This document shows positions 1-64,000 of a stretch of DNA of 64,000 nucleotides, one piece after another. Each line of letters begins with the position of its first letter. Positions within the stretch are counted from its first letter, which is position 1. The translations under genes and the position numbers were made by a program. The stretch comes from a virus. Its lineage: Duplodnaviria > Heunggongvirae > Uroviricota > Caudoviricetes. The stretch is from the IMG/VR virus record IMGVR_UViG_3300026549_002476. One strand, given 5' to 3'. The notes beneath the pieces are model-generated. The model had not been told where the DNA came from. It worked only from the letters and a program-made list of their open reading frames with translations, and searched no databases.

Positions 1-1
1 T

Positions 2-37
2 ACTTTTGACATGGAAGATGAAGATGATGCATGGTAA
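2..37 (+). CDS. 3' end of an upstream gene (…TFDMEDEDDAW*), acidic C-terminus; partial
   Basis: Open frame from the window edge to a TAA at 35-37. Followed by the RBS and ATG of the next gene. Confidence 0.3.
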   Translation, partial: TFDMEDEDDAW

Positions 38-64
38 ATAATTTAGATTAAAAGGAGTAAAATT

Positions 65-1096
65 ATGGCAGAAGCAATTGTATCATATCCGGGAGCAAAG
101 TGGAGATTTTATCCACATATGGTTCAGTATTTTCCTGTTGATATGAAAACTTACATAGAACCTTTTCTTGGCGGTGGATCTGTTGCATTATCAATTTCAG
201 ATGATACAAGGTTTGATAAACTTGAGAGAATGATTCTTGGTGACTTATATAGTGAAATGTGGGCATTCTGGACTGGTGTTAAAAACAATCCAAATGATGT
301 TCATAAGATTGCAGTAGATTGGTTTACTAAGAATTGTCCTCATCAGATTGAGTTTAAAGACCAAGGAATTGATGCAGCTGGCGGAAGAGAACTTGAGGAT
401 AACATTTCTAAGATTGATACAGATGAAAAATTATCTGCTGAATATAAGAAGCAAGCTCACTTCAATTTGGAGTTATATCATGTAGTAAAGTCAGAAGCAG
501 AGAAGTTCTGGAAGTGGTGTGAAGATGTTGATTGTACAACACTTAGCATTCCAGAGAGAGCTGCTAGAATGTATCTTGTAAACAAGATGAGTTTTAGTGC
601 CATGGGTGATTCTGGTAGTTTATCAATGGATAGGTTTTGTGCATTTAGACTTGAGAATGCTAATCGTATTGAAGAGACAAGTAAACTTCTTACAAGAGCT
701 GAGATTTACAATGTATCTTTTGAAGATACTATGAAATATGGAAATGATGATCCAGATAATTCATTTATATTTTTGGATCCGCCATATTTTGACCAAGAAA
801 AGAGTGGTCTATATGGAAGAAATGGTAATATGCACCATGGATTTCCACATTTGAAATTTGCTGAATATACGAAGTCAATGAAGTGTAAGTGGTTTGTTAC
901 ATACGATGATTCTGTTGCAGTACGTAAGCTATTTTCTGGTAAAGATGCTTATGGAAAAGAGATACAGTTAATTCCATTTACAATACCTGGCGGTTATACA
1001 ATGGCACAGAAAAATGCTGAAGATGCACTTGCCGGTGAAGAATTGTTTATTATGAATTATAATAATTCAGATAATGAACTTGATTTTGATTTTTAA
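65..1096 (+). CDS. dam: N6-adenine DNA methyltransferase, Dam/D12 class (MethyltransfD12 family), with an internal insertion
   Basis: RBS aaaaggag 8 nt upstream. N-terminal YPGAKWR and EPFLGGGSV (AdoMet-binding F-x-G-x-G) motifs and a C-terminal catalytic DPPY motif (FLDPPYFDQ). At 343 aa it is longer than canonical Dam (about 280 aa), with extra sequence between motif I and DPPY. Confidence 0.85.
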   Translation: MAEAIVSYPGAKWRFYPHMVQYFPVDMKTYIEPFLGGGSVALSISDDTRFDKLERMILGDLYSEMWAFWTGVKNNPNDVHKIAVDWFTKNCPHQIEFKDQGIDAAGGRELEDNISKIDTDEKLSAEYKKQAHFNLELYHVVKSEAEKFWKWCEDVDCTTLSIPERAARMYLVNKMSFSAMGDSGSLSMDRFCAFRLENANRIEETSKLLTRAEIYNVSFEDTMKYGNDDPDNSFIFLDPPYFDQEKSGLYGRNGNMHHGFPHLKFAEYTKSMKCKWFVTYDDSVAVRKLFSGKDAYGKEIQLIPFTIPGGYTMAQKNAEDALAGEELFIMNYNNSDNELDFDF

Positions 1097-1112
1097 ATAT
1101 AATAAAAATTTT

Positions 1113-1150
1113 AAAGAGCCACTTAAATCATTAAGGTGGCTCTTTATTTA
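1113..1150 (+). terminator. rho-independent terminator after dam
   Basis: Inverted repeat agagccac…gtggctct followed by ttattt. Confidence 0.6.
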
Positions 1151-1413
1151 TATTTAGGAAGGCGTAAACAGGAGGGTTTATCTGATAGATACAAAAGGTG
1201 TAATTAAGAAGACCGTAAGATTGTTATTTATAGATATACAGAAGTTATACATAGACATATAGACAAAGAGAATATCAAATTTGTTGCTGATTAAACTTAT
1301 AGATAAAAGTAGAATTAACATATTTTTGTGCCTGTATTTATTATACAAATATAACTTTTAATTTAGTTACCTTTTTAGCTATACAAATAATAGAGTATGC
1401 CTAGGAGTTAAAA

Positions 1414-4400
1414 ATGAAACTGTTTATTGTTGGATACAGAAAAGAAATAAAAGAACATACAGTAATTATAACTAGATTAAGATTCTTAAATCTTGATACT
1501 GGTGAAATTGCTGATGTGCCATATAAAAATGTATATGATACATATAAGGCTGGCAAGAAAATTTTTGTTATAAATGCTAAGCTTAGTAATGAACATCCAA
1601 AGCAGTGTATACTCGAAAGTACATTTGGTAGCATATTTTCTTATCCGAACAACATGGATAATAATACTAATAAGGTAATAATTCTTGGTACCATTAATGA
1701 TAAATTCTTAACATCTGATTTCAATGGTAAACTCAGACTTATTCATCCAAGCAGATTAAGTAATTTTGTGGTTTGTAACAGAAAAGATAATATATCTTTG
1801 GATGACTATCCTACATTACCAAATCTTATTGCACCATTATATCAGAAATGCGAAATATTAAATAAAGAGCCAGTTAGTTTAATGATCAAACTATCAGAAA
1901 TAACTAATGAATATGATAAAAGCTATGGCCCATATGAGGTCAGTACTACTTTAAGAAAAAGCAGCATTTATGGTTGTATTAATGAAGTAGATGTAAGAAT
2001 TACACAAAATGCATTATATGCTGGTGATCCTGAAACAGAGATTGGTGACTTATACATTGATTTTGATTCACTAAAGGACGCATCTTATAGTAAAACATAT
2101 GATATATTAATAGATGGAATAAACTTAAATAATGTTTATATACTTGATAGGTTTAAAGCTGATTTAGCAAGTACTGATTATGTACATTTTTATGTAAAGA
2201 CAACTATAACTAATTGTACTATAAATAATTTTAATTATAAAAACCTTTCATATAAAGTTGACGAAAATAATTATATACTGTCAGAAAAGCACTTTAATAG
2301 AAGGGTGATTTTAAAAAACAGTACAATTAAAAATAAAGCTTTTATATACGGAGCAACAAGAACTTATCTAGTTAATAACTATATTAAAAATCTTGACATG
2401 ACAAGGTTTAGTAATGAGACATTTTCTAATATATTTGGTGTAGAAGCTAAAATAATTACTTACTGTGTGGGTGATGCTGTACAAGAAAATAATTGGAATA
2501 TAACAGCATTGAGCAGGTTTAACATTTGTAATAGTATATGGGTATATAATAAAGATAAGTGTGAACATCCAAACTATTATTTTAACGTAGCTGCTGGAGA
2601 TTTACATATAGATATAATAAATGCACCAAAGAATTCCGGAATTTTACTTGATAATGTCTTTTATAGCGATAATATTACAGAATTTGAACAATATATGTCT
2701 CAAAGTTATGCAAAACATAAGCTTGCTGAACTTCGGCAATATATACAACTAAATTCTAATGATAACTTTGATAAATCAACAGTAACTATAAGAAGTGATA
2801 GTAAGAATTTAAAGCTTAATAATGTCAGTATTGATAAAATTATACCAATAGATTGTAATATAAGATCTATAAATAATTTTCATTGTAATGGTAATGGAAA
2901 TGAATTAAACTTTCCTGGTATAGTAAACCTAACTGGCAAATTAATGATGGATGATTCACAGCATTTTATATTTGACTCATTACGCTGTGGAATGAATATG
3001 CGGCTGATGTTTAATCAGGATCTTAAAAATCCGGTAATTTGGGATATAAATAAAGACTTTAAATTTTCTTCTGAATACTATTATAGTGTAGAAAGAGAAT
3101 TAAAAGCAGCTATTACATCTGGAAAATTAGTGTTGAGGGTTAAATACGGAACATCTGCAATGCAGAGTTTAATGCAGTACGGAATCAAATATGAAATAAT
3201 TGATAAAGAGAATATACCAAGTGATGTTAAGAGCTTGACTTTGAAAGAAGATATGATCGGTAAATCAATATACGAAATACAGTATGAAAAATTCAAGGAC
3301 ATAGCATTTGATCACAAAGCAGATAAGGAATCATTTATTGAATTAAATAATTTACAGACTACTGGAAAGAAACTTGATAAGTTATTCTTTGAAACTTATT
3401 GTTGTAGGCCAAGCGGTGAAGATCATAATCAAAAACTTATTAGCTATGATGATATACAAAGATCATATGGTATAAGACAGTGTGAAGAAAAAATGTCTTA
3501 TCAATTTAAGTATAATTATGACTTAATTAAATACTTTGAATACAATGATAATATTTTGAATCCTAGTATAATGAAAATAATAAGTGAGGATCCAAAATTC
3601 ACTACAAGTTATAAGATAATACCTGACTTTGGTGGAAACAATGCAATATATGAGATAGCAATAAAGAACATAGATTATCCAGGGGTAGATGTTTATTATG
3701 TAGTGTGTCATTCAAATGAAATTTTATACTGTGCATATACTGGATCATACATATTGTTTGCTAATGATGATCAGGATAAAGAGGTTTCCAGTGTCATCCA
3801 TCAATTATATGATTTTTCAAGAGCTGACTTATGTTATTATAAAGTTGCATTATCTAGATCAACTAATCAAATAGATGATGAGACAAATAAGAATCTTGCT
3901 AGAGCTATTGGAAATATAGTTAAGAGCACATCTATGATGGTATCTAATAAAAAATCAAAGTTTATAATAACAGATGGAAGTAAGTATTATTGGTTCAATT
4001 ATAAGGGATATATACCAAGAAGATTCACACAGACTTATTATTCTAGGGGTTTAACAAATCTAGCTGGTGATATTCGTCAAATTTACTCAATAGAAGAATT
4101 GGAAAAGATTGATGATATTCCTGATAAAGTAGATGTATCTACTGATTTTTCAAAATCAGTTCTAAACATTTATATGCACAGTTTGAATGACCATAAAGAG
4201 TTGGAACATCCAAGAGTTTATATGAATGCTCAACATTACATTGAAGCATTTACAGCTCAAGATAAAATGGTATACGAGTTTTATAAACTTGATAAGTCAA
4301 GAGAGTTTATGCATACAATGCCATATGTTGTAGATGACAATAATAAGGTATTTGAGTTTTGTAAGAAATATTGTAATCTTAGATCACTTGAAAAAGACGG

Positions 4401-5337
4401 AGATAAATATATACGAGCTTTTGCAGATTTTCTTAAAATTGGAGCAGCCATTGAGGTATCTGAATATAACTTAAAGAAATATGAGATTTATAATTCTGAT
4501 ATGTCAAGGACTAGTCAAAAATATGGAGATAAACATGTACAAACTCAGAAGTTTGTAAGTAGTAATGGGAATATTACATTGACAGAAGGAATGTTACATG
4601 CTTATGGTAGTGTAGATAGAAAATTTTATAAGTTTGCTAATAAATTTAGTCCAGCAACAATTCATGATTTTGATTATCATATATTAAATATAAATGGTAA
4701 AACAAGATATTTTATAGAACCAGGGTTTACATTTGAACAGTTATTAAATTTAGCTAGTAGAATAAATGAGATTAGCAACATATATCAAGGTTATAAGAGA
4801 CGAGACATAGAAGATTACATAATAACACCATATGGAACTTCTCCAATGACTCTTGAAATTATGAGATCAAATTTTATGTTCTTGAGAAGAAGTTCTTTTG
4901 ATGATGATTCATATGGATATTTTGCTGTACAATGTAAATTAATTATGTCACCATGGACAGGAAGATACTATCTTGCTGTGGATAGATCAAAGGCAAAGAA
5001 TTTCACTGTAGTAGATAAGATATACACTCCCATTGATACAGTTACCTTGAATTGTGATGATATAGTATTAAGATTTATAGACTTTAATACAGCAATTAAT
5101 TTCTTTTATAGACTTAGAACATCATTACAATATTATGATACAAACTCTGCTGGATATGATATAAGAACTCCAGCAGGTAGCTTATTGACAGATGGGTGTA
5201 TTCAGGGATTGGAAAGAGTTCTTGAATATAACATGACAGATAAATTTGAGATTATAAATATGAATAATGGATGTGGTAGTCTTGTTTATCCGTTTATTCC
5301 ATACATGGCAGCTTACAAGGAATATGAAAAAGGTTAA
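1414..5337 (+). CDS. giant hypothetical protein (1307 aa), Asn/Tyr/Ile-rich; no recognisable motif
   Basis: Uninterrupted 3.9-kb ORF with RBS aggag upstream of the ATG. No catalytic motifs recognised by eye. Could be structural or host-interaction. Confidence 0.5.
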   Translation: MKLFIVGYRKEIKEHTVIITRLRFLNLDTGEIADVPYKNVYDTYKAGKKIFVINAKLSNEHPKQCILESTFGSIFSYPNNMDNNTNKVIILGTINDKFLTSDFNGKLRLIHPSRLSNFVVCNRKDNISLDDYPTLPNLIAPLYQKCEILNKEPVSLMIKLSEITNEYDKSYGPYEVSTTLRKSSIYGCINEVDVRITQNALYAGDPETEIGDLYIDFDSLKDASYSKTYDILIDGINLNNVYILDRFKADLASTDYVHFYVKTTITNCTINNFNYKNLSYKVDENNYILSEKHFNRRVILKNSTIKNKAFIYGATRTYLVNNYIKNLDMTRFSNETFSNIFGVEAKIITYCVGDAVQENNWNITALSRFNICNSIWVYNKDKCEHPNYYFNVAAGDLHIDIINAPKNSGILLDNVFYSDNITEFEQYMSQSYAKHKLAELRQYIQLNSNDNFDKSTVTIRSDSKNLKLNNVSIDKIIPIDCNIRSINNFHCNGNGNELNFPGIVNLTGKLMMDDSQHFIFDSLRCGMNMRLMFNQDLKNPVIWDINKDFKFSSEYYYSVERELKAAITSGKLVLRVKYGTSAMQSLMQYGIKYEIIDKENIPSDVKSLTLKEDMIGKSIYEIQYEKFKDIAFDHKADKESFIELNNLQTTGKKLDKLFFETYCCRPSGEDHNQKLISYDDIQRSYGIRQCEEKMSYQFKYNYDLIKYFEYNDNILNPSIMKIISEDPKFTTSYKIIPDFGGNNAIYEIAIKNIDYPGVDVYYVVCHSNEILYCAYTGSYILFANDDQDKEVSSVIHQLYDFSRADLCYYKVALSRSTNQIDDETNKNLARAIGNIVKSTSMMVSNKKSKFIITDGSKYYWFNYKGYIPRRFTQTYYSRGLTNLAGDIRQIYSIEELEKIDDIPDKVDVSTDFSKSVLNIYMHSLNDHKELEHPRVYMNAQHYIEAFTAQDKMVYEFYKLDKSREFMHTMPYVVDDNNKVFEFCKKYCNLRSLEKDGDKYIRAFADFLKIGAAIEVSEYNLKKYEIYNSDMSRTSQKYGDKHVQTQKFVSSNGNITLTEGMLHAYGSVDRKFYKFANKFSPATIHDFDYHILNINGKTRYFIEPGFTFEQLLNLASRINEISNIYQGYKRRDIEDYIITPYGTSPMTLEIMRSNFMFLRRSSFDDDSYGYFAVQCKLIMSPWTGRYYLAVDRSKAKNFTVVDKIYTPIDTVTLNCDDIVLRFIDFNTAINFFYRLRTSLQYYDTNSAGYDIRTPAGSLLTDGCIQGLERVLEYNMTDKFEIINMNNGCGSLVYPFIPYMAAYKEYEKG

Positions 5338-5461
5338 ACTTTAGATATTTTAATAAACACATTTAAAAAGTAGAGGATGCGTAAAAAATAACATAGAATT
5401 AAAGTATATGTAGATTTAATAAATTAAATCTTTTAACACTATAAAAAGGAGATAATAAACT

Positions 5462-6409
5462 ATGAGCATGAGAGCAACTATGATAGTTAGACATGGTAAA
5501 GATGCTAAGTCACCTGCTATGGCATATACCCTCATTAGCAGTAAATATCAGACACAGACATTCAGTGCTGACGACTTAGCTAAGAAGATTGCAAATAAGG
5601 AAATTGAGGTTTCTAACCTTGCAATTGAGAAAGGCAAGATTGTTTCTACTAATGGACAGATGTCTAATTACACATTTATTTTTAATGGCACTGGACAGGT
5701 TGTTGGTAAGGCAACTGGTGTTATTCTTGACAGAGTTGAGAAGAATGATAAACTCATTGGATACACTCTGTTTGATCCTAGTGGAATTTTGAGATCTATT
5801 AGCATTGCAGAAGCAGTTGACCTTTGCAACAAGAGACTAATTGCCAATGGTAAAATTCGTCACACTGATGCTGGTGATATTGTATCTTCAATTAAAGGTG
5901 ATTATCCAATCAGAGAGATCGCTCCTGAGAAAGCTCCAAAGGGTGATGTTACAATGAATGTTCTTTACTTTGGTATGGCTGGAGCAAAGAACCTTTACTT
6001 TGGAGCAATTGTTGACTGCACATCAGCAGAGAGAATGAATGAGCTTATTAGAGTTCTTACTGAGTCTAACAAGAAGGTTATTGAGAGATCTCTTGAAGCT
6101 GCTGATGGCAAGGATGAGTTCAATAGCCGTATTAAAGACTCTTGTAGAATTCAGAGAATCAATGCTAACTCAATTTACGGGGTATTTGAACTTAAGTACT
6201 TTGATAAGATCCGTAAGCTTGACAGTAAGTTTAGCCTTAGGGATAAAACACCTGTATCAAGTGTAAGATACATTGATGATGTTGTTGAAGCACGCGCCAT
6301 GATTGATAAATCTGGCAAGGTTGTTGAAGTTGGCGATTGTGATGATAAGGTAGCTAAGAATAGTCTTAAAGCTTATGTTGGTAAACTTGCAGAGATTCTT
6401 AATCAGTAA
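5462..6409 (+). CDS. hypothetical protein (315 aa) with GC-enriched codon usage suggestive of high expression
   Basis: Strong RBS aaaaggagat. Codon usage is visibly GC-richer than neighbouring genes. Confidence 0.5.
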   Translation: MSMRATMIVRHGKDAKSPAMAYTLISSKYQTQTFSADDLAKKIANKEIEVSNLAIEKGKIVSTNGQMSNYTFIFNGTGQVVGKATGVILDRVEKNDKLIGYTLFDPSGILRSISIAEAVDLCNKRLIANGKIRHTDAGDIVSSIKGDYPIREIAPEKAPKGDVTMNVLYFGMAGAKNLYFGAIVDCTSAERMNELIRVLTESNKKVIERSLEAADGKDEFNSRIKDSCRIQRINANSIYGVFELKYFDKIRKLDSKFSLRDKTPVSSVRYIDDVVEARAMIDKSGKVVEVGDCDDKVAKNSLKAYVGKLAEILNQ

Positions 6410-6429
6410 TGAGAGGAGGGTTAAAAACA

Positions 6430-8163
6430 ATGTGGCTTTTGACACATACAATAATTAATCCTTCAGGAATGTTGATAGGTTTTCAATGTTTAGAGAAAAC
6501 TAAACATGGAGAAAGAATCATAGCAGTTGGTACAAATACCATTGTTAAGAGCGGGTTTAAGAATAGACAGGTTTATGTGGCCAATGGAATGATTCATGAG
6601 AGCAATGGGTTTAGAATCAATTCACTTCCAATGTTGGTAGCATTCAATGGTAAGCTGGTACCAACTAAAAATGGTATAAAGCTTATATCTCGTTATCTTG
6701 ACAAAGATAAAGTTGTTAGATACGGTGTTGAGTTTGAGCATGGATATAAAATGGATCTTGAACTTAAAAACATCCTGGTGTATTCCAAGTGGTTTAGGCC
6801 AATCAACTTTATAGTCAAGTTTACTGCTACTGGTAAGCCTTTCATTGCTGGTAAACCTGGTCAAAAACTTGAAGATCTTCCAACAGTTCAGTTAAGCAAA
6901 GATGATGAAACTAAGAAAGCTGTTGATAAATTAAGTTCAGATAGTGTTAATGATTCAAACAAGGTAAATATTGTAAATAACAATATGGATGTGCTTGATT
7001 TTTACAGTTTGATTCATAGACTTAACGGTTATATAATTTATCTTCCAACTGAAACTTATCAAGCAGTTTCAAAGAACACAAATGATGGTGATTTTAAGGC
7101 TTATCCATATGGTGAGATTGCTCAGAGCTTTTTGCAGTTTAATGCAACTAAATTAAATGTGAATGCTCAGTTTAGAAAAGGTGGAGCAATCTACACTGAT
7201 ATGGGAGGCAAGAGAGTTCCAATTTACACTTATGTAATTAGAACGAAAAGCCTTATACTAGATGGTGAAAACCATGTTAAGAAACTTGGTATCATGGTAT
7301 CTGCTGATAAGGAAGATGAGTTTGTTAACTCCATTGGCAAGGACAGATTAATCAGCAAAGTAACTGATCCAGAAGAGCTTTCAACTTTTAACAGACTTGT
7401 AAATACTGAAAATAATGTTATTTACATTGTTAATATTTCTAAACTTCCTATAATGTCATCAAACAAAATTAGTAAATACGTTCCTAGTATTAATGACATA
7501 GCTGAAATTTCTAAGAATTTCCAGATAGCAAAGCTCAACAAGAAACTTATTGATTATGCACTTAGAGAATTAACTGATACATCAGCATCTGAATTATCAA
7601 CAAATGATGATTACGTTTATCCAACACTTGAAATGATTAATCCTAAGTATTATGATATGTTAGCATCTTTAGGAATTAATATTCATACAGGTGCTTATAC
7701 TCCAGTAAATTCAAGTGAAGAAACAAATCAAAAACCTGCATCGACAACTTCTCAAACAGCTGTCGTTATTGAGTATAACAATAAGAATGTTCCAGATAAT
7801 ACTGCTAAGGTTCTTATGAAAATAGCAACTTCTGGAGCAAGCAATGATAAAGAAAAGCCATTTGTAAGTTTGATTGCAGACACAGCAGAGATAATTAGAA
7901 AATACAAGACAGGTGGTTTAAACGTTAAAGATTATTTTACATGTCTTGATTCAGCCAAAAAGAAGTATTTGAAGCAGGAATCTGAACTAGCAGAAAAGCT
8001 TTGGACTTGTAATGTAGCTTTATATTTACAGGGAACCAAAAAGAAGATATTTGTTAATAATTCTTCTGACTGGGAATTTTCAAAGAATCTTAAGAATGGT
8101 TCTCTTTACATCTGTAAGTCTCATCCAGAACTTCGTATGAAAGTTCAGAATGTTACCGTTTAA
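6430..8163 (+). CDS. hypothetical protein (about 577 aa)
   Basis: Long ORF. RBS gaggagg 10 nt upstream of the ATG at 6430. The alternative ATG at 6409 overlaps the upstream stop. Confidence 0.45.
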   Translation: MWLLTHTIINPSGMLIGFQCLEKTKHGERIIAVGTNTIVKSGFKNRQVYVANGMIHESNGFRINSLPMLVAFNGKLVPTKNGIKLISRYLDKDKVVRYGVEFEHGYKMDLELKNILVYSKWFRPINFIVKFTATGKPFIAGKPGQKLEDLPTVQLSKDDETKKAVDKLSSDSVNDSNKVNIVNNNMDVLDFYSLIHRLNGYIIYLPTETYQAVSKNTNDGDFKAYPYGEIAQSFLQFNATKLNVNAQFRKGGAIYTDMGGKRVPIYTYVIRTKSLILDGENHVKKLGIMVSADKEDEFVNSIGKDRLISKVTDPEELSTFNRLVNTENNVIYIVNISKLPIMSSNKISKYVPSINDIAEISKNFQIAKLNKKLIDYALRELTDTSASELSTNDDYVYPTLEMINPKYYDMLASLGINIHTGAYTPVNSSEETNQKPASTTSQTAVVIEYNNKNVPDNTAKVLMKIATSGASNDKEKPFVSLIADTAEIIRKYKTGGLNVKDYFTCLDSAKKKYLKQESELAEKLWTCNVALYLQGTKKKIFVNNSSDWEFSKNLKNGSLYICKSHPELRMKVQNVTV

Positions 8164-8187
8164 CACATAAACAATTAAAAAATATTT

Positions 8188-8226
8188 AGAGCACTGTGGT
8201 ATGATTGACCATGGTGCTCTTTTTAT
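8188..8226 (+). terminator. rho-independent terminator
   Basis: agagcac…gtgctct inverted repeat followed by ttttatt. Confidence 0.5.
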
Positions 8227-8309
8227 TATATTAGTTGGTTTGGGATTAACATTTATATAAAAAGGGTAGTTATTTTAATTTAGGTTTTGTTTTGATATGG
8301 TGAATTGAT

Positions 8310-9518
8310 ATGATCTATAGATTTGAAGGAATACTTAGTGAAGATGTATATAGTAAATCAGATGTGCTATTTGCCGTTGGGAGAAATAACATATTTAATT
8401 TGATGGCTACTGATACAATTAAAGCTAAGTGTAAGTCTGAAACAGCTATAGACATTAGTTTTGATAGACAGTTATCAGATGATTTTGGATTTGACAGTAA
8501 ATCTGAAGCTGGTTTGAATAGCATAGACTTTGATACTTTTATGGAAACAGTTTATTCACCAAGTATAAATGGTAGGTGGTTTTGTATATCTGATCTTAGT
8601 GCAATGAATAAGAAGCAAAAAGATAAGCTACTTAAGTATATTAAAGATCCATCTGATAATGGTGTGTTATGCATTACAAGTACTGATTGGATGACTTATA
8701 GAGAATGGGAAAACAATAAAATTATTAAAACAAGTAAGAAAGTTAATTTACTTGACTTAAGTTTTCCAACTAGACAGATATTAAAAGATGTAGTAAAGCA
8801 AATGTTTGAAGATAAAAACATTAAGGTCGATAATTCTGGCATAGAAGCGTTTATCAATAGAATGGGAAATAAGTATGACGACTATGATAATGTTTTAAAT
8901 GACATTGCAGATGCATATGATGGCAGTGAACTAGATGCTAAAAGTATGAAAACTTATATGCATGGCATTGAAAATTATAGCCTTGATGATTTTATAATCG
9001 AACTTACTAAGCCATTAAGTAGCTCAAAAACTAATAATAAAAAAGTATTAAGAATCATGATGATGCTTGAAGATGAAATGGGGGCTGCTGATTTAGTTAG
9101 GAAAACTCTTAATAAAGTTGATGAGTGTATAGAATATCGTAAACTTATAAATTCTGGATATATACCTATAGGAATTAGATTCTTCTTTAATGATGTTATA
9201 AATGGACTTCCAGAAAGTATTAGAGATAAATATTCAAAGGTTAAGGAATACACATTTAGAAAGAAAGCACTTTTAGCATCTATGACATCTTTACAAGATT
9301 GGTGGTATATGCATATGATTTTATCAAGTGCTAATAAGAATGTAATGATATCTGAAAAAGAAAAAGATTTATACTGTCAGAAAGCTCTATATCAACTATG
9401 CACTAGAACTGTATTAACAAAGTCAAGATTGAATAACGATATAGGAGTTGAAGATATCATAGAATCTGGTTTGGACAGTTTAGATAAAAAGAAGTATATT
9501 GATAAAAATGATAGTTAA
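8310..9518 (+). CDS. hypothetical protein (402 aa); weak resemblance to clamp-loader delta-like proteins, unverified
   Basis: ORF with a weak RBS. Only a vague pattern similarity, no motif proof. Confidence 0.35.
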   Translation: MIYRFEGILSEDVYSKSDVLFAVGRNNIFNLMATDTIKAKCKSETAIDISFDRQLSDDFGFDSKSEAGLNSIDFDTFMETVYSPSINGRWFCISDLSAMNKKQKDKLLKYIKDPSDNGVLCITSTDWMTYREWENNKIIKTSKKVNLLDLSFPTRQILKDVVKQMFEDKNIKVDNSGIEAFINRMGNKYDDYDNVLNDIADAYDGSELDAKSMKTYMHGIENYSLDDFIIELTKPLSSSKTNNKKVLRIMMMLEDEMGAADLVRKTLNKVDECIEYRKLINSGYIPIGIRFFFNDVINGLPESIRDKYSKVKEYTFRKKALLASMTSLQDWWYMHMILSSANKNVMISEKEKDLYCQKALYQLCTRTVLTKSRLNNDIGVEDIIESGLDSLDKKKYIDKNDS

Positions 9519-9725
9519 ACATAGGGAGTAAACTTTGTATACGTTGAGTTTTTGAAGATAAACCTAGTTGGATAGACATTAAGGAAAAATAGGTATACAG
9601 TAGGGTATTTTACAACTTGTGAACAAAATTGTTATGAGATTTAGTTAATTTATCAAAAATTGAAATTTTGTTAAATGCTGGCACAAAATTGGTATAAACC
9701 ATAAAAATTGGGGTGTTCAGAAATT

Positions 9726-9778
9726 GAAAATTTATTATACAGTAATGAAAAATTTATTATACAGTAATGAAAAATTTG
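9726..9778. repeat. perfect 22-nt tandem direct repeat (tttattatacagtaatgaaaaa x2) inside a repeat-rich intergenic region
   Basis: Read directly in the sequence. Recurring aaaattg and ggtatacaNtaggg motifs lie nearby (9590-9800). Confidence 0.8.
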
Positions 9779-9923
9779 GTATACATTAGGGGATCGACCT
9801 AATTCTAATTTTTGAAGAGATTTTTGTAAGTTTTTGAGGGATGGTATTTTAGATTTTAGGCAGAAAGAGAATTGTAGTTAAATTTTAAATAATATATAAA
9901 ATTAAGACAATTTGGAGGTTAGT

Positions 9924-10706
9924 ATGATTACAACTTTAAGACTTACTGGAACATATGATATTAAGGTTAATTCAAAGTATGAAACATTGATAAATGGGGA
10001 TAAAATTAATATAAATAAAGATGTTGCATTGATGAGGTATTATTTTAGCTCATATGGAACCACTGAACTTAATTATATTAAGAAAATGACTGAAAGATTT
10101 CCTATTCAGGCTCATGTAGCTGAGATTAAGCTTGATGAAAATACAGATGCAACTCTTGCTTGGTTTGATGAAAATCTGAATAATGAAGTAGCAAGGTTTG
10201 TTTATTTTACAATCACAGATCAAGAAATTTCAAACCAAGATATGAACGGGAATATCACATTAAATGATGATACACTTAAAAATTTGAGTGGTATTAGCAG
10301 ACATAATGTAGAGAGATTCGTTATGATTGATAGATCTACTACTCTTGACTTGGCTGTAGCAAATAAGATTTTTAAGCAGTTAGAGAAGAGGTTTAATATC
10401 CCAGTAGACAAGTTTGGTATTTGCAACTCACCATTTTCATTTAGCGAATATGCTTGTATCAGTGCTGTTAAAGCAAGAGAAATTATTGCAAAATACGTTA
10501 AAGATGGAGTTGAAACACCTCGTCCAAGTGCAAATCATCAGGATATGAATTCTTGTGGATGCACCAGGTTTAATTTAGTAAATCATGATACTGAAGCAGC
10601 ACCAGAAACTGAGAAAAAGACACATGAGAAGAAAGCTGAGTCAAACAGTGATAAGACTGCTAAAAAGAAGAGTACTAAGCATTTTGAGCCTTTTAGAATT
10701 ATTTAA
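9924..10706 (+). CDS. hypothetical protein, Lys-rich C-terminal tail
   Basis: RBS ggagg 5 nt upstream of the ATG at 9924. The ORF-track start at 9912 is a TTG. Confidence 0.45.
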   Translation: MITTLRLTGTYDIKVNSKYETLINGDKININKDVALMRYYFSSYGTTELNYIKKMTERFPIQAHVAEIKLDENTDATLAWFDENLNNEVARFVYFTITDQEISNQDMNGNITLNDDTLKNLSGISRHNVERFVMIDRSTTLDLAVANKIFKQLEKRFNIPVDKFGICNSPFSFSEYACISAVKAREIIAKYVKDGVETPRPSANHQDMNSCGCTRFNLVNHDTEAAPETEKKTHEKKAESNSDKTAKKKSTKHFEPFRII

Positions 10707-10771
10707 AAAAATATAAATTCACATATACATTGTGTATAATTAGGTAATAAGCATTGATTTAAATTAGAAAG

Positions 10772-10807
10772 AACTCTGTCCATTGTTTAGTGGACAGAGT
10801 TTATTTT
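10772..10807 (+). terminator. rho-independent terminator
   Basis: aactctgtcca…tggacagagtt 11-bp stem followed by tatttt. Confidence 0.7.
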
Positions 10808-10983
10808 GTGCAAAATTGCTAAATTTATTGCTAGAAATTCTTGCAATTTGTATAGCAAGATTGTGTCCAAAATGTGTAATTTTTTGTTGAAATAGTTGGG
10901 AGTGCGGTGTAAAATAAATTTGTTAGGAAGTTAGTTAAGGTTTCAGTAATTCTGAAACCACATATCAGCTATGGAGGCAGATA

Positions 10984-11706
10984 ATGTTTGGTATAGATGA
11001 TGCTAGAGTGACAGTTAATTCTTCTTTTAATGACTTTGAAGAGAATCATGAAGCTAGTGAGTATTTAGTTAAGAATTATAAATCTTTATTAAGAATCATC
11101 TATAAGAAGGGAATCACTGATAAGGCTTATGACCTGTTGGATGATGTTTATATAAGTCTTAAGCTCAGCGAAGAGAATAATGAAGGTTTTGATGCTGAGA
11201 GATTAAAGAAGGACGGGTCTAATGCTACTGTTGAGAGTTTTGTACAGGGAAGAATTTCTCTGTATTGTAAGAATGTAAAATACAGCAACATGTATGTTGA
11301 AACTTATGCAGGTAAAGATGAAAACATTACTGTTATAGCCGCAACTCCGGAAGAAGGAAATGAGGATAGCGATAGTGGTAACAATACCAACATTCAGTTG
11401 GCTATGAAAAACGCTTCTGTTGTTGATTCTTCTGTTGAAGAGTTCATTACTCTTAATAGTGTAAGAGCACAGATTGATACTTGCATTGATATAGGAAATA
11501 TTCGTGGACTTGATATGTTGAGCTTTTTCAAGAATATTGATAAAATAGCTGAATTGATGACTCACATGAATAAAAAGGACAACATATTTGACAAGCTTAA
11601 AGATGTTATTGCTAATAACAGTGACTTTGAAGCTAGCTTAATGGATGTGATGCAGTTTAGACAGGATCACAAGGATATATTCAATACAATAATAGCTAGT
11701 TACTGA
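10984..11706 (+). CDS. hypothetical protein, paralog of the next gene; possibly a sigma-factor region-2-like regulator
   Basis: RBS ggagg. Shares D-x-x-D-D-[VI]-[YF]-x-x-L…A-T-[VL]-E-S-F-V…N motif order with ORF 11735-12580, vaguely like sigma-70/ECF region 2. Confidence 0.35.
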   Translation: MFGIDDARVTVNSSFNDFEENHEASEYLVKNYKSLLRIIYKKGITDKAYDLLDDVYISLKLSEENNEGFDAERLKKDGSNATVESFVQGRISLYCKNVKYSNMYVETYAGKDENITVIAATPEEGNEDSDSGNNTNIQLAMKNASVVDSSVEEFITLNSVRAQIDTCIDIGNIRGLDMLSFFKNIDKIAELMTHMNKKDNIFDKLKDVIANNSDFEASLMDVMQFRQDHKDIFNTIIASY

Positions 11707-11734
11707 TATAATTCCTGCCGGGAGGGATGTTGTT

Positions 11735-12580
11735 ATGGCTATAATAAATGATGAGATCATAAGTGAAGTTTATGATCAATTCAGAGAGAATAAAGATACA
11801 GAAGAATCAAACCAAATTGACTGGAATAAAGATACAGTTAAATGGGCTTTGGGCAACGAAAATACCTTACAGAAAAAATTAGTTGGACAGCTTAGACAAG
11901 AAGGCAGAATCATTGATATAAGAAATGATTTTGATGATATATTCGATAATTTATTATTGACACTTTCCAAGAAGGATGAGTATGACCCATTTGTAGTGGG
12001 CAAACGAAGCAATAAATCAGCCACCTTGGAAAGTTTTGTTGTAAATACAGCTAAATATGTTGTACTTAACATGGAGAAAGAAAAATATAACAGAAAAGAA
12101 GATTTTTCTCTTAATGAAACTATAGGTGATCCCAATAAAGATGGGGTCAGGAATGAAAGAATAGATTTTGAAATAGATCATAAAACAAGCGATGTTTATG
12201 AAGGAATTATGGATGACTTAGACGCTTGTTGTAATGGAATTACAAGATATTGTAACTGTGGATCTGACATATTTGCTTTATTCTACATTCAACTGCTTTT
12301 GAAAAAACATGAAGTTGATGATCCAAAGCAAAAAATATTTTATGATATTTTGGAGGTTCTTGGCATGTCACAGACATCCATTAAGCAGATGCTTTGTAAT
12401 GGAAATACAGCTAATGAGTCTAAAGAACTTGCAAAGGCAATAACAACAGTGGATCAAGATACAGCATTGAGTGTATTAGCAAAGTATGTTTATGGGGCTA
12501 AGAGCATAGAACATATGGTTAAAGAAATACAGCGCGATCAAGAAATACAGCATGCTCAGATTCAAAAAGTCAATGATTAA
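11735..12580 (+). CDS. hypothetical protein, paralog of the previous gene; possibly sigma-factor-like
   Basis: RBS gggaggg. Shared motifs with ORF 10984-11706. Confidence 0.35.
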   Translation: MAIINDEIISEVYDQFRENKDTEESNQIDWNKDTVKWALGNENTLQKKLVGQLRQEGRIIDIRNDFDDIFDNLLLTLSKKDEYDPFVVGKRSNKSATLESFVVNTAKYVVLNMEKEKYNRKEDFSLNETIGDPNKDGVRNERIDFEIDHKTSDVYEGIMDDLDACCNGITRYCNCGSDIFALFYIQLLLKKHEVDDPKQKIFYDILEVLGMSQTSIKQMLCNGNTANESKELAKAITTVDQDTALSVLAKYVYGAKSIEHMVKEIQRDQEIQHAQIQKVND

Positions 12581-12625
12581 AAAATTAAAGACGAAAGGAA
12601 AATATGAATATAGATAGGACTTTTT

Positions 12626-12658
12626 AAGGTACCCAATAAAATTGGGTACCTTATTTTT
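12626..12658 (+). terminator. rho-independent terminator
   Basis: aaggtacccaat aaaa ttgggtacctt followed by atttttat. Confidence 0.75.
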
Positions 12659-12732
12659 ATGAGTTTATAACAATAAAAAATTTTATTTTAGCTTGTTAGT
12701 AAAAAGGGTGTTTATTTTTATATTTATTTAAG

Positions 12733-13179
12733 ATGTGGGGTGAAACAATGACATATCCTGAAATATATGATAGACTTAATTTTGAGACTTTTGTCTTATT
12801 CTTTTGTAAGCGAAACGGTGATATAAGAGTTATGCTTGCAACAAGAAATAGTGATACATTTGAATTAATTCAGGACAGTAATTCTGGGGATCTTATAATT
12901 AAACTTGAGCAACATGATAGAAGATGCAATATAAACAATGGGAATGTCGCTGTCATTGATCTAGAGATTAAAGATGCCAGAAGTTTCAATATTAACAGGC
13001 TAATACAGTGTTACAGTTATGGTATTGTAAATACCAAAGAGCAACTCGTAGAAGTCATGCATAAATATATGGAGTTAAAATTAAACTATGAAAACTACAT
13101 AAAGAAAATTACAAATGGCACTGAGGTGGATAATGATACGTATAATTCAGCAGCAGCTCAACAGGGACAAGAGAAATAA
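12733..13179 (+). CDS. hypothetical protein (alternative start 12748)
   Basis: ORF. The second in-frame ATG at 12748 has a better-spaced G-rich RBS. Confidence 0.4.
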   Translation: MWGETMTYPEIYDRLNFETFVLFFCKRNGDIRVMLATRNSDTFELIQDSNSGDLIIKLEQHDRRCNINNGNVAVIDLEIKDARSFNINRLIQCYSYGIVNTKEQLVEVMHKYMELKLNYENYIKKITNGTEVDNDTYNSAAAQQGQEK

Positions 13180-13192
13180 AGTTTATGAGAAC

Positions 13193-14035
13193 ATGGGGGC
13201 AATTACATTAAATCTTGATGTTGGGGAAGTGATCAAGGATATAGGATTTTTGGAAAGATATAAGCCCCATGGAAAAGCAGATTTAAAAAATGCAAGCAGA
13301 ATTTTGGATTATCTTGATAAAATTACTGATCTTGTAGACGAAAATTCAAATATAAGCATTACATGGAATAAGAGATACTATAACATTCCAGATAGCAGTC
13401 CAATAAGATTTATTGATGAACCATTATATAAGGTAAATACTTGTAATTATATTATTGTTCCACCAAAGAAACGAATTATAGAACTTGATATGATTGATTT
13501 AGCAGATTTAATGACTGCTGAAATTATGCAGAATGATTTATTTATTAATGATTCTGGAAATAATAATATGCAAGCTGTCAATAAGTATGCTGAAGAATTA
13601 CTGAAAGATTATAGTATCATAGGGGCTGTAGATAGCACTGAATTTTTAAAGAAGATAAGAGATGATAATCCAGAGGGAATTTATCAAATGAGCCGGTGGA
13701 TGAGGTTTAGCAGTTCACCATATTATAGTTATGAGATAGGAAGAAATTCAGTCTTTGGTAAAAGAGTTTTAAACAGCTATTTTTATGACGGAGCAAAGTT
13801 TGACGCTGAATATTATAATGAAGTTGTAGATTACTCATGTAAATATGCTAATTTCATTGTTGCAGATTATGTAATTGAAAACAATAAATTTGCAAAACTT
13901 ATAATGATTGGGCCAACACGTATAACATTTATGGTAGACGATGATAATATGGAATTAATAGATAAGAATGAAGATATTACTGTGAGAGCCTTTGGAAGAA
14001 ACTTTATAGTAAAGCCAAAGATCACGGTGTACTAA
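13193..14035 (+). CDS. hypothetical protein
   Basis: First ATG after the upstream stop at 13179. The ORF-track start at 13115 overlaps the previous gene. Confidence 0.4.
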   Translation: MGAITLNLDVGEVIKDIGFLERYKPHGKADLKNASRILDYLDKITDLVDENSNISITWNKRYYNIPDSSPIRFIDEPLYKVNTCNYIIVPPKKRIIELDMIDLADLMTAEIMQNDLFINDSGNNNMQAVNKYAEELLKDYSIIGAVDSTEFLKKIRDDNPEGIYQMSRWMRFSSSPYYSYEIGRNSVFGKRVLNSYFYDGAKFDAEYYNEVVDYSCKYANFIVADYVIENNKFAKLIMIGPTRITFMVDDDNMELIDKNEDITVRAFGRNFIVKPKITVY

Positions 14036-14046
14036 GGAGGTAAATT

Positions 14047-14649
14047 ATGGGAAAAACCGTATATGAACACTTTTCTTTCAGACGGCCTAAAGGAAAAGAT
14101 TACGGTTACTTTGCTGTTGCATTCTTCTGGGATTATAATGGTAAACCAAAGAACTTGACTGCACAAATGACTAGAAAATTAAAACTTTGGGATAAAGATG
14201 CACAGTTTGTAGCAGCTTGTCAATCTTATGAAAATGCCCTGTATGCCATATATAAATGGCAAGGTATCATGCGAAAGAATGGTATTACAAATGTAATGCT
14301 CGTTACTGATGATAGTGCTCTTGCTGGCTGGATTGAGGATATAAAAAAGAGCAAATTTTATAGGCCATGGATGGAGAAAGCTACAGAGCAATATAGAGTT
14401 GGAGCACCAAGAGAAATCACAATGTCTGTGGGGCTTTGTGAAGTCAGAGATTATGAAAAGGCTTACAAATTTTGTAAGGAAGAATATGTAGTAAATAATA
14501 AAAAAGCAGTTGAAATAGACAAGTCAACTGGCACAAGTGCTCTTGATCTTGGTGCACTTGGAGTTAAGATTAAGACTATCACAGACATTAAAAAAGAATA
14601 TGAGCCTGAAATTTCTGGTATGAAAGAGATAGATAAATTAGACGACTGA
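14047..14649 (+). CDS. hypothetical protein with possible RNase H-like fold
   Basis: Strong RBS aaggaggt. Order of conserved acidic residues (WDYNG … CQSYENALYAI … VTDDSALAGWIED) loosely parallels the RNase HI D-E-D arrangement. Speculative. Confidence 0.3.
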   Translation: MGKTVYEHFSFRRPKGKDYGYFAVAFFWDYNGKPKNLTAQMTRKLKLWDKDAQFVAACQSYENALYAIYKWQGIMRKNGITNVMLVTDDSALAGWIEDIKKSKFYRPWMEKATEQYRVGAPREITMSVGLCEVRDYEKAYKFCKEEYVVNNKKAVEIDKSTGTSALDLGALGVKIKTITDIKKEYEPEISGMKEIDKLDD

Positions 14650-14700
14650 TATAATAGCCGATATATTTATTGAAATAAAAAATAAAATCGGAGGTTTGTC

Positions 14701-15822
14701 ATGGCAAGAGCAGGTGGAGGAAGCCATAGTAGTGGAGGAAGCCATAGTAGTAGCAGCAGTAGTTTCCATAGCAGCAGTAGCGGCGGACACAGCTATAGTT
14801 CTTCCCATGGCGGTGGACATACATTTGGGTCTAGTAGTTATTCAAGTTATCATACTGGAAGAGCTGGAGGAGGATCAAGTTCAAACCATAATTATGGAAC
14901 TGGGTATTCATCTAGGCATGATGGAGACGTCTATGTGCATAATGACTATTATAATTATGGTAGACCAGGATATAGTTATGGTCGGTCTGGAACACCAATT
15001 AATATAATCAGAACAATAATATTTGTCATAGTATTTATAGCTGTACTTATTACAATTTCAAAAGCATTTACAGCATTTAGTAGTGTTCCGAGTTCAACTA
15101 TTGAAAGAACTAAGTTAACTAATGTTCCAGATTATAATTATAATTGCATATTAGATGAACTTGGATATTTTGATGATACACATAAAGCTGCTAAGGGAAT
15201 TAAGAAATTTTATGATGAGACTGGTATACAGCCTTATATATACATCAAAGATTATGATCCATCTCTAACAACAAATGATGAAAAAGAGCAATATGCATTG
15301 AATTTCTATGATGAGAATATAGGAACAGACAATGGATTTTTGTTCATTTATTTTGCAAATGAAGATGAACATGCTGACATAGATGATTCTGATAAATCTA
15401 TTGGATATATGGCATATGCTTGTGGAAATTCTGCTAATACTATACTTGATGATGAAGCTATGAATATCTTCTGGGCATATATAGATAGCTATTGGGTATC
15501 CGATTTATCTATGGAAGACATGATGAATAGGGTTTATACAAACACAGCTGATTCAATAATGACTGTTAATAAAACAAGTGGCCAATTAACAAAAATGTTA
15601 GTTATCGGAATTGTTACAGTTGTTGGACTCATAGTTTTAGCTATTGTAATAAATACAAAGAGAAAGGCCGAAGCAGAGAAAGCTCAACATACTCAAGATA
15701 TATTGAATACACCTTTGAATGGGGTTGATAATTATAGTGGATTTAATCATCCTAATAGAAATGATCCTTTGGAAACTGATAGTTCTAATGGAAACAGCGA
15801 TATAGTGAATAAGTATTTGTAA
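14701..15822 (+). CDS. membrane protein with Gly/Ser/His/Tyr-rich low-complexity N-terminus and two predicted transmembrane helices
   Basis: RBS ggaggt. N-terminal SHSSGGSHSS repeats, then hydrophobic segments IIRTIIFVIVFIAVLITI and MLVIGIVTVVGLIVLAIVI. Confidence 0.5.
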   Translation: MARAGGGSHSSGGSHSSSSSSFHSSSSGGHSYSSSHGGGHTFGSSSYSSYHTGRAGGGSSSNHNYGTGYSSRHDGDVYVHNDYYNYGRPGYSYGRSGTPINIIRTIIFVIVFIAVLITISKAFTAFSSVPSSTIERTKLTNVPDYNYNCILDELGYFDDTHKAAKGIKKFYDETGIQPYIYIKDYDPSLTTNDEKEQYALNFYDENIGTDNGFLFIYFANEDEHADIDDSDKSIGYMAYACGNSANTILDDEAMNIFWAYIDSYWVSDLSMEDMMNRVYTNTADSIMTVNKTSGQLTKMLVIGIVTVVGLIVLAIVINTKRKAEAEKAQHTQDILNTPLNGVDNYSGFNHPNRNDPLETDSSNGNSDIVNKYL

Positions 15823-15832
15823 AGGTTAAGCA

Positions 15833-16993
15833 ATGCTTGTATTAAAAACAATTAACATAGATGGTGATATATTTTATCAGTGTAAGTTAGATAGGGGATT
15901 TGAAATTCATAATGAGTCTGATAATATAAACGTATTTTTTAAAAATAAAGATGATATTGAAAAATTAAGTTATCCCGAGGTAGGCAGCAATGACAAAAGA
16001 AATTATAGTGTTTACTCTGATGATGAAGTAATAAACGAGTATAATATAATAAAAGCAAAATGTAGAATGCTTGGATTAAATTATATTGAACTTGATGATC
16101 ATTGTATAGCTTATGATTGTGGGGATGAAACAAGAATAACAGGCTTGTTAGAGTTAGATAGCCCAAAACTTTATTTTAAGGATGACCAGGATGAGATAGA
16201 ATGGTTCAGAGATAAAAATGTTAAATCCTGTAAATTGAAGATAGTTGAATCTATTGGATTGTTTGAAAACTTTTGGATGCTAAGATTAGCAAATTCTATT
16301 GATTTTTCTAAAGATATAGAGTACAGGCCAAAAAAGTTATACAAAGGATTTTTAAAGTGTAAAGCTTATAAAATAGATTTAACTGGTATAGATATTGAAG
16401 ATTGCTACTCATTAGAGTCTACTTTTGAAGGATGCCGTAATTTAATATGGTTGAACATATCAAATTGGGATACAAGTAATGTAGAGTCAATGAAAAGAAT
16501 GTTTAGCGTGTGCAGGAATATCAAGAGATTAAACTTATTAAATTTTAGCACTCATAAAGTAAAAAAGATTGAAGGCATGTTTGAGTATTGTCAGAAGTTA
16601 ATTGCACTAAATACAAGCAATTTTGATCTGGATAACACAATGTTAAGCAGCATAAGGAAAATGTTTAATTGTTGCACAGAAATTAAAGATATAGAGTTAG
16701 GAGTTGTATCTTTAAATGAAAGTAAATCAGCATTTGGAATTTTCGATGGTACTGAACTTAATACAATCAAATTAAGAATACCAAATAATAATGCATTAGT
16801 TACATTACATAAACTATTAGATCAATATGGTGTTGCTAAAATAACAGCTAAGTTAGATGAAAATGGAAAATTAGTTGTAAGCACAAATGGTAAGCTAATA
16901 CGCATAAGTAATGTTGGTGAACAGTATAAAATAACATTTAGTCATTACAAATTAGATGAAAATGGAAAATTAGAATTGATAAATAATGGATAA
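15833..16993 (+). CDS. BspA-type leucine-rich repeat (LRR_5) protein
   Basis: Repeating segments such as FEGCRNLIWLNISNW / FSVCRNIKRLNLLNF / FEYCQKLIALNTSNF / FNCCTEIKDIEL, typical of BspA-like LRRs. Confidence 0.55.
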   Translation: MLVLKTINIDGDIFYQCKLDRGFEIHNESDNINVFFKNKDDIEKLSYPEVGSNDKRNYSVYSDDEVINEYNIIKAKCRMLGLNYIELDDHCIAYDCGDETRITGLLELDSPKLYFKDDQDEIEWFRDKNVKSCKLKIVESIGLFENFWMLRLANSIDFSKDIEYRPKKLYKGFLKCKAYKIDLTGIDIEDCYSLESTFEGCRNLIWLNISNWDTSNVESMKRMFSVCRNIKRLNLLNFSTHKVKKIEGMFEYCQKLIALNTSNFDLDNTMLSSIRKMFNCCTEIKDIELGVVSLNESKSAFGIFDGTELNTIKLRIPNNNALVTLHKLLDQYGVAKITAKLDENGKLVVSTNGKLIRISNVGEQYKITFSHYKLDENGKLELINNG

Positions 16994-17066
16994 TGTAATT
17001 TAATTTTTAAATTAAATTATCAAATATAGCATAGACATTAAAGAATAAATGGAGGAATAATAAACT

Positions 17067-17744
17067 ATGGCTAATATTCTTAGTAGGTTTGGAAGTATCA
17101 TGAGTGCAAACATTAATGCACTCCTTGATAAGGCAGAGGATCCTGAGAAGATGATTGATCAGAACCTTCGTGAGCTTCGTGAAGACCTTGCTGAAGTTAA
17201 GGAGCAGACAGCCGGTGTTATGGCTGATGAGAAGGCAGCTGCTAGAAAGCTTGAGGAGTGCAAGAAACACATCGCTGACTGTGAAAGAGCTCAGGTAAAT
17301 GCTGTTAAAGCTGGAGATGATGATGGTGCTCGGGCAATTATTTCGGAAAAGCTTCATTATCAGGGAAATCTTCCTTCACTTCAGCAGACTTATGATGTTG
17401 CACATGCTAACTCTGAAAAGATGAAGGCTATGTACAATAAGCTTGTTGGTGATATTAATCAACTTGAGTCTCGTAAGGATGCAATCAAGGGAAAGATTGC
17501 AGTAGCTAAGGCAACTGAGAAGGTCAATAAGATGACTTCCAATGCATCTAAAGCCAATTCTTCTATCGAAGATTTTGATAGGTGGGAAGATAGGGCTAAT
17601 AAGATGCTTGACAAGGCAAATGCTGAGACTGAACTTAACCAGCAGGATATAGCAGCTGAGGATTATGTTACAAAGTACAAGGATAGTACTGACTTTGACG
17701 TAGAAGCAGAACTTGCTAAGACAAAAGCAAGTCTTGGAATGTAA
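17067..17744 (+). CDS. pspA: PspA/IM30 family protein (phage-shock protein A / LiaH-like)
   Basis: Strong RBS atggaggaat. N-terminus MANILSRFGSIMSANINALLDKAEDPEKMIDQNLRELREDL closely matches the PspA N-terminus ([28 protein letters not shown]…), with a coiled-coil remainder. Confidence 0.85.
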   Translation: MANILSRFGSIMSANINALLDKAEDPEKMIDQNLRELREDLAEVKEQTAGVMADEKAAARKLEECKKHIADCERAQVNAVKAGDDDGARAIISEKLHYQGNLPSLQQTYDVAHANSEKMKAMYNKLVGDINQLESRKDAIKGKIAVAKATEKVNKMTSNASKANSSIEDFDRWEDRANKMLDKANAETELNQQDIAAEDYVTKYKDSTDFDVEAELAKTKASLGM

Positions 17745-18218
17745 ACAAAAATTTAAAAACTTAAAAACTTAATAGGAACTAGTTGATGTACGGATGATGC
17801 TTGATAAAATAGGTATCATCCATATGTAACTGTGATGTAACATTAGATTATAGGAGATATAATTTATAGTGTTTAGCCCAAGTATATTTTTAAGTACTTG
17901 GGCTAATTTCATGCAATGACAAATTTAGAATAAAGGTATATTTTTAAGAAAGAATAATATGTTTTGTGTTTGTCAGCAATTTGTATAAAAACTTGAATAT
18001 TATAATAAAATATAAAGTGAAATAAATATATATGCAACTGTTAATTGATTTTTAATTAGCTGTAAACAATTTTAAGTAAACGAATTAGAATTGGAGAATG
18101 AACATGAAAGTCATAATTTTTGAAGTGAATATGCTGGATACCAGTTTTGCATAAAATAGCAGATGAAGATAATTAAAACACTATTAGCATAAATTAAAAT
18201 CATTGTGGAGGTACTTAA

Positions 18219-18647
18219 ATGGAATGGGTATACACAGATGGTGGTAGAAAAGCAGCTGGTTTTAAAGGTGAAGCACGTGATTGTGTTTGTAGAGCAGTTG
18301 CAATTATTACTGGACTTCCATATAAGGAAGTATATAATACAATTAATAAATTAGCAAAAGAAGAAAAATTAAAACCTGGTGAAAGAAAGAGCTCAGCAAG
18401 AACTGGTATTAGTAGAAGTTTAACAAGAACAGTAATGGCTTATTATGGATTTGAATGGGTTCCAGTAATGAAAATAGGAAGCGGTTGTACAATGCATCTA
18501 AGAAGGGAAGAATTACCTAAAGGGAGAATTATAGCAAATTGCTCTGGGCATGTGGTAGCTTGTATAGATGGTGTTGTATATGATACTTTTAATAGTACCA
18601 GAGGTGGAACTAGATGTGTTTATGGGTATTGGTATAAACGGTATTGA
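18219..18647 (+). CDS. hypothetical protein; possible Cys/His peptidase-like
   Basis: RBS gtggaggt. Conserved-looking Cys (ARDCVCRAV), His (CSGHVVAC) and Asp (VYDT) in that order. Speculative. Confidence 0.35.
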   Translation: MEWVYTDGGRKAAGFKGEARDCVCRAVAIITGLPYKEVYNTINKLAKEEKLKPGERKSSARTGISRSLTRTVMAYYGFEWVPVMKIGSGCTMHLRREELPKGRIIANCSGHVVACIDGVVYDTFNSTRGGTRCVYGYWYKRY

Positions 18648-18728
18648 AGATGGATACTGCATCATTGGGATGCAACCACGAGGATGGAATTATATAGGGT
18701 TAGCACAGGCAGAAAGTGAGGATAAGGA

Positions 18729-19184
18729 ATGACGAATGAACAAGCAAAGAAGATGCTCAAAGCAAAGTTGGAGTGCTTAAAGCGTGAAACAAGCGGAACA
18801 GATTTTGATTGCAATAATAGTAATTGTGATGAATGCTCATTATGCTATGAACAGGGCAATATGGGGGAACAGAAAGAAGCACTTGATATGGCAATCAAGG
18901 CATTAGAGCAACAGCCTTGTGGGGATTGTATCAGCAGAGAAACGGCGAGAAGAATAGTGGATAGTGGAAGAACAAGGCAACAAATGATTGACATGATACT
19001 TGCCACTCCACCCGTCATACCACAGCCGAAGATTGGGCGGTGGATATTTGTTGATAAAGCAAAAGAACACGCACATTGTTCTGAATGCGATTATGGAGAT
19101 GTAGATTTATTTAATGGTAGACCACATAATTATTGTCCTAACTGTGGAGCAAAGATGGAAAGTGAGGAAAGGAATGACTCATGA
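18729..19184 (+). CDS. Cys-rich zinc-ribbon protein, C-terminal Y-C-P-N-C-G-A-K-M motif
   Basis: RBS gtgaggataagg. CSEC…YCPNCGAKME tail shared with small proteins at 37.6-41.5 kb. Confidence 0.45.
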   Translation: MTNEQAKKMLKAKLECLKRETSGTDFDCNNSNCDECSLCYEQGNMGEQKEALDMAIKALEQQPCGDCISRETARRIVDSGRTRQQMIDMILATPPVIPQPKIGRWIFVDKAKEHAHCSECDYGDVDLFNGRPHNYCPNCGAKMESEERNDS

Positions 19185-19398
19185 ATTAAAGGTTCTTTCA
19201 GAGTATTATTGGAAAATTCCATGTGAAAAGAAAACTTTTGAATTGCGTAAAGATGATAGAGATTACAAAGTAGGTGACATTCTTGACTTAAAAGAATGGG
19301 ATGGTGAAAAATTTACTGGGCATCATGTACGCCGTGAAATAACCTACATCTTACGAAATTGCAAACAATATGGTATTGAAGATGGATCTAACTGGTAA
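19174..19398 (+). CDS. DUF3850-like (ASCH-related) small protein
   Basis: RBS gaggaaagg upstream of the ATG at 19174. KKTFELRKDDRDYKVGDILDLKEWDG…GHHVRREITYIL resembles the DUF3850 signature. Confidence 0.45.
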   Translation: MTHELKVLSEYYWKIPCEKKTFELRKDDRDYKVGDILDLKEWDGEKFTGHHVRREITYILRNCKQYGIEDGSNW

Positions 19399-20815
19399 AG
19401 AATTTGGGGATTGGAAAGTTTTGCATAAAGCAGAGAAGGATCGATACTGGACTTGTCAGTGTAAATGTGGTACAGTAAAAGACGTATTAGATTACTCTCT
19501 AAAAAGTGGTAAATCAAAATCTTGTGGTCATTGTAATAATCCATATATTCATGCAGGAGATAAGTTTAATCATTGGACAGTTTTAGGCTGGGATAAAGAT
19601 AGAAATACATGGAAATGTCAGTGTGACTGTGGAAATATAGGATATGTTAGTGCAACGTCTTTAGTTAAGGGTTACTCAAAGTCATGTGGCTGCCAGCAAG
19701 GAAAATTAAGGGCAGTAACTATGATAAGTCGTTATGGTGAAACGGCTACTAATAAAGTAAACAGCCAATGTATTCGTGATGGATGGCAAGCTGAAACCAT
19801 GTATGACAAGGATAGACTGAAAGAATTTATAGTTAACCTTGGATATAAACCAACAATTGAAGATTTGGCTAATTTACTTGGAGTTCAGAGAGCAGCAATG
19901 CTGAAAAGAATAAATACACTTGAACTAAGGGATTATATAAACTTTGAGCATGACTATGCCAAATCAAATGGCGAAGATGAACTTTTAGAATATATAAAGA
20001 GCATATGCAATAAAGAGATAAAGACTCATGTAAAAGATGTAATTAAACCATATGAGTTGGACATTTATATGCCAGAATTAAACCTCGCATTTGAGTTTAA
20101 TGGAGATTATTGGCATAGTGAAGTATTCAAAGATAAGAAATATCATCAAAATAAATTTCTCATGTGTACTAAGAAAAACATTCAACTTATACAGATTTTT
20201 GAGAATGAATGGGAGCTTAACAGAGATAAAATTGAAGCTTATATCAAAGATAAAATAAACCCTGAACATGTGTTATATGCTAGGAAATGTAAAGTAAAAT
20301 ACATAGATTCAAAAGATGCTGTAGATTTTGAGAACTTATATCATATAAGCGGCGGAGTAACTGCAGCAATTAATCTTGGAATTTATTATAATGACAAGTT
20401 AATCGGAGTAATGACTTTTAATAAATCAAGGTTTAACAGTAATTATCAGTATGAAATAATAAGAAGCTGTTATAAGGCTGGATATATAGTTGTTGGCGGA
20501 TCAGAAAGAATGATCAAGCAGTTTATAAAAGATTACAAGCCAAGAAGCATAGTAAGCTACTGTGATTTAAGCAAGTTTGTGGGTCTATCTTATTTGCACA
20601 TGGGATTTAAAATGAACCGAGTTACAGAGCCTAATTATGTTTGGATGAATTTAAACAACTCAGACATTAGAAGTAGATACCAGTGCATGAAGCAGAAATT
20701 AATAAAAAATGGTTGGGGTACAGAAGACCAAACTGAAAATGACATTATGCATAATCACGGGTATACAAAGATTTGGGGTTGCGGAAACGCAGAATATGTT
20801 TGGGTGGATGAATAA
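19370..20815 (+). CDS. multi-domain protein: two tandem Cys-rich zinc modules (W-x-C-x-C-x-C-G…S-C-G-[CH]) plus a Vsr/DUF559-like PD-(D/E)xK nuclease-like core and a further C-terminal domain; paralog of the next gene; possible free-standing homing-endonuclease-like element
   Basis: Repeats WTCQCKCGTV…SCGHC and WKCQCDCGNI…SCGC. YELDIYMPELNLAFEFNGDYWHS resembles Vsr/DUF559 cores. Collinear similarity with ORF 20818-22545. Confidence 0.4.
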   Translation: MVLKMDLTGKEFGDWKVLHKAEKDRYWTCQCKCGTVKDVLDYSLKSGKSKSCGHCNNPYIHAGDKFNHWTVLGWDKDRNTWKCQCDCGNIGYVSATSLVKGYSKSCGCQQGKLRAVTMISRYGETATNKVNSQCIRDGWQAETMYDKDRLKEFIVNLGYKPTIEDLANLLGVQRAAMLKRINTLELRDYINFEHDYAKSNGEDELLEYIKSICNKEIKTHVKDVIKPYELDIYMPELNLAFEFNGDYWHSEVFKDKKYHQNKFLMCTKKNIQLIQIFENEWELNRDKIEAYIKDKINPEHVLYARKCKVKYIDSKDAVDFENLYHISGGVTAAINLGIYYNDKLIGVMTFNKSRFNSNYQYEIIRSCYKAGYIVVGGSERMIKQFIKDYKPRSIVSYCDLSKFVGLSYLHMGFKMNRVTEPNYVWMNLNNSDIRSRYQCMKQKLIKNGWGTEDQTENDIMHNHGYTKIWGCGNAEYVWVDE

Positions 20816-20817
20816 GG

Positions 20818-22545
20818 ATGGAAAGTAAAAAGAAAAGATTAACTTCAAAAGACATAATAGGACATAGATTTGGAAGGCTTGTAGCTTTGTCATATGCTGG
20901 AGATGGCAAATATTTGTGCCAGTGTGACTGTGGAAATAAGAAGTTAATTGCCACATATAGCCTTACAAGTGGAGCAACACAATCTTGTGGGTGTTTAAGG
21001 CGTGAAGTAACTAGTAAAACTATGATGAAATATGATTTAACCGGACAGACATTTGGTGAATGGACTGTTATAGCTCATCATGGATCAGGCAGTTTATGGT
21101 TATGTCGATGTAGCTGTGGAAAAGAAAAACTTATAGCTGCAAGCCATTTATTAAGTGGAATTACAAAATCTTGTGGACATAATACAACGGGATTTAAGGA
21201 TTTAACAGGACAAAAATTTGGCAGACTTACAGTAATTAGTTACAATGGGCATAGAAGTTGGCATTGTAAGTGTGATTGCGACAGAGAGACTGATGTAGTA
21301 ACAGATAATTTAATTAATGGTCGAACTACATCTTGTGGGCATCATCTAAAGAACGAAGATCAGTTTATAGATATATCTGGAAGAACGTTTGGATACTTAA
21401 CAGCTATTAAATATGTTGGTGGAAATAAGTGGCTATGCAAATGTATTTGTGGAAATTATACTATTAAAGATTCACAGCATTTAAGAAGATCTGATACTAT
21501 ATCATGTGGGTGTAAAGAACCTAAAAAATGGACTGAGGATGAAATAATAGAAAAAATAAATGAATATATAAAGATAAATGGGGAAAGACCATATAGATAT
21601 GACTTATGTTCTTTGTTGAATCTTTCACATACTTCTGTAGAAAGATGGATACAAAGGTATAATTTGTATGAATATATTGGATCAACTTATAGAAGCAGAT
21701 ATGAAGAAGAAATAAATAAAATGTTTCCAACTAATTTTGTTAATGATAGGCATGAAATACCTGGGTATGAACTAGATCTATATTATCCAGAGCAGAGAGT
21801 AGCAATAGAGTTCAATGGGAATCTATGGCATTCAGACAGATATAAGGATAAAAATTATCATAAGAATAAAGCAATAACTTGTGGAAAAAATAATATAAAG
21901 TTAATAAGTATATTTGAATACGAGTGGGAAGATCCAAACAAAAAATCTAAAATTATTAATCTAATAAAAAGAGAACTTAACATAGATAAACCGAATATTA
22001 TATATGGAAGAAAAACTTATATACATACAATAGATAGTGACACAGCTAAAAATTTTCTTGAATTATATCATATAGATGGCAATGCAACATCTAGTATTCA
22101 AGTAGGGATGTTTTTTGATAATGAACTAATAGGGGTTATTACTCTTGGGAAACCAAGGTTTAATAATAAATATGAGTATGAAATAATAAGATTGTGTTGG
22201 AAAGATAATACAGCAGTTATTGGTGGGACTAACAAATTAATAAGATATGTTATTAAAAAATATAATATAAAATCTTTAATAACATATGCAGATTTATCAA
22301 AGTTTAATGGAATGTCCTATAAAAAGTTTGGGTTTAAAGTAGATGGTATAACTGATCCTAATTACATATGGTGGACATCTAATGGAAATGAAGTATTAAC
22401 AAGATATCAAACTCAAAAACATAAATTAATTCAATTAGGACTTGGTAAAGCAGATGAAACAGAAGAAGAAATCATGACAAAAATGGGATATAATAAAATA
22501 TATGATTGTGGCAATATGAGGTATACATGGATTAGAAATAATTAA
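20818..22545 (+). CDS. paralog of the previous gene with four Cys-rich zinc modules plus the same nuclease-like and C-terminal domains
   Basis: Four repeats of about 48 aa, each with a (D)LTGQ-FG-(R)L-T-V-I…W-x-C-x-C-x-C-G…S-C-G-[CH] pattern. YELDLYYPEQRVAIEFNGNLWHS core. Confidence 0.4.
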   Translation: MESKKKRLTSKDIIGHRFGRLVALSYAGDGKYLCQCDCGNKKLIATYSLTSGATQSCGCLRREVTSKTMMKYDLTGQTFGEWTVIAHHGSGSLWLCRCSCGKEKLIAASHLLSGITKSCGHNTTGFKDLTGQKFGRLTVISYNGHRSWHCKCDCDRETDVVTDNLINGRTTSCGHHLKNEDQFIDISGRTFGYLTAIKYVGGNKWLCKCICGNYTIKDSQHLRRSDTISCGCKEPKKWTEDEIIEKINEYIKINGERPYRYDLCSLLNLSHTSVERWIQRYNLYEYIGSTYRSRYEEEINKMFPTNFVNDRHEIPGYELDLYYPEQRVAIEFNGNLWHSDRYKDKNYHKNKAITCGKNNIKLISIFEYEWEDPNKKSKIINLIKRELNIDKPNIIYGRKTYIHTIDSDTAKNFLELYHIDGNATSSIQVGMFFDNELIGVITLGKPRFNNKYEYEIIRLCWKDNTAVIGGTNKLIRYVIKKYNIKSLITYADLSKFNGMSYKKFGFKVDGITDPNYIWWTSNGNEVLTRYQTQKHKLIQLGLGKADETEEEIMTKMGYNKIYDCGNMRYTWIRNN

Positions 22546-22561
22546 ATTATAGAGGTTGTGT

Positions 22562-25500
22562 ATGTATAGTAAAGGTAAATTTCATTCAAAAGGTAAAGAT
22601 TATGATGCTCTCGTAAATTACACGAAGAGTAGGACAGAAGTCCTGTTAATATCAAAAGGAACTATTGTATCAGCTTACAAAACTGATAAAACTGGGAATT
22701 ACAGCTTTGCAAGTATGGCTGCTCAGGATTTATTTAAGGTGGTATCAAAAGGTCTTGGCTATTGTAACTCTAAGAATGGAACACCTATGCCATTCGTTGG
22801 GTTAGGAGCAGTAACTAGACATGAGTTTAGCAAGATGAAGCTACACTATGATATTACTGAAATTAACCATGAGCTTGTGGAATGTGACATATCAAATAAT
22901 GAGACAGATGACAATGGAAGTTCTAAAATGACTCTTAATTTGTCTCATATTGATAAAGCTATTATTCCAAATAACATTGCATATGTTAAACTTACTGAAG
23001 TAAAAGATGTAAAAACTGTAGAAAATGCTGAAGAAGACCTTGACAATATAGTTACACGAAGTATTGAAGAGATTGCTCTAACTAAGGAAGACGGTGGAGC
23101 ATGGCTTAAGAACAAGAAATACTATATTGTCAATGATGACGCAACAGCTGAGCAGATTTTTGAATACCTTGACAATTATGATGGTGCTATTGCATATGAT
23201 ACAGAGACTACAGGGTTAAAGATTAACTGCTTTGGTAAAGTTGGTTCACATTATGAAAAGGAATTAGCAGAATATAATGCAAGTCACCCTGATGAAAAGA
23301 TTCGTGAGGACCGGCTTGTTGGGATTATTTTCTGTGTTGAACCGAATGTGAGCTATTATTTTCCAGTGTTTAACAGAAAGTTTAAGAATCTATATCAGGA
23401 TTTAAACAGTCCAATCCGTAAGAAAACTGTAGAGATCATTAAAGCAAGATATACAATTGGCGAGTTTAGGGATAGAGATTCTGACATGGCTAATTACATC
23501 AGAAACACCCCAGAGAATGAGTGGAGACTTGATGTAATTCTGATGGAACGTGTCAGAGATATTTTAAGCAAGAAGCATATTGTCACACATGGCGGAATTT
23601 TTGAGTGGCGCGTTGGATGGACTTATGAAATTGATACAAATATCTGCGATGACACGATGATTATTCATCAGTTAATTTATAAGTTTAGAAGTACAACGAG
23701 CAATGCAGGTGAGCCTTCTAACCTGAAGTATCTAGCTAAGCATGATCTTGGTGTTGACCAGTGGGAATTAAAGGATTTCTTCCCGAATTTCAAGGCTGAC
23801 GATACCGGACTTGTTAAAGAGCGTAAAGATGGTAAAGGGCCTAAAAAGGGAAGTAGAATTGATTTCTCATATATGGATTATGCTGGTACACAGATTTATG
23901 CACCAGCTGATGGAGACATGACTCTCGAGTTGTATTTGAAGTACAAGAAAGATATGCTTGAACATTTTAAGGACTTTGAGTATATCTATAATATTGAGAT
24001 TATTGTAACTTGTGCCATGGGTTATGTTGAGTTTTATGGACATAGAATTAATGAGAGTAAGATCAATGGTGCTCGTTTACAGACTGCCGCTGAAATAGTA
24101 GATGTAGAAGAGCAGATTAGACAAGCTATTAATTATGCTAGCCAAGATGAAATAAATGTACATAATCAGTTAAAGACGGCTATGACTGAGGCTGAAAAAG
24201 GCGATGTAAACGATCCAGCTATTTCTGGCAAGCTTGACGGGTTAGCTAAAAAACTTAGAGAAACAATTGATGCAAATACAGATCATGCTTTAAACATCAA
24301 TTCACCTGCACAGGTAGCTGCATTATTCTTTGATGTACTTGGTTATCCCGATCCAGATGGAAAGAGATCAGTGAGCAAGAAGGTTTACAAAGGTCTTGCA
24401 AAGGAAGTTGGGGATGACGGTAAACTGAAGTATCCAATCGCTGGTTTATATCAGAAATACAAGGCTAAGGTAACACTTCAAACAAAATTCTTTGATCAAT
24501 TGCAGTATTTCCAGTATCCAGAGGGGTTGATTTTTTCTGATTTTGGTCAGATCAGTACTGCTACAGGCCGTATGAGTTGCAAACATCCAAATTGCCAGCA
24601 GTACCCTAAAGTTATTACCAAGATCGTTGAGCCAAGACCTGGATACATTATGTTGGATGCTGATTATTCACAGATTGAGTATCGTGTCCTTACAGCATTA
24701 GCTCATAACTCTGGATTAAGAGAACTGTTTAGTAGTCCTGATAGTGATTATCATACACTTATGGCTTCTCTAATGTATGGTGTTCCATATGCAAGCGTGA
24801 CACCACAGATGAGATCATCTGCAAAGAGTTTCAATTTTGGTATACCATATGGCATGGGCTTTAAGTCATTAGCAATATTACTTCATGGAAACGCATCTCC
24901 AGAATCAGTAGATGACGCAAAAGTCAAATATGAAATGTATTTTAAGAACCAGCCAAACACTCGCAAATTCTTTGATAATGTTAAGGAACAAGCTCAGGTG
25001 TATGGATATACTAAAACAGCATTTAATCGTAGGAGATATTATAATTTTACATCAAAAGATGGAACAGTTAATAATGCAAAAAAGGCAGCAGCATTAAGAC
25101 AAGCAGGTAACGCTGTTATTCAAGGATGCCTCAGTGGTGAAACTAGGATACAAACGAAAGAATTAGGTATCATTAAAATTAAGGATGCAGTCAATACACA
25201 TCTACATGTATGGGATGGTAATACCTGGGCAGAAGGAGATGTACTTTATTCAGGAAAGAAACAGAAGTGCATTGTTACATTCAGTAATGGACAAAAGTTC
25301 ATTTGCAGTCCAATTCATAAGTTTCTTGTGAAGAGCCATAAGGGTAATACCAGGTTTGTAGAGTGTAAGGATCTGTTAACCAAAGCAAATTCAAAGAACC
25401 CTCATAGGATTGTGATTAATCCTAAGTATGAGAAGTCTGATTTTGTTTATTCTAGCAATTGGGCTAGAAGATATGATGAAATTAGTAACAATGCTAATAA

Positions 25501-27274
25501 TGCACATTTAGATGATGCAGATAACTCTTTTGATGCAGGAGTTGTACTTGGAAGACTGGCATCAGTTGGTACAATTGGAAAAAGAGAAGAAGGCGCATCT
25601 TACATTTTAAACTCTGTAGCAGAACATGAGAAGAATATAGTTCCTGAATTGAGAAGATGTTTGAGCTTTTACGGAGATGTAAAGGAACATATATTAAATA
25701 GAGAAGGCAAGAATGAGGCTATAGATAGAATGTACATTTATAGCAAGTCTCTTGTTGACGAAGTAAGCGAGCTTGATATTAAGCACCATATTAGCGATTT
25801 AATATTCCAAGACACTGAAATGCTTAGAGGTTTTTTGAGGGGAATATTTGATGGCGATGGCGGAATCATGGGAAAAACGATCACTTTGACTTTTGGTAAG
25901 CAGAGCGATTTTACAGAGTACATGAGAGATATTCAGAAGGCTCTTGCATTTTTTGGTATTAGAAGCAGAATATATGAATTTAAAGACTGCTATCATGTTA
26001 CAATTAAAGAGAATGATAACAATAGATTTTTGGACCTTATTGGATTTATGAATAAAGACAAGCAGGATAAAAGGGATGACATACAGCCAATTAGAGATGA
26101 GCATATTTTTGGAAGAATCCTTATTCCTGAATCCGTAGAGATCACTGACGAATGGATTGACATGTATGATGTGTGTAATACAACTAATGGTTACTATGTA
26201 GCTGACGGAATTGTAACACATAACACAGCTGCTGATATTTTTAAAATCAGCCTTGCTCGTAATTTTACATTTATTAGAAATCATAATCTTTATGGTAAAT
26301 TGTTAATTATAAATCTTATTCATGATGAGCAACTTATGGAAGTAGATGTGCAGCATTTAAATGCTCAGAGGATACTTGCAGAAGTTGGAAGAAACATGCA
26401 GTTCAGCTTGCCAGAGTTTCCACCTTTGTACATTGGTGCAGGTATTGGTAAAGCTTGGGGCACTGCTAAAGGCAAGATGGCAGAGATTCATCCGCTCTTG
26501 CTTGAGCAGTATACTAAAGAAGCTGAGAATATTCCGATTGAGAGAGCTGAAGCAACTTGGAATGATCCTAATAAAGTAATTGAGTACTTTGATGATAGAA
26601 ACTTAGAATTCAGACGTAAGAAAGTAGCTGATTACATTACAGATCCAAGCCATTGGAATCAGCCATTACACCCTGCAATTGGTGGTCTAATCAATCTTCA
26701 GTTTAATTATGGACGTGGTGGTGATGCTAAGGCTTATGTAGATGAAAATGGAAATCATGTGACAGATGCAGAATTTCTTGAAATGAACTTAGCAGACTTC
26801 ATTAAAGAAAATGGATTAAATGTTGATCCACATACATTCTTTGAGGACAAAGATCAAGTTCAGGCTGAAACACAAGATGAAGAAGAAGACAAAGAATACG
26901 ATGACGATGATGATGAAAATCCAGATGACATTGCAACATCAATTAGTGACGACCCAGATAAGGTATTTTCAGTAGTTGATGAATCTGATAAAACATTTGG
27001 ATCCTCTCTTCAAGACATTATATCTGTGTTTGGATGCTGTTTATTGGAAAATCAAAGAGTGTGTGGTATTGATTTAAGAGGTATGAGTAACAAAGGACGT
27101 AATAGCATGATTGATGCTATTTGTGAGTATGTATGTGAACCAACAGATAGTAAGGGATTACAGCTTGTGTTTCTTAAAGACGGAAACATCCTAGATAAAA
27201 CAGGGGTTTATGTTTCTGGAATCAATGGTTCTACAGCTGAAGCTGAATACAAGAAATTTAAAGCTTTACACTAA
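22562..27274 (+). CDS. polA: DNA polymerase I-like family A polymerase (3'-5' exonuclease plus polymerase), intein-containing, with about 300-aa acidic/Cys-containing C-terminal extension
   Basis: RBS agagg plus ATG at 22562. Exo motif IAYDTETTGL. Pol motifs LDADYSQIEYRVLTAL (A), KSFNFGIPYGMG (B), NAVIQG/TAADIFKISLA (Taq NMPVQGTAADLMKLAM), LIHDEQLMEV (C). Confidence 0.9.
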   Translation: MYSKGKFHSKGKDYDALVNYTKSRTEVLLISKGTIVSAYKTDKTGNYSFASMAAQDLFKVVSKGLGYCNSKNGTPMPFVGLGAVTRHEFSKMKLHYDITEINHELVECDISNNETDDNGSSKMTLNLSHIDKAIIPNNIAYVKLTEVKDVKTVENAEEDLDNIVTRSIEEIALTKEDGGAWLKNKKYYIVNDDATAEQIFEYLDNYDGAIAYDTETTGLKINCFGKVGSHYEKELAEYNASHPDEKIREDRLVGIIFCVEPNVSYYFPVFNRKFKNLYQDLNSPIRKKTVEIIKARYTIGEFRDRDSDMANYIRNTPENEWRLDVILMERVRDILSKKHIVTHGGIFEWRVGWTYEIDTNICDDTMIIHQLIYKFRSTTSNAGEPSNLKYLAKHDLGVDQWELKDFFPNFKADDTGLVKERKDGKGPKKGSRIDFSYMDYAGTQIYAPADGDMTLELYLKYKKDMLEHFKDFEYIYNIEIIVTCAMGYVEFYGHRINESKINGARLQTAAEIVDVEEQIRQAINYASQDEINVHNQLKTAMTEAEKGDVNDPAISGKLDGLAKKLRETIDANTDHALNINSPAQVAALFFDVLGYPDPDGKRSVSKKVYKGLAKEVGDDGKLKYPIAGLYQKYKAKVTLQTKFFDQLQYFQYPEGLIFSDFGQISTATGRMSCKHPNCQQYPKVITKIVEPRPGYIMLDADYSQIEYRVLTALAHNSGLRELFSSPDSDYHTLMASLMYGVPYASVTPQMRSSAKSFNFGIPYGMGFKSLAILLHGNASPESVDDAKVKYEMYFKNQPNTRKFFDNVKEQAQVYGYTKTAFNRRRYYNFTSKDGTVNNAKKAAALRQAGNAVIQGCLSGETRIQTKELGIIKIKDAVNTHLHVWDGNTWAEGDVLYSGKKQKCIVTFSNGQKFICSPIHKFLVKSHKGNTRFVECKDLLTKANSKNPHRIVINPKYEKSDFVYSSNWARRYDEISNNANNAHLDDADNSFDAGVVLGRLASVGTIGKREEGASYILNSVAEHEKNIVPELRRCLSFYGDVKEHILNREGKNEAIDRMYIYSKSLVDEVSELDIKHHISDLIFQDTEMLRGFLRGIFDGDGGIMGKTITLTFGKQSDFTEYMRDIQKALAFFGIRSRIYEFKDCYHVTIKENDNNRFLDLIGFMNKDKQDKRDDIQPIRDEHIFGRILIPESVEITDEWIDMYDVCNTTNGYYVADGIVTHNTAADIFKISLARNFTFIRNHNLYGKLLIINLIHDEQLMEVDVQHLNAQRILAEVGRNMQFSLPEFPPLYIGAGIGKAWGTAKGKMAEIHPLLLEQYTKEAENIPIERAEATWNDPNKVIEYFDDRNLEFRRKKVADYITDPSHWNQPLHPAIGGLINLQFNYGRGGDAKAYVDENGNHVTDAEFLEMNLADFIKENGLNVDPHTFFEDKDQVQAETQDEEEDKEYDDDDDENPDDIATSISDDPDKVFSVVDESDKTFGSSLQDIISVFGCCLLENQRVCGIDLRGMSNKGRNSMIDAICEYVCEPTDSKGLQLVFLKDGNILDKTGVYVSGINGSTAEAEYKKFKALH
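25127..26224 (+). mobile_element. intein (366 aa) with LAGLIDADG homing-endonuclease domain, inserted between Q-G and T-A-A-D of the polymerase
   Basis: In frame with polA. Begins CLSGET and ends VTHN followed by Thr. Internal FLRGIFDGDGGI and DAGVVLGRLASVG LAGLIDADG-type blocks. Extein halves re-join into the conserved PolA motif. Confidence 0.8.
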
Positions 27275-27305
27275 GTTGTATTAATAATAAGATAAATAAT
27301 ATAAT

Positions 27306-27364
27306 AGCATTGAAGTATAATAAGTATATTTAAAAATTAATTACTTCAATGCTATTTTTATTTT
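27306..27364 (+). terminator. hairpin/terminator after polA
   Basis: agcattgaagt … acttcaatgct 11-bp stem with a large loop, followed by atttttatttt. Confidence 0.45.
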
Positions 27365-27404
27365 AAGTATTAGAAGTAAAATACACATAATTGGTGATAC
27401 TTAA

Positions 27405-27893
27405 ATGGACAATAATAATACAATTGTAATGCCTGGGCATGATAATACAGGCGCTGATATGTTAAAACAATCTAATGCATTGGCTAGTGATCGTGAAAAG
27501 GTAAAGGATGCAATCTCTGGCAGAGAAGTTGATATTGTAATTATACCTAAGGAAAAAACTATTGATCCAAAGAATTACTTATTATACATAGCTAATTGCA
27601 AACTAAATCCTATACAAACAGGTGTATTAAAAATGTTAACTGTTAAGAATAGTGATATTGACGCAATTAATCAAATTGATGAAGAAGATAGAGTCACAGT
27701 TTACTTGTATAATAAGAATAAAGGTATTTTAAACATTGGAATAGGTAATGATAGACAATTAAGTCGATTGTTACCATTGATTAAAAAATATGATTTTGAT
27801 GATAAAATACATATTTATGTAAATGTTGAAGCAGGTAAGCCATTAAAAGAGCTTAATGAAGTCAATTTCTCTAAATTTAGATTAAGAATTTAG
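27405..27893 (+). CDS. hypothetical protein
   Basis: ORF with a modest RBS. Confidence 0.4.
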   Translation: MDNNNTIVMPGHDNTGADMLKQSNALASDREKVKDAISGREVDIVIIPKEKTIDPKNYLLYIANCKLNPIQTGVLKMLTVKNSDIDAINQIDEEDRVTVYLYNKNKGILNIGIGNDRQLSRLLPLIKKYDFDDKIHIYVNVEAGKPLKELNEVNFSKFRLRI

Positions 27894-27940
27894 CCTAGAT
27901 GTAGTCAAAGTATATTAAAAATTAAAATAGGAGGTTTGCT

Positions 27941-28372
27941 ATGAATGATAACACTAATATTAATAATATAAACTCTGAAAATACTGTGAATACTAAGGCA
28001 AAATCTGATCCAGAAATTGATAATTGTATGAATAATCTTATGAAGATGAAGTTTTCAGAGAAGAGTACAAAGGTAGCTGTTTCTTTTAGAAAAACTTGCT
28101 TTATTAGAGATTACGAAACGGAAGTTGTCGAGGCAGACACAGAAGTTACATTTGATCATGAAATTTCTGGGGCAGAAAGAGAGTTTGTAGCTACTGCACT
28201 TCAGGCTCAAATGGAATACGCAGGATATGCTGGTTTGAGAAGTAAAAAGCTTATTTCTGAAAAGGAGTTTGCAGAGCGCAAGAAGGATTTAGCTACTTCT
28301 GTAGTAAGCTTTGCAAACAAACTGGAACAGATTGAAGGGCCTGGAAGTGTAGCTAAATACTTTAAGGATTAA
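27941..28372 (+). CDS. hypothetical protein
   Basis: Strong RBS aggaggtt. Confidence 0.45.
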   Translation: MNDNTNINNINSENTVNTKAKSDPEIDNCMNNLMKMKFSEKSTKVAVSFRKTCFIRDYETEVVEADTEVTFDHEISGAEREFVATALQAQMEYAGYAGLRSKKLISEKEFAERKKDLATSVVSFANKLEQIEGPGSVAKYFKD

Positions 28373-28376
28373 AGCT

Positions 28377-29060
28377 ATGAGATATAACATTAAATGTGAA
28401 CCATTTCCAATAGTTGTATGCAATTTAAGTGATGGCGAGGAAATTATTACTGAAAGCGGAGTGATGGTTTGGATGTCTCCTAACATGGAGATGCAAACAC
28501 AAGCTGGTGGTATAGGTGGATTCTTTTCAAAAACATTATCTGGTGAACATGGATTTACTAATACTTATGTATCACATGGAAAAGGATTAATTACACTCGG
28601 AAGTCACTTTGCAGGACAAATAGTAGATATTGATATAACACCAGAAAAAGATTTTATACTTCAAAAAGGTGCTTTCTTAGGTATGGAATCTGGGGTCAAC
28701 ATGTCAATATTTTTCAGACCAAACCTTGTGACAGGAAGCTTTGGTGGTGAAGGGTTTATAATGCATAGACTTTCAGGGAACGGAAAAGTTTTTGCAGAAG
28801 TAGATGGGTCTTTGGTTAAATATCAGTTGGAACCAGGACAGCAGATGATAGTTAGCACAGGACATGTTATAGGTATGGATTCAACTGTTATAATGGACAT
28901 TAAAACAGTTGCAGGGTTGAAAAATAAATTGTTTGGCGGATATGGATTTTTCAATACTGTTTTAACTGGGCCAGGAGTTATTTATTTGCAGACAATGCCA
29001 ATTAGTAAGTTAGCAAGATCTATTATTCCATACTTACCAAGAGATGACAGTAAATATTAA
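28377..29060 (+). CDS. AIM24/TIGR00266 (DUF124) family protein
   Basis: Gly-rich repetitive beta pattern (GGIGGFFSK…GEGFIMHRLSGNGKVFAEVDGSLVKYQLEPGQQMIVSTGHVIGMD…GGYGFFNTVLTGPGVIYLQTMP) typical of this family. Confidence 0.6.
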   Translation: MRYNIKCEPFPIVVCNLSDGEEIITESGVMVWMSPNMEMQTQAGGIGGFFSKTLSGEHGFTNTYVSHGKGLITLGSHFAGQIVDIDITPEKDFILQKGAFLGMESGVNMSIFFRPNLVTGSFGGEGFIMHRLSGNGKVFAEVDGSLVKYQLEPGQQMIVSTGHVIGMDSTVIMDIKTVAGLKNKLFGGYGFFNTVLTGPGVIYLQTMPISKLARSIIPYLPRDDSKY

Positions 29061-29088
29061 AGACTAAAAGAATGACAGGTGTATTCTT

Positions 29089-29343
29089 ATGGAAGACAGA
29101 TCGGATAGATATGTAATGCTGGTTAATGACAGATGGCTCTTTGACAGAGAAAAGAACATTTGTTATCAGATTAGTTATAATCAGAATGGAGAGTATAGCA
29201 AGTATAAAGAAGCATTTAACATTACTTTTGATGATAATAACAATATGATTTTCAATAAGAAAATCAGAGTTCCACTTCTTATACTAAAGGAGGCATCGTA
29301 TCAGTCAACAAAACCAAGAAAGTTTGTGGAGGACAATGAGTGA
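29089..29343 (+). CDS. hypothetical small protein
   Basis: ORF with a weak RBS. Confidence 0.3.
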   Translation: MEDRSDRYVMLVNDRWLFDREKNICYQISYNQNGEYSKYKEAFNITFDDNNNMIFNKKIRVPLLILKEASYQSTKPRKFVEDNE

Positions 29344-30115
29344 AAATAGTATAAGAAACATAAAAAAATTGCATAGAAAGCCAAGAAAGAAAAAGGCTAG
29401 CACTAGGCATGATCTATATTATTCCGAAAGATTTCATGGGCATAGACAAAAGAAGAATAAGGAATATATAGATAAAATATTACAATCAAAAACAAGATTA
29501 ATGGTTGACATAACAAATTTTCATTGTACATACTGTGGAAGTGCAATGAAGCAAACTAAGATGATTGAAACTACTACAATTGCAAATAGTGAAGAACAGG
29601 AGAAAAGAGGCACAAAAATCATCGAAATTGAAGAATCAAGGATGCTGATTCTTCCAAAGAATGAGTTTTACATGGTTTGTCCTAAGTGTGGAGCCAGGTG
29701 CAGGGTTAAAAAGACAAATGGAAATAATTATAGAGTTATTTCCACACCAGCAGATGTACTTCTTAGAAAGCGTAGAGCTGAAGCACATTTCTATTTTAAT
29801 AGGCTTGTTAAATATGGAATAATAGACAGTGTGTATGATGCATATAACTGGTTAACTCAAGTTACTGGGATTAACATGTATGGTGTGACTACTCAAAGGC
29901 ACATCGGAGAAATGGGTAAAGCACTCTGTGAAAAAGTAATAACCGAGTCAGTAACTAAGTTATGTGAGAATTGGGATAAATGGCCAAAGTTGTTGCCAGT
30001 TTACAGGTCAAATGATAAAGATACTGGTAAAAATTTAAGTTATGTCAATAGTAATAATGAATTGAAACAAATGATAAGAGAAGCTAATAAGAAGTTTTCG
30101 GAAAGGACATCATAA
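29336..30115 (+). CDS. zinc-ribbon protein (C-x-x-C-G … C-P-K-C-G)
   Basis: RBS gtggagg plus ATG at 29336 (the track start at 29324 is a TTG). FHCTYCGSAMK and YMVCPKCGARCRV motifs. Confidence 0.4.
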   Translation: MSENSIRNIKKLHRKPRKKKASTRHDLYYSERFHGHRQKKNKEYIDKILQSKTRLMVDITNFHCTYCGSAMKQTKMIETTTIANSEEQEKRGTKIIEIEESRMLILPKNEFYMVCPKCGARCRVKKTNGNNYRVISTPADVLLRKRRAEAHFYFNRLVKYGIIDSVYDAYNWLTQVTGINMYGVTTQRHIGEMGKALCEKVITESVTKLCENWDKWPKLLPVYRSNDKDTGKNLSYVNSNNELKQMIREANKKFSERTS

Positions 30116-30121
30116 GTTAAT

Positions 30122-30913
30122 ATGCAAGCAATTGACAGCATGGAGAAATACACTGAAGAGTTTACTTCATATGTAAAAGATATGGAAGAACGTGCTGGTG
30201 ATAATAAGTTACAAGATTTTGCAAACTTAAGAAGATTTCCAATGGACATAATTAAGAAATCAGACATCTTTTATATTGAAGACGCAACTGAGATGCTTGT
30301 GCCTAAATACTTAAGTGAAGTTGATGACTTTGGAGTTATTTCTCCAACAAATAGAAAACCTATATTCCACAATAGATATGTAATTCCGATTAAGGATGTA
30401 AATGGGAATGTGCTAAACTTAGTTGGATACAGTCATGACGCAGATGAAAGATATGTTTATGGGACTGCCAAGTATTATAGACGTCGTGAAACAATGTATG
30501 GGCTTGAAAATTTGGAAATAGCATATGATTTAGGATATGCAATAGTGACTGAAGGTATTACTGATACTATTAGAGTGAGAAGCCTTGGATATCCAAATTG
30601 TTTTGCAATGTGTGGCACTCATAAAAGTGAGTTTATAATGAAACAGCTGAATAGATGCAGATATGGCGTGATTAAAATTCCAGACAGAGATGCACCTGGG
30701 CGTAGAGCATTGAAGGGTTGGGAGTGCAACCGGGGAGTTACATTATTTACATTTGTAACATATAAAGATATAGATGAAATGTGTGCTGATCCTGAACATC
30801 CAGATAATGAAAACATAGTTAAGGAATATATAGATGGATGCATAGAATGGTTAAAAACTCATGAACATAACGGAATCAAGTGTGAAAATGAAGAATTAAC
30901 AATAAACATTTAA
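30122..30913 (+). CDS. Toprim-domain protein, DnaG-type primase-like
   Basis: AIVTEGITDTIRV (Toprim E-G motif) and IKIPDRDAPGRRA (compare DnaG D-G-D-R-A-G-R-x-A). Confidence 0.55.
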   Translation: MQAIDSMEKYTEEFTSYVKDMEERAGDNKLQDFANLRRFPMDIIKKSDIFYIEDATEMLVPKYLSEVDDFGVISPTNRKPIFHNRYVIPIKDVNGNVLNLVGYSHDADERYVYGTAKYYRRRETMYGLENLEIAYDLGYAIVTEGITDTIRVRSLGYPNCFAMCGTHKSEFIMKQLNRCRYGVIKIPDRDAPGRRALKGWECNRGVTLFTFVTYKDIDEMCADPEHPDNENIVKEYIDGCIEWLKTHEHNGIKCENEELTINI

Positions 30914-31094
30914 AATTTAGGGGGTTATTAAAAATGATCTTTAAAGCAGCTATGATAGTAATTAGCAGTTTGCTTGCTTTTATAGCAGATGATGTAATCT
31001 AACATTGAGGTGAAGTATGAACTCACGTAACACTGATGGTTGGCATTGTGCAGATGATTGTGGAACAGATTGCAAAGGAAGAAGAATGTAAACT

Positions 31095-31481
31095 ATGCTG
31101 ACGCTGACAATTAAGAAGAAATGGTTTGACATGATTATGTCTGGAGAGAAAAAGGAAGAGTACCGGGAGATTAAGCCGTACTACGATTCCAGATTCCGAC
31201 ATGTTTGGCAGAGGAGCTTTGTAGGAGGCAAGGCACCACGGAAAATCAGGTTTCGCAACGGCTATTCCGCAGACTCACCGTCATTCATTGCGGCCTGCAC
31301 TTTGGATGTCGGGGAAGGGCAACCGGAATGGGGAGCAGAACCAGGTAAGCAGTATTATCGACTGCATATATTATCTGTAAATAATGAGAAAGATCCAAAA
31401 TGGTTTAAATTAGTCAATGAAAGTATAAATGAATATGAAGAAGTAAATCAAGCTGACATAATAGAAAAGTTTGACTTTTAA
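31095..31481 (+). CDS. ASCH-domain-like protein
   Basis: N-terminus MLTLTIKKKWFDMIMSGEKKEEYREIKPYY resembles the ASCH/PUA-like beta-barrel signature. The 5' two-thirds is conspicuously GC-rich. Confidence 0.45.
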   Translation: MLTLTIKKKWFDMIMSGEKKEEYREIKPYYDSRFRHVWQRSFVGGKAPRKIRFRNGYSADSPSFIAACTLDVGEGQPEWGAEPGKQYYRLHILSVNNEKDPKWFKLVNESINEYEEVNQADIIEKFDF

Positions 31482-31562
31482 TAATATATAAATGGCTTAA
31501 TATGTAAAACAAGGTTGTGGATTAAACATAATAAAATTTTTAATATAACAGAGGATTAAAAA

Positions 31563-32444
31563 ATGACTAAGAATTCTAATATTAAAAGTAAGAGAATTAT
31601 TGTTGTAGCTGTCGTAGTTATTATTGTACTTGCCATTATTAAACAGTCCATAGTGGTAATTCCCACAGGGTATACTGGTGTAAAATCTATTTTTGGGCAG
31701 GTAAGTAAGCAGTCTATGCCTAATGGCATTAATTTTAAAATCCCGTTTGTTGAGAAAGTGACAAAGGTCAATACAAAACAGCAGGATGATTATTTTGAAG
31801 GACAGATTTGGTCAGAGACTTCAGATATGACTGAAATTTACTATGATCAGATTACAGTAACATATCAGATTCTTCCTGACAAGGCTTCATGGATTGTGTC
31901 AAATGTGACGAATTACAGGGATGCTCTTGTGAACGCTACATCTGTGAGTTCTGCTGTAAAGGAAGCATCTCGACAGCTTGATTCTAAAAATGCAACGAAT
32001 CGTGGAAAGATTGAACCTTTAGTTCTGCAGTCTTTACAGGATTCTCTTGATAAGAAATATGGTGATCAGGTGGTAACAATTGATCGTGTTGTAATTGGGG
32101 ATGCTAACTTCGAGGAAAGTTATAACGAAGCTATTGCATCCAGACAGAAAGCCCAGATTGAAGCTGAGCAGCAGGCGATTGAGAACCAGAAAGCGATTGA
32201 CAAGGCGACTGCTGATGCAAAAGTTAAGACAACACAAGCTCAGGCTGATGCAGATGCAGCAGTGATTGAGGCTCAGGGCCAGGCTGATGCAAATAAACTG
32301 TTGAATGATTCAATTACTGATAAAACTTTAAAGCAGCAGTATCTTGATAAGTGGAACGGAGAACTTCCAAAGGTAACTTCTGGTTCTGATGTGATTGTTG
32401 GAATGGATGACCTTGGCAGTTCAGATAGTTCCGGAGCAGACTAA
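31563..32444 (+). CDS. SPFH/band-7 (prohibitin/stomatin/HflKC-like) membrane protein
   Basis: N-terminal TM helix IIVVAVVVIIVLAII, then GYTGVKSIFGQV…FKIPFVEKVTKVNTKQQ… SPFH-like core and an Ala/Gln-rich coiled-coil C-terminus. Confidence 0.65.
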   Translation: MTKNSNIKSKRIIVVAVVVIIVLAIIKQSIVVIPTGYTGVKSIFGQVSKQSMPNGINFKIPFVEKVTKVNTKQQDDYFEGQIWSETSDMTEIYYDQITVTYQILPDKASWIVSNVTNYRDALVNATSVSSAVKEASRQLDSKNATNRGKIEPLVLQSLQDSLDKKYGDQVVTIDRVVIGDANFEESYNEAIASRQKAQIEAEQQAIENQKAIDKATADAKVKTTQAQADADAAVIEAQGQADANKLLNDSITDKTLKQQYLDKWNGELPKVTSGSDVIVGMDDLGSSDSSGAD

Positions 32445-32449
32445 ATACA

Positions 32450-32848
32450 GTGGCATATACTTTTAAGATTGGAGATGTTACAGTGAATAAGAAATATAAA
32501 CTTGAGTATTATGTACTCAACGAAGAGTTTAATACCAATGAGATTGAAGAGTTTAACATCTTTAGAAATGCTGAATTGTATGAAAGTACATGTAATAACT
32601 TGGATGACTATTACAAAAATAAAATAACATTTAAAGAGTTTTGTGAAAAACTTGATAAAGATGTTATGTGGCAGGAATGGTCTAGGGCTGAATATGAAAT
32701 TTATGTATTGAAGCCCAGATATTCTAAGGGTACACCAGTAGAAAAACTGGATTTTGCAAAGATTGACTGCTATGCACAGTTTCATCCAAATTGCGAAATG
32801 GTGGCAAGGAACATTATTGAAATCAATAGGCCAAAGAAAGGAAATTGA
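32450..32848 (+). CDS. hypothetical protein (GTG start)
   Basis: ORF track only. Confidence 0.3.
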   Translation: MAYTFKIGDVTVNKKYKLEYYVLNEEFNTNEIEEFNIFRNAELYESTCNNLDDYYKNKITFKEFCEKLDKDVMWQEWSRAEYEIYVLKPRYSKGTPVEKLDFAKIDCYAQFHPNCEMVARNIIEINRPKKGN

Positions 32849-32854
32849 AATCAA

Positions 32855-33184
32855 ATGGATGTTAAGAATTACTGGAGTGTAAGTAGACAGCCATTTTGGA
32901 AAGCACATTATATGTTCTTAGACATTAGGAATGAGCTATCAACTAATGTATTCAAGAAATATAACTTACATGTTTATACAAGAGAAGAATACATTTCCAA
33001 GGACGGAACGTACAAGTTTATCTTTTGTGATATAGCAAAGAAAGATGTTGAAACATTCGAGAAATGTATGAAAGAACTTAGAAACAAGATGATTATACTT
33101 GAAAAAACAGATTATGATAAAATATGTGAAACAATAAACAATGATGTAAATAATAGACGTATCAATAATTTAAATAACAACTAA
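32855..33184 (+). CDS. hypothetical protein
   Basis: ORF with a weak RBS aagga. Confidence 0.35.
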   Translation: MDVKNYWSVSRQPFWKAHYMFLDIRNELSTNVFKKYNLHVYTREEYISKDGTYKFIFCDIAKKDVETFEKCMKELRNKMIILEKTDYDKICETINNDVNNRRINNLNNN

Positions 33185-33326
33185 AAATGATAGAGCTAGT
33201 TTGGATAATAGATATAAAACAAATATTAAATATGGGTTTAGTTTGAAAAATGATAGCATAACTTTTAGAAAATAGATCTAACTATGTAACCTATAAAATG
33301 ACTTTATTTTCATAAGTGGTGTAATT

Positions 33327-33361
33327 AAAAATCACAATTCTTGGCATGGATTGTGATTTTT
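33327..33361 (+). terminator. rho-independent terminator
   Basis: aaaatcacaat…attgtgatttt followed by taac. Confidence 0.55.
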
Positions 33362-33434
33362 AACATATAAGCCCGATGGTGGTGAATCTAGGGTGATCCT
33401 TAAATTATTTATATACTTAGGAGGAAATTTTATT

Positions 33435-35945
33435 ATGCCACAGGTAGTAAAAAGAGACAATCGAGTAGTTCAATTTGATGCGTCTAAAATTGAAAATGCA
33501 GTTTTGAAAGCATTCATTGACGTAGACAAGGAGGTGACGCCATTTGCAAGAGATAAGGCCCACAATATTGCAGTATATATTGAGGGTCAGGCTCAAGACA
33601 AAACACTGACAATTGAACAGATTCAGGATTACGTAGAGAATGGTTTAATGGCTACTAAGAGAAAAGATGTAGCCAGAGCTTACATGAGTTACCGAATGAA
33701 TAGAACGATAGCTCGTGAAAGAAAATCTTCTTTACACAAAGCCATTGAAGAGAAAATCTTGGCCAGTGATGTTAAGAATCAGAACGCCAATGTTGATGAA
33801 CACAGTTTTGGTGGTCGTAAAGGAGAAGCAGATAGTGTTTATATGAAGCAGTATGCTTTAAACTATCTTATCTCTGATAAGGCAAGATTCAATCATGAGA
33901 ATAACAGAATTTACATTCATGATCTTGATAGCTACGCAGTTGGTTCTCACAATTGCCTTACAGTACCATTTGATCACCTTCTGTCACATGGGTTCACAAC
34001 TCGCCAGACTGACGTTAGACCAGCAAGAAGTATCAGTACAGCAATGCAGTTGGTAGCAGTTATTTTCCAGCTACAGTCACTTGACCAGTTCGGTGGTGTA
34101 AGTGCAAGTCATATTGACACTTCGATGGTGCCATATGTAAGAATGAGCTTTAAGAAGCATTACATTACTTCTTATGTACTTGACTCAGATGATTTTGATA
34201 AGCTCAATGTTGATACAATGACTGAAGAAGAGCTTGATGACTTCATTGATGAGCGTAAAGATGAGTACATGAAGAAGTTAAACCTTACTGATTCAGATTT
34301 TACATTTGACAGTACAAAACTTGATGAACATCTCAAGAAGAAGGCAATACTTCTCACACGCAGGGAAGTTTATCAGGCAGTCGAAGCAACATTCCATAAC
34401 CTAAATACCTTGCAGAGCAGAAGTGGCAACCAGCTCCCCTTTACAAGCATTAATTTTGGATTGGATACTTCCCAAGAGGGTCGTTTAGTAACTCGTGCAC
34501 TTCTTGAGAAATCTATTGAGGGCGTTGGAAGTGTTCATAGAACATCAGTATTTCCTTGTTCCATTTTTCAAGTTAAGTCTGGCATTAACAAGTATCCGGA
34601 TGATCCGAACTACGACTTGTTTATGCTAGCTTTAAAGAGTACATCATTACGACTTTACCCAAATTATGCAAATGCAAATGTTAAGATGCAGCAGAATTGG
34701 GTTAAGATGGACAGGGAAGTTAAGCACAGAGTGATTAATGAGATGTCCGATGAAGATAAAAAGACATTAGCAATTAGATTAAAAGAGAATCCGAGTTTAC
34801 AGGAATCACTTCTTCTCGACTTACATGATGATGGTACATTCACAGTTCATGAAGAAGAAGTACCTATTGAAGTGTTCTCAACCATGGGATGCAGGACTCA
34901 GAACGGCTTTGATTGTTGGGCTGAACATTCATTTAGAGAGAATGTGGCTCATGTAATTAAAGACGGAACATTGTATGATAATTATGTATCTGGAGCACAG
35001 AAAGATGGACGTGGAAACATTTGTCCAGCTACAATAATTCTTCCTACACTTGCTATGGAGGCAAGAGAGAAGGCAGGAGATGGAGCAACTGAAGATGAAC
35101 TTGTAGAAACTTTTATGAATATACTTTCAGTTGCACTTGATGACACTAGGGATGAATTGATGGAGCGTTTCGAGCATATTTGTTCACAGTCAGCTAAGTC
35201 AGCTCCGTTTATGTATCCTAATAACACAATGTATGGATATGTACCTGCTGAAGGAATTCGTTCAGCATTACGCCATGGGACATTAGCCGTAGGTCAGTTG
35301 GGTATAGCAGAAACACTTCAGCTTCTGATTGGTTGTGATCAGACTAATCCAAAGGGTTTGGCATTAGCTGAAAGAATTGAACAGCTTTATGAAAAGAAAT
35401 GTAACGAGTTTAAAAAGAAGTATCATTTGAATTTTGGAGTATACTTCACCCCAGCAGAGAACCTGTGTTATACTGCAATGCTTAAGTTCCAGAGTAAGTA
35501 TGGCAAGATTAAGGGTGTATCAGACAAGGATTTCTTCACAAACAGCATGCATGTGCCAGTTTGGGATAAGATTGATCCATTTAAGAAAATTGACATTGAA
35601 TCTAAATTAACTAAGTATAGTACAGCTGGATGCATTACTTACATTGAACTTGACAATAATTGTCGTAACAACTTAAAAGTGTTGGAGCAGATGGTAGTTT
35701 ATGCCATGGATCATGATGTTCCATACTTTGCAATTAATGTGCCGAATGACACATGTTTGGATTGCGGTTATACTGGTGAGTTTAATGATCATTGTCCAGT
35801 GTGTGGAAGTAAACATATTCAACAGTTACGACGTGTAACTGGCTATCTTACTGGCAATTACACAACAGCATTTAATAAAGGTAAGCAAGAAGAAGTTAGG
35901 ATGCGCTATAAGCATTCAAATAGCTTAAGTAACTGGAATAAATAA
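33435..35945 (+). CDS. nrdD: anaerobic ribonucleoside-triphosphate reductase (class III RNR)
   Basis: RBS ggagga plus ATG at 33435. N-terminal ATP-cone (VVKRDNRVVQFDASKIENAV). C-terminal Zn ribbon CLDCGYTGEF…CPVCGS and glycine-radical motif RRVTGYL. Confidence 0.85.
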   Translation: MPQVVKRDNRVVQFDASKIENAVLKAFIDVDKEVTPFARDKAHNIAVYIEGQAQDKTLTIEQIQDYVENGLMATKRKDVARAYMSYRMNRTIARERKSSLHKAIEEKILASDVKNQNANVDEHSFGGRKGEADSVYMKQYALNYLISDKARFNHENNRIYIHDLDSYAVGSHNCLTVPFDHLLSHGFTTRQTDVRPARSISTAMQLVAVIFQLQSLDQFGGVSASHIDTSMVPYVRMSFKKHYITSYVLDSDDFDKLNVDTMTEEELDDFIDERKDEYMKKLNLTDSDFTFDSTKLDEHLKKKAILLTRREVYQAVEATFHNLNTLQSRSGNQLPFTSINFGLDTSQEGRLVTRALLEKSIEGVGSVHRTSVFPCSIFQVKSGINKYPDDPNYDLFMLALKSTSLRLYPNYANANVKMQQNWVKMDREVKHRVINEMSDEDKKTLAIRLKENPSLQESLLLDLHDDGTFTVHEEEVPIEVFSTMGCRTQNGFDCWAEHSFRENVAHVIKDGTLYDNYVSGAQKDGRGNICPATIILPTLAMEAREKAGDGATEDELVETFMNILSVALDDTRDELMERFEHICSQSAKSAPFMYPNNTMYGYVPAEGIRSALRHGTLAVGQLGIAETLQLLIGCDQTNPKGLALAERIEQLYEKKCNEFKKKYHLNFGVYFTPAENLCYTAMLKFQSKYGKIKGVSDKDFFTNSMHVPVWDKIDPFKKIDIESKLTKYSTAGCITYIELDNNCRNNLKVLEQMVVYAMDHDVPYFAINVPNDTCLDCGYTGEFNDHCPVCGSKHIQQLRRVTGYLTGNYTTAFNKGKQEEVRMRYKHSNSLSNWNK

Positions 35946-35967
35946 CGAATTGTAAGAAGTGATAGTG

Positions 35968-36006
35968 ATACCTACTGCCATCTATTATAGGCAGTAGGTA
36001 TTTTTA
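35968..36006 (+). terminator. rho-independent terminator after nrdD
   Basis: atacctactgcc…ggcagtaggtat 12-bp stem plus ttttt. Confidence 0.75.
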
Positions 36007-36063
36007 TGATTTGACTTATATGTAATGGGGATGTATTTTTAATTAGATTTTGGAGATTTTATT

Positions 36064-36618
36064 ATGAATATTCATTACGCTGGCCTTATGTACAATGATG
36101 TATTAGATTCAGTTGAAGGAATAGCAGTATCATTTTGGACTCAAGGCTGTCCATATCATTGTGAGGGATGTCATAATCCACAGACATGGGATCCAAATGG
36201 GGGCTTACAGATAGATCTTGAATTACTTAAACAAGGGATTTTGCAGGGTTTGATAGCTGATGGGGTTGAAAGAAACTTTTCAATTCTTGGTGGTGAACCA
36301 TTGTATGATGGAAATATTCAGATTACAGAAAGTTTACTCACATCAGTAAAACTAGTTTATCCATGGGTTAAAACTACAGTTTGGACAGGAAATACCTATG
36401 AAAAAATAGTGACTGATAAAAGATTTGAAAAGGTACTTAATAACTTAGATTATATGATAGATGGGCCTTTTATTCTAAGCAAGAGAGATATTACATTACC
36501 ATTAAGGGGTTCAAGTAATCAGAGAATAATAGATGTTAAGCAGTCATTAAAAGATGGGGAAGTTAAAGAAATTGATATAGAAAGTATGAAAGATCCACAG
36601 ATGAGGTATAAAGCATGA
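36064..36618 (+). CDS. nrdG: anaerobic RNR activating protein (radical-SAM)
   Basis: N-terminus YAGLMYNDVLDSVEGIAVSFWTQGCPYHCEGCHN, the typical NrdG start with its Cys cluster. Immediately downstream of nrdD. Confidence 0.8.
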   Translation: MNIHYAGLMYNDVLDSVEGIAVSFWTQGCPYHCEGCHNPQTWDPNGGLQIDLELLKQGILQGLIADGVERNFSILGGEPLYDGNIQITESLLTSVKLVYPWVKTTVWTGNTYEKIVTDKRFEKVLNNLDYMIDGPFILSKRDITLPLRGSSNQRIIDVKQSLKDGEVKEIDIESMKDPQMRYKA

Positions 36619-37004
36619 AGATTATAGATTTTAAGAAAAAGGGAAACGTAGTTAGGTTTTATCTTGGCAATGATAATTTAAAAGACTGGTATGGTGACGA
36701 TTGGAATGACGTCTCATATGAGCACAATGCCGGAGATGTTTATAGCGAGTTTATCAAAGGAACTAAGGACATAGTATTTCCGTTTGATGATCTCGTATTA
36801 GAGCCAAGTGACACTTATGAGGCTGAGAGCGGATACTGTAAGAACGATATGGTTGACAGAAGAATTCCATGTATTATTGTAGTGCCTGGTAAATTAGCTA
36901 CAAATTCATATCATGAAGACTTTGGATATTGGGTTGGATCTGATAAGATTAAGAAGTTTTACTTTGGTGATAAAATGGAACCAGATGAAAATTATAACAA
37001 ATAG
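36615..37004 (+). CDS. hypothetical protein
   Basis: ORF overlapping the nrdG stop (ATGA). Confidence 0.4.
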   Translation: MKIIDFKKKGNVVRFYLGNDNLKDWYGDDWNDVSYEHNAGDVYSEFIKGTKDIVFPFDDLVLEPSDTYEAESGYCKNDMVDRRIPCIIVVPGKLATNSYHEDFGYWVGSDKIKKFYFGDKMEPDENYNK

Positions 37005-37129
37005 TGATGGGAACTCGATCAGCTGGATAGGGCAGAGGAAGACAGCGGAGAACCCGAGTGGGACGTTAGATCACACAAGCCGATGATGTGCGGCAGAGAG
37101 CCAGTCCCGAATATTGAGAGGGTGGACGG

Positions 37130-37285
37130 ATGAAAGAGACAACGCTTTATGTTTGCGAAATCTGCGGCACAAGGTACACCAGCATAACAGAAGCACCTTC
37201 AGAACCTACGGCGGACATGGGCGAAGGTTTTATGCGCATTCCAGACGGGGTAGACGATGAAGGACTCCCATTCAATTGTGGTTAA
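37130..37285 (+). CDS. small zinc-ribbon protein (51 aa, CEICGTRY…)
   Basis: RBS gagagggtggacgg plus ATG at 37130. Below the ORF-track size cutoff. Overlaps the annotated start of the next ORF. Confidence 0.3.
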   Translation: MKETTLYVCEICGTRYTSITEAPSEPTADMGEGFMRIPDGVDDEGLPFNCG

Positions 37286-37682
37286 TGAGGTAACGGAATG
37301 GAGCAAGCAAATGAACATTGAAAATATAGCAATCAAAGATATAAAACTATATGAGCGGAATGCGAAGAAATATGATGAGCGACAAATAAAAAATGTAATG
37401 CAATCAATTAAAAATTATCGCATAGTTCAGCCATTGGTTGTTGATAAAGATAATGTTCTAATAATTGGACATTGTAGACTTATTGCATGTAAACGTTTAG
37501 GCATAACCGAAGTGCATGTTGTGAGAAAAGACGATTTGACACAAGAGGATGTGGACAAATTACGGCTTTTAGACAACAAGTTAAACGAAAGCGAATGGGA
37601 TTTTGATTTACTTTGCGAAGCAGAACAGTGGAAAAGGAAGATCAAAAATGAACACGGAAACGTTAGTAAATCAGATATTTGA
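37257..37682 (+). CDS. ParB-like nuclease domain (ParBc) protein; likely true start 37311
   Basis: IAIKDIKLYERNAKKYDERQIKNVMQSIKNYRIVQPLVVDKDNVLIIGHCRLIACKRLGITEV matches the ParB N-terminal/ParBc core. Confidence 0.5.
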   Translation: MKDSHSIVVNEVTEWSKQMNIENIAIKDIKLYERNAKKYDERQIKNVMQSIKNYRIVQPLVVDKDNVLIIGHCRLIACKRLGITEVHVVRKDDLTQEDVDKLRLLDNKLNESEWDFDLLCEAEQWKRKIKNEHGNVSKSDI

Positions 37683-37905
37683 AAAAGAGCCGAATGCCGT
37701 TACACCGAATGATATTATGCGGTTTCCTTCCGCACAGCCAGAACGTCAGAAGGGTGAGTGGATAGAAATACCCTCAATAAGTCACACTTATAAATGCTCA
37801 GAGTGTGGAAGGCTTCTTGTCAATATCACGGATGGTAAAAACAATGTTGCAAGGAATTATCCGTATTGTCACTGTGGAGCAGATATGAGAGGTGAACAGG
37901 AATGA
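37648..37905 (+). CDS. small zinc-ribbon protein (CSECG…YCHCGADM)
   Basis: RBS ggaaaaggaag plus ATG at 37648. CxxC…CxC, tail similar to other Zn-ribbon proteins in the window. Confidence 0.4.
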   Translation: MNTETLVNQIFEKEPNAVTPNDIMRFPSAQPERQKGEWIEIPSISHTYKCSECGRLLVNITDGKNNVARNYPYCHCGADMRGEQE

Positions 37906-38150
37906 TTGATGCAGGTACGATCTTGGAAGTTACAAGAAATCTGATAGGTGCAACCGAGCCATACGGCGATTCTGCCATTGACAGAGAGCGTACGCAGAAT
38001 CTTGACAAGCTGATTTACATCGTTGATGAATTGCTATATGACGTTGAGAAGGTGGCGGTTAATAAAGCATTGGAAGCAATAGAGGCGTTGCCATCCGCAC
38101 AGCAGTGGATACCGTGCAGTGAAGTGACCGGAGAAAGGAAAGAAGAATGA
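37902..38150 (+). CDS. hypothetical small protein
   Basis: ATGA overlap with the upstream stop. Confidence 0.35.
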   Translation: MIDAGTILEVTRNLIGATEPYGDSAIDRERTQNLDKLIYIVDELLYDVEKVAVNKALEAIEALPSAQQWIPCSEVTGERKEE

Positions 38151-38302
38151 ACATCAGAGCATGCAAGGGATGTATTTATTTCACAAAATATTACGGAAAC
38201 AAGAACAAGAAGGGCGAACAAACCGTAAGCAACTATTGGTGCGTAGCAAAGCAAACAATGCTTAAGAGGTTTCCAAAAGAATGCGAAAGGAAAGAAGAAT
38301 GA
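38147..38302 (+). CDS. small Cys-containing protein (51 aa)
   Basis: ATGA overlap with the upstream stop (translational coupling). CKGC…C…C residues. Confidence 0.25.
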   Translation: MNIRACKGCIYFTKYYGNKNKKGEQTVSNYWCVAKQTMLKRFPKECERKEE

Positions 38303-38332
38303 CAAAACGTTTCAAAAGATGTCTGGTGGCAG

Positions 38333-38530
38333 ATGATTCAGCTTCTTCCAGAATCTTATAATCAGCGAAGAACTATCACGATGAACTACGAGAATGTCTT
38401 TACGATCATTAAGCAGAGAAGTGGACACAAGTTGGATGAGTGGGTTGAGTTCATTAAAATTCTTAAAACACTGCTGTATGTAATGGAGATTGGAGGTATG
38501 AATGACAAAGGAGGAAATGGCAATGAGTGA
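38333..38530 (+). CDS. hypothetical small protein
   Basis: ORF track only. Confidence 0.25.
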   Translation: MIQLLPESYNQRRTITMNYENVFTIIKQRSGHKLDEWVEFIKILKTLLYVMEIGGMNDKGGNGNE

Positions 38531-38843
38531 GTATAAGTTAATTGCTGAAGAGGGATATAATGATGGATATTACTGGGATCAGAGGTACTGCTTTGAACTA
38601 GATGGTAAGCGATACATTTTGGTAGATGTTGGAAGCTTGTCTGGATATATCTCAAACCATGGAGAAATCATGGAAGTGGAAAACGATGAAAGTCTAGATA
38701 TTTTGCTTAAAGATTGGGATATTGATAAAATGGATAAACCACATGATCTTGCTGAGGAAGACGCAATTCAATATGTAAAGCAATTAAAGGAGTCGGGGAT
38801 ACAGGCAGGTGAATCGTTTGAACTGTGGAGCTATGATTGGTAA
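38502..38843 (+). CDS. hypothetical protein
   Basis: ORF with RBS-like ggagg upstream. Confidence 0.35.
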   Translation: MTKEEMAMSEYKLIAEEGYNDGYYWDQRYCFELDGKRYILVDVGSLSGYISNHGEIMEVENDESLDILLKDWDIDKMDKPHDLAEEDAIQYVKQLKESGIQAGESFELWSYDW

Positions 38844-38988
38844 GTTGAGCAGTTTCGACCAAAATAAGATAGATGCTTTTTACAAGGGTTCAGTACCTAT
38901 TGCCTGGATGCCATTACCAAAGTCATACAATGCAGAAACGAGGTAGAGAAGAAATTCATTATACTAAGCAATTATAGGAGAAATAACT

Positions 38989-39495
38989 ATGAAGACATTC
39001 ACTGAGGCTGAAAAAACTATTGCCAGAAATATTGATTGGGAGTATAAATGGATGGCTAGAGACTGGGATGGAAATTTGTGTATTTATGAAGAAAAGCCTA
39101 AGAAAAGAAATGACAGATGGATCTCTGATGATTATGATTACATTTTCTATTTCAACTATTTGTTTTCAGCTATCAAATGGGAGGACGATGAGCCTACTTT
39201 AATTCGTGATATCTACAATCCGCCGGTTCTTAACGACGCGGAGCGGGAATATCTCAAAACGGTTCTGAAACCATTTCATGAGAATGTGGCTTATGTTGAA
39301 AAAGTACATTATTATCCTATAAACGGAGATACTTCTTCTAGTCTGGCATTCTTATTCATAAAACTTCATGACGGAAAGCTAGAATTTCCTAATTTTGATT
39401 TGAGAAAAATGTACTTGGGAATGGAGTTAAACAAAAAGTATAAGATGGGCGAACTTGGAATTACATACGAGGAGGATAATCATGACGATCAATGA
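38989..39495 (+). CDS. hypothetical protein
   Basis: RBS aggag plus ATG. Confidence 0.4.
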   Translation: MKTFTEAEKTIARNIDWEYKWMARDWDGNLCIYEEKPKKRNDRWISDDYDYIFYFNYLFSAIKWEDDEPTLIRDIYNPPVLNDAEREYLKTVLKPFHENVAYVEKVHYYPINGDTSSSLAFLFIKLHDGKLEFPNFDLRKMYLGMELNKKYKMGELGITYEEDNHDDQ

Positions 39496-39737
39496 AAAGC
39501 AGGAACTTGTAAAGCCAGTAGTACACGCGCTGGGTGCCATGTGAAGACGAATACGAAGATGAATATAAATGTTCTGTATGCGGCGGAACCCATTTTTCGC
39601 TATGACACCGCAAGATGAAGGATGGGAATATTGCCCACATTGCGGCGCAAAGATGGACGAGAAGACGGACGATTAAACTAACGAGCTTGTAAGTCAAAAA
39701 AATCCACGATTATTGAACTAAGAGAGGAGCGAGAAAA

Positions 39738-40319
39738 ATGAAAATCGAGAGAATGACAGAAATTGAGACATCCGTTATCGAAGTTGGCGACCGGATCCAC
39801 GTCGATCACTACACGGCGACATGTCAGGAACTCACGCCGAAGGGCGCGCTATTCTTCCTCGATCAGTACCTCGACAAGGCATATCCGATGAATCTGAATA
39901 ACACCAACAAGGGCGGCTACCCGGAGAGCGATCTGCGGAAAGCTCTGCAAAGCGACGAGGTGCTTAATATCTTTGCGGACATCCGCGACTACATGGTTCC
40001 GTTCGATAACGGCGATCTGCTCCGGATCCCGTTCGCCGGAGAGATGTTCGGCGACGAGGTGCCGCAATGGATCGAGTCTGACAGCAATGAACAGTGGCCG
40101 CTCATGAAAGACGCGCACAACCGCATAGCGTCAAGGTGCGGAGATCCCGAATGGGGATGGCTCGCGAACACATCCCGCGATACCTCGCCGGCTTTCTGCT
40201 CTGTCACCGCCTACGGCGCTGCGAACGGCTGGCTCGCCTCGTACGTCTTCGGGGTCCGGCCGGTTTTCCTGATCGCGCGCGAGACTATAGCAGATGAGGG
40301 AAAAGATGAGACTGGTTGA
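39738..40319 (+). CDS. DUF6273-like domain protein encoded in a GC-rich segment well above the surrounding AT-rich DNA
   Basis: Strong RBS gagaggag. WGWLANTSRD…GWLASYVFGVRPVF resembles the W-L-R-S…G-V-R-P-A signature of DUF6273. Confidence 0.4.
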   Translation: MKIERMTEIETSVIEVGDRIHVDHYTATCQELTPKGALFFLDQYLDKAYPMNLNNTNKGGYPESDLRKALQSDEVLNIFADIRDYMVPFDNGDLLRIPFAGEMFGDEVPQWIESDSNEQWPLMKDAHNRIASRCGDPEWGWLANTSRDTSPAFCSVTAYGAANGWLASYVFGVRPVFLIARETIADEGKDETG

Positions 40320-40358
40320 TGCAGATGCGTTAGCGGTGAGGGAAATGCGGAGTTTAGG

Positions 40359-40649
40359 ATGATGTTACATAAGTGGAATTATAAAACCAATGAGTATGAT
40401 CCCTACGAAGTCCCGGACGGCTGGGATGTATCGACTTTCGAGACTGATATGGGATCTATAGTCAACTGTGCGGAATGTGGGAAATCAATCACGTTCGGGC
40501 AAGGATACACCAGCAGGAAGATCCACACGCTTTTCGGCATGGGATATGTCGTTTGCAAAGACTGTTACGACAAAGAAATATTAAGGTGTTTTGCACTATC
40601 GCGGCAGCAACATTTATCACGATTATCGCGAGTAGGATTGCGCTCATAA
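40359..40649 (+). CDS. small zinc-ribbon protein (CAECG…CKDC)
   Basis: ORF with two CxxC pairs. Confidence 0.35.
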   Translation: MMLHKWNYKTNEYDPYEVPDGWDVSTFETDMGSIVNCAECGKSITFGQGYTSRKIHTLFGMGYVVCKDCYDKEILRCFALSRQQHLSRLSRVGLRS

Positions 40650-40699
40650 CAGCGCTTCTGAAAGTGAGAAAATTTCAGGAGGAAAGCAGGGAGTAAGTA

Positions 40700-41077
40700 A
40701 TGAAAGTGCATGAATTAGCATCACAGCTTAGCGAGTATATTGAGTCTAGACACGCAGAGGATACTGTTGTAATCGCTCTGCAGGAAAGAAGCTTCGGCCC
40801 GGAAGCGGCAGAAGAGGTGAAATATTGCTGTGCGGGATTTGATTGGGACAATGGAAGGATCTTCCTTGTTCCGAAAGAACCTCTTGTGCATTACAGAAAC
40901 GAAAGGGACAAAGCACAGTCCGCAATCCGGATAAGTTACAAAAATAACTATGGCGGAAAGATCAGACCAACACTTCATTGTCCGCGATGCGAAGCAAAGC
41001 TGAGCAAGGAAATGAGATATTGCCCTAAATGTGGGCAGCGCGTTGACACAGAAAATGTACGTGACGTCATGATTTAA
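40700..41077 (+). CDS. zinc-ribbon protein with C-terminal CPRC…YCPKCGQRV tail
   Basis: Strong RBS caggaggaaagcaggg. The C-terminal 22 codons are duplicated at 41432-41497. Confidence 0.45.
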   Translation: MKVHELASQLSEYIESRHAEDTVVIALQERSFGPEAAEEVKYCCAGFDWDNGRIFLVPKEPLVHYRNERDKAQSAIRISYKNNYGGKIRPTLHCPRCEAKLSKEMRYCPKCGQRVDTENVRDVMI

Positions 41078-41097
41078 AAGGAGAAAAAGGAGAAAAA

Positions 41098-41466
41098 ATG
41101 AGTAAAGAAATGTTGGTAACGGTTAATGGTGGCCGGTTATATTTCAAGGTGAATGCAAAAACGGCAAGTGCCGGGTTTGACCATCTTATGGAGGCGCTCA
41201 ATGACGCCGGCATTGACGTGTCGAACGTTGAGTTTGGAAGCTGCGAGCTTCGAGATGAGAACGGAGGCACAATAGATGAATTTCAGATCAATCCGGCACG
41301 CAATCGCCATTATGACTGTAATCATGATTGTGATGCAGTCTATCAGGCTTATCAGAAAGGTAAGCACGACGAGCGCAATCGCATCCTGAAAGCAATTTTA
41401 TGCTCGAAAAACGGGCAGAGAGGGAATAAAAATGAGGTATTGCCCGAAATGTGGGGAGAGCGTTGA
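41098..41466 (+). CDS. hypothetical protein; its 3' end runs out of frame into a duplicated zinc-ribbon tail (possible frameshifted gene)
   Basis: RBS aaaggagaaaaaggag. Ends NEVLPEMWGER* while the +1 frame reads MRYCPKCGESVDTENVHDVLI. Confidence 0.35.
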   Translation: MSKEMLVTVNGGRLYFKVNAKTASAGFDHLMEALNDAGIDVSNVEFGSCELRDENGGTIDEFQINPARNRHYDCNHDCDAVYQAYQKGKHDERNRILKAILCSKNGQRGNKNEVLPEMWGER

Positions 41467-41584
41467 CACAGAAAATGTACATGATGTCTTGATTTAAGAG
41501 CACTTTTTCTAGAAAGGAAAAATATTATGAGATGTATGACTGTGATGTTTACTTATATGCATTAGCAAATATGTATTGATAGCC

Positions 41585-41846
41585 TATAAATAATAGGGGT
41601 ATGATTTTTAATTAAGAATTTAAAAAGTTGTTATTTATAAGGTCAACATTAATTAAAAACAAACTTATAAAAAATTGAAGAATGACTTATAAATAATAAG
41701 GGTATGATTTTTAATTAAGAATTTGAAAAATTGTTATTTTATAAGACCGACATCAATTAAAAATAAACTTATAAAAAATTGAAGAATGACTTATAAATAA
41801 TAAAGGTATGATTTTTAATTAAGAATTTGAAAAATTGTTATTTTGG
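41585..41846. repeat. tandem direct repeat, about 2.5 copies of a 103-104-bp AT-rich unit
   Basis: Units begin tataaataatagggg… at 41585, 41688 and 41792. Near-identical copies. Confidence 0.85.
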
Positions 41847-41911
41847 TTAAAACATTCCGGCCGGATGTTTAACAATATAAATGTGTTAAACCTACTAAGA
41901 TTAGAAACGTA

Positions 41912-42059
41912 GAGAATAAAGGATTAAAGGATTAAAAGGTTAAAAGGATTAAAAGGTAAAAGGATCATTTATTTTCAAAGGTTTAAAGCATTTAAAGGTA
42001 AAAGAAACTAAAGGTAAAAAGGTAAAAAAGGTTAAAAGCATTTTGGAGGTTTAAGAATT
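41912..42059 (+). promoter_or_regulatory. A/G-rich microrepeat leader (AAAGGWTWAA-like elements) ending in the RBS ggaggt of the gp32-like gene; candidate unstructured translational operator or UP-like element
   Basis: taaaggattaaaggattaaaaggttaaaaggattaaaaggtaaaagg … aaaggtaaaaaggtaaaaaaggttaaaag. Purine-only, low-structure sequence. Confidence 0.4.
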
Positions 42060-43247
42060 ATGGCACTTAAGAGTTTTATCTCTACGGCTAAGCGTGTAAC
42101 TGATGTGAGGACTTTCCTCAAGGATTCTGCTAAGGGAAACAGTATCAAGTATACTTCTGAGCAGAACAAGAGAGATGTTCTGTATGTACCCATGATCAAG
42201 CAGCAGGTTACCGATGAGAATGGAAATACTGTTGAGGTCAATTCCATTATTTCTATTGAAGCTGACATTCATGAGTGGCGTGACAGTAGCAACAATTCTT
42301 TCCATGGTTGTGTCTGTATGAAGAATGTTGTACGCACTGATGATGATGGAAATACCATCAATGACGGTACTTGCCCGTTCTGTGACAGAGTTAATGATAG
42401 CTGGGCTATCTACAACTACAGAAAGAACATTGAGGAAGCTAACTGCAAGCTGACTGGTGATGATCGTGACAAGTTCCTCAAGGAGAAGGGATCATCATTC
42501 CGTGACGAGATGAAGATTAAGGCAGCAAAGCCTTACATGTATATCCTCGTTGCAAAGTTTAGAACTGAGGGGAATCAGTTTGTACTTGATGATTCTGGTA
42601 TGCCTGAATATGATCTCAAGGTTTGGAAGGTTTCTGCAAGCCGTGCACAGGCTCTGTATGATATTCCTCACAATACTGGCCTTGAACTTCCGGGATGTAC
42701 TCTTGTTATCAAGTATCCGGATGAAGCAAACGTAATGCAGAGAGCTGGTCATGCAACAATTACTGCTACTAACCAGCCGACTATTGCTCCGACTGCTAAG
42801 TATCCGGCACTTGCTGATAAGATCAATGCAGAAGCAGCAAAGTTCGATTGGGAAGGCATTTCTAAGGCATTCCCTGAGTTTGAAGGTATGTCTACTGCAC
42901 AGGCTAAGAAGATTATGGATAACAGCTTTGAGCAGTGGGATTCTTACCAGAAGGAACTTGAGGTTAACAAGGATGCTAAGTACCTTGAGTATGTAGTTGA
43001 GCCTGTTAAGACTGCTCCGTCAACTGTTACTCCTGCTCTTGGAGCTGTTCCTGTTCCTAACATTCCGAATGTTGGTCAGGCAGCTAATGTTCAGATGCCA
43101 GGTCAGGGCGTCCAGCCGACAGTACAGCAGGCAGTACCTCAGCAGGCAGCACCTCAGCAGGCAGCACCTCAGCAGGCAGCACCTCAGCAGGCAGCACCTC
43201 AGCAGAGCAATCCGTTTGCAAATATGGCACCAACTCTTAATCTGTAA
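42060..43247 (+). CDS. putative T4 gp32-like ssDNA-binding protein with C-terminal (P-Q-Q-A-A)n repeats
   Basis: Strong RBS ggaggtttaag. Zn-site-like H…C-x-C…C-P-F-C as in gp32 (His64/Cys77/Cys87/Cys90). YMYILVAKF… and LKVWKVSASRAQALYD resemble the gp32 core (YWANILVVKDP, VFKYRFGKKIWDKI). GC-rich codon usage and a strong terminator suggest high expression. Confidence 0.45.
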   Translation: MALKSFISTAKRVTDVRTFLKDSAKGNSIKYTSEQNKRDVLYVPMIKQQVTDENGNTVEVNSIISIEADIHEWRDSSNNSFHGCVCMKNVVRTDDDGNTINDGTCPFCDRVNDSWAIYNYRKNIEEANCKLTGDDRDKFLKEKGSSFRDEMKIKAAKPYMYILVAKFRTEGNQFVLDDSGMPEYDLKVWKVSASRAQALYDIPHNTGLELPGCTLVIKYPDEANVMQRAGHATITATNQPTIAPTAKYPALADKINAEAAKFDWEGISKAFPEFEGMSTAQAKKIMDNSFEQWDSYQKELEVNKDAKYLEYVVEPVKTAPSTVTPALGAVPVPNIPNVGQAANVQMPGQGVQPTVQQAVPQQAAPQQAAPQQAAPQQAAPQQSNPFANMAPTLNL

Positions 43248-43280
43248 TAGATAAGAGTTGGCCCGTAGCCTTAGGGCATT

Positions 43281-43318
43281 GGGCACGGCATTGAATATAA
43301 ATGTCGTGCCCTTTTTTT
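43281..43318 (+). terminator. strong rho-independent terminator
   Basis: gggcacg…cgtgccc stem followed by ttttttt. Confidence 0.8.
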
Positions 43319-43344
43319 ATTACTAATTGACATTAGGACAAAAG

Positions 43345-44220
43345 ATGGCACATAAATATTATGCAGTAGTAAGAGGAAACTTCACTGGAATTTTTAATGG
43401 ACTAGATGAGTTCAATAAGGCTACTAAAGGTTCTAAGCGTACAATAGCTAAAGGATTTGATAACTTAAGTTCAGCATCTGATTACATGATAAAAAATGGT
43501 GTTAAATCCAGTAAGGTTAAGAAATACTGTAAGAAACTAAATGCAAACAATAAAGAAGAGAATCAGAGTTTAGCAGATAAGATTAAAGACCTTGAGATTG
43601 AAAGTAACAATTATGAAGGCAGTATAACAATTAGTTCTACTGATGATACATCTGTTAATAATGAAGAAACGAGCTATCAGCAAGAAGATATAAGTGACAT
43701 TGATACTTCTCATGGAAGTGTAGCTGATATAAAGAGTTGTATAGAATCTCTTGATAGAAATTCTATCATAGCTATAGTAGATGGCAGCTGCGATGCAGGG
43801 TATTCTGGAAATATAGCTAGCGCTTGTATAATTTATGAGAAAACTAATGGAATTATAAAAAAGAACATTATCTGGAAAGCTAACAATGTTTCAGTATCTG
43901 ATGGAAAAATAACAAGCCAGTTTGTTGAAGTTGAAGCCATAATGTTAGCTTTGCAATATGCCAAGTATCATAAGAAAAAGAAAGTAGTAGTTTACAATGA
44001 TTGTTTACCGGCTTTATATTTATTGAATAACAATAAAGGGAATGATGAGAAAACAGTCATTTACAGTTGGAAATACCAGAGATACTTAAATGATCTAGAT
44101 ATAACATTGAGATACATACCTGGGCATTCTGGTAATTTTTATCAAGATGAAGTTGATAAATTAGCAGTTGCAGTTAGATCCAATACAGATCTATGGGGAA
44201 TAAAATTCTTGGAGGTTTAA
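43345..44220 (+). CDS. rnhA: ribonuclease H with N-terminal Cauli_VI / RNase H1 N-terminal domain
   Basis: N-terminus MAHKYYAVVRGNFTGIFNGLDEFNKATKGSKRTIAKGFDNLSSASDYM is the Cauli_VI signature. C-terminal IVDGSCDAGYSG…VEVEAIMLALQYA…VYNDCLPALYLL…GHSGNFYQDEVDKLA matches the RNase H D-E-D-(H)-D motifs. ATG at 43345 (the track start at 43327 is a TTG). Confidence 0.8.
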   Translation: MAHKYYAVVRGNFTGIFNGLDEFNKATKGSKRTIAKGFDNLSSASDYMIKNGVKSSKVKKYCKKLNANNKEENQSLADKIKDLEIESNNYEGSITISSTDDTSVNNEETSYQQEDISDIDTSHGSVADIKSCIESLDRNSIIAIVDGSCDAGYSGNIASACIIYEKTNGIIKKNIIWKANNVSVSDGKITSQFVEVEAIMLALQYAKYHKKKKVVVYNDCLPALYLLNNNKGNDEKTVIYSWKYQRYLNDLDITLRYIPGHSGNFYQDEVDKLAVAVRSNTDLWGIKFLEV

Positions 44221-44221
44221 T

Positions 44222-45652
44222 ATGAAGTACAGTCCAATATCAAAAATTTACATCCAAGATTTTAGAAATCTTGGTAATGTAGCAATTGACTGGACAAAAT
44301 CACCTATAGTAGTGTTGACTGGTGAAAATGAAGCTGGTAAGACTTCAGTTATTAAAGCCTTTACAGTATTAGCTCTTCATGCAACACCAAATGCACAGAG
44401 TGGTTATATCAGAGATGGACAGAAGCAGTTTGGAGTTGCTTGTGACTTAGCTGATGGAACAAGAATTATAAGAGTTAAGCAGAGACCTGGTGGATTTGGT
44501 ACAGTAAACAATTATAGCATAACTTATCCAGATGGTAAAAAGTGGGCAATTAATAAACTTAGTGATGGACTTCCAAAGCCAGTATCTGATCTAATGGGAA
44601 TGATTGTTGAGCCAGATACAGGCGAGTATTTACAGGTTAGAACATACGAAGATAAGTTATTATTTGCTGTAACCCCGTTTAGTACTAACTATAAAGTTAT
44701 GTACAATGCTTTAAAAGTTGAGCAGTTGACAAAGGCTATTAAACTTGGAAGCGATGAAGTTAATAGATTGAAGAGAGAGATTGAATCAACTGAAACAAGT
44801 ATTTTGACTCTTAGAGATCAGGCTAGAGAAATTAAGGTTCTTGATACTGAAACTCTTGTAAACATCAAAGATAGGCTTAAGGATGAATTAAATACTCTTG
44901 ATAAAATTGAAAAGCTTAAGTCATTGATTGATAATGTAGATAGGGCTGAAGATCAACTTGGAGCATTGGCGTTGATTGATAAGTTTGGACTTAGAAGCAT
45001 TGATGAGATTCATTGTTTAAGAGTATTAAACATTGCTAAAGCTTTAGATAATATTAAGAAAGCTGAAGATCAACTTGGAAGTTTAAAATTAATCACAGAT
45101 AATAACTTGCATGGCATAGATGAAATGCTAGCATCTAATTTGAAAAATGCTAGCCGATTGATAGAAAACTCAACTAAACTGAAGAATAAGTTATCAAAGG
45201 TTAGTGAGGTAAGTACTATTCATGAAATTGATCTGAGCCAGTTAAATCAGATAGAAAAAGTGATTAATAAAAAGGCTTACATTGAGAGAAAATTAAGTGA
45301 CTCTCACGGGCTGACATTGGTTAATGATTTGCAGGAAATTTCTGGTACTGATATGGTACGTTTAGATAAGCTATCAAATCTTTATCAGTTGATAAACGAT
45401 GTAAAGCAAAAAGAAAGCAAGTTAAAGATTATTGATACCTCTGAGTATAAAGAAATAAGCATAGATTATCTTGAGAAGTTTGATAAAATTAGAAATTATC
45501 TTGCTGATTCTAATGAGAAGCAGCAGACTGTAAATAAGGTCAAAGATTTTCTGGAACAGGCTAATAACTGGCTTAAGCAACAGGGTATTGCAGTTGAAAC
45601 TTGTCCAAATTGTGGTGAAACAGTAATTTTTGATCTTGATAAACTGAGGTGA
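44222..45652 (+). CDS. SbcC/Rad50-like ATPase, N-terminal half (Walker A plus long coiled coil ending in a CPNC zinc hook)
   Basis: RBS ggaggtt. YIQDFRNLGNVAIDWTKSPIVVLTGENEAGKTSV (AAA_23-like P-loop). Coiled coil with an internal 39-aa tandem repeat. Ends …CPNCGETVIFDLDKLR. Confidence 0.5.
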   Translation: MKYSPISKIYIQDFRNLGNVAIDWTKSPIVVLTGENEAGKTSVIKAFTVLALHATPNAQSGYIRDGQKQFGVACDLADGTRIIRVKQRPGGFGTVNNYSITYPDGKKWAINKLSDGLPKPVSDLMGMIVEPDTGEYLQVRTYEDKLLFAVTPFSTNYKVMYNALKVEQLTKAIKLGSDEVNRLKREIESTETSILTLRDQAREIKVLDTETLVNIKDRLKDELNTLDKIEKLKSLIDNVDRAEDQLGALALIDKFGLRSIDEIHCLRVLNIAKALDNIKKAEDQLGSLKLITDNNLHGIDEMLASNLKNASRLIENSTKLKNKLSKVSEVSTIHEIDLSQLNQIEKVINKKAYIERKLSDSHGLTLVNDLQEISGTDMVRLDKLSNLYQLINDVKQKESKLKIIDTSEYKEISIDYLEKFDKIRNYLADSNEKQQTVNKVKDFLEQANNWLKQQGIAVETCPNCGETVIFDLDKLR

Positions 45653-45657
45653 TTCTA

Positions 45658-46635
45658 ATGGCTAATTTAATTGCAAGAATAGGTATTTATGGGGACATTC
45701 ATTTGAGTAGCAAGAACTATGGAGCACATAGAGATTATCCTAATGAAAGTCTCAATTACTTTAGAAACATTACAAAGATAGCCGAAGAAGGAAGGTTTAC
45801 ACATCTTATTGGTTGTGGTGACTTTTCCTTCGGCAGATTTGGTACTCTTGAATATAGATTGGCAGTTGAGGAAGAACTCCAGAAGCAGTGTAATCTTACA
45901 AAAGGCAATAGATATGAATTGAAAGGCAATCATGATATTGCTGGATACGGTATGACAGAAAGAGATTACTATATTAAGAAGGGATTGATCAAAGACTCAA
46001 CTAATTTTAGCATTGGGAATCTTAACATATCAATGGTAGATTATGGATGTGCTAATACAGCTAATATGAACATCAAGTTAGATTCTGGAATGGTCAATTT
46101 AGCTATAGCTCATGACTTTTATAGATTCAGCAATACTAATACACCACAGTTCGGGCAGGCCATAATTCTTGACAATATGAAGAATTGGTTTGGACTTGAC
46201 TATTTGATTTGTGGTCATGTACATAAGCAGATGACATTTGAAGGTGAAATTGAAAATGCAGATAAAACAGCAAAACATAAGCTGATTGTTGATTATCCAG
46301 GTTCACCTTCTAGACCATCATATAGAGAAGGATACATGGATGAAAATGGTCAAGTGCCAATAATAGATGTTTATGATGATGGAAAGATTGATTTTAACAT
46401 TGCCGAGTTTGATTTGTTGCCATTGAGTGAATCCTTTAATCTCGAAGAAAAGGCTGAAGAAGCTAAGCAAAAAGAAGAGAAAGAAAAGAAAGTTGATATT
46501 TCTGACATAGTGCAGGAATTGGATGCTCATGATAGAAATGTTGGAAACCCAGAAGATATTATAAGATCTATGGAAAATATTGATCAACGATATAAAGATA
46601 AGGCTATTGATTTACTTGAAAGGGCTTTAGCTTAA
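45658..46635 (+). CDS. sbcD: SbcD/Mre11-like calcineurin-type phosphoesterase (nuclease)
   Basis: RBS gaggtg plus ATG at 45658. Phosphoesterase motifs GIYGDIHLS, GCGDFSFG and GNHD. Confidence 0.7.
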   Translation: MANLIARIGIYGDIHLSSKNYGAHRDYPNESLNYFRNITKIAEEGRFTHLIGCGDFSFGRFGTLEYRLAVEEELQKQCNLTKGNRYELKGNHDIAGYGMTERDYYIKKGLIKDSTNFSIGNLNISMVDYGCANTANMNIKLDSGMVNLAIAHDFYRFSNTNTPQFGQAIILDNMKNWFGLDYLICGHVHKQMTFEGEIENADKTAKHKLIVDYPGSPSRPSYREGYMDENGQVPIIDVYDDGKIDFNIAEFDLLPLSESFNLEEKAEEAKQKEEKEKKVDISDIVQELDAHDRNVGNPEDIIRSMENIDQRYKDKAIDLLERALA

Positions 46636-46721
46636 TAAATTTGATAAGATGACATAATTCTAATAAAGGTGTTTTTAAAATTTAATTTATTAGATTTAAA
46701 ATTTTTGGAGGATCTAAACAA

Positions 46722-47255
46722 ATGATGCCGGTTAACATTGAAGAAATTAAAAAGTATAACCAGTCTTTGAAGCAGTACAAGGATAAGGCAGCCAGTTTAA
46801 CTGCTGAAATTGAGTACAACAATAGGGAAATTGACAACCTTTGTAAAGAGCTTTCAGCTGAGTTAGGAGTTGAGGTAACTAGGGATAACATTGAAGAAAT
46901 CTATAATGACCAGGTTAATAAGATTAATTCAATGTTACAGACTGGAACCACAGTACTTCAGAAGATTGCAAACGAAGAGAGTAAGGCAGAAGTACAGGCA
47001 CCTGTTGAGGAAACACCTGTAGATACAACAGCTTCAGCAAATCCTGTAACACCAACAAATCCAGTTAATCAGATGCCACAGTTTAGTTTTGGTAATGAGC
47101 CAGAAAGAGAATCTCATATAAATGTAGATGTTGAGAAGACACCTGAGGGTACCTCAACAACATTTGAACTTCCTGACGATGACGATGAAGATGAAGAGTC
47201 ATCAAATTTTGGTAGTTTTGATCCTAATAAGATCCCACCATTGTTTAATAACTAA
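46722..47255 (+). CDS. hypothetical coiled-coil protein with acidic C-terminal tail (…DDDDEDEESSNFGSFDPNKIPPLFNN)
   Basis: Strong RBS ggaggatct. The tail resembles SSB-type acidic C-terminal tips. Confidence 0.4.
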   Translation: MMPVNIEEIKKYNQSLKQYKDKAASLTAEIEYNNREIDNLCKELSAELGVEVTRDNIEEIYNDQVNKINSMLQTGTTVLQKIANEESKAEVQAPVEETPVDTTASANPVTPTNPVNQMPQFSFGNEPERESHINVDVEKTPEGTSTTFELPDDDDEDEESSNFGSFDPNKIPPLFNN

Positions 47256-47288
47256 TAAATAGATTTGTAATTGGAGGACTTTAATAGT

Positions 47289-48665
47289 ATGATTATTGAT
47301 ATTAATGTTATTAATTCAGCACTTGATAAGATTTCAGATTTAACTTCTGGTGACAAGTCAATGCCCGGACTTCTTCTTGATATTCATGATGAGGACATGG
47401 ATGTTTGTTACTCCGACGGACGCAAGTCTATCATTGATACTATTCCTATCAAAACTGAAGATGGGGATGTCAAGGAGAGAATTGCAGTTACTTATGAGTT
47501 ATTCAAGAATGCAATCAATAACTGTAAGCCAAGCGGAGATATTATTGTAGATAACATCAAGTTTGTGTTTCATACTGATAATTCTACTTTTGATATCATC
47601 AGTGATAATAAGTGTAAAATTGGTGATGGAGATGATGCACAGTATAAGAAGATTTCTACAAAGCAGTTTCTTATTAAGTACACTAATCCTGAAGCTGATA
47701 ACAGAATGAAAGTTCTTTTGAGAGCGAAATACTCAGAAATGTTTAATCCAGAAGCAAATCCTGATACACTTTCAAAGGATGAGCTTACAAATGCTCTTAG
47801 CAAGACAGCTACTGAAAAGGGTAAGCAGGTTTACATTTCAAAAGGTAAGCAGACAGTATTTGTTGTAAACCAGAATTTTGTAACTTGTGTACCGATTGCA
47901 CCTAATGAAGACGGAAGCAATAAGTTGAATTACTCCATGGTAATTCCACAGAACATTGCAAAGTCTATTGTAAACATTGCAAATAGAGTTGCATCTGATG
48001 CTTGGTCATTGTATAATAAGGATCAGAACATCTGTGTTATGTTTACAGAAACAGAGAATGAAAGAGTTGGCATTAGTTTCCAGATGCCAAGTGCTCAGAA
48101 GACTATTGTAGCAGCTCTTCAGAGATATGAGAGTCTTAATTATGATTCTTATAGAATGATGTTTATGAGAGCATTCTTTGTAGATGCTGTTAAGACAGCT
48201 AAGGCTTCTGTAGAGAATCCTAATGTAGAAATTGACTTTGAGAACACCGATGAAGGCATGAAGATGGTCATCAATGGTGGAAATGCAAATGCTTCTACTA
48301 AGAATAAGTATGAAATTACTTGTGAAGATGTACTTGATAATGTTGGTGATCTAGATGGAAAGAAGTATACAATGTCAATTAACAATTTGAGTGATGTTCT
48401 TAATCAGTTTGATGCTGGAGACATTGTATTTGATATTACAGACGATCCAGATGCAAAGATGGTTTATGTAAGGGTAGCTGATGTTGATCGTGATAAACTT
48501 GTTGAAGATTTTGGTAAGATGAGAGAAGAGATGCAGCAGCGTTGCGTTGATAGGGGAGAGACTTTTGATCCTGCTGTTACTCCTACTGATAAGGATCTTA
48601 AAACTAAGTGGCTTAGAAACTGTATGACAACAAAAGAATACTTTATTGTTAATAACAAAGCTTAA
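47289..48665 (+). CDS. hypothetical protein (possibly a replisome accessory protein; unverified)
   Basis: RBS ggagg plus ATG at 47289. Location within the recombination/replication cluster. Confidence 0.35.
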   Translation: MIIDINVINSALDKISDLTSGDKSMPGLLLDIHDEDMDVCYSDGRKSIIDTIPIKTEDGDVKERIAVTYELFKNAINNCKPSGDIIVDNIKFVFHTDNSTFDIISDNKCKIGDGDDAQYKKISTKQFLIKYTNPEADNRMKVLLRAKYSEMFNPEANPDTLSKDELTNALSKTATEKGKQVYISKGKQTVFVVNQNFVTCVPIAPNEDGSNKLNYSMVIPQNIAKSIVNIANRVASDAWSLYNKDQNICVMFTETENERVGISFQMPSAQKTIVAALQRYESLNYDSYRMMFMRAFFVDAVKTAKASVENPNVEIDFENTDEGMKMVINGGNANASTKNKYEITCEDVLDNVGDLDGKKYTMSINNLSDVLNQFDAGDIVFDITDDPDAKMVYVRVADVDRDKLVEDFGKMREEMQQRCVDRGETFDPAVTPTDKDLKTKWLRNCMTTKEYFIVNNKA

Positions 48666-48672
48666 ATTGATT

Positions 48673-49176
48673 ATGAAAAGAGTCTATTTTGATCAAGATG
48701 GTGTCTTAGCTGAATATAAAGTTGAATCAACGGATGTAGATTATGCCCGTGAAGGATACTATTCAGAATTAAAACCAACTAAAGTAGTTGAATATGTTAA
48801 TTCATTGATTAAAGCAAACATAGCTGAAGTATATGTAATAACAATATATTATAAAAAGCCTGCATTTAAAGAAAAAGACGAATGGATGAGCAGATACTTA
48901 CCAAGCTTGGATTCAAAACATAGAATAATTCTTCCTTGGGGAAGCAGTAAGCCATTAGAAGTCGAAAAGATAACAGGTTGTAGGCTAAGCAGTAATGATA
49001 TATTGGTAGATGATCATACTCCAAACTGTTTAGATTGGCAAAGTTTTGGTGGTATGGCAATCAAATGGATTAATGGTATAAACGGAAATCGAAATAGGTT
49101 TAATGGATTACGTATTGACAATTTAAATGAATTAGATAGCATTATTACTGGAGGCAAATTACTGTGGAAAACGTAA
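48673..49176 (+). CDS. NT5C-family 5'(3')-deoxyribonucleotidase (HAD superfamily)
   Basis: N-terminus KRVYFDQDGVLAEY carries the D-x-D-G-V-L motif of NT5C/HAD phosphatases. Confidence 0.55.
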   Translation: MKRVYFDQDGVLAEYKVESTDVDYAREGYYSELKPTKVVEYVNSLIKANIAEVYVITIYYKKPAFKEKDEWMSRYLPSLDSKHRIILPWGSSKPLEVEKITGCRLSSNDILVDDHTPNCLDWQSFGGMAIKWINGINGNRNRFNGLRIDNLNELDSIITGGKLLWKT

Positions 49177-49760
49177 AATTTAGAGTAACAAAGAATAATA
49201 GTGATAGTTTTGGAAAGTATCTTTCTTATCTGCTTAGACATCATCCTGATAAGATTAATCTTTGGGTTGATCTTGATGGCGGTTGGACTAACACAGATGA
49301 TCTTATTGAGAAGATCAATGCATCTGATACAAATCCATTTACAATTACTAAGCCTGTACTTATTGATATTGTAGAAGCTGATGAAAAGAAGAGATTCTCT
49401 TTTAGAGATGATTATAGATACATTAGAGCAAACAGCGGTCATTCTATTCCGGTTCAGCTGAAGTTTGATGAAGTTACACCTGAGAATGATTTGTTCCACG
49501 GGACAGCTCCTCGTACTGCTAAGAGTATTCAGCAGAGTAAGTACATTATTCCAATGAACAGAATGTATGTGCATCTTTCAGATAATGTTGAAACTGCTAA
49601 AAAGGTTGGCGCTAGACATTGTAAGGACGGAGAAACTCCTGTTGTATTTCGTATTGATGTAAAGAAATGTCTTGAACTTGGTGTGAAATTCTATAAGTCA
49701 GAGAATGGAATTTATATGGCAACTAGAATTCCAACTGAAGCAATCAAGGTTGAAGAGTAA
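49164..49760 (+). CDS. kptA: RNA 2'-phosphotransferase Tpt1/KptA
   Basis: GTG start with RBS ggagg. FGKYLSYLLRHHPDKINLWVDLDGGWTNTDDLI, KRFSF, GHS, LFHGTAPRTAKSI, YVHLSDNVETAKKVGARH align well with E. coli KptA (SKFLSFVLRHKPE…, LYHGTASRF…, YVHLSADEATARKVGARH). Confidence 0.85.
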   Translation: MENVKFRVTKNNSDSFGKYLSYLLRHHPDKINLWVDLDGGWTNTDDLIEKINASDTNPFTITKPVLIDIVEADEKKRFSFRDDYRYIRANSGHSIPVQLKFDEVTPENDLFHGTAPRTAKSIQQSKYIIPMNRMYVHLSDNVETAKKVGARHCKDGETPVVFRIDVKKCLELGVKFYKSENGIYMATRIPTEAIKVEE

Positions 49761-49787
49761 TAATTATCTAGGAGATAGATAAATATA

Positions 49788-50549
49788 ATGAATACAGATG
49801 AACTTAGAAAGCAGGCCAATGACTTTATTACAGCTGTTGAGCAGATAGATATTGAAAATAGGGCTGCCATCAGAAGTAAGGAAGCCTTGATGAAGTCAAT
49901 CAATGAACTTGATAAAAAGTGTAAAGATAACAGAGAAGCTCATGAAATAGCTCAAAATGCTATTACAATACTTAGACAGGTATCTGATGAAGCAGTCGGA
50001 AAAGCCTATAAATTCCTTGAGCAGAGTTTAAATGCAGCTTTAGCAAGAATGTTCGTTAGTTCAACTCGTAAGATTGAACTTAAGGAACATACACTTAGAA
50101 ATCAGTATCCACAGCTTGAGATTATTCTCCATGTAGGTGGTGGTAAAACAAGATCATTGAAAACTGATAGTGGTCACGGAATTGCTCAGATTGTATCATT
50201 GTTGAGTGTATTGAGTTTGATAGTTATTTCTGGTTGTAGACGTATCCTTGTTATGGATGAAATCCTTAGTGGTATTTCAGCTAGAAATAGAAAAATTGTA
50301 TCTGACATTCTGTGGTCATTTACAACAATAGGGTTCCAGTTCATGATAGTTGAGCGAGGTTTCATTCCAGAAGGTGCTCAGGTATACAATCTTAAAATGG
50401 AGGGTGACGTTAGCCATGTAGTTGATTCCTATATAGAAACTGATGGAGTATACTTAATGGCTGATGAATCCGCTCAGTTTAAGAATGACAGTGGGATAGA
50501 TGTTAAGGCTTCTAAAACATCTGCTGATAATGAAGTTGTTAGTATTTAA
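49788..50549 (+). CDS. SbcC/Rad50-like ATPase, C-terminal half (short coiled coil, signature-like motif, Walker B)
   Basis: RBS aggagat. …KTDSGHGIAQIVSLLSVL… then RRILVMDEILSGIS (Walker B/D-loop) and MIVERG. Confidence 0.45.
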   Translation: MNTDELRKQANDFITAVEQIDIENRAAIRSKEALMKSINELDKKCKDNREAHEIAQNAITILRQVSDEAVGKAYKFLEQSLNAALARMFVSSTRKIELKEHTLRNQYPQLEIILHVGGGKTRSLKTDSGHGIAQIVSLLSVLSLIVISGCRRILVMDEILSGISARNRKIVSDILWSFTTIGFQFMIVERGFIPEGAQVYNLKMEGDVSHVVDSYIETDGVYLMADESAQFKNDSGIDVKASKTSADNEVVSI

Positions 50550-50572
50550 ATACTTAGATTATAGTGTAGCGT

Positions 50573-50616
50573 TAAGACTCCTAGTAAGCATTATTTACTA
50601 GGAGTCTTAATTTTTT
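50573..50616 (+). terminator. rho-independent terminator
   Basis: taagactcctagtaa…ttactaggagtctta followed by atttttt. Confidence 0.75.
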
Positions 50617-50761
50617 ACCGAAGTGATTATTATTTTTATAGACTTAATTATAACTAGTTGTTATTGTTGATTAGCATACAAAATTTAACCTTAAAAGGAT
50701 CATAGAAATTATATAAAAAATGAAATTTATTTTTAAAACTAAAAATTAGAGGGAATTAACC

Positions 50762-52276
50762 ATGAATCAACAACAAGCTTATTGCATAATAATAGTCAGC
50801 ATTAAGAAAAATTATGTGACTGGTAAAATAATTTCTTACGATATTATAACAAATAGAGGGGAAGTGCTGTTTGACCTTAGAGAAGAAGAATTACTTGTAA
50901 AAGTATGGTCTCTTAGGGGAAGTAATGTTGTAACAGTCAATTTTGAAGTAAATAAAAATAAAATTGTTATGTTAAACATGCTTCCTGGTAAGAAAGCTAG
51001 GTATTATGCTAAAAAGACAGTATCAAAATCTGAAAGAAGATATTTTTACATTGTTGTAACTGGATATGACATGAATAATGGAACTTTTGACTATGTTGCA
51101 GAAAAGCCAGATAGAAAGGTTATTCGTGGAAACAGTGCAATTATAGAAGAACTTGTTGGATTGCCAATAAGCAGCAATGATGATTCTGCTGACTTGAGAT
51201 TTTATAATGCATATATAGATAACACAATAAGTAGTAGAAAAACAATGTTTAGACTTGTAGTATATAATAAAAATACTGATGGATATACAGTTCTTCCAGT
51301 TGCTAGAATAAGCAAAAAAGATTTTAACTTAAAGATTAATAGTGATTTTTCAGCACATGGGTTTAAACAAGAAAATGCTGGAATAACTATTAGAAAGATA
51401 ACTCAAGATATAGTAAGAAGAGATAGTACACTCGAAATTCCAGATGGTGTAACTCAATTAGGTAGACTTGAATCATATGGGCCTGTTATAGTATCTTGTC
51501 CAGACTCATTAGTTAACCTTGGAAATGGTTGTTTTGCTAAATATGTAAATCATAGGAACGGTGAATCTTTTAATAAAGCAAATATACTAAATGAGCAAGA
51601 CTATACAGAGTGCCAGTTATCAGAGATATACTTAGGTTCTGGCATTCGAATTATTCCAAAAGATTGTTTTGCATATTCACCAGTTAAGTTTGTGCAGTTA
51701 TCCGGTAGGGAAGTATATATAGCAAATGGGGCTTTTAAATACACAGAGAATCTTAGCGGAACAGTAAGTACAACTGCTAGAAAAATAGGAGTATCTGCTT
51801 TTGAAGGTTCTGGAATAAATACGTTTACTGGGGATAAGCTAGAGTACATTGGTATGAAAGCCTTTAGTAAATGTCCAAACTTATACAGAGTAAAGATCAA
51901 AGGCGAGTTACTGATTATTGGAATGAATATCTTTGATGGAGATGCTAACCTAAGATATGTGTCATTACCAGATAGTGTTGAAGAAATAGGGGCTGAAGCA
52001 TTTCGTGGTTGTAAGCAATTAACAATGATGTTCATGCCAAGAAACATTAGGAAGGTTGGAATAAATGCTTTTAAAGGTTCTGGATTAGCTCAAGCTATAT
52101 TTGGAAATAGCCTTGAAAAAATAGATGAATCAGCATTTGATGATTGTAAGGAAATTCAAAGAATTGAAATACCAAGCACTGCTAAAATAATTCATCGAAT
52201 GAATGATAAAAAGGAACATTTATTAACATCAGAGAAACTCCAGAAAAGATATAATGTTAGAGTATATAAAGTTTAA
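50762..52276 (+). CDS. protein with C-terminal BspA-type leucine-rich repeats
   Basis: Repeats …GNGCFAKY / IPKDCFAYSPV / IANGAFKYTENL / IGVSAFEGSGI / IGMKAFSKCPNL / IGMNIFDGDANL / IGAEAFRGCKQL / VGINAFKGSGL / IDESAFDDCKEI. Confidence 0.55.
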   Translation: MNQQQAYCIIIVSIKKNYVTGKIISYDIITNRGEVLFDLREEELLVKVWSLRGSNVVTVNFEVNKNKIVMLNMLPGKKARYYAKKTVSKSERRYFYIVVTGYDMNNGTFDYVAEKPDRKVIRGNSAIIEELVGLPISSNDDSADLRFYNAYIDNTISSRKTMFRLVVYNKNTDGYTVLPVARISKKDFNLKINSDFSAHGFKQENAGITIRKITQDIVRRDSTLEIPDGVTQLGRLESYGPVIVSCPDSLVNLGNGCFAKYVNHRNGESFNKANILNEQDYTECQLSEIYLGSGIRIIPKDCFAYSPVKFVQLSGREVYIANGAFKYTENLSGTVSTTARKIGVSAFEGSGINTFTGDKLEYIGMKAFSKCPNLYRVKIKGELLIIGMNIFDGDANLRYVSLPDSVEEIGAEAFRGCKQLTMMFMPRNIRKVGINAFKGSGLAQAIFGNSLEKIDESAFDDCKEIQRIEIPSTAKIIHRMNDKKEHLLTSEKLQKRYNVRVYKV

Positions 52277-52287
52277 CGGAGATAAAA

Positions 52288-53538
52288 ATGTCTAAGATAA
52301 GTTATGATCTAACAAGTTTATATAGGCAAGCTGTTCATTTTCCAAGAGTATCAAAAGATACTGGTGGATCATTGCCATTGTATCCTAGAGTACCTAATAG
52401 TCAAAGTGATGATTCATATAGCTCTGACTACTATAAAGAGATAGAAAAGAATGCTATGTATATGAAAGCAGCTCAGAGTAGCTATAATTCTCCTACTAAT
52501 ATTCGTAGACTTCTTATAACTGGTACTCAAGTAGTAGTAAATTTTTATGCAGCACCAATGTTAAAGGGAAAACGGGCAGAGGCAACATTTACTAGAAAAT
52601 TAAAGGATAGAAATAATAATGAGATAAATATAAAAGAAGTGATCAAAGATAAACTCTTGTATAATGTCAATTACAACAGATATTTACAGGAGAAGACATT
52701 TAATGGCAATGCTGTTGAGCCACAAAAGATAGAGATAAAAGGTAGTGCTATAGGTATACTTGCAAGTCCATGGGTATTATCAAATATTGAAGAGATATAC
52801 TTTGATTGGACTGTATTAGCTTCTGAAGATGTAGCAGCATTGTTTAGGAATTACAGCGGAGATGCTCAATTACAACAGTTCTATATGAACAGGATACCTC
52901 CAAAAATTGATACTAGCCAAAACAGTGTGATACTGGAGTGGTTTATTAGAAATGCATCTGGAAATGTAAAAGATATAACAAAAAGATTTCCAAGGTTAAA
53001 GTATATTGGAATTATATCAAACCTTGATGATGTTATAGAGAAAATAAATAGTCAAGGTCATGTATTTGCAGATCTTAAAAATCCTAGCTATGATAGTGAG
53101 AATAAATCTAGAGATACTTGGTTAATTAGCAATGCTGACATACTAAAAAATAGTTACATAATGCTTGGAACTATAAGTAATAAAAATACATTATTGGACT
53201 CAAACTTTATATCAAAGGAATACATTTACAAATTTGATAGTGAAATCTTAGCGGGTTATTTTGCAAGCTTAAGGACTAAGATAGAGGCTGCTAGACTCAA
53301 ATCTTCTGTTTCAAGAGAAGAAGCTATGGAATCTACAGAAGACATGGGTGAGCTAGAGAAAGAACTTGTTGAAATTAGAGATAAATATGGGGATGCTGCC
53401 ATAAAGCAGATAAAATTTGTGTTTAGAAACTCACATGATGTACAGACAGCAACTGATACACTTAAGTACATTTACAGTGGATTTACATACAATAATAAAA
53501 AGATATTTAAGCCTTTATTCTTTGAAAGTGATAAGTAA
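52288..53538 (+). CDS. hypothetical protein
   Basis: RBS acggagat. Confidence 0.4.
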   Translation: MSKISYDLTSLYRQAVHFPRVSKDTGGSLPLYPRVPNSQSDDSYSSDYYKEIEKNAMYMKAAQSSYNSPTNIRRLLITGTQVVVNFYAAPMLKGKRAEATFTRKLKDRNNNEINIKEVIKDKLLYNVNYNRYLQEKTFNGNAVEPQKIEIKGSAIGILASPWVLSNIEEIYFDWTVLASEDVAALFRNYSGDAQLQQFYMNRIPPKIDTSQNSVILEWFIRNASGNVKDITKRFPRLKYIGIISNLDDVIEKINSQGHVFADLKNPSYDSENKSRDTWLISNADILKNSYIMLGTISNKNTLLDSNFISKEYIYKFDSEILAGYFASLRTKIEAARLKSSVSREEAMESTEDMGELEKELVEIRDKYGDAAIKQIKFVFRNSHDVQTATDTLKYIYSGFTYNNKKIFKPLFFESDK

Positions 53539-53553
53539 TTTTGGGAGAATAAT

Positions 53554-56500
53554 ATGAACAAGTACGAAAAGCTTTTGCAATCAACAATAGATAATTGGAA
53601 ATATGTCCAGGGTTTATCTGATGCAGACATTAAAGATATTATGGCTAAATATGATATTCTTGCATCTGCTTTGCTCCCTACATCATCATCTACTTACTCA
53701 CAGGATGTTGCTCAAGACATTATAACAAAGAATAAGAAAACTTTTAGAACTTTGTTAAATAAAGAATATTATTATTCAATAATGCTTACTGCTCGTAGTA
53801 AGAGTGAAATACTTAGTAATGATGCCCTTAATACTGTATATACAAGGGTTGGTGGTACTTCTAAGAAGTTGTATGTACAGCTGTTAAATTCTTATACTAA
53901 GTTAAATAATGGAGTAAACGATGTATACAGTGACATAACCCCTGATAAATTTAAAGAATCATTAGCATTGTTTGGTTTAAAGAGAGTAGACAATTCTGAT
54001 GATTTAGATGATCAGCTTAATGCTGCTGAAATATCTAAAGAAGACCTTGAAGCATTTGGTGTGTTTGCAGATCAAGATGAAATTAGTAAAAAACTTGATG
54101 AAACACAGCAGGCATTGGATGCTGATGATGACGACGATGGTGATGGTGAAACAGCCGAAGATTTTAATAAGCCATTTAGTCTAGATGATTTTGATAATTT
54201 AGAAACAGAAGAAAACTCAGGTGAAACAAAAGAGTTTGAGGAAAATACTAGTGCTGATGATGATGAAAACTTTGGTAATCTAGAAGACGAAAAAGATGCT
54301 GCAGCACATGTTGAAGAAGATACTACAGCACATATTGAAGAATACATTGGTAAAGATGCTGATGATGAAATAGACATTAGTGAAGATGATTATAGTAAAA
54401 CAGCTGAAACAAATGCCAGTAATGAAGATGAAATAAGAAAGCGTGTAGAAGAAGCAGAAAGAGCTAAAGAAGAGCTCAAAAAAATTGAAGAAAAACAAAG
54501 AGAAAATGGAGAGTATACTGGTGGTATAAATGAAGATGATATTGTAAGAAATAAGATAAAAAATTCAGATATATATAAAGCAGGATTTTTATATGATGAT
54601 AGTGCAATAATAAATTCTGTGAATAATATAATTGACAGATTGAGAGATATGTATGCTAATTTGTACACTGATTTACCATTTGGTGTACTCGGACCATATG
54701 GTGATGACGGAAATCCAAAAGCAATATACATACAATTGAATTCTAAAGAAAAAATAGCTGGTCAAAATACTGTTGAGACTGATGTTCGAAGAACAATGAA
54801 TATTCAGTGTAATAAGATATATAGAATAATAAAAGATCTTGATAATACTTTAAAGCCAGTGCCATATAAATATACAGATAAGGCTAAAGATTTACAAGTA
54901 AATGAAGAGTGGATGAGGCCAGATGGAACAATGATTTATAATTATTGGCCTGTTATGCAAGCTAGAATAGCTTTTGGTGTGTATAAAGTAGAGGAGGGCA
55001 AGGGAATTTCGCCAGAACTAGTAGGAAAGTTTGTAAGAGCAAATTCATGGACTGAATACGTGCAATATTTTAGAAACAAAATAACTATAGCAATTAAAAT
55101 GTTTTTAACAAGATTGAAGGCAAATTCAGAAGATGAATGGGCAGATCTTATTGATATTGCTCTTGGTAGCATAGAGGCTTTTTATACTAATTCAATTCTA
55201 ATAAATAAAATTGATACAGAGGCATTTAGATATGCTGTATGTTTAAGTGGATTCAACAATCCAAAAAGTCTTAAATCATATAGATCAATATCTGAAGCAA
55301 TAAAAAATTCAGATCTATTTCATATAGGAAGTCCATCAAAATATTTAATAGCAGGAGACAAAGAAAAAGATGGTGCTTATAGTGGACTTATAGTGCTTAA
55401 TAAAGAAAGATTTATAGGTTCGGTGGGATTTGCATATAAAACAGTTGGTAAGGCTGTAATGCACGGAGCTAAAATCAGTCTTGATAATGCAATAATTGGA
55501 CAAACTTTCAGCGGCGAAACTAGAGGTATTTCATTAAATGATAATTCATGTACAGTACTTGGAATCATTGCAGCATCTAGATCTGGCAAGGGTGTATTAA
55601 CATTATCATTGTTAGCCCAGATGCTTGCTTGTGGGGCTCCAGTATGCTATATAGATTTTAAACCAGATATGGCTAAACTATTTTGGGATTTGTCAAATAA
55701 ATATAATGTTCCTGTATATGCAATTGATGCTAGTACAAATATGCCGGGTGTCGATAAAAAGACCAAACAGCCAAAGAAAAGACCTTATCCATATACTTTT
55801 GGAAATTCACATAACAATAAATTACTTAATGATATGGCTGCTTATACAAAAGTGTCCAGTATGAATGCTTCTAATCTTAGAAAAGCATTTCAGTTTATAC
55901 CATATGTTAAATCTATATATTTAATGAAGGCTATAGCAACAGCTAGAATGGGAAACAGAGGGGAAGAATTAAAAACAGGAAGTAATAAAATATATTTTGT
56001 ATTTGATGAATTACAATCTTTGAGTGCTGAAATAGCAAGTGTAATTGATGGACTTTGCAGTGTATCTAAGGATAAGACAGCAGGAAAACCCATATTTAAT
56101 GGAACTAAAAATAATCCATCATTACTTCCAGATTCATTAGTACCAGGATTAGCAGATAGTATATATACATACTTTAGAGATGCTCCCAATGCTCTAGAAA
56201 CATTTAGAAATCAGGCTTCAGGGAGTGGTAAAGTAACAGCTATAGTTTTTGCTCAGAATGCAATGGCTACAGAAATAAAGGGGCCATTTGCAAAAACAAT
56301 GCTGAATAGAGCATGTGCTTTGCTTGGTAAAGGAACCGTAAAAGATAGCAGTTATGGAATTAGGCCAAATATTGATCTTGAAAACAAAGAGTTGCTGAAT
56401 AACCGAGGTGTATTTGCTTATTGTACAGCTCCAACGGTAACTGGTAATAGTGATACAACAGTCATAAAAACATCAATGGTGCTTAATGATGCAGATTGGG

Positions 56501-57207
56501 ATCCAGATCCTAATAAAGTAGGCGAATATACTGATGGGCTATTGCATGGTATGAAAAACAAGGATGATCCTGGTTTGAGTAAGCAACTTCAAGATTACAC
56601 TATTAATCATGATTTTATAGTAAGTGAAGATAATGAAGTAGCTCTTGATTATGGATGTAAAGTTGGCGATATTAATCCACTTATAGGGTTTCCAGGATAC
56701 CTAGACTATTTAATGAAACATACAAGTGAATCCACAGATTTTGAGGGTAATCCATTAACTATACAAACTGCATTGTCATCTGGACACCGTATATGTACAA
56801 AGTTCTTAAAGGCTATAGGAATTATCAGTACTGGGCATTATGCATCTCTGGAAGATTGGTTGTTTAGCATAGATCCTGATTCTTTGGTTAATGCAGATAT
56901 AATGGCAAATACATTCAATGACCATAAGTCAGTGTATGATAATATGACTAGCAGAACATCAGATAGTAATATAGATTCTGATAAGATGATAGAGCTTAAA
57001 GGATCTGCTAATGCATATGCAGGATCTAATGATACTGAACAAGATGGTACTGAACAAGATGATAGAATGTCAGATGCAGAGATTTATGAAGTTGCAGAAA
57101 ATTTCATGTTACAGGTAGAACAAAGTATAAATCAGACTGCTAGAGAACCATTGAGAACTAACCTAATAAAAATAATAGTAGAAACATTTAGAGATTGGGG
57201 GATGTAA
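53554..57207 (+). CDS. large protein (1217 aa) with acidic low-complexity region and a central P-loop NTPase (FtsK/HerA/VirB4-like) domain
   Basis: Walker A GIIAASRSGKGVLTL and Walker B-like IYFVFDELQSL. Acidic D/E-rich segment about residues 180-280. Confidence 0.45.
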   Translation: MNKYEKLLQSTIDNWKYVQGLSDADIKDIMAKYDILASALLPTSSSTYSQDVAQDIITKNKKTFRTLLNKEYYYSIMLTARSKSEILSNDALNTVYTRVGGTSKKLYVQLLNSYTKLNNGVNDVYSDITPDKFKESLALFGLKRVDNSDDLDDQLNAAEISKEDLEAFGVFADQDEISKKLDETQQALDADDDDDGDGETAEDFNKPFSLDDFDNLETEENSGETKEFEENTSADDDENFGNLEDEKDAAAHVEEDTTAHIEEYIGKDADDEIDISEDDYSKTAETNASNEDEIRKRVEEAERAKEELKKIEEKQRENGEYTGGINEDDIVRNKIKNSDIYKAGFLYDDSAIINSVNNIIDRLRDMYANLYTDLPFGVLGPYGDDGNPKAIYIQLNSKEKIAGQNTVETDVRRTMNIQCNKIYRIIKDLDNTLKPVPYKYTDKAKDLQVNEEWMRPDGTMIYNYWPVMQARIAFGVYKVEEGKGISPELVGKFVRANSWTEYVQYFRNKITIAIKMFLTRLKANSEDEWADLIDIALGSIEAFYTNSILINKIDTEAFRYAVCLSGFNNPKSLKSYRSISEAIKNSDLFHIGSPSKYLIAGDKEKDGAYSGLIVLNKERFIGSVGFAYKTVGKAVMHGAKISLDNAIIGQTFSGETRGISLNDNSCTVLGIIAASRSGKGVLTLSLLAQMLACGAPVCYIDFKPDMAKLFWDLSNKYNVPVYAIDASTNMPGVDKKTKQPKKRPYPYTFGNSHNNKLLNDMAAYTKVSSMNASNLRKAFQFIPYVKSIYLMKAIATARMGNRGEELKTGSNKIYFVFDELQSLSAEIASVIDGLCSVSKDKTAGKPIFNGTKNNPSLLPDSLVPGLADSIYTYFRDAPNALETFRNQASGSGKVTAIVFAQNAMATEIKGPFAKTMLNRACALLGKGTVKDSSYGIRPNIDLENKELLNNRGVFAYCTAPTVTGNSDTTVIKTSMVLNDADWDPDPNKVGEYTDGLLHGMKNKDDPGLSKQLQDYTINHDFIVSEDNEVALDYGCKVGDINPLIGFPGYLDYLMKHTSESTDFEGNPLTIQTALSSGHRICTKFLKAIGIISTGHYASLEDWLFSIDPDSLVNADIMANTFNDHKSVYDNMTSRTSDSNIDSDKMIELKGSANAYAGSNDTEQDGTEQDDRMSDAEIYEVAENFMLQVEQSINQTAREPLRTNLIKIIVETFRDWGM

Positions 57208-57212
57208 TAATT

Positions 57213-57350
57213 ATGAAACCTGATGATAAAGAAGAATTAATGGAAAGTTTAAAAGCTACTATTATTGCGATGATAAAAGCAGATCAAGCAGCTAGTCAAA
57301 CAGTCAACCAAACAACTGGCAGTAATAAAGAAAATAATAATCAGAGGTAA
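57213..57350 (+). CDS. small protein (45 aa)
   Basis: RBS gggggatg region plus ATG at 57213, between two large genes. Below the ORF-track cutoff. Confidence 0.25.
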   Translation: MKPDDKEELMESLKATIIAMIKADQAASQTVNQTTGSNKENNNQR

Positions 57351-57354
57351 AGTT

Positions 57355-59235
57355 ATGAAACCTACTGAAGAACAATTAAATGTATTAGCAGTTAAATTGG
57401 CACAAGCAATACAACAGGATAATGCTTCTAGAAACAGTGGTCAGTTTGAGTCAGTAGATAAACAGACTGAAAGAGAATCAAAGGTATCACAGGAAAGTTT
57501 AGACCAATTATCTAAAGCTGTAGCAGATAGTATCAAAGCTTCTCAGCCATCACAATCACAACAGACTTATACTAGTAATTCATCCTCTGAAAAGTACTTT
57601 GATAACATTAAAGGTCAAGAGTCAGCTAGGATAGAAAAATTTATGCCAGTGTCTCAGCTGAAGAAGATACCATATACATCTGAGAGTTTAAATGAATACT
57701 ATAAGCAGTTCATTTATAAGTTTGTATGTAATGTTAACAATCTTCATGTATTCTATAAAGATGGAAAGTGTGATAGTAACACTGTAAGGACTGTTGAATA
57801 CCTAAGTAATTTTCATTATATAGCTATTCAAGGACAAACAGATGGTTTGGATGTAGTAAACTATATTAATACTTTAAGTAGAGAATTTACTAGAAGAGCA
57901 CAAATAGATAGACATAGTAAAAGTTTGCCAGCTTTGGCTTTTGCAATTAAGCTTTTACAGGCATATGATGCAAATAATTTTCCTTATGATAAAGTGCCAT
58001 CAGTAAACATGTGCAAAACCTGGATGGATCAGTGTAACTCTGAATTAATTCCAAAACCAGGTGAGAAAGCTTCTCGTGAACAGGTTTATGAGAGTTCAAC
58101 TTATATGAATTCAAATCAACAAGTTAAGACTGAACCTGACACTACATCAACTAGTGATGGTGATAAGCCATTAAATGATAATGATGGATCAATGGGTGAT
58201 TGGAGTACTGATAATAGTTCCAGTAATGCCAATGATGATCCAGAAGGGTTTGAATCATATAATGATAAGGATTCTTATTCATCTAGTTATGATGCATACG
58301 AACCATCTGTTCAACAATTTGGTGAGCCATGTTTCACAATTGATAATTCTGGAAACATAAAAGTAACTAGCACTAGACCGAATCAGCATGTGATAGCTTT
58401 TTCACCTGAGCAGATTGACAAAGTAAATAGAAGAAGCGTTAGTAGGGTTGAGAGATTTAAGAAGATGTTTAGAAACTCTAGAGGTACAACATGGCAGTGC
58501 CAAAAGAGATGGGAACTCATCCTTGATGTCATACATGGAAGATTTATAGATAATAATGAAGTTACAAGAATAGGCATTTATAATAACTGTATATATGCTA
58601 AAAATACAAGAGTTAATGTTGAACAACTTCTAGATAATGAATATGATCTTGATTTGTATGAAATCATTGATTATAGAGAGTTGTTTAAAAAGTTTAAGAA
58701 TATACAGTTGTTATTGTTGGATTATCCAGCTCTTGAAAAAGTAGATCAGCAGTTTGGAACAGATGCAGATGGCATTTGGGCTTTATTCCAAGCTGAAAAG
58801 TCATTACAAAAAGTATCTATTATACAGCAGGGTGGGGATAAAACTAAAGATTATACCAGAAAAGATTTTAACAGTCAGGCAGATGATGCTGACAAAACAA
58901 TGAAAGGTATACATTTCGATAGAGCATTTGAAAGTATGTGTGCTCGTAAGAATCCAAACCTTGAAGAAAAAGGTCCTGGTTATTTACTTGATAATATAGG
59001 ATCAGGCAGTGCTAAAAAGACTAGAGAACAAAAGAAGCTTGAAAGAAAAAATAGAAGACCTATTGGAAGCAAATTAGCTGGCAATGCAACTGGAATTAAG
59101 AAAGCAGCTACATTCTTTGGGGCTGGTCTGGCTGGTAGTTTATTTGGGCCAGCTGGAATACTTATTGCAGGTTCCATTTGGTTGGCCTCTAGTGCATATA
59201 ATCGTAGACATGCCTATGATCGTAATGCAGGATGA
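57355..59235 (+). CDS. hypothetical protein with C-terminal Gly/Ala-rich hydrophobic segment
   Basis: RBS cagaggtaaag. C-terminus AATFFGAGLAGSLFGPAGILIAGSIWLASSAY is TM/amphipathic-like. Confidence 0.4.
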   Translation: MKPTEEQLNVLAVKLAQAIQQDNASRNSGQFESVDKQTERESKVSQESLDQLSKAVADSIKASQPSQSQQTYTSNSSSEKYFDNIKGQESARIEKFMPVSQLKKIPYTSESLNEYYKQFIYKFVCNVNNLHVFYKDGKCDSNTVRTVEYLSNFHYIAIQGQTDGLDVVNYINTLSREFTRRAQIDRHSKSLPALAFAIKLLQAYDANNFPYDKVPSVNMCKTWMDQCNSELIPKPGEKASREQVYESSTYMNSNQQVKTEPDTTSTSDGDKPLNDNDGSMGDWSTDNSSSNANDDPEGFESYNDKDSYSSSYDAYEPSVQQFGEPCFTIDNSGNIKVTSTRPNQHVIAFSPEQIDKVNRRSVSRVERFKKMFRNSRGTTWQCQKRWELILDVIHGRFIDNNEVTRIGIYNNCIYAKNTRVNVEQLLDNEYDLDLYEIIDYRELFKKFKNIQLLLLDYPALEKVDQQFGTDADGIWALFQAEKSLQKVSIIQQGGDKTKDYTRKDFNSQADDADKTMKGIHFDRAFESMCARKNPNLEEKGPGYLLDNIGSGSAKKTREQKKLERKNRRPIGSKLAGNATGIKKAATFFGAGLAGSLFGPAGILIAGSIWLASSAYNRRHAYDRNAG

Positions 59236-59246
59236 GGTTAAACAGT

Positions 59247-60035
59247 ATGAAAAATAAGATTATAATTTTAAGTTTAATTTTAACAATGCCAATTAGTTTA
59301 TGTGCTTGTGGAAATAAAAAAGAAGATGCCAAAGTAACAAGTGTAGTAGAGTCAACAGAAGCAAGTACTGAGTCATCTTCTGAAAGTAGTACTGAAACTG
59401 AAATAGATGAAAGTGATGTATCAACTACATATACTGAAGAAGAAAAACAGATATATGAAGATGCTGAACAAGCTGCTGAAGCTGCTCCATATTATGACAT
59501 ATCAACTATCTTAAATGATACTGATTTACAGAGTAGCTTGAATAATAAAGCAGTTGTAGTTGGGGGCATTGCTATTGATATAACAGATAAAGGCTTCACA
59601 CTTGTTGATTCTGCTGATGATACTTCTGGGATTGATGTTGAAATATATGATGAATACAGTGAAGAGCCAGCAGATCTGAGTTTATCAGAGAGGATAGATA
59701 ATAATACAGAGTTAATAGTATCTGGTGTTTTATCAATAGATAAAGATAAACTTGAATTAGATGGAACTGACTATTTTGATATTATTCCATTTTATAAAGA
59801 AACTTGGGGTAGCATTACATATTGTGGAGATGACACTAAATCTGCTGAGTACTTCAATAAAGATGATTTTGATAGCAGAGGATATTGGAAGAATTTTGAG
59901 GGAAATAATTTGAGTAACCTGTTTAATGCAATAGATACAGATATGAATCCTGATGAAACTTCTAATCCAATTTGGATTAAATATTATAATAACCAAGATA
60001 AATTAAATGATGTAAAAGATGCCTTAGCTAATTGA
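59247..60035 (+). CDS. acidic lipoprotein
   Basis: MKNKIIILSLILTMPISLCACGN signal peptide with a lipobox L-C-A-C. RBS gaggt upstream of the ATG at 59247. Confidence 0.55.
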   Translation: MKNKIIILSLILTMPISLCACGNKKEDAKVTSVVESTEASTESSSESSTETEIDESDVSTTYTEEEKQIYEDAEQAAEAAPYYDISTILNDTDLQSSLNNKAVVVGGIAIDITDKGFTLVDSADDTSGIDVEIYDEYSEEPADLSLSERIDNNTELIVSGVLSIDKDKLELDGTDYFDIIPFYKETWGSITYCGDDTKSAEYFNKDDFDSRGYWKNFEGNNLSNLFNAIDTDMNPDETSNPIWIKYYNNQDKLNDVKDALAN

Positions 60036-60174
60036 ATTAAACAGTAAATAGATGATAGAATAAAGGTAGGAATGTGATTTTTAGCATTTCTGCCTTTTAT
60101 TTTGTTAATAAACATTTTTATAAAAGAGGTGTTTAATTTTATTTTAGTTTTAATTGATTTATTAGGAGTTGAAT

Positions 60175-63100
60175 ATGCTTGATACTAGTTCGATTAACAT
60201 TTATAATTTAGGTGAAGATGCTTGTAAGTTAATCATTAAGACACTAAAGCTTGATATGTCTGTTGAAGATATTTTTAATCAGATAACAAGCACTATTGAT
60301 TCTATGACAATATGGTTCATAATCATAGGTGTTATAACTTGCATACTTGCTTGGACTGGCAGTAGATTTATACAGGCAGCACAAGGGTTTGTTTGTGGTG
60401 CATTTATAGCCAATCTTGGAGGAATTGTATTATCTTGGTTTGATCCTACAGTAACCACAGAATTTATACATGAATTTTCAATGTTTGCAGGGTTACTCGG
60501 AGCGATTATTGGAATCACATTAAACCAGTTAAGTATACTATTAAATTGTTCAATAACAGGAATAATGGCTGGGATACTCATTTTTAATGGAAAGTTCGAT
60601 ATAATAATGAGTATGTTACTTGGTCTTGTTCTTGGAATCATTATTTCAGTTATCATGGTAGCTGTTAAATCTGTTTCAGCTCCGATTGAATATGCAGTAT
60701 CTGGTGCAATTGATTTTGGTATTGCAGTAACATTCAGGACTGGAAATAAAACACTTGGAATATGGATGTTTATTTTATTTGCAGTTGGTTCAATCAGTGT
60801 TTATTATTTATATTATAATAAATTGTATAAAAGAACTCCTGAGGAAAAGAGAAAAGACCTTGTGAAACTTAAGCTTTCAAATATGTTTGAGATTGAAGAT
60901 GAAAAGTATTACAGACATAAGAGATTAGTAAAGAGCAAAAAGATTTCCATTACAGTACTTGTTGTATCTGCTGTTATTCTTCTTATGATGGTTCTACTAC
61001 CAAAGAGCAAAACTTATATGTACCATTATTACATGATAAGAGCTTCATATGCAAGAACAAACAATGAGAAAGAGAGTTTGTATGACATAGCTAAGTCTTA
61101 TAGAAGTGACAAGTTTAATGTTTATAAGAGATTGGCTGAGTTATACAGCCAGGATGGTAGTACAAGTAACGTAAATAATGAAATTGAAGAAGCAACTAAT
61201 ATATTTGGAGCAGATGATAAGAGAGTAAATGATTTAATTAATGAGTTAACAGTTTCAGTTCCAGTATTCAGTGTAAATTCTGGTGATTATACAGAGTCAC
61301 AAGTAGTTAGACTTACAGCTTCTGAGAATAATAAAATAGTTTATTCTATTAAATCTACTGGATCTGTTGTTTCTGAATCAGATAACAAAGATTATATAAG
61401 TCCAATAAATCTTGATTCTGATGGTACTTATAAGATTTCAGCTAGAACAGTAACACCTGAAGGATACACTAGTGAATTAGTTACAAATACTTATACATTG
61501 GATTTGAACTTTCCAGGTCAGGTTAAAGCAGATATAGAGTCTGGAGATTACGAGGAACCAATAAAGGTTAAGCTTAGTTCTGATGAAGGTTACATTCTAT
61601 ATACAACAGATGGAACAATTCCGAATAATACATCTAAACTTTATAACGGAGCATTGAATGTAGGACTTGGTGTCACAACTATTAATTCTGTAACAGTAAA
61701 TGCTAAAGGAAAGATGAGTAAGGTTTCTAGTGATACATACAGAATTAGCTATTATGATCCAGCCTCAACAACAAAATATTCCAGTGGGTTTAGTGGTTAT
61801 TTTTATGATTACATTTGTAACAATGGAGTGATTAGTGTAAGAAGTAAAACATCAAATAAAGAAGTTGACTCACTTAGTGGTCAGTATCCAAACGAGTATA
61901 ATGATTTAATGTACTATAAAGATAAAGATGGAATAATAGAAGTTTATGATCCATCAACAAATGTTAGCAAGGTGGTTGATACAAATATTGGAAGCATTGG
62001 AATGATGGTAGTTGAACATAATGGAATCTATTATACACCAACTGATAACAAAGGAATGAAATTTTACAGCTTTGACAGTAATAAATCAGTCAAGGTATTA
62101 AATGAAGATGAAACAGTTGTAATGATGATGAGATGCCAAGGGATGTTGTATTTTGTAAGCAACAGCAGACTTGCAAGAATTGAGAAACCTAATGATGTTC
62201 CAGTTGAGCTTGTAAAGTGTGGAAGTAAAGCCAAAGAAGAAAATGAAAAGCTCAAAAAACTCGAGATTGGTTTAAATAATACAGAGACAGATAACAGTGA
62301 TGAACTTGAAGTTAAAAAGACAAATAATTCAGATGACTTATATGGGCTAAAGAGTCTTATTACAGAGAAAGATAAGCAATATGTAATAACCGATGTTTAC
62401 ACTAAAGATAATAAAAACATCTATTATATTGAAGATGGTGCCTTGTATTATTTGGATTACAAGAATAATAAAACTGAAACACTTATTGATACGAAAACAT
62501 CATTTGATGAGAAGTTACCAAGTGGTTGGAAGATCAATGATGATGGTACAGTAACGATTATTAATGAAGATGGAACATATGGAATTTGGAGGAATAATAA
62601 TTCTATTACTTATCCAGTAGTTAAAGCAGATACAACTGATAATAGTGATGAAGCAGATGTAGATGATGTGAATGAAAGAGTCGTTTATCCTGATTACACA
62701 AGTCTTCCATGGGTAAACAAATCAAATGCTGATTCAATTATTAAGAGATATACAGATTTAAGAAGTTTAGCCAATGATGCAGTTGAAAAAAGAACCCCAC
62801 ATATACATGATTTAAATGGGGCAATTCAAAATGAAGATGGTACTTTTACATTAACTGATGGTTCTATTTTATATACTGATGGAACGATTGTAGAAACTGA
62901 TGGAACGATTGTATCACCTACTGGTTCAATAGCTTATGCAGATGGAACAATGGTTTATGAAGATGGCACTGTTAAATATACTGATGGAACTACAGTAGCA
63001 GCTGATGGAACTTCTACATTTACAAATGGAACAGTAGTTGATTCTGATAAGAATATTCATTATAGTGATGGTTCTGTTATAGGTATTGATAATCTTAGAG

Positions 63101-63471
63101 AGTTTACTGATGGGCATAAGGAAGATGCCTACGGAAACATTTATAATGAGGATGGAACTATTACTTATAAGGGGCCTACAAGTTCAAATATTCAGAATTA
63201 TAGTCTGAATGAAATAAACCTTGAGTGTATAGGTTTACAGGGTAGTCATAATACTTTGATTGTAAGAGTTAAGGATACTGAGACAGCTATGACAGTTGAT
63301 TACTTTACTAATAAAATTAGTAATCCCGAAACAAGTTCAAGTGAATATTGGGATTTGGTATCATTAACAGATAACAAGACAAGCAAGTTTGATAGTCCGT
63401 CAGAGTATATATTCTTTGTAGACAATGGTTATTATAGTAATAACAATGTATTTAATAATTATAGTCATTGA
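60175..63471 (+). CDS. large multi-pass membrane protein with extracellular Ig/Fn3-like segments and C-terminal tandem D-G-T repeats
   Basis: RBS aggag plus ATG at 60175. At least six hydrophobic helices in the first 230 aa. Repeated …YTDGTIVETDGTIVSPTGSIAYADGTMVYEDGTVKYTDGTTVAADGT…. Confidence 0.45.
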   Translation: MLDTSSINIYNLGEDACKLIIKTLKLDMSVEDIFNQITSTIDSMTIWFIIIGVITCILAWTGSRFIQAAQGFVCGAFIANLGGIVLSWFDPTVTTEFIHEFSMFAGLLGAIIGITLNQLSILLNCSITGIMAGILIFNGKFDIIMSMLLGLVLGIIISVIMVAVKSVSAPIEYAVSGAIDFGIAVTFRTGNKTLGIWMFILFAVGSISVYYLYYNKLYKRTPEEKRKDLVKLKLSNMFEIEDEKYYRHKRLVKSKKISITVLVVSAVILLMMVLLPKSKTYMYHYYMIRASYARTNNEKESLYDIAKSYRSDKFNVYKRLAELYSQDGSTSNVNNEIEEATNIFGADDKRVNDLINELTVSVPVFSVNSGDYTESQVVRLTASENNKIVYSIKSTGSVVSESDNKDYISPINLDSDGTYKISARTVTPEGYTSELVTNTYTLDLNFPGQVKADIESGDYEEPIKVKLSSDEGYILYTTDGTIPNNTSKLYNGALNVGLGVTTINSVTVNAKGKMSKVSSDTYRISYYDPASTTKYSSGFSGYFYDYICNNGVISVRSKTSNKEVDSLSGQYPNEYNDLMYYKDKDGIIEVYDPSTNVSKVVDTNIGSIGMMVVEHNGIYYTPTDNKGMKFYSFDSNKSVKVLNEDETVVMMMRCQGMLYFVSNSRLARIEKPNDVPVELVKCGSKAKEENEKLKKLEIGLNNTETDNSDELEVKKTNNSDDLYGLKSLITEKDKQYVITDVYTKDNKNIYYIEDGALYYLDYKNNKTETLIDTKTSFDEKLPSGWKINDDGTVTIINEDGTYGIWRNNNSITYPVVKADTTDNSDEADVDDVNERVVYPDYTSLPWVNKSNADSIIKRYTDLRSLANDAVEKRTPHIHDLNGAIQNEDGTFTLTDGSILYTDGTIVETDGTIVSPTGSIAYADGTMVYEDGTVKYTDGTTVAADGTSTFTNGTVVDSDKNIHYSDGSVIGIDNLREFTDGHKEDAYGNIYNEDGTITYKGPTSSNIQNYSLNEINLECIGLQGSHNTLIVRVKDTETAMTVDYFTNKISNPETSSSEYWDLVSLTDNKTSKFDSPSEYIFFVDNGYYSNNNVFNNYSH
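62875..62916 (+). repeat. 21-nt tandem repeat (actgatggaacgattgta-NNN x2) encoding the TDGTIV repeats
   Basis: Read directly in the sequence. Degenerate gatgg(a/t)ac copies continue to about 63080. Confidence 0.7.
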
Positions 63472-63481
63472 TAGGTGATGG

Positions 63482-63601
63482 ATGATGAAAAATAAAAAGA
63501 CAAATAAAAAGAAACAAATAAAAACTAGAATACTTGCCGCAATCTTAATTGCAGCAATGCTAATTTCAATTATCATTCCAGTGGTTGAGCAAGTAGGATA
63601 A
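63482..63601 (+). CDS. small Lys-rich/hydrophobic membrane peptide (39 aa)
   Basis: MMKNKKTNKKKQIKTRILAAILIAAMLISIIIPVVEQVG. Below the ORF-track cutoff. Confidence 0.25.
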   Translation: MMKNKKTNKKKQIKTRILAAILIAAMLISIIIPVVEQVG

Positions 63602-63624
63602 AATGAAACAGGAGAAATGATAAT

Positions 63625-64000
63625 ATGACTTTCACAATGATGTGTGGTTTGCCTGGTTCTGGAAAAAGTACTTACGCAAAAGAATTAGAAGATACTAATA
63701 CAGTTTTATTATCATCAGATAGAATTAGAGGAGAAATCTTTGGTGATGAAACTGATCAATGTCATAATAAAGAGATCTTTGAAGAAATGTTCAATAGAAC
63801 TATAAACAATCTCAATGCTGGCAAGAATGTTGTTTATGATGCTACCAATATTGATAGAATGAACAGAATGAATACTTTGAATAACATTAAGTATTCTCTT
63901 AGGGATGCAGGAAGTGTTGAGTTTAAAATCATTGTAGTCGTAAGAGCATTTGATGATTGTGTTGTAGCTGATGCTGAAAGAGAAAGAACAGTTGGTGAAA
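63625..64000 (+). CDS. P-loop kinase, polynucleotide kinase (T4 Pnk kinase-domain)-like; truncated by the window end
   Basis: RBS caggagaaatg plus ATG. MMCGLPGSGKSTYAKE (compare T4 Pnk IGCPGSGKSTWARE), downstream Asp residues. Confidence 0.5.
   Translation, partial: MTFTMMCGLPGSGKSTYAKELEDTNTVLLSSDRIRGEIFGDETDQCHNKEIFEEMFNRTINNLNAGKNVVYDATNIDRMNRMNTLNNIKYSLRDAGSVEFKIIVVVRAFDDCVVADAERERTVGE

Follow-up and report, generated by a model that had tools for sequence, protein, structure and literature searches.

The window analysed here is a stretch of 64,000 nucleotides from a tailed phage (IMG/VR record IMGVR_UViG_3300026549_002476), and its most GC-rich 4.5 kb (37005-41500) is a series of small genes, all on one strand and tightly packed (Table 1). 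The original prediction, made by reading the letters alone, described a GC-rich island in AT-rich phage DNA, and the computed values bear this out. GC is 43.4% in this stretch vs. 32.8% in the remaining window, and the richest of all the 4496-bp windows in the 64 kb starts at 37006. The GC content steps up abruptly, exactly at 37005-37007, and returns to AT-rich near 41500, as had been proposed, in a spacer that contains three tandem repeats of ~104 bp and is conserved in sibling strains (see below). The 500-bp windows within the stretch have z values of 2.2-5.5 (relative to 119 windows of the same size outside it, mean GC 0.328, sd 0.041), apart from 38001-39500 (z = 0.7-1.9). The shift is found at silent codon positions, with a mean GC3 of 0.445 for the 12 island ORFs vs. 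0.263 ± 0.060 for 50 ORFs outside; individual island ORFs span 0.32 to 0.71. The ORF judged by eye to exceed 50% GC (39738-40319) has 56.5% GC and a GC3 of 0.706, and the spurious ORFs noticed on both strands are present inside it. What did not survive is the idea of one uniform island, since the composition is heterogeneous and the stretch is a nested mosaic with pieces from several phage lineages of 38-59% GC.

Table 1. Features in and around the GC-rich stretch (positions in the window; a dot marks features given without strand).
Feature	Position	Strand	Basis
Core gene on the left flank, 129 aa (siblings, 126 aa)	36615-37004	+	Sibling alignment
Strain-specific insertion, 3.69 kb	37007-40699	.	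Sibling alignments L020-L029
3' gene fragment, 41 codons, no start codon	37008-37130	+	141-aa-type gene
Chimeric 51-aa ORF, one CxxC	37130-37285	+	Sequence matches
ParB_N-only ORF, 141 aa (123 aa from ATG at 37311)	37257-37682	+	Pfam ParB_N
85-aa zinc-ribbon ORF, PSAQPE linker motif	37648-37905	+	Two CxxC/CxC pairs
82-aa ORF, start MIDAG..., end LPSAQQWIPCSE	37902-38150	+	phrog_26501, E = 1.5e-6
51-aa Cys-rich ORF	38147-38302	+	Repeat search
C-terminal fragment of ~218-aa family	38303-38530	+	phrog_6721 positions 162-216
113-aa ORF, appears full length	38502-38843	+	Homologue lengths
168-aa ORF, appears full length	38989-39495	+	L030-L035 comparison
Decayed zinc-ribbon gene over three reading frames	39482-39675	+	Alignment to L030:8495-8818
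DUF6273-like gene, 193 aa, GC peak, small-target type of diversity-generating retroelements (DGRs)	39738-40319	+	Homologues
DGR variable region, IMH-like GC-rich 3' end GGGGTCCGGCCGG	40185-40272	+	Template comparison
18-codon stub MRLVDADALAVREMRSLG, remnant start of LIDADAL-type gene	40306-40362	+	Frame analysis
96-aa zinc-finger ORF	40359-40649	+	L016-L019 comparison
Resident 125-aa zinc-ribbon gene	40700-41077	+	In all siblings
Resident 122-aa gene	41098-41466	+	Sibling comparison
71-nt repeat, second copy (first copy 41010-41080), carries MRYCPKCG...I* zinc-ribbon gene end	41430-41500	+
AT-rich non-coding spacer, right compositional boundary	41501-42059	.	22% GC

A way to see which part of this stretch is peculiar to the strain is to compare it with its siblings. 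In ten contigs from ten samples, whose flanks are 95-99% identical to the window, the gene ending at 37004 is directly followed by the gene starting at 40700. Their alignments break off at 37006 and restart at 40696, and the intervening DNA (37007-40699, 43.1% GC) stands in place of a 10-nt spacer (GAGAACAGCA). Since it is missing from all ten siblings it is a strain-specific insertion, and we infer that the direction of the event was insertion and not deletion; no strain with an intermediate form was found. As far as 37006, the left flank is 98% identical in nucleotides to each of the ten sibling loci; the final ~15 nt of the flanking gene are unlike the siblings, which places the left junction between about 36990 and 37007. 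Neither target-site duplication, terminal inverted repeat nor mobility gene was found at the ends of the insertion. The locus is variable family-wide, since in more distant relatives the Toprim gene lies either immediately upstream of the SSB-like gene or separated from it by other cargo. The proposal of recently acquired foreign DNA therefore holds for the insertion but not for 40700-41500, which is resident in the species.

An assembly chimera, in which reads of a higher-GC phage were joined into the contig of an AT-rich one, would produce a similar picture, and the insert does have segments 90-96% identical in phages likely to occur in the same sample type, while one Logan contig ends 64 nt into it. 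However, the same Logan contig repeats the left junction at 100% identity, and an independent ENA contig of 116 kb contains the insertion with both junctions (100% identity across the insertion, the sole difference from the window being a 30-nt indel elsewhere). Besides, a JGI contig of 400 kb encodes exactly the same insert proteins, and the strain-specific 3' end of the flanking gene accompanies the insert, making such an artifact extremely improbable.

The two resident genes to the right of the insertion have their own history of exchange. The zinc-ribbon gene has 91-93% nucleotide identity to the siblings, more diverged than the core flanks (98-99%). Its neighbor, the 122-aa gene, is 95.7-96.7% identical to the siblings and 96.4% to its counterpart in the contig behind locus L008, which is 305 kb long and unrelated (the match, at 96%, covers 41084-41475). 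Being equally similar to both, this gene is therefore itself a promiscuous cassette, and the two copies of the 71-nt repeat flank it.

At least three unrelated phage lineages have DNA that matches pieces of the insertion at 83-96% identity. Its outer module (37007-37194 plus 39737-40579, about 53% GC) contains, in this order, a gene fragment, a small CxxC gene, the DUF6273 gene and a zinc-finger gene, the first three of which stand near each other in other phages too. It is split by an inner block of 39% GC (37195-39736). The gene fragment, at the left end of the outer module, has 62% amino acid and 83% nucleotide identity (the latter over 37055-37143) to the 3' end of a gene in L008 (7221-7646). 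The small CxxC gene is now chimeric: the N-terminal 22 aa correspond to a gene that in other phages (L004 and L044 among them) immediately precedes the DUF6273 gene, the remainder matches the C-terminus of phrog_18107, and the homology to L004 and L044 stops at 37194-37195. On the other side of the inner block, 39789-40579 is 90% identical to L016-L019, and 39779-40268 is 90-92.5% identical to L004-L008 and L013-L015. In L016-L019 the DUF6273 gene is followed by an 87-aa gene to which the zinc-finger ORF is 94.6% identical over its first 74 aa; beyond 40579 the tail of the ORF is replaced.

The inner block consists of small genes and gene stumps. One part of it (38523-39476, 91-93% identity) matches L030-L035, elements of 38-39% GC, and includes the 113-aa ORF (92-93% nucleotide identity; a 90%-identity cluster of 15 members of 97-113 aa) and the 168-aa ORF (91.5%), which follows the 113-aa gene there too and resembles, at 36% amino acid identity, the second gene before the DUF6273 gene in L016-L019. 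Of the decayed zinc-ribbon gene, a MRLIDA...PVVHAHW...Zn-ribbon gene of ~107 aa in its intact form (L030), the C-terminal ~65 codons are left. Among the remaining ORFs, the 85-aa zinc ribbon has 41% amino acid identity to a gene in L004-L007, the 82-aa ORF resembles, in its sequence, an N-terminal module from the modular phage proteins of LIDADAL type, the Cys-rich ORF has an exact 18-nt direct repeat at its two ends (38133-38150 and 38285-38302), and the fragment of the ~218-aa family is 52-60% identical at the amino acid level to human faecal phage contigs. Altogether, at least five ORFs of the insert are truncated or frameshifted. Of the six or more CxxC proteins predicted, five are intact (37648-37905, 38147-38302, 40359-40649, 40700-41077 and, with one CxxC, 37130-37285), the others being the frameshifted remnant at 39482-39675 and a half-ribbon stub at 41432-41497.

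The predicted ParB-like nuclease also turned out to be partial. The ParB_N domain is there (28.8 bits, above the Pfam cut-off), but the gene is not intact. The match to 43 IMG/VR relatives (up to 83% amino acid identity) is restricted to about residues 1-103, and the ORF continues, in most of the 24 that were inspected, as a protein of 310-470 aa with an HRLICGDSTD methyltransferase motif. The ParB homology stops after SEWDFDLL, and the window ORF ends 22 codons later. Judging from these alignments, a ParB-N6/N4 DNA methyltransferase fusion has here been cut down to its N-terminal stump. With the fusions found in Firmicutes phages it shares, besides the N-terminal domain, the GxxRxxA-type motif (GHCRLIA); unlike them, the window ORF has no methyltransferase domain.

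The GC peak is formed by the gene at 39738-40319. Its assignment to DUF6273 fails on the protein's own Pfam score (17.9 bits, under the 23.5 cut-off) and stands on its close homologues, many of which have precomputed PF19789 matches; the homologues (n = 946) are mostly 180-195 aa long. Copies in at least four other phage backgrounds have 90-92.5% nucleotide identity to it, and this similarity across unrelated backbones indicates recent transfer and not convergence. Its GC content stays at 53-59% whatever the backbone (33 to 59% GC), which could mean that a high GC is intrinsic and selected (through amino acid composition or DNA structure) instead of marking foreign DNA, all the more as DGR function requires that the variable region and 3' element match a GC-rich template. 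However, the excess is largest at third codon positions along the whole gene and not just in its variable part, and only in DGR-bearing phages of 57-59% GC does the gene have the GC of its backbone. We consider selection for GC a quite improbable explanation. A higher-GC source is thus supported for this most GC-rich gene, but not for the insert overall, which is a mosaic.

The variable region itself has the signature of DGRs. Over the 71 nt aligned to the template repeat of L043 there are 17 mismatches, every one at a template adenine (P about 2e-9), and with the GGGGTC-type template (L039/L041) the match extends to about 40272 with one further adenine mismatch; it is the single template match in the window. 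Among 113 homologues there are 101 distinct variable region strings, in which variation is limited to codon positions 1-2 and the variable positions have almost only NNY-encodable residues. Four IMG/VR contigs, two metagenome contigs and two genomes (Bilifractor porci and an uncultured Lachnospiraceae bacterium) contain template repeats in which every variable codon reads AAY. These repeats come from phages of 54-57% GC and Lachnospiraceae prophages, and the exact repeat is also present in Lachnospiraceae genomes, at loci of 54-55% GC. The L043 template is situated downstream of a DUF6273 target, between an Avd-sized ORF and an RVT_1 ORF (27.3 bits, under the 29.6 cut-off). Of the two sources considered originally, Clostridia or Actinobacteria, the first is supported (Lachnospiraceae phages); no source in Actinobacteria turned up. 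By analogy with published descriptions, the variable region would lie in the ligand-binding part of a C-type-lectin-like fold and the DUF6273-like product a binding protein. Its AlphaFold model has a mean pLDDT of 56 (<50 across residues 99-172), and neither the fold search nor the PDB sequence search gave an informative match for this fold.

Most likely, to judge from the sequence comparisons, the DUF6273 gene is an orphan and apparently frozen DGR target. The 64-kb window (of a genome of at least 116 kb) contains no template-like repeat, nor any RVT_1 among the large ORFs scanned. The rival view is that the gene is actively diversified, either by a DGR that lies outside the window in the same genome or by that of a co-resident prophage acting in trans. 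The intact variable region and IMH-like 3' end, with all differences on template adenines, are consistent with this, and remote DGR targets many kilobases from their template have been described (bioRxiv 10.1101/2024.10.15.618418). The GC hairpin found downstream in DGR-bearing phages is missing here, but copies with the same hairpin-less C-terminal tail have many different variable regions, so that its loss is no proof of inactivity. Against active diversification, four phage backgrounds share one allele of the variable region's core in proteins that otherwise differ by 13-18%, and the region is identical in both readable assemblies of the strain. A metagenome scan with the exact 48-nt template, which presumes that the 400-kb contig carrying the phage is in the scanned collection and lets variant templates escape, found it in two contigs only, neither of them this one. 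Moreover, the sibling strains are without the DUF6273 gene altogether, and a cognate DGR would therefore need a second, independent acquisition. Active diversification seems to us rather unlikely, and the unseen half of the genome presumably carries no DGR.

Taken together, the data probably reflect an accessory-gene hot spot with two layers, resident genes and a nested-mosaic insertion carrying a frozen DGR target, inside the replication module of a gut phage of ~33% GC. The resident layer (40700-41466), present in all strains, would be exchanged with other phages. The 3.69-kb piece would have come in at the junction of two closely spaced genes through illegitimate or micro-homology recombination; its ends show no transposase, repeats or duplication. 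The mosaic may have been built up in this phage or have arrived ready-made from an unsampled donor. Its inner block would derive from 38-39% GC elements, one of its stumps being the N-terminal ParB domain left from a ParB-methyltransferase that was lost. The DUF6273 gene would be the 'small target' of DGRs in temperate phages and prophage-like loci of 54-59% GC from Lachnospiraceae and related Clostridia, where a reverse transcriptase copies the template with adenine errors into the C-terminal variable region; here, the frozen allele is probably just co-transcribed with neighboring early genes.

Small early-region phage genes are often involved in anti-defence or host takeover, and the original prediction saw in the whole stretch a possible cassette of this kind. 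A single functional unit, acquired in one event from one higher-GC donor, would explain the abrupt rise in GC, the same-strand, compact gene arrangement and the full-length appearance of the 113-aa, 168-aa and DUF6273 ORFs. Such a unit is unlikely, however, given that its right end is in all sibling strains, GC3 is so uneven among its ORFs, separate pieces match separate phage lineages and many ORFs are broken. The sole match in the PADLOC scan was the ParB part of an MTase model, and no sign of an anti-defence or host-takeover role emerged. Nor can the stretch be called a moron module, because promoter-like and terminator-like sites are not enriched in it. Lambdoid morons and the plastic regions of T4-like phages are strain-specific DNA of deviant base composition between conserved genes, made of small genes of unknown function with mosaic relations to other phages. 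The insert resembles them in all this, but differs in being nested instead of a single gene, in having many ORFs that are fragments and in the lack of a detectable promoter or terminator signal of its own.

The closest known counterparts of the DUF6273 gene, likened by description, are small single-domain DUF6273-related DGR targets whose domain has its variable region at the C-terminal end, such as the 'small' targets of the Faecalibacterium prophages Lelie and CP11 and target2 of phages nd4/nd12 (PMC11792537, PMC10743442). The window gene has the same architecture, and its variable region differs from real templates at adenines only; in one DGR-bearing lineage the template framework is common to a large and a small target. 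Unlike those targets, it has no reverse transcriptase or template found in the window, it resides in a phage of 33% GC (vs. about 57% in the DGR-bearing phages), and its C-terminal tail is different. For the diversity hotspot of Toutatisvirus, phages are reported that have no DGR but keep DUF6273 targets in or near hyper-variable hotspots (bioRxiv 10.1101/2024.10.15.618418). The target described here is also without a DGR, within the 64-kb window, but it was imported alone, as a minigene, into an unrelated phage backbone, and it is located in the replication module and not beside structural or Hoc-like genes.

Base composition sets the interval 37005-41500 apart: it has 43.4% GC against 32.8% in the remainder (33.6% for the entire window), and the richest of all possible 4496-bp windows of the 64 kb starts at 37006. 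In 500-bp steps, z ranged from 2.2 to 5.5 relative to 119 outside windows, apart from a dip at 38001-39500 (z only 0.7-1.9). Silent sites show the largest shift (mean GC3 0.445, range 0.324 to 0.706, for 12 island ORFs vs 0.263 +/- 0.060 for 50 ORFs elsewhere), so amino acid composition does not explain it. The DUF6273 gene reaches 56.5% GC and, at the right edge, GC drops to 22% in a non-coding spacer. These values bear out a GC-rich island in AT-rich DNA that gives way to AT-rich sequence near 41500, as stated in the original prediction, and the announced contents (a ParB_N domain, a DUF6273-like protein and several CxxC proteins) were all found, and the GC-rich gene does contain spurious ORFs on either strand. 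The observation is therefore confirmed; its interpretation was supported only in part.

Strains of the same species were recovered via cluster look-ups, giving ten loci from ten samples (L020-L029). They are 95-99% identical to the window as far as 37006 and the alignment restarts at 40696; in between, nothing but GAGAACAGCA, which is the ribosome-binding spacer for the gene that follows, is found in the siblings. Since these ten loci are without that DNA, 37007-40699 (3,693 bp, 43.1% GC) is strain-specific, the outcome expected of an acquired island when relatives are compared for presence or absence. The left flanking gene differs from that of the siblings in its final ~15 nt (129 vs 126 codons), which puts the left junction between about 36990 and 37007. 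The acquired unit is smaller than proposed, because 40700-41500 is present in every sibling locus, and the two genes that it holds are resident, given that sibling alignments resume at 40696.

An assembly chimera was ruled out, as independent assemblies carry both junctions. A 116-kb ENA contig (ERZ27252065 k141_923847), assembled independently, is identical over the two of them, a Logan contig reproduces the left one, and a 400-kb JGI contig encodes the insert proteins exactly. A transposon or integrative element was also discarded: the junction sequences show no target duplication and no inverted or terminal repeats, and the insert has no ORF for an integrase, transposase or other recombinase. 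We infer an insertion and not a deletion because the extra DNA is compositionally foreign, begins inside a gene and closely matches sequence from phages that are unrelated. With both junctions set by ten siblings, it is a base-resolved example of accessory DNA entering a phage.

Coordinates of the features discussed in the text (all window genes are on the + strand)
Position	Feature	Remarks
65-1096	D12 adenine methyltransferase	
19370-22545	Two adjacent ORFs	Weak Mom-family matches
22556-27274	Family-A DNA polymerase	~1570 aa with LAGLIDADG_3-type insert
31095-31481	128-aa gene	GC3 0.43, highest outside island; called in sibling L023, not in L020, L022, L024
31388-31643	Second strain polymorphism	Sibling alignments broken in L020, L022, L024, L027
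33393-35945	nrdD	Whole in window
37008-37130	Outer module: 3' end of 141-aa-type gene	83% nt identity to phage locus L008
37130-37195	Outer module: start of small CxxC gene	Gene directly 5' of DUF6273 gene in phage loci L004-L007, L044
37195-39736	Inner block	39% GC
37257-37682	ORF with ParB_N domain	Truncated stump
38303-38530	Fragment	C-terminal quarter of 218-aa family
38523-38844, 38954-39476	Inner block segments	91-93% identity to L030-L035, order conserved
39482-39675	Fragment	Frameshifted C-terminal part of 107-aa zinc-ribbon gene, whole in L030
39738-40319	DUF6273 gene, 193 aa	Small DGR target
39789-40579	Outer module: DUF6273 gene and first 74 codons of next zinc-finger gene	90% identity to L016-L019
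40185-40272	Variable region of DUF6273 gene	
40306-40362	Stub	18 codons
40700-41077, 41098-41466	Resident genes	
41010-41080, 41430-41500	71-nt direct repeat	89% identity; brackets 122-aa gene
41501-42059	AT-rich spacer	Directly 5' of SSB-like gene
41562-41843	Three tandem ~104-bp repeats	In spacer
41903-42042	AAAGG(A/T)T short-repeat run	In spacer
42060-43247	SSB-like gene	Ends in PQQAA repeat
50762-52276	BspA-type leucine-rich-repeat protein	

The insert is built as a nested mosaic and is rich in debris. Outer parts of about 53% GC, related among others to temperate phages (L016-L019), flank an inner block that shares segments with elements of 38-39% GC (L030-L035), and several of its genes are fragments. 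The 96-aa zinc-finger ORF has had its tail exchanged downstream of 40579. Short coding motifs recur at the seams (MRLIDADAL starts, PSAQP and PVVHAHW linkers, MRYCPKCG ribbons), where two longer repeats also occur, one of 18 nt (exact) and one of 71 nt; these may plausibly have acted as micro-homologies for recombination. The ParB part of the original prediction stands at the level of the domain (residues 20-107, 28.8 bits vs the Pfam cut-off of 26.3), not of the whole protein. Similarity to relatives, up to 83% at the amino acid level, is limited to about residues 1-103, and in most of the 24 relatives inspected the ORF is a 310-470-aa ParB-methyltransferase with an MTase motif. Homology ends right after SEWDFDLL, the ORF stops 22 codons later, and the full architecture of ParB_N plus methyltransferase (or other C-terminal domain) is missing from it, so that it is a stump and not a whole gene. 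Little of the architecture that would matter for nuclease or CTPase activity is to be expected in it.

Nothing was found to support the anti-defence or host-takeover role that had been proposed. The only PADLOC match, MTase_II at positions 7-113, is the ParB part; no further similarity to defence or counter-defence families was detected with this tool, and PHROG matches, including those of the remaining island ORFs, were all to families of unknown function. The output of a tblastn with the concatenated island ORFs was dominated by ParB, and without it only eight weak matches were left (Dorea, Solobacterium, human faecal phages). The description as a moron fared no better: in a consensus scan only, promoter-like sites (10 vs 15.2 +/- 4.6 expected) and terminator-like sites (4 vs 3.4 +/- 2.0) showed no enrichment and none brackets the insert. 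As it is without such signals of its own, the insert is probably transcribed by read-through from the upstream early genes. A compositional island may thus be a layered scrap-heap and not a functional module, which calls for caution before annotating an anti-defence cassette. As mosaic accessory DNA in a phage hot spot, the region is a textbook-grade example, and its working parts are most likely the full-length 113-aa, 168-aa and DUF6273 proteins.

The last of these has 946 homologues, mostly of 180-195 aa, and is therefore full length; to regard every partial PHROG match as a truncation was wrong for this gene. Its Pfam DUF6273 score (17.9 bits) lies under the gathering cut-off of 23.5, many close homologues have precomputed PF19789 matches, and it matches phrog_21980 with E = 4e-32. 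The AlphaFold2 model, built from a 35-sequence alignment, was poor (mean pLDDT 56, <50 over residues 99-172), and Foldseek retrieved no PDB match with E below 3. The top one was a Thomasclavelia IgA peptidase (E = 3.3), the search being meaningless on such a model; a paper on gut-bacterial IgA peptidases is also found in the DUF6273 literature, and we draw no conclusion from it. Nor did a profile search of PDB sequences return anything. DUF6273 has been described as a C-type-lectin-like domain (PMC10743442, bioRxiv 10.1101/2024.10.15.618418), and the predicted fold of the window protein follows from these two papers. The domain is also a frequent DGR target in gut phages, small single-domain targets included (PMC10743442, PMC11792537, bioRxiv 10.1101/2024.10.15.618418).

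The alignment of the family has a well-conserved framework with a C-terminal block FCxVxxxGxAxxWxASxV.GVRP, in which x is hypervariable. Among 113 homologues there were 101 distinct variable-region strings, with 11-15 residue types per variable position and K, E, Q, M and W nearly missing. The underlying codons vary in their first two bases only and the third base is fixed, the signature of adenine-directed DGR mutagenesis. Scanning IMG/VR with the invariant bases of the variable region gave eleven loci, four of them with the predicted template (...AAT TTC TGC AAT GTC AAC AAC AAC GGC AAT GCG AAC AAC TGG AAC GCC TCG AAC...) in a non-coding context. In one of these, L043, it is flanked by an Avd-sized ORF and an RVT_1 ORF and is located 3' of a 323-aa DUF6273 target, which is a canonical DGR cassette. 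Two genomes, those of Bilifractor porci and of an uncultured Lachnospiraceae bacterium, have exactly the same template, in loci with 54-55% GC. When 40185-40255 (71 nt) is compared with the L043 template, there are 17 mismatches and each of them is at a template adenine (22 A; P about 2e-9); against the template of L039 and L041 the matching block extends to about 40272, and the adenine-derived sites number 18. A GC-rich candidate IMH, GGGGTCCGGCCGG, with which the variable region ends on its 3' side, is conserved in the window sequence, in further variable regions and in the templates. By the template adenines and the hypervariability together, 39738-40319 is a DGR variable (target) gene.

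In every backbone examined, this gene has 53-59% GC (GC3 0.65-0.78). It equals its surroundings only in phage loci of 57-59% GC, and stands out in backbones of 38-47% GC and in the 33% GC phage of the window; copies in unrelated backbones share 90-92.5% nucleotide identity. The simplest reading of these sequence data is a recent horizontal spread from the 57-59% GC lineage. The predicted higher-GC source is borne out to this extent, and the GC peak can be traced to a specific donor class, DGR-bearing phages of 54-59% GC and Lachnospiraceae prophage-like loci.

Some other copies deserve mention. In the ~110-kb phages L004-L007 (~10440-10460) the conserved Trp codon within the variable region is TAG, the allele being otherwise that of the window; adenine mutagenesis produced this copy, or else it is a pseudogene. 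Phage loci L008 (10001-11683) and L013 (21-1155) have two or three tandem small-DUF6273 paralogues, head to tail, with different variable regions and no reverse transcriptase within 10 kb on these contigs.

In the window, the DUF6273 gene is quite probably an orphan, frozen target, a judgement made on the 64 kb, or roughly half the genome. The idea of a template repeat within the window was rejected: no second copy of the variable-region framework was found, even with three mismatches allowed. No RVT_1 was detected among the large window ORFs scanned, the sibling strains are without the DUF6273 gene, and no retroelement came with the insert. The window, L004-L007, L008 and L013 share one core allele of the variable region, SVTAYGAANGWLAS, in proteins that are 13-18% different outside it, the opposite of what is expected under active mutagenesis. 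The hairpin GGGCGGG-N5-CCCGCCC, found after high-GC variable regions, is absent in the window, where no stable fold follows the variable region (z = 0.63), and its absence would also fit orphan status. A metagenome scan for the exact template only gave two contigs, neither of them the 400-kb JGI contig, a result that covers the exact sequence and no variant template, and that counts for this contig only if it was in the scanned set. That the gene is an active target appears, on this evidence, improbable. Similarly improbable is that the small DUF6273 gene constitutes a self-contained mobile "hypervariable binding cassette", re-diversified in trans by the cognate prophage DGR of the infected cell. 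This would be possible because the variable region and the priming element are kept; the carriers are unrelated phages of 33-59% GC, and in both lineages with neighbours read the gene is in the replication module (in the high-GC phage L046, between a DNA polymerase and a VapE-like primase-helicase). If true, an AT-rich phage without its own DGR would borrow the mutagenesis machinery of another phage. For the frozen target, the product is a putative ligand-binding domain fixed in one specificity. A DGR small-target gene without its retroelement, in a phage of very different composition, is notable on its own, even if mosaic accessory DNA and DGR-less target genes both have precedents. The small target stands alone in at least six phage backgrounds, often with no detectable DGR nearby, which bears on the role of small non-structural targets and on targets that outlive, or move independently of, the retroelement.

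The island lies within a replication and nucleotide-metabolism module. To its left are, in order, a family-A DNA polymerase with intein, a Toprim primase-like gene, Band_7, NrdD, NrdG and the 129-aa gene; to its right, the spacer, a 395-aa SSB-like gene, RNase H, and SbcC-like and SbcD-like genes. No close relative was found among deposited phages: megablast of 36000-42500 against INPHARED gave zero matches, and the SSB-like flank yielded nothing useful by tblastn against phages and an IMG/VR scan. In distant relatives (46-52% identity in the SSB-like protein), the Toprim gene is directly 5' of the SSB-like gene or the cargo is quite different, so this interval is variable across the family.

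Other variation was seen nearby. The sibling polymerase (L022, L023 1-792) has an Intein_splicing plus HNH_3 insert (1619 aa) vs the LAGLIDADG_3 type of the window, i.e., different selfish elements in one gene across strains. In siblings L020 (3614-7174) and L021 (2519-6079), nrdD is split into ORFs of 492 and 333 aa with one of 123 or 141 aa in between, which suggests an intron or homing element. The D12 methyltransferase, the ORFs with weak Mom-family matches and the BspA-type protein suggest DNA modification and host- or environment-binding functions elsewhere in the phage. The SSB-like protein has no Pfam or PHROG family match and has 188 homologues, many on contigs >100 kb; its PQQAA copy number is strain-dependent (380-405 aa), and the window and the 116-kb ENA contig differ by a 30-nt indel. 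The spacer 5' of it is kept in the sibling strains, several short-read contigs stop there, and it could be a replication origin or promoter array.

The resident genes are likewise exchangeable. An unrelated 305-kb contig (46% GC) has a copy of the 122-aa gene that is 96.4% identical, as close as the sibling-strain copies, and the 125-aa zinc-ribbon gene has 91-93% identity between strains with core genes at 98-99%. The 71-nt repeat, also found in siblings, carries the zinc-ribbon gene end (MRYCPKCG...I*), and its second copy is in another frame than the 122-aa gene. A similar MRYCPKCG mini-ORF also comes after the 122-aa gene in L008.

What the first reader, a model, noticed from the sequence alone, without database searches (positions are those of the whole stretch)
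41912..43247. gp32-like SSB preceded by a 150-nt purine-only AAAGG/UAAA microrepeat leader: possible autoregulatory translational operator
T4 gp32 represses its own translation by cooperative binding to an unstructured A/U-rich 5' leader containing repeated UUAAA elements. Here the putative gp32-like gene (Zn-site H/C-x-C/C-P-F-C, core similarity, high-expression codon usage, strong terminator) is preceded by a long leader of repeated aaaggattaaaag / aaaggtaaaa elements running into the RBS ggaggt.
Basis: inference. Interest (0 to 1): 0.6.

Follow-up and report, generated by a model that had tools for sequence, protein, structure and literature searches.

The report
Phage SSB gene with microrepeat leader
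A phage gene for a zinc-binding single-stranded-DNA-binding protein with the fold of T4 gp32 sits behind a long, weakly structured mRNA leader built from 8-9-base repeats; leaders of this kind, with different repeat sequences, recur across a family of uncultured gut phages and may let the protein limit its own synthesis, though this is untested.

Summary
The 148 nt before ORF 42060 are not purine-only (A72 T39 G32 C5). They do hold 11 AAAGG and 13 UAAA elements at 8-9-nt spacing, which is unique in the 64 kb.

The gene looks like a self-contained, highly expressed unit: three copies of a promoter-like motif, a ~240-nt leader, strong codon bias and an intrinsic terminator.

Across 41 homologous loci the leaders are long, A-rich and C-poor. 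About half carry short tandem arrays of unrelated sequence, most often with a 9-nt period. A 99 %-identical strain has 9 AAAGG units instead of 11.

A T4-like autoregulatory lattice is the best single explanation (about 0.4), but nothing tests it directly. A pure translation-enhancer or stabiliser role is nearly as likely. No pseudoknot is predicted, and the leader is not uniquely unstructured.

Verdict: a new variant of a known kind, of moderate interest.

The parts
41585..41844 (+). 104-bp tandem repeat, 2.5 copies at 93 % identity. Each copy carries the promoter-like motif (A/G)GGTATGATTTTTAATT, at 41597-41613, 41700-41716 and 41804-41820.
   Evidence: TRF and alignment A2. A motif search finds 5 sites in the window, all on the + strand and intergenic, against 0.29 expected. 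The other two sites lie 46 nt and 36 nt before ORFs 8310 and 36064. Copy 1 also scores as TTGATA-18-TATGAT. Function as a promoter is inferred.
41850..41870 (+). Imperfect palindrome AAACATTCCGG/CCGGATGTTT between the last promoter-like motif and the repeat leader. It could be a 5' stem-loop.
   Evidence: Read from the sequence. Folding of 41838-41915 gives -10.5 kcal/mol, z = -0.06 against shuffles, so it is not significantly structured. Homologous loci have stronger hairpins at the equivalent position. This part is tentative.
41912..42044 (+). Microrepeat leader. Block A (41917-41965) has 6 units of U(U)AAA(A)GG(A)(U). A 25-nt U-rich spacer follows. Block B (41977-42038) has 5 more AAAGG units. 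The stretch runs into the RBS.
   Evidence: Composition is A72 T39 G32 C5. Folding of the 171 nt at 41905-42075 gives -12.9 kcal/mol. The window 41921-42040 gives -6.1 kcal/mol against a window mean of -20.0, sd 5.8. There are stop codons in all three frames. A 99 %-identical strain has 9 units instead of 11.
42045..42049 (+). Shine-Dalgarno GGAGG, 10 nt before the ATG.
   Evidence: The duplex with the 16S 3' end is -10.5 kcal/mol, against -4 to -6 for the AAAGG units.
42060..43247 (+). Gene for a 395-aa zinc-type SSB with the gp32 fold. The core is about residues 30-320. Putative zinc ligands are H71 (42270-42272), C86 (42315-42317), C105 (42372-42374) and C108 (42381-42383). Residues 322-395 form a disordered Pro/Gln/Ala linker with a conserved C-terminal tip.
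   Evidence: Codon bias.
43125..43205 (+). 15-nt coding tandem repeat, 5.4 copies at 98 % identity, encoding (AAPQQ)n in the disordered linker.
   Evidence: TRF. The linker region carries tandem arrays in about 22 homologues.
43281..43321 (+). Intrinsic terminator: a 12-bp stem with 7 G-C pairs, followed by TTTTTTTATT.
   Evidence: A comparable terminator follows the SSB gene in 32 of 33 homologous loci.

Best explanation
ORF 42060-43247 encodes the phage's single-stranded-DNA-binding protein. It is a remote structural relative of T4 gp32: an OB-fold core with a His-Cys3 zinc site, a short N-terminal segment, and a disordered linker ending in a conserved tip.

The gene appears to be its own highly expressed transcription unit. 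It has three tandem copies of a promoter-like motif, a roughly 240-nt 5' leader, strongly biased codons and its own terminator.

The last ~130 nt of the leader form an A-rich, C-poor, weakly structured RNA made of 8-9-nt U(U)AAA(A)GG units that runs into the Shine-Dalgarno sequence.

Proposed mechanism, inferred by analogy and not shown here:
- While replication exposes ssDNA, the protein is titrated away and the open leader supports efficient initiation.
- Once free protein accumulates, it coats this RNA lattice cooperatively.
- The coat spreads over the RBS and shuts off translation of the protein's own mRNA, as T4 gp32 does.

The tandem-repeat construction would be the mutational route (slippage) by which the length of an unstructured lattice is made and tuned. 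This would explain why relatives have arrays of unrelated sequence and why close strains differ in copy number.
For: Shown, protein:
- BFVD relatives include the annotated SSB of Lactobacillus phage Lb338-1.
- H71, C86, C105 and C108 are four of the five invariant columns (the fifth is P182) down to 16 % identity.
- These four align on T4 H64/C77/C87/C90 (hhalign P = 0.003).
- A distant relative gives a sub-threshold PF08804 hit.
- The neighbours are RNase H and SbcC/SbcD-like genes. No other SSB was found among the ORFs scanned.

Shown, transcription unit:
- The promoter-like motif is enriched (5 sites against 0.29 expected).
- A terminator is present and occurs in 32 of 33 homologous loci.
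- Codon bias is seen in 27 of 27 and 29 of 29 loci.

Shown, leader:
- It holds 11 AAAGG, 13 UAAA and 7 UUAAA. UUAAA/UAAA repeats are a defining part of the T4 operator (PMC535899, PMC3014915).
- It has low predicted structure.
- The long leader is specific to the SSB gene in this window.

Shown, family:
- Leaders in the 33 loci where the upstream ORF end is on the contig are 79-617 nt, with 35-52 % A.
- 23 of 69 short-period arrays fall in the 4 % of sequence that is SSB leader (P about 1e-15).
- 12 of 41 leaders are strongly periodic, against 3 of 38 control intergenic regions (P = 0.015).
- A hairpin with compensatory base changes in a sub-clade shows that these leaders can act as RNA.
- Copy number differs between 99 %-identical strains.

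Inferred: binding of the protein to the leader, and repression.
Against: - No pseudoknot or significant 5' structure is predicted in the window. In T4 the pseudoknot is essential for repression (PMC535899).
- The leader is among the least structured stretches but is not unique: rank 13 of 6388 120-nt windows, the sixth distinct locus.
- Its folding energy is no different from shuffles of the same composition (z = +0.5).
- Only about 30-50 % of homologous leaders have arrays.
- The absence of UAAA and AAAA from the coding region is explained by codon usage alone, so it adds no independent evidence.
- A long unstructured A-rich leader is also what a pure translational enhancer would look like.
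- The transcription start is not mapped.
- Nothing is known about the RNA affinity of this protein family.
Confidence: 0.4

Rival explanations
1. Translation enhancer, ribosome standby site or mRNA stabiliser with no feedback. The long A-rich leader keeps the RBS open and recruits 30S subunits or ribosomal protein S1. Weak SD-like AAAGG units might help. The result is very high output of a protein needed in stoichiometric amounts.
For: - The gene shows strong high-expression codon bias.
- It has three copies of the promoter-like motif and its own terminator.
- The leader is weakly structured.
- AAAGG(A) pairs with the 16S 3' end at -4 to -6 kcal/mol, and 46 % of leader positions reach -4 or better against 16 % in the background.
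- Some relatives have CA-rich tails next to the RBS.
Against: - Across the family, leaders are not enriched in anti-SD-complementary sites (mean 0.128 against 0.141; higher in 16 of 38 loci).
- Many arrays (ACGAGUAAA, GAGAAACCA, UUUAACAA) are not SD-like.
- Other genes behind the same promoter-like motif have short leaders.
- An enhancer role does not by itself explain a recurrent 9-nt period.
Confidence: 0.3
2. Binding lattice for a different trans-acting RNA-binding protein. Candidates are a host CsrA-type (GGA motifs) or Hfq-type (A-R-N) factor, or a phage RegA-like repressor. The SSB itself would not be the binder.
For: - The leader has 4 GGA motifs besides the SD.
- Repeated short motifs are typical of multivalent RNA-binding proteins.
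- A conserved hairpin with an invariant loop in a sub-clade looks like a sequence-specific protein site.
Against: - Repeat sequences are unrelated among homologues whose proteins are 40-50 % identical. This argues against one sequence-specific binder.
- The GGA motifs are not presented in hairpin loops.
- No Rfam family matches.
- No RegA-like or other RNA-binding regulator was recognised among the scanned ORFs.
Confidence: 0.1
3. No specific function for the repeats. The SSB gene simply has a long non-coding spacer, and slippage-prone low-complexity sequence accumulates there neutrally.
For: - Copy number differs between near-identical strains.
- Unit sequences are unrelated between relatives.
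- Only about half of the loci have arrays.
- Contigs break or are scaffolded with Ns in this region.
Against: - Arrays are concentrated about 8-fold in SSB leaders relative to the rest of the loci. They are rare in 38 other intergenic regions of at least 120 nt.
- A > T in 39 of 41 leaders, and all are C-poor.
- The arrays share a modal 9-nt period.
- Phage genomes are compact, yet this is the longest intergenic region of the window at 593 nt.
Confidence: 0.12
4. A double-stranded-DNA element rather than an RNA element. It could be replication-origin iterons, or a binding array for a transcription factor or nucleoid protein next to the replication genes.
For: - Direct repeats and AT-rich DNA lie beside a replication module.
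- Large 104-bp direct repeats lie immediately upstream.
Against: - There is consistent strand asymmetry: the sense strand is A-rich and C-poor in nearly all loci.
- The position is always between the promoter-like motif and the SD.
- An 8-9-bp period is out of phase with the DNA helix.
- Cumulative GC skew shows no inflection here.
- A sub-clade replaces the arrays with an RNA hairpin supported by compensatory changes.
Confidence: 0.08

Closest known systems
T4 gene 32 protein (gp32) and its autogenous translational operator (PMC535899; PMC3014915)
   Same: - It has a His + 3 Cys zinc site in the same register.
- It lies in a replication/recombination context.
- The leader is A(+U)-rich and weakly structured, holds many UUAAA/UAAA elements, and is continuous with the RBS.
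- The T4 leader itself reads ...UUAAUUAAAUUAAAUUAAAAAGGAAAUAAAAAUG.
   Different: - No significant sequence similarity exists.
- No pseudoknot is predicted.
- The unstructured part is about 130 nt against about 40 nt in T4.
- The leader is built from 8-9-nt tandem units carrying GG, not 5-nt UUAAA units.
- Three tandem copies of a promoter-like motif precede it.
- The C-terminus is a Pro/Gln/Ala linker plus a short conserved tip, not an acidic Ser/Asp-rich domain.
- The N-terminus has no evident (K/R)3(S/T)2 'LAST' motif.
- Repression is untested.
Gene 32 operators of RB69 and RB49 (PMC535899)
   Same: These show that the mRNA target of gp32-type proteins diverges quickly. RB49 is reported to keep the UUAA/UUAAA units but to lack the pseudoknot, which is the situation seen here.
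   Different: Those phages are close T4 relatives with recognisable gp32 sequences. Whether RB49 gp32 autoregulates is itself unproven.
SSB-like proteins of Firmicute myoviruses found by structure search (Lactobacillus phage Lb338-1 'SsDNA binding protein', Bacillus phage SP-15, Staphylococcus phage phiSA_BS1, Enterococcus phage EFGrKN)
   Same: Foldseek E-values are 2e-7 to 4e-5 against the model. Lengths are similar (about 400 aa). The hosts are Firmicutes, which fits the GGAGG RBS and the occurrence in a Lachnospiraceae MAG.
   Different: Identity is only 11-14 %. tblastn against 50,697 GenBank phages finds nothing at E < 1e-5. The leaders of those genes were not examined.
STAB-SD 5' mRNA stabiliser of Bacillus thuringiensis cryIIIA (own knowledge: Agaisse & Lereclus 1996)
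   Same: SD-like purine motifs lie in a long 5' UTR far upstream of the start codon, in a Gram-positive setting.
   Different: STAB-SD is a single strong SD (GAAAGGAGG). Here there are 11 weak sites (-4 to -6 kcal/mol against -10.5 for the real SD), and relatives use units that are not SD-like.
Bacterial SSB architecture (own knowledge): OB core, intrinsically disordered linker and conserved C-terminal tip
   Same: The Pro/Gln/Ala-rich linker is disordered (pLDDT < 50 for residues 322-395) and ends in a conserved short motif (consensus DPNAVF...). The linker is repeat-prone.
   Different: The core is gp32-like and contains zinc. It is not the homotetrameric PF00436 OB fold.

Membership tests
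gp32 family (Pfam PF08804, T4-type SSB) | Significant sequence match to the PF08804 profile or to gp32 sequences | tested here: not met
   - No PF08804 hit for the window protein or for any of 36 family members, even at E <= 10.
- phmmer and hmmsearch against PDB sequences find no gp32.
- hhalign gives P = 0.057 with A1 and P = 0.003 with A4, at 1-10 % probability.
- One distant relative (P0204) gives a sub-threshold hit: E = 0.017, 15.5 bits against a cut-off of 26.8.
gp32 family (Pfam PF08804, T4-type SSB) | gp32 core fold (OB fold with a zinc-binding subdomain) | tested here: met
   - The AF2 model has core pLDDT mostly 86-95 between residues 31 and 310 (two 10-residue blocks at 77-83).
- The next hits are other OB-fold DNA binders (HIN domains, RPA70).
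gp32 family (Pfam PF08804, T4-type SSB) | His-Cys3 zinc site (T4 H64, C77, C87, C90) | tested here: met
   - H71, C86, C105 and C108 are invariant in 36 close sequences and 30 distant ones.
- hhalign puts them exactly on T4 H64, C77, C87 and C90.
- Metal binding itself was not tested.
gp32 family (Pfam PF08804, T4-type SSB) | Basic N-terminal cooperativity domain (LAST motif) and acidic C-terminal protein-interaction domain | tested here: inconclusive
   - The N-terminus has a conserved SF(L/I)xxAxKxVxDVRxFLR segment, disordered then helical, with no (K/R)3(S/T)2 motif.
- The C-terminus is Pro/Gln/Ala-rich with a DPNAVF-type tip and is not acidic.
- Functional equivalence is unknown.
gp32 family (Pfam PF08804, T4-type SSB) | Cooperative, sequence-independent ssDNA binding | not testable with these tools
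   Needs purified protein.
T4 gene 32-type autogenous translational operator | 5' RNA pseudoknot that nucleates binding | tested here: not met
   Only a weak imperfect palindrome is present (41850-41870). The fold of 41838-41915 gives z = -0.06. RNAfold cannot predict pseudoknots, but no second complementary segment was seen by eye, and Rfam gives no hit. RB49 is reported to lack the pseudoknot too (PMC535899).
T4 gene 32-type autogenous translational operator | Unstructured A+U-rich segment of more than 40 nt, with several UUAAA/UAAA repeats, overlapping the RBS | tested here: met
   - 7 UUAAA and 13 UAAA lie in 148 nt (expected 0.6 and 1.9).
- The last 100 nt fold at -6.1 kcal/mol, within the top 1.6 % of the window.
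- The 120-nt window ranks 13 of 6388.
- The array ends 6 nt before the SD.
T4 gene 32-type autogenous translational operator | The element lies in the 5' UTR of the SSB's own mRNA | not testable with these tools
   This is inferred from promoter-like motifs 240-460 nt upstream and from an RNA hairpin with covariation in the leaders of relatives. No transcript data are available.
T4 gene 32-type autogenous translational operator | Translation repressed by the cognate SSB when it is in excess over ssDNA | not testable with these tools
   Needs in vitro translation or reporter assays.
STAB-SD / multi-SD standby leader | Strong complementarity of the upstream elements to the 16S rRNA 3' end, conserved among relatives | tested here: not met
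   - The units pair at -4 to -6 kcal/mol, against -10.5 for the true SD.
- No leader position reaches -7 or better.
- Family-wide, leaders are not enriched over coding sequence (16 of 38 loci).
CsrA/Rsm-type multi-GGA leader | Several GGA motifs, typically in hairpin loops, conserved among relatives | tested here: not met
   Four GGA motifs occur besides the SD. They are not in predicted loops, and they are absent from most homologous leaders.

The most novel reading that the evidence does not exclude
The 8-10-nt tandem units may act as a molecular ruler that matches the occluded site size of this SSB, with one monomer bound per unit. The array would then be a cooperative operator whose length sets the free-SSB concentration at which translation shuts off. 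Replication slippage would re-tune that set-point quickly. This would explain three observations:
- Unrelated unit sequences share a modal 9-nt period across the family.
- 99 %-identical strains differ in copy number (11 against 9).
- A sub-clade uses repeated hairpin modules instead.

Probability: 0.2. Interest if true: 0.75.

Novelty: new variant of a known kind. Interest (0 to 1): 0.55.

Why it matters
T4 gp32 is the textbook case of a sequence-independent nucleic-acid-binding protein that still represses only its own mRNA. How it achieves that specificity was never settled structurally, and the system is known only from T4-like coliphages.

This work turns up a sequence-unrecognisable branch of the same fold:
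- It comprises 111 clusters at 50 % identity among 1.84 billion representatives.
- None of its members lies in a cultured or GenBank phage.
- Its genes carry long, A-rich leaders that are often tandem-repeated and change rapidly.

If the leaders are operators, two things would follow. SSB autoregulation would be an ancient and general trait of gp32-fold proteins. Natural variation in unit sequence, period and copy number would also provide ready-made material for testing which property confers specificity: lattice length, lack of structure, or sequence.

If the leaders are only enhancers, they are still compact, portable 5' UTR modules for high expression in Firmicutes.

In either case the protein family deserves annotation as an SSB.

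Tried and rejected
Searches that found nothing:
- Sequence searches of the protein against Pfam, PHROGs, NCBIfam and PDB.
- Foldseek against PDB. The disordered tails probably hurt the search.
- tblastn against 50,697 GenBank phages.
- IMG/VR gave only one locus. The scan of 185,579 species genomes gave two, both in one Lachnospiraceae MAG.
- Rfam on the window region and on seven relatives.
- Literature searches found no prior description of this family or of repeat leaders before SSB genes. This is not proof of absence.

Ideas tested and dropped:
- T4-late-type TATAAATA promoters. There are 15 sites against 13.5 expected, so no enrichment.
- A multi-SD or STAB-SD explanation as a family-wide rule.
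- The coding region avoiding the leader motifs as independent evidence for operator uniqueness. The observed zero UAAA/AAAA is striking against genome density, but synonymous-codon shuffles expect only 1.2 and 0.8 (P = 0.2-0.3). It is a by-product of codon bias.
- The leader as the uniquely unstructured site of the genome. It ranks 13 of 6388, and several coding stretches are equally open.
- Folding energy against composition-matched shuffles. There is no difference (z = +0.5), so low structure comes from composition rather than arrangement.
- A leader peptide encoded by the repeats. All three frames contain stops, and 8.5 nt is not a codon multiple.
- Similar arrays elsewhere in relatives as evidence of a regulon. 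The two candidates (L018 at 1133-1185 and L020 at 4369-4444) turned out to be coding repeats.
Full report
WHAT IS IN THE SEQUENCE

ORF 42060..43247 (+) encodes 395 aa. It starts at an ATG ten nt after GGAGG (42045-42049). An intrinsic terminator follows it: a 12-bp stem at 43281-43311 with 7 G-C pairs, then a T-run.

The 148 nt before the ORF (41912-42059) are A72 T39 G32 C5. The stretch is 70 % purine, 26 % T and almost free of C.

The repeat claim is right and far beyond chance.
- There are 11 AAAGG, against 0.29 expected from the window's own density (Poisson P about 2e-14).
- There are 13 UAAA (expected 1.9) and 7 UUAAA (expected 0.6).
- AAAGG starts are spaced 8, 9, 8, 9 and 7 nt in a first block (41918-41959). 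After a U-rich spacer come five more at 41977, 41994, 42010, 42018 and 42027.
- The last unit ends a few bases before the SD.
- No other 150-nt window outside this locus has more than about 3-4 AAAGG.
- This is the longest intergenic region of the window (593 nt) and the only one with such an array.
- All three frames of the leader contain stops, and the 8.5-nt period is not a multiple of three.

THE PROTEIN

Sequence methods are blind to this protein. Pfam, PHROGs, NCBIfam and PDB sequences give nothing. None of 36 family members hits PF08804, even at E <= 10.

The protein belongs to a compact, wholly unannotated family.
- The word-indexed search finds 188 hits.
- An exhaustive HMMER search of 1.84 billion representatives finds 111 clusters at 50 % identity, 73 of them at E < 1e-30.
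- There is no match in 50,697 GenBank phages and only one in IMG/VR.
- There are two matches in 185,579 species genomes, both in one Lachnospiraceae MAG.

An AlphaFold2 model built on 36 homologues is confident for the core. pLDDT is mostly 86-95 for residues 31-310, and below 50 for residues 1-14 and 322-395.
- Foldseek against BFVD finds the annotated ssDNA-binding protein of Lactobacillus phage Lb338-1, plus proteins of Bacillus SP-15, Staphylococcus phiSA_BS1, Lactobacillus LpeD and Enterococcus EFGrKN (E from 2e-7 to 4e-5).
- In an alignment reaching 16 % identity, the only invariant columns are H71, C86, C105, C108 and P182.
- hhalign of that profile against T4 gp32 produces one aligned stretch. 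It puts those four residues exactly on the T4 zinc ligands H64, C77, C87 and C90 (P = 0.003, probability only 10 %).
- One distant relative gives a sub-threshold PF08804 hit (E = 0.017).

The neighbours are an RNase H with an RNase H1-type N-terminal domain and an SbcC/SbcD-like pair. The window also carries an intein-containing PolA, a primase, clamp and clamp-loader-like genes and NrdD/NrdG. No other SSB was recognised.

I conclude, with about 0.85 confidence, that this is the phage's SSB and that it has the gp32 fold and zinc site. It is not a member of the Pfam gp32 family by sequence. Its termini also differ from T4: it has a Pro/Gln/Ala linker with a conserved DPNAVF-type tip instead of an acidic domain, and no LAST motif.

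THE TRANSCRIPTION UNIT

A 104-bp repeat lies upstream (41585-41844, 2.5 copies, 93 % identity). Each copy carries (A/G)GGTATGATTTTTAATT.

This motif occurs five times in the window, against 0.29 expected, always on the + strand and in intergenic DNA. The other two copies lie 46 nt before a clamp-loader-like gene and 36 nt before the NrdG-like gene. I read it as a promoter for replication genes; this is an inference. The same motif gives other genes short leaders but leaves about 240 nt before the SSB gene.

The SSB coding region has a distinct codon usage.
- Lys is AAG in 30 of 30 codons, against 0.25-0.6 in neighbouring genes.
- GC3 is 0.43, against about 0.2-0.3.
- The same bias appears in 27 of 27 and 29 of 29 homologous loci.
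- It favours AAG, CAG, ATC, TTC, CTT/CTG and CGT.

A strong terminator follows the gene in 32 of 33 loci.

RELATIVES

I collected 41 homologous loci and located their start codons.
- Where the upstream ORF end is on the contig (33 loci), the upstream intergenic regions are 79-617 nt.
- The last 200 nt are 35-52 % A and 4-20 % C, with A > T in 39 of 41 loci.
- TRF finds 69 short-period arrays in 247 kb. Of these, 23 lie in the 250-nt SSB leaders, which make up 4 % of the sequence (P about 1e-15), in 20 of 42 loci. Most of the rest are coding repeats in the SSB linker.
- By a stricter ungapped autocorrelation test, 12 of 41 leaders are periodic (z >= 3), against 3 of 38 other intergenic regions (Fisher P = 0.015).

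The unit sequences are unrelated: UAAAAGGAU here, ACGAGUAAA(C) x10 in L017, GAGAAACCA x11 in L024, AGAGAGUUA in L018, GAGAGAAAA in L031 and UUUAACAA in L039. Even so, the commonest period is 9 nt, with 8.5 nt here and 9.5 nt in L017.

A sub-clade (L005, L012, L014, L016, L019, L022, L024, L046) carries a different module instead, or in addition. It consists of one to three copies of a 5-bp hairpin with a conserved 9-nt loop, (A/G)C(G/A)UA(A/U)GG(G/A), and a CA-rich tail. The last copy lies about 50 nt before the AUG.
- All cells pair.
- Three of the five pairs show compensatory double changes.
- Shifted registers pair in only 20-48 % of cells.
- The module is not in Rfam.

That hairpin shows these leaders can act as RNA.

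Two further contigs carry the same phage.
- One is identical to the window and breaks inside the 104-bp repeat.
- The other has a 99 %-identical SSB. It has 9 AAAGG units instead of 11, one unit fewer in each block, and more 104-bp copies across a scaffold gap.

Both repeat systems are therefore polymorphic, with the caveat that repeats are error-prone in assembly.

STRUCTURE OF THE LEADER

- The 171 nt at 41905-42075 fold at only -12.9 kcal/mol. This is no different from shuffles of the same composition (z = +0.5), so low structure comes from composition.
- The 100 nt before the RBS give -6.1 kcal/mol, against a background of -15.7 +/- 5.2. This places them in the top 1.6 %.
- 16 of 41 homologous leaders fall in the top 10 % of their own loci. 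Several fold at 0 to -3 kcal/mol.
- On a finer scan the window's leader ranks 13 of 6388 120-nt windows and is the sixth distinct locus. It is very open but not unique.
- The imperfect palindrome at 41850-41870 is not significantly structured, and I see no pseudoknot.

DISCRIMINATING TESTS

- Anti-SD pairing. The AAAGG units pair with the 16S 3' end at -4 to -6 kcal/mol, against -10.5 for the true SD. Family-wide, leaders are not enriched in such sites (16 of 38 loci). A multi-SD standby or STAB-SD model may contribute here but is not the general rule.
- Motif avoidance. The SSB coding region contains no UAAA, UUAAA, AAAA or AAAGG (expected 15, 5, 17 and 2 from genome density). It is also much more structured than average (-28.7 against -20.0 kcal per 120 nt). 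Synonymous-codon shuffles show that the motif absence follows from codon usage, so it is not independent evidence.
- T4-late-type TATAAATA boxes are not enriched.

INTERPRETATION

[quoted passage not shown] That segment holds several UUAAA/UAAA repeats and includes the RBS. Both parts are needed for repression (PMC535899, PMC3014915). The T4 leader itself reads ...UUAAUUAAAUUAAAUUAAAAAGGAAAUAAAAAUG.

The window meets the second criterion amply and fails the first. RB49 is reported to have the same combination (PMC535899).

Four observations make a cooperative SSB lattice over the RBS the best single explanation:
- the gp32 fold of the protein;
- the restriction of long leaders to the SSB gene;
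- the family-wide selection for A-rich, open, strand-asymmetric leaders;
- the indifference to unit sequence.

I put this at about 0.4, because no result here addresses binding or repression. A feedback-free enhancer or stabiliser would look similar and gets about 0.3. The two roles are also not mutually exclusive. The remaining rivals are another RNA-binding protein (0.1), neutral slippage (0.12) and a dsDNA element (0.08). They are disfavoured by the sequence diversity of the units, their concentration in SSB leaders, the strand asymmetry and the RNA hairpin with covariation.

The recurrent 9-nt period remains unexplained. T4 gp32 occludes 7 nt (PMC10484735). A testable guess is that this larger protein occludes 8-10 nt and that the units act as a ruler.

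NOVELTY AND LIMITS

The kind of system, a gp32-type SSB with an A-rich operator-like leader, is known. The new elements are:
- a sequence-unrecognisable, uncultured branch of the fold;
- leaders three times longer than in T4, built from tandem 8-10-nt units or hairpin modules that turn over quickly;
- tandem copies of a promoter-like motif upstream.

I found no prior description in the searchable literature.

Limits of this analysis:
- The transcription start is inferred.
- The loci include some near-duplicates (L021/L025/L035, L031/L032, L037/L040, L009/L011), so the effective sample is nearer 30.
- Weak TRF arrays (score 30-40) may include chance matches.
- Copy-number differences rest on short-read assemblies.

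Noticed in passing
window 41585-41844; L045 830-1300: A 104-bp tandem repeat (2.5 copies, 93 % identity) carries one promoter-like motif per copy. A 99 %-identical strain contig has at least 4-5 copies across an N-filled scaffold gap, and a third contig ends inside the repeat. The copy number therefore appears polymorphic, or is an assembly problem.
   Followed up: partly
window 8264-8280, 36028-36044, 41597-41613, 41700-41716, 41804-41820: The motif RGGKWDKWTWTTTAATT (GGGTATGATTTTTAATT type) occurs 5 times against 0.29 expected. All copies are on the + strand and intergenic, before the clamp-loader-like gene, the NrdG-like gene and the SSB gene. It is probably a phage promoter class for replication genes. 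Diverged versions lie 120-270 nt upstream of the SSB gene in relatives.
   Followed up: partly
L005 2385-2473; L012 2357-2474; L014 2268-2311; L016 2355-2472; L019 296-339; L022 44-135; L024 2430-2473; L046 ~190-400: A conserved RNA hairpin module occurs in the SSB leaders of a sub-clade. It has a 5-bp stem with compensatory changes at 3 of 5 pairs (100 % paired), an invariant-type 9-nt loop (A/G)CGUA(A/U)GG(G/A) and a CA-rich tail. There are 1-3 copies, the last about 50 nt before the AUG. It is not in Rfam and is absent from the window.
   Followed up: partly
window 43125-43205 and the equivalent linker regions of about 22 homologous loci: The disordered Pro/Gln/Ala linker of the SSB is itself a hotspot of coding tandem repeats (here (AAPQQ) x5.4). 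Its length and sequence vary widely across the family, while the C-terminal tip (DPNAVF-like) is conserved.
   Followed up: partly
window ~37000-41470: A GC-rich island (GC 0.42-0.57 against about 0.32; ORF 39738-40319 has GC 0.57 and GC3 0.71) lies directly upstream of the SSB unit. It holds small ORFs, at least one with a zinc ribbon (40700-41077). Its composition suggests recent acquisition.
   Followed up: no
window 22556-27274: The family-A DNA polymerase ORF of 1572 aa contains a LAGLIDADG/intein-like insert. The homologous polymerase in L001 has one too.
   Followed up: no
window 42060-43019 and 27 homologous loci: The SSB gene is the codon-usage outlier of every locus. AAG accounts for 0.79 of Lys codons against 0.43 elsewhere, ATA for 0.07 of Ile against 0.47, and TTA for 0.13 of Leu against 0.40. 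In the window all 30 Lys codons are AAG. As a result the coding region has no AAAA or UAAA at all and is unusually structured.
   Followed up: yes
window 17067-17744, 28377-29060, 31563-32444, 49164-49760, 50762-52276: The window also holds unusual cargo for a phage replication region: a PspA/IM30 homologue, an AIM24-family protein, an SPFH/Band-7 protein, a Tpt1/KptA RNA 2'-phosphotransferase and a BspA-type leucine-rich-repeat protein.
   Followed up: no
homologous loci L001, L003, L005, L009, L012, L016, L027, L046 (about 150-250 nt upstream of the SSB ATG): A short GC-rich hairpin, often followed by a T-run and then a TATAAAT-like box, lies between the promoter-like motif and the leader. 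It could be the terminator of the upstream unit, an attenuator or a 5' stabilising stem-loop. The window's counterpart (41850-41870) is weak.
   Followed up: no

Follow-up and report, generated by a model that had tools for sequence, protein, structure and literature searches.

The open reading frames at 44222-45652 and 49788-50549 each very probably encode one half of a single SbcC/Rad50-type ABC ATPase, which is specified as two polypeptides in this lineage of huge gut phages. Both lie in the 64,000-nucleotide stretch of Caudoviricetes DNA analyzed here, hereafter called the window (Table 1). A preliminary description of this DNA had reported such a split, and the observation is real; it recurs in hundreds of related huge-phage contigs. 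All open reading frames and coordinates of that description were recovered, together with the five genes that it placed between the halves, namely, Metallophos/SbcD, an acidic-tail coiled-coil protein, a 464-aa protein, NT5C, and Tpt1. The homology of each half, the complementary motif sets, the conservation of the split, the synteny, and the operon-like setting are all directly observed. We found no published description of a two-piece Rad50/SbcC cut just past the putative zinc hook.

Table 1. Coordinates of the split SbcC/Rad50-like genes, their motifs, and the surrounding block
Feature	Position	Strand	Basis
Terminator-like hairpin (12 bp, 7 GC, then T-run), upstream of block	43281..43311	+	Terminator scan
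RNase H-like gene, first of putative transcription unit	43327..44220	+	Pfam RNase_H 5e-8, Cauli_VI 8e-8; PHROG 531
SbcC/Rad50 N-half: N-lobe, long helical arm, terminal CPNCG knuckle	44222..45652	+	Pfam AAA_23 3e-7, AF2, Foldseek
Walker A, G34-ENEAGK-T41	44321..44344	+	Invariant in N-half alignment A4; aligns with SbcC and gp46 Walker A
Two tandem 39-aa arm units, one a lineage-specific insertion	44930..45163	+	117-nt spacing
Hook-like putative zinc knuckle, C461-P-N-C-G465, in terminal beta-hairpin	45602..45616	+	Invariant in A4
SbcD/Mre11-like phosphoesterase, helical charged C-terminal region	45658..46635	+	Pfam Metallophos 1e-6
g3: ~95-aa coiled coil, P/T-rich linker, acidic run, C-terminal IPPLFNN tail	46722..47255	+	Translation
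Beta-clamp-like protein, 464 aa	47271..48665	+	PHROG 947 "DNA polymerase processivity factor" 4.7e-7
NT5C-like nucleotidase, cargo	48646-49176	+	Variable slot just before C-half
Tpt1/KptA RNA 2'-phosphotransferase, cargo	49164-49760	+	4e-37; variable slot
SbcC/Rad50 C-half: ~88-aa coil, then C-lobe	49788..50549	+	Family profile versus Rad50 C-fragments
Signature-like motif, S128-G-H-G131	50169..50180	+	Invariant in C-half alignment A1; aligns with SbcC LSGGE, gp46 FSEGE
Walker B, I153-LVMD-E158, then D-loop ILSGI	50244..50261	+	Alignment with SbcC and gp46
Arg190 at H-loop position	50355..50357	+	Alignment
Terminator-like hairpin (18 bp, then T-run), 22 nt past C-half stop codon	50571..50611	+	Terminator scan

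The N-half carries the Walker A lobe, a long arm, and a terminal knuckle

The upstream gene product (476 aa) had been described as a Walker A head followed by a long coiled coil, and both elements were found, the arm being helical and about 300 residues long. The AAA_23 match and the best Foldseek matches, which were Rad50 N-fragments (3qkr_A at 2.6e-4, then 1f2u and 9a9j), indicate that the Rad50/SMC-fold N-lobe of SbcC, with its P-loop, is present. Moreover, hhalign paired residues 7 to 68 with residues 3 to 76 of SbcC at 94% probability. The AF2 model consists of the N-lobe and then seven helices over residues 157 to 453 (pLDDT 66); since its pTM is 0.34, the arrangement of these helices is unreliable. 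A Q-loop glutamine was not evident in the N-half, where the invariant R140-TYEDK falls opposite SbcC SQGQF in a low-identity MAFFT alignment.

The best PDB sequence matches of the N-half profile fell in the P-loops of ATPases of the OLD family and of retron PtuA (E = 0.0025-0.01). These matches would fit a reading in which the halves are not partners, the N-half being an independent AAA_23/AAA_15/OLD-like P-loop protein, such as a defense or counterdefense factor, and the C-half serving another protein. The same reading would fit relatives L010 and L011, in which no N-half was found within 4 to 7 kb upstream of the C-half. However, the OLD/PtuA matches reach residues 7 to 49 only, and a TOPRIM or other effector domain is absent. 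The two motif sets are also complementary, and the halves share contigs and the sbcD cassette across divergent lineages, which makes unrelated halves very improbable. An identity as a defense ABC ATPase of the OLD/PtuA/AbiEii type (AAA_15, AAA_21) was rejected on the P-loop-local matches, the absent effector domain, and the partner gene, which is SbcD.

The CPNC motif noted near the C terminus is present at residues 461 to 464, 12 residues before the end. A CxxCG lies 5 to 16 aa from the C terminus in 139/139 N-halves examined (120/120 Lak-like and 19/19 L012-type), and CxxC is rare in C-halves (8/270). The CP.CG sequence resembles the hooks of SbcC (PCPLCGS at 506/1048) and gp46 (LCPTCL at 288/560), yet this putative zinc site is C-terminal and predicted by AF2 to sit in a beta-hairpin.

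The C-half supplies the signature and Walker B motifs

In the 253-aa C-half, the predicted structure has helices at residues 3 to 88 and strands after them. The starting coiled coil, the signature-like motif, and the Walker B motif had all been proposed, and each is borne out: SGHG and ILVMDE are collinear with their counterparts in E. coli SbcC and T4 gp46. An SbcC-type C-lobe with signature, Walker B, and D-loop is present. Across 106 diverse C-half members, no columns other than D157 and E158 are invariant. The H-loop histidine, which is kept in most Lak-like relatives and is a tyrosine in the L012-like subfamily, is absent from the window C-half; because Arg190 replaces it, ATPase kinetics may be unusual.

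The family profile of the C-half covers the whole P. furiosus Rad50 C-fragment, coil stub included (3qkr_B, 1.2e-7), and also matches 1ii8_B (7.7e-7) and Smc/SMC3 heads. Pfam matches among the 106 members were AAA_21 in 27, SMC_N in 10, and SbcC_Walker_B in 2. Single-sequence comparisons of the split proteins with canonical SbcC and gp46 show weak similarity. The C-half alone gave a poor predicted fold (pLDDT 48.9), and Foldseek matches of this model to SMC/Rad50 heads were not significant. Nevertheless, the family does have Rad50/SMC-type ABC-ATPase homology, supporting the Rad50/SbcC reading.

Walker A is confined to the N-half, and the signature and Walker B are confined to the C-half; since each lacks the motifs of the other, neither half can be an ATPase alone. 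No intact SbcC/Rad50 was found elsewhere in the 64-kb window, where the sole other Walker A lies in an unrelated open reading frame at 63607+.

The split is conserved within a five-gene cassette

A comparison of fused and split genes in relatives, suggested by the preliminary description, gave no fused N-half/C-half among the matches listed. N-half homologues amounted to 553 matches, and the 120 among the matches listed were all stand-alone proteins of 432 to 476 aa; L012-type N-halves (n = 19) have 347 to 439 aa. For the C-half there were 622 close matches and 181 family representatives, every one among the matches listed being short, and the 150 of the 181 representatives that were listed are all stand-alone (51 to 336 aa). 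About 20 of the longest-contig sizes are identical in the N-half and C-half match lists, and both halves occur on one 522-kb scaffold.

The core cassette has the order N-half, sbcD, g3 (the coiled-coil/LF-tail protein), beta-clamp-like protein, and C-half. The same order appears again in two divergent huge-phage lineages, with instances in L004 and L016 and in the distant L012. A Metallophos gene directly 3' of the N-half is present in the window, L002, L004, L012, and L016. The window SbcD, for which a start at ATG 45658 is more likely than at GTG 45649, contains the motifs GDIHL, GCGD, GNHD, and GHVH and is homologous to the L012 sbcD (6.9e-25). Homologues of g3 occupy the same cassette place in L002, L004, and L016, and L012 and L005 have a protein with this architecture. 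The beta-clamp-like protein also has homologues in L002, L004, and L016. The L012 protein at the clamp position passes the Pfam DNA_pol3_beta cutoff; BLASTP of this protein against the window 464-aa protein detected no similarity. Before the C-half, the slot is filled by different genes, or is empty, in L012, L005, L004, L016, and L002. The split is not local but is an ancient conserved family trait inside a five-gene cassette, with NT5C and Tpt1 as cargo.

Only two terminator-like sites occur on the + strand in 43200-50900, bracketing the whole block, and none lies between 43311 and 50571.

It could be argued that the halves are decaying remnants of an sbcC gene broken up by the insertion of other genes, or that they arise artifactually from assembly, recoding, an intron, or an intein, as genes sit between them and TAG is rare as a stop (1/41 large open reading frames), which made stop-codon recoding worth checking. 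Such an origin is extremely improbable. No cassette gene ends in TAG, both halves possess a ribosome-binding site and a start codon of their own, and the genes between the halves are five bona fide genes. In addition, the same split appears in hundreds of independent assemblies, and the catalytic motifs are invariant in sequences down to ~20% identity. A split intein or intron was likewise rejected, with no intein-like sequence at either the N-half end (...CPNCGETVIFDLDKLR) or the C-half start (MNTDELRK).

Unequal arms and a proposed assembly

The asymmetry of the coils, previously put at about 260 versus about 80 aa, is real, with an N-half arm of ~297 aa and a C-half coil of ~88 aa. Instead of the equal-armed, one-chain layout of SbcC/Rad50, there are two genes 4.1 kb apart, and an N-half arm of ~258 to 297 aa against 88 aa is a misfit to the canonical antiparallel Rad50 coil. 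It had also been supposed that the two lobes would be joined only through the coiled coil/hook. Because the C-half coil falls short of the putative hook, the two halves probably meet at the head lobes and at the base of the coil.

Part of the N-half arm is a 39-aa internal repeat. Its 117-nt spacing agrees with the earlier account; its description as nearly perfect does not hold, as 16/39 amino acids and 58/117 nucleotides are identical. The two units, with 41% identity, represent an old duplication restricted to the lineage of the window: the extra unit is a gap in 39/40 A4 sequences, and relatives have 433 to 437 aa. No indel matching these additional 39 aa was found in the C-half coil or in g3.

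We infer the assembly of the ATPase, its zinc binding, its arm topology, and its enzymatic activity as follows. Lobe I, with Walker A, would come from the N-half, and lobe II from the C-half, which brings the signature and Walker B motifs along with the D-loop and H-loop positions; on coexpression from one transcription unit, the lobes would pack noncovalently to make up the whole head. The ~88-residue C-half coil would pair antiparallel with the opening helix or helices of the N-half arm, and SbcD probably clamps the base of this coil through its helical C-terminal region. Two heads would dimerize on ATP, and the far ends of two N-half arms would be joined by one zinc ion between two terminal CPxCG knuckles, in the style of the Rad50 hook. 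Past the reach of the C-half, the distal arm would run without a covalently linked return strand and most likely self-associates, either between two N-half chains or by folding into repeats of ~40 aa. The complex may work like T4 gp46/gp47 or E. coli SbcCD, in DNA-end resection/processing for recombination-dependent replication. Its most likely predicted function is that of a noncovalently assembled SbcCD-type nuclease.

The same two-piece enzyme could have another arm topology, in which the N-half arm turns back on itself around an apex close to the AGAL..EISEISE loop (window residues 357 to 376). The break would then be a nick in the descending strand, and CPxCG a mid-arm zinc joint at the nick rather than a Rad50-type hook. 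In relatives without the 39-aa insert, the distance from head to loop is ~165 aa, against ~166 aa for loop to knuckle (~78) plus the C-half coil (~88). The loop is conserved and nonhelical in AF2, at low confidence, and prediction places the knuckle within a beta-hairpin resembling half of a zinc ribbon, not between two helices. However, the length agreement is a single numerical coincidence, the additional 39 aa of the window would unbalance the arms by precisely 39, CP.CG matches the hooks that SbcC and gp46 carry at the apex, and the AF2 pTM makes the helix layout unreliable. We consider a folded-back arm distinctly unlikely.

A more far-reaching reading, which we regard as speculative and rather unlikely, is that the five-gene cassette forms a single machine different in kind from canonical Mre11-Rad50. 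Its ring would be closed only by two N-half chains, the distal arms forming an N-half-only rod with a terminal zinc clasp. The C-lobe would be a detachable subunit, so that the head could open or be exchanged without breaking a covalent chain, and g3 would tether the nuclease to the beta-clamp-like ring. If true, phages with genomes as large as 0.67 Mb would have their DNA-end resection directly coupled to the replisome.

Significance and comparison with known systems

How the arm and hook relay the ATP state to the nuclease, and the role of arm continuity in Rad50/SMC proteins, are active questions (PMC6969161, PMC7752040). A natural Rad50 without a return strand over two-thirds of its arm would mean that an unbroken chain between hook and C-lobe is not required in vivo, and it would offer a ready-made system to test the role of each arm strand. 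Since automated annotation labels the halves "AAA_23 ATPase" and "hypothetical protein," SbcC would score as absent or truncated in a large clade of gut huge phages.

With E. coli SbcCD and T4 gp46/gp47, the window system shares an ABC head of N-lobe and C-lobe, a helical arm with a putative zinc motif, CP.C(G), at its end, and an adjoining Metallophos nuclease gene; with T4 it also shares a replication/recombination module with a sliding-clamp gene nearby (T4 order 47-46-45). In contrast, SbcC (1048 aa) and gp46 (560 aa) each consist of one polypeptide whose hook lies about halfway along, whereas the N-halves of the window and its relatives stop 5 to 16 residues past the hook motif. The return coil and C-lobe are a separate gene 4 to 13 kb downstream in the window system and its relatives, the return coil is about one-third of the outgoing arm, and the sequence similarity is at the profile level only.

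Close parallels are engineered Rad50 heads (PDB 1F2T/1F2U, 1II8, and 3QKR, chains A and B), in which separate N and C chains with coil stubs form an ATP-binding head. The window N-half matches chain A and the C-half chain B; because these PDB matches (3qkr, 1ii8, 1f2t) are themselves two-chain heads, separate Rad50 halves can assemble. They are laboratory truncations without arm and hook, whereas the window split is natural and leaves the entire arm and the hook motif on the N-chain.

T4 topoisomerase gp39/gp60 is a naturally split phage enzyme whose pieces reassemble after translation. Fragmented phage nrdA likewise yields an enzyme in pieces that is reassembled after translation (PMC3045599). 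Those splits are tied to mobile elements, young, and lineage restricted, whereas the window split is ancient, has no homing-endonuclease scar, and holds functional genes (sbcD, g3, clamp) between its halves. The phiKZ-like giant phages also have dispersed SbcCD genes, with sbcC far from sbcD, but only the subunit genes are apart and SbcC is intact (SPN3US gp186, 95.7 kDa) (PMC5105663); in the window, SbcC itself is in two pieces. Mimivirus-type Mre11/Rad50 fusion proteins are a viral change in the gene architecture of the same machine (PMC3175470), in the opposite direction: subunit fusion there, Rad50 fission here.

Two genes for the halves of an SbcC/Rad50-like ATPase

The ORFs between 44222 and 50549, from which the preliminary description had proposed an SbcC/Rad50 ATPase split at its zinc hook into two genes (here the N-half and the C-half), were recovered exactly. 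The window is AT-rich, has all of its large ORFs on the + strand and carries a phage-type replication module with PolA-like polymerase, NrdD-like reductase, RNase H and HNH endonuclease-like genes. In the NrdD-like protein, about 100 unmatched residues between the two matched stretches may represent an insertion. The position of the 395-aa protein gene ahead of RNase H suggests an SSB-like product.

Features of the window and positions of g3 genes at related loci
Feature	Coordinates	Strand	Description
Tandem HNH/homing-endonuclease-like ORFs	19370-20815, 20818-22545		Paralogous; PHROG 3339 and 559, E down to 1e-92
PolA-like DNA polymerase	22556-27274		1572 aa; directly downstream of the tandem HNH-like ORFs
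NrdD-like anaerobic ribonucleotide reductase	33393-35945		Family match at residues 16-432 and 535-841
395-aa protein	42060-43247		CPFC motif; C-terminal (PQQAA)n repeat tail; no family match
Terminator-like hairpin	43281-43311	+	Strong
N-half	44222-45652	+	476 aa; Walker A GENEAGKT (residues 34-41); Pfam AAA_23, 3e-7
SbcD			Directly after N-half; Metallophos phosphoesterase; Mre11/SbcD motifs GDIHL, GCGD, GNHD, GHVH
g3	46722-47255	+	177-aa coiled-coil protein with acidic tail; after SbcD
Clamp-like protein	47271-48665	+	464 aa; PHROG 947 "DNA polymerase processivity factor", 4.7e-7
NT5C-like nucleotidase and Tpt1	48646-49760	+	After clamp-like gene; Tpt1/KptA RNA 2'-phosphotransferase, 4e-37
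C-half	49788-50549	+	253 aa; no Pfam match; PHROG "ATPase", 9e-7
Arg190 of C-half	50355-50357		Aligns with the H-loop His
Terminator-like hairpin	50571-50611	+	Strong; just past the C-half stop codon
ORF running off the window end	63607-63999		GLPGSGKS, sole other Walker A in the window
g3, L002	12878-13333
g3, L004	6364-6909
g3, L012	7874-8770
g3, L005	1207-1827

Modeling of the N-half by AF2 with 40 homologues as input (pLDDT 66, pTM 0.34) gave a beta-rich N-lobe (residues 6 to 149), seven helices (157 to 453) and then a beta-hairpin bearing CPNC (461 to 464). Searching the PDB, Foldseek ranked Rad50 N-terminal fragments highest (3qkr_A, 2.6e-4; 9a9j_A; 1f2u), and full Rad50 (7zr1), SMC heads and RecF were also among the matches. 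A phmmer search of the PDB with the single N-half sequence gave nothing useful, the N-lobe retrieved only P-loop-level matches from the annotated phage collection, and a clear Q-loop Gln was not found in the N-half. Its reading as a defense-type OLD/PtuA ATPase was rejected.

For the C-half, phmmer with the single sequence, which is too divergent for such searches, and hmmsearch with a shallow profile of close relatives (A1) returned nothing useful from the PDB. Its family, of 181 members, was gathered by searching 1.84 billion representatives all-against-all with HMMER, and a deep profile built from 106 of them, the only C-half profile that worked against the PDB, covered the whole Pyrococcus furiosus Rad50 C-fragment (3qkr_B, E = 1.2e-7; profile positions 33 to 210 against chain residues 3 to 176). 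This profile also matched 1ii8_B, Smc/SMC3 heads and, locally, UvrA. The comparison of both halves with Rad50 thus leads to its N-fragments for one and its C-fragment for the other, bearing out the ABC-ATPase homology claimed for the C-half. Single family members match AAA_21, SMC_N, AAA_15 and SbcC_Walker_B in Pfam, and one carries an automatic annotation from its source, "DNA repair exonuclease SbcCD ATPase subunit." Modeled alone by AF2, the C-half gave a poor model (pLDDT 48.9), whose Foldseek matches to SMC/Rad50 heads were not significant.

Alignment by MAFFT with Escherichia coli SbcC and T4 gp46 placed SGHG of the C-half on the signature, LVMDE on Walker B and ILSGI on the D-loop. The H-loop position is Arg in the window, His in most relatives of the window's own, Lak-like lineage and Tyr in the subfamily of the distant locus L012; this catalytic-switch residue is therefore unusually variable across the family. 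The motif sets are complementary, with Walker A in the N-half only and signature and Walker B in the C-half only. Neither another SbcC-like ORF nor the intact SbcC/Rad50 that would have spoken against a split was found within the 64-kb window.

The split is old and conserved

Homology searches returned 622 close homologues of the C-half (250 to 306 aa in the 120 listed) and 553 of the N-half (432 to 476 aa in the 120 listed), and about 20 identical longest-contig sizes, from 26.9 kb to 627.6 kb, are common to the two match lists. On a 522-kb scaffold, both genes lie in the same orientation, approximately 13.4 kb apart. The relatives, on contigs of up to 0.67 Mb, may be Lak-type megaphages, as their size suggests. 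A long SbcC was absent among the 150 listed representatives of the 181-member C-half family, all of 51 to 336 aa, so the search for a fused gene in related phages yielded only split forms among the listed relatives. In a second lineage (contigs of 60 to 334 kb), all 19 N-halves examined are 347 to 439 aa long, and they match the profile of the window N-half at 1.9e-26. Because the split recurs across relatives and in this second lineage, the fission is old and stable, and neither an assembly error nor a recent disruption.

Each half is preceded by its own Shine-Dalgarno sequence. The 41 large ORFs of the window stop at TAA (30), TGA (10) or TAG (1), and no cassette gene stops at TAG. An intein was rejected, intein-like sequence being absent at the break, as were an intron, recoding, an assembly artifact and a pseudogene.

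The break follows the hook-like motif, and the arms are unequal

A C-x-x-C-G motif lies 5 to 16 residues from the C-terminus in every N-half examined (120/120 and 19/19 in the two lineages), and the chain break therefore falls immediately after the hook motif. The Lak-like knuckle, CP.CG, is similar to the hooks found at the coil apex in E. coli SbcC (PCPLCGS, residue 506 of 1048) and T4 gp46 (LCPTCL, 288 of 560). Against the PDB, the N-half tail matched generic zinc-ribbon knuckles only and no Rad50 hook entry. Members of the C-half family seldom contain CxxC (8/270). As each N-half chain carries a single CxxC and the partner proteins have none, a putative four-cysteine zinc site would need two N-halves, as in the Rad50 hook.

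The coils are asymmetric, as had been described: the outgoing arm measures 297 aa in the window (about 258 aa in relatives) and the C-half coil about 88 aa. The additional 39 aa correspond to one added unit, missing from all relatives in the 40-sequence N-half alignment (A4) but the near-identical P0121. The internal repeat reported earlier is thus present but far from nearly perfect; with 16 of 39 aa identical, it is an old duplication. The arm is weakly periodic, at about 40 aa (hhalign, 85 to 91% for some unit pairs, scores that coiled-coil composition can inflate), which is only suggestive of further internal repeats.

No compensating indel for the duplication was found in the C-half coil or in g3, which argues that the distal arm is not paired residue for residue with either. 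We favor, from these sequence comparisons, a distal arm that associates with itself, either between two N-halves or through modular folding. Less probably, the arm folds back at the AGAL..EISEISE loop, which is conserved, and the knuckle would then mark a nick in the strand that runs back down. In relatives, the lengths agree numerically with this topology (about 165 versus about 166 aa); the low pTM of the N-half model makes its helix arrangement unreliable.

A conserved cassette with a variable slot

The order N-half, sbcD, g3, clamp-like gene, variable slot and C-half is found in the window, in L004, on the 522-kb scaffold (L002/L001), in L016 and in the distant L012. L016, a 203-kb contig, was the single IMG/VR locus returned by a search with A1. 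At the distant L010 and L011, no N-half was detected within 4 to 7 kb upstream of the C-half. The slot holds NT5C and Tpt1 in the window, two ORFs in L016, three in L004 and nine genes on the 522-kb scaffold; it is empty in L012 and L005, where the C-half start overlaps the clamp-like gene stop by 10 nt. Slot genes of relatives, unrelated to NT5C/Tpt1, encode LRR proteins and include EAL, sigma-70, DUF5131 and DUF4379 genes. Since the contents vary between contigs, NT5C and Tpt1 are cargo and no part of the machine, and the slot, immediately ahead of the C-half gene, acts like a hot spot for the insertion of cargo.

The two hairpins listed in the table, the only terminator-like ones on the + strand within 43200-50900, lie on either side of an eight-gene run whose first gene is RNase H and whose last is the C-half. 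This arrangement is consistent with a single transcription unit made up of these genes.

In the g3 protein, a coil of two helices (about 95 aa) is followed by a long disordered linker rich in P, T and V and by an LF-type C-terminal tail (IPPLFNN, LPPLFNMGN, MFKGLF or AFAGLFNG); a beta-clamp-like gene always follows directly. Through this tail, a possible clamp-binding motif, g3 may link the nuclease to the clamp. The 464-aa protein, previously described as unknown, is probably a divergent beta-clamp-like protein, and the L012 protein at the same cassette position passes the Pfam DNA_pol3_beta cutoff. Between the two lineages, BLASTP detected no significant similarity for g3 or the clamp-like protein; they are equated on the basis of position, architecture and weak matches to clamp families.

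Proposed assembly and comparison with known systems

The cassette most likely encodes a non-covalently assembled nuclease of the SbcCD/gp46-gp47 type. Two lobes, one per half, would form the ATPase head; lobes also assemble in the engineered two-chain Rad50 heads of the PDB, which the window halves match. The coil base would be common to both halves, with the helical C-terminal part of SbcD probably acting as its clamp; zinc would join the N-arms, and the complex would process DNA ends for recombination-dependent replication. T4 offers a likeness, since in its gene order 47-46-45 the equivalents of sbcD and sbcC adjoin the clamp gene.

Blastn and tblastn searches of the annotated phage collection with the region, the C-half, SbcD and two distant members gave no match, and full-text literature searches brought up no account of an SbcC or Rad50 that is split in nature. 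Overall, the two-piece SbcC/Rad50 is a real, conserved architectural variant of a well-known machine, apparently undescribed so far. SbcC and SbcD are reported to be practically universal in jumbo phages (Iyer et al., PMC7824862). The nearest published statements are on phiKZ-like phages, in which sbcC and sbcD lie far apart and SbcC is intact (PMC5105663), whereas here SbcC itself is split; the Mre11/Rad50 fusions of Mimivirus represent the opposite direction (PMC3175470).
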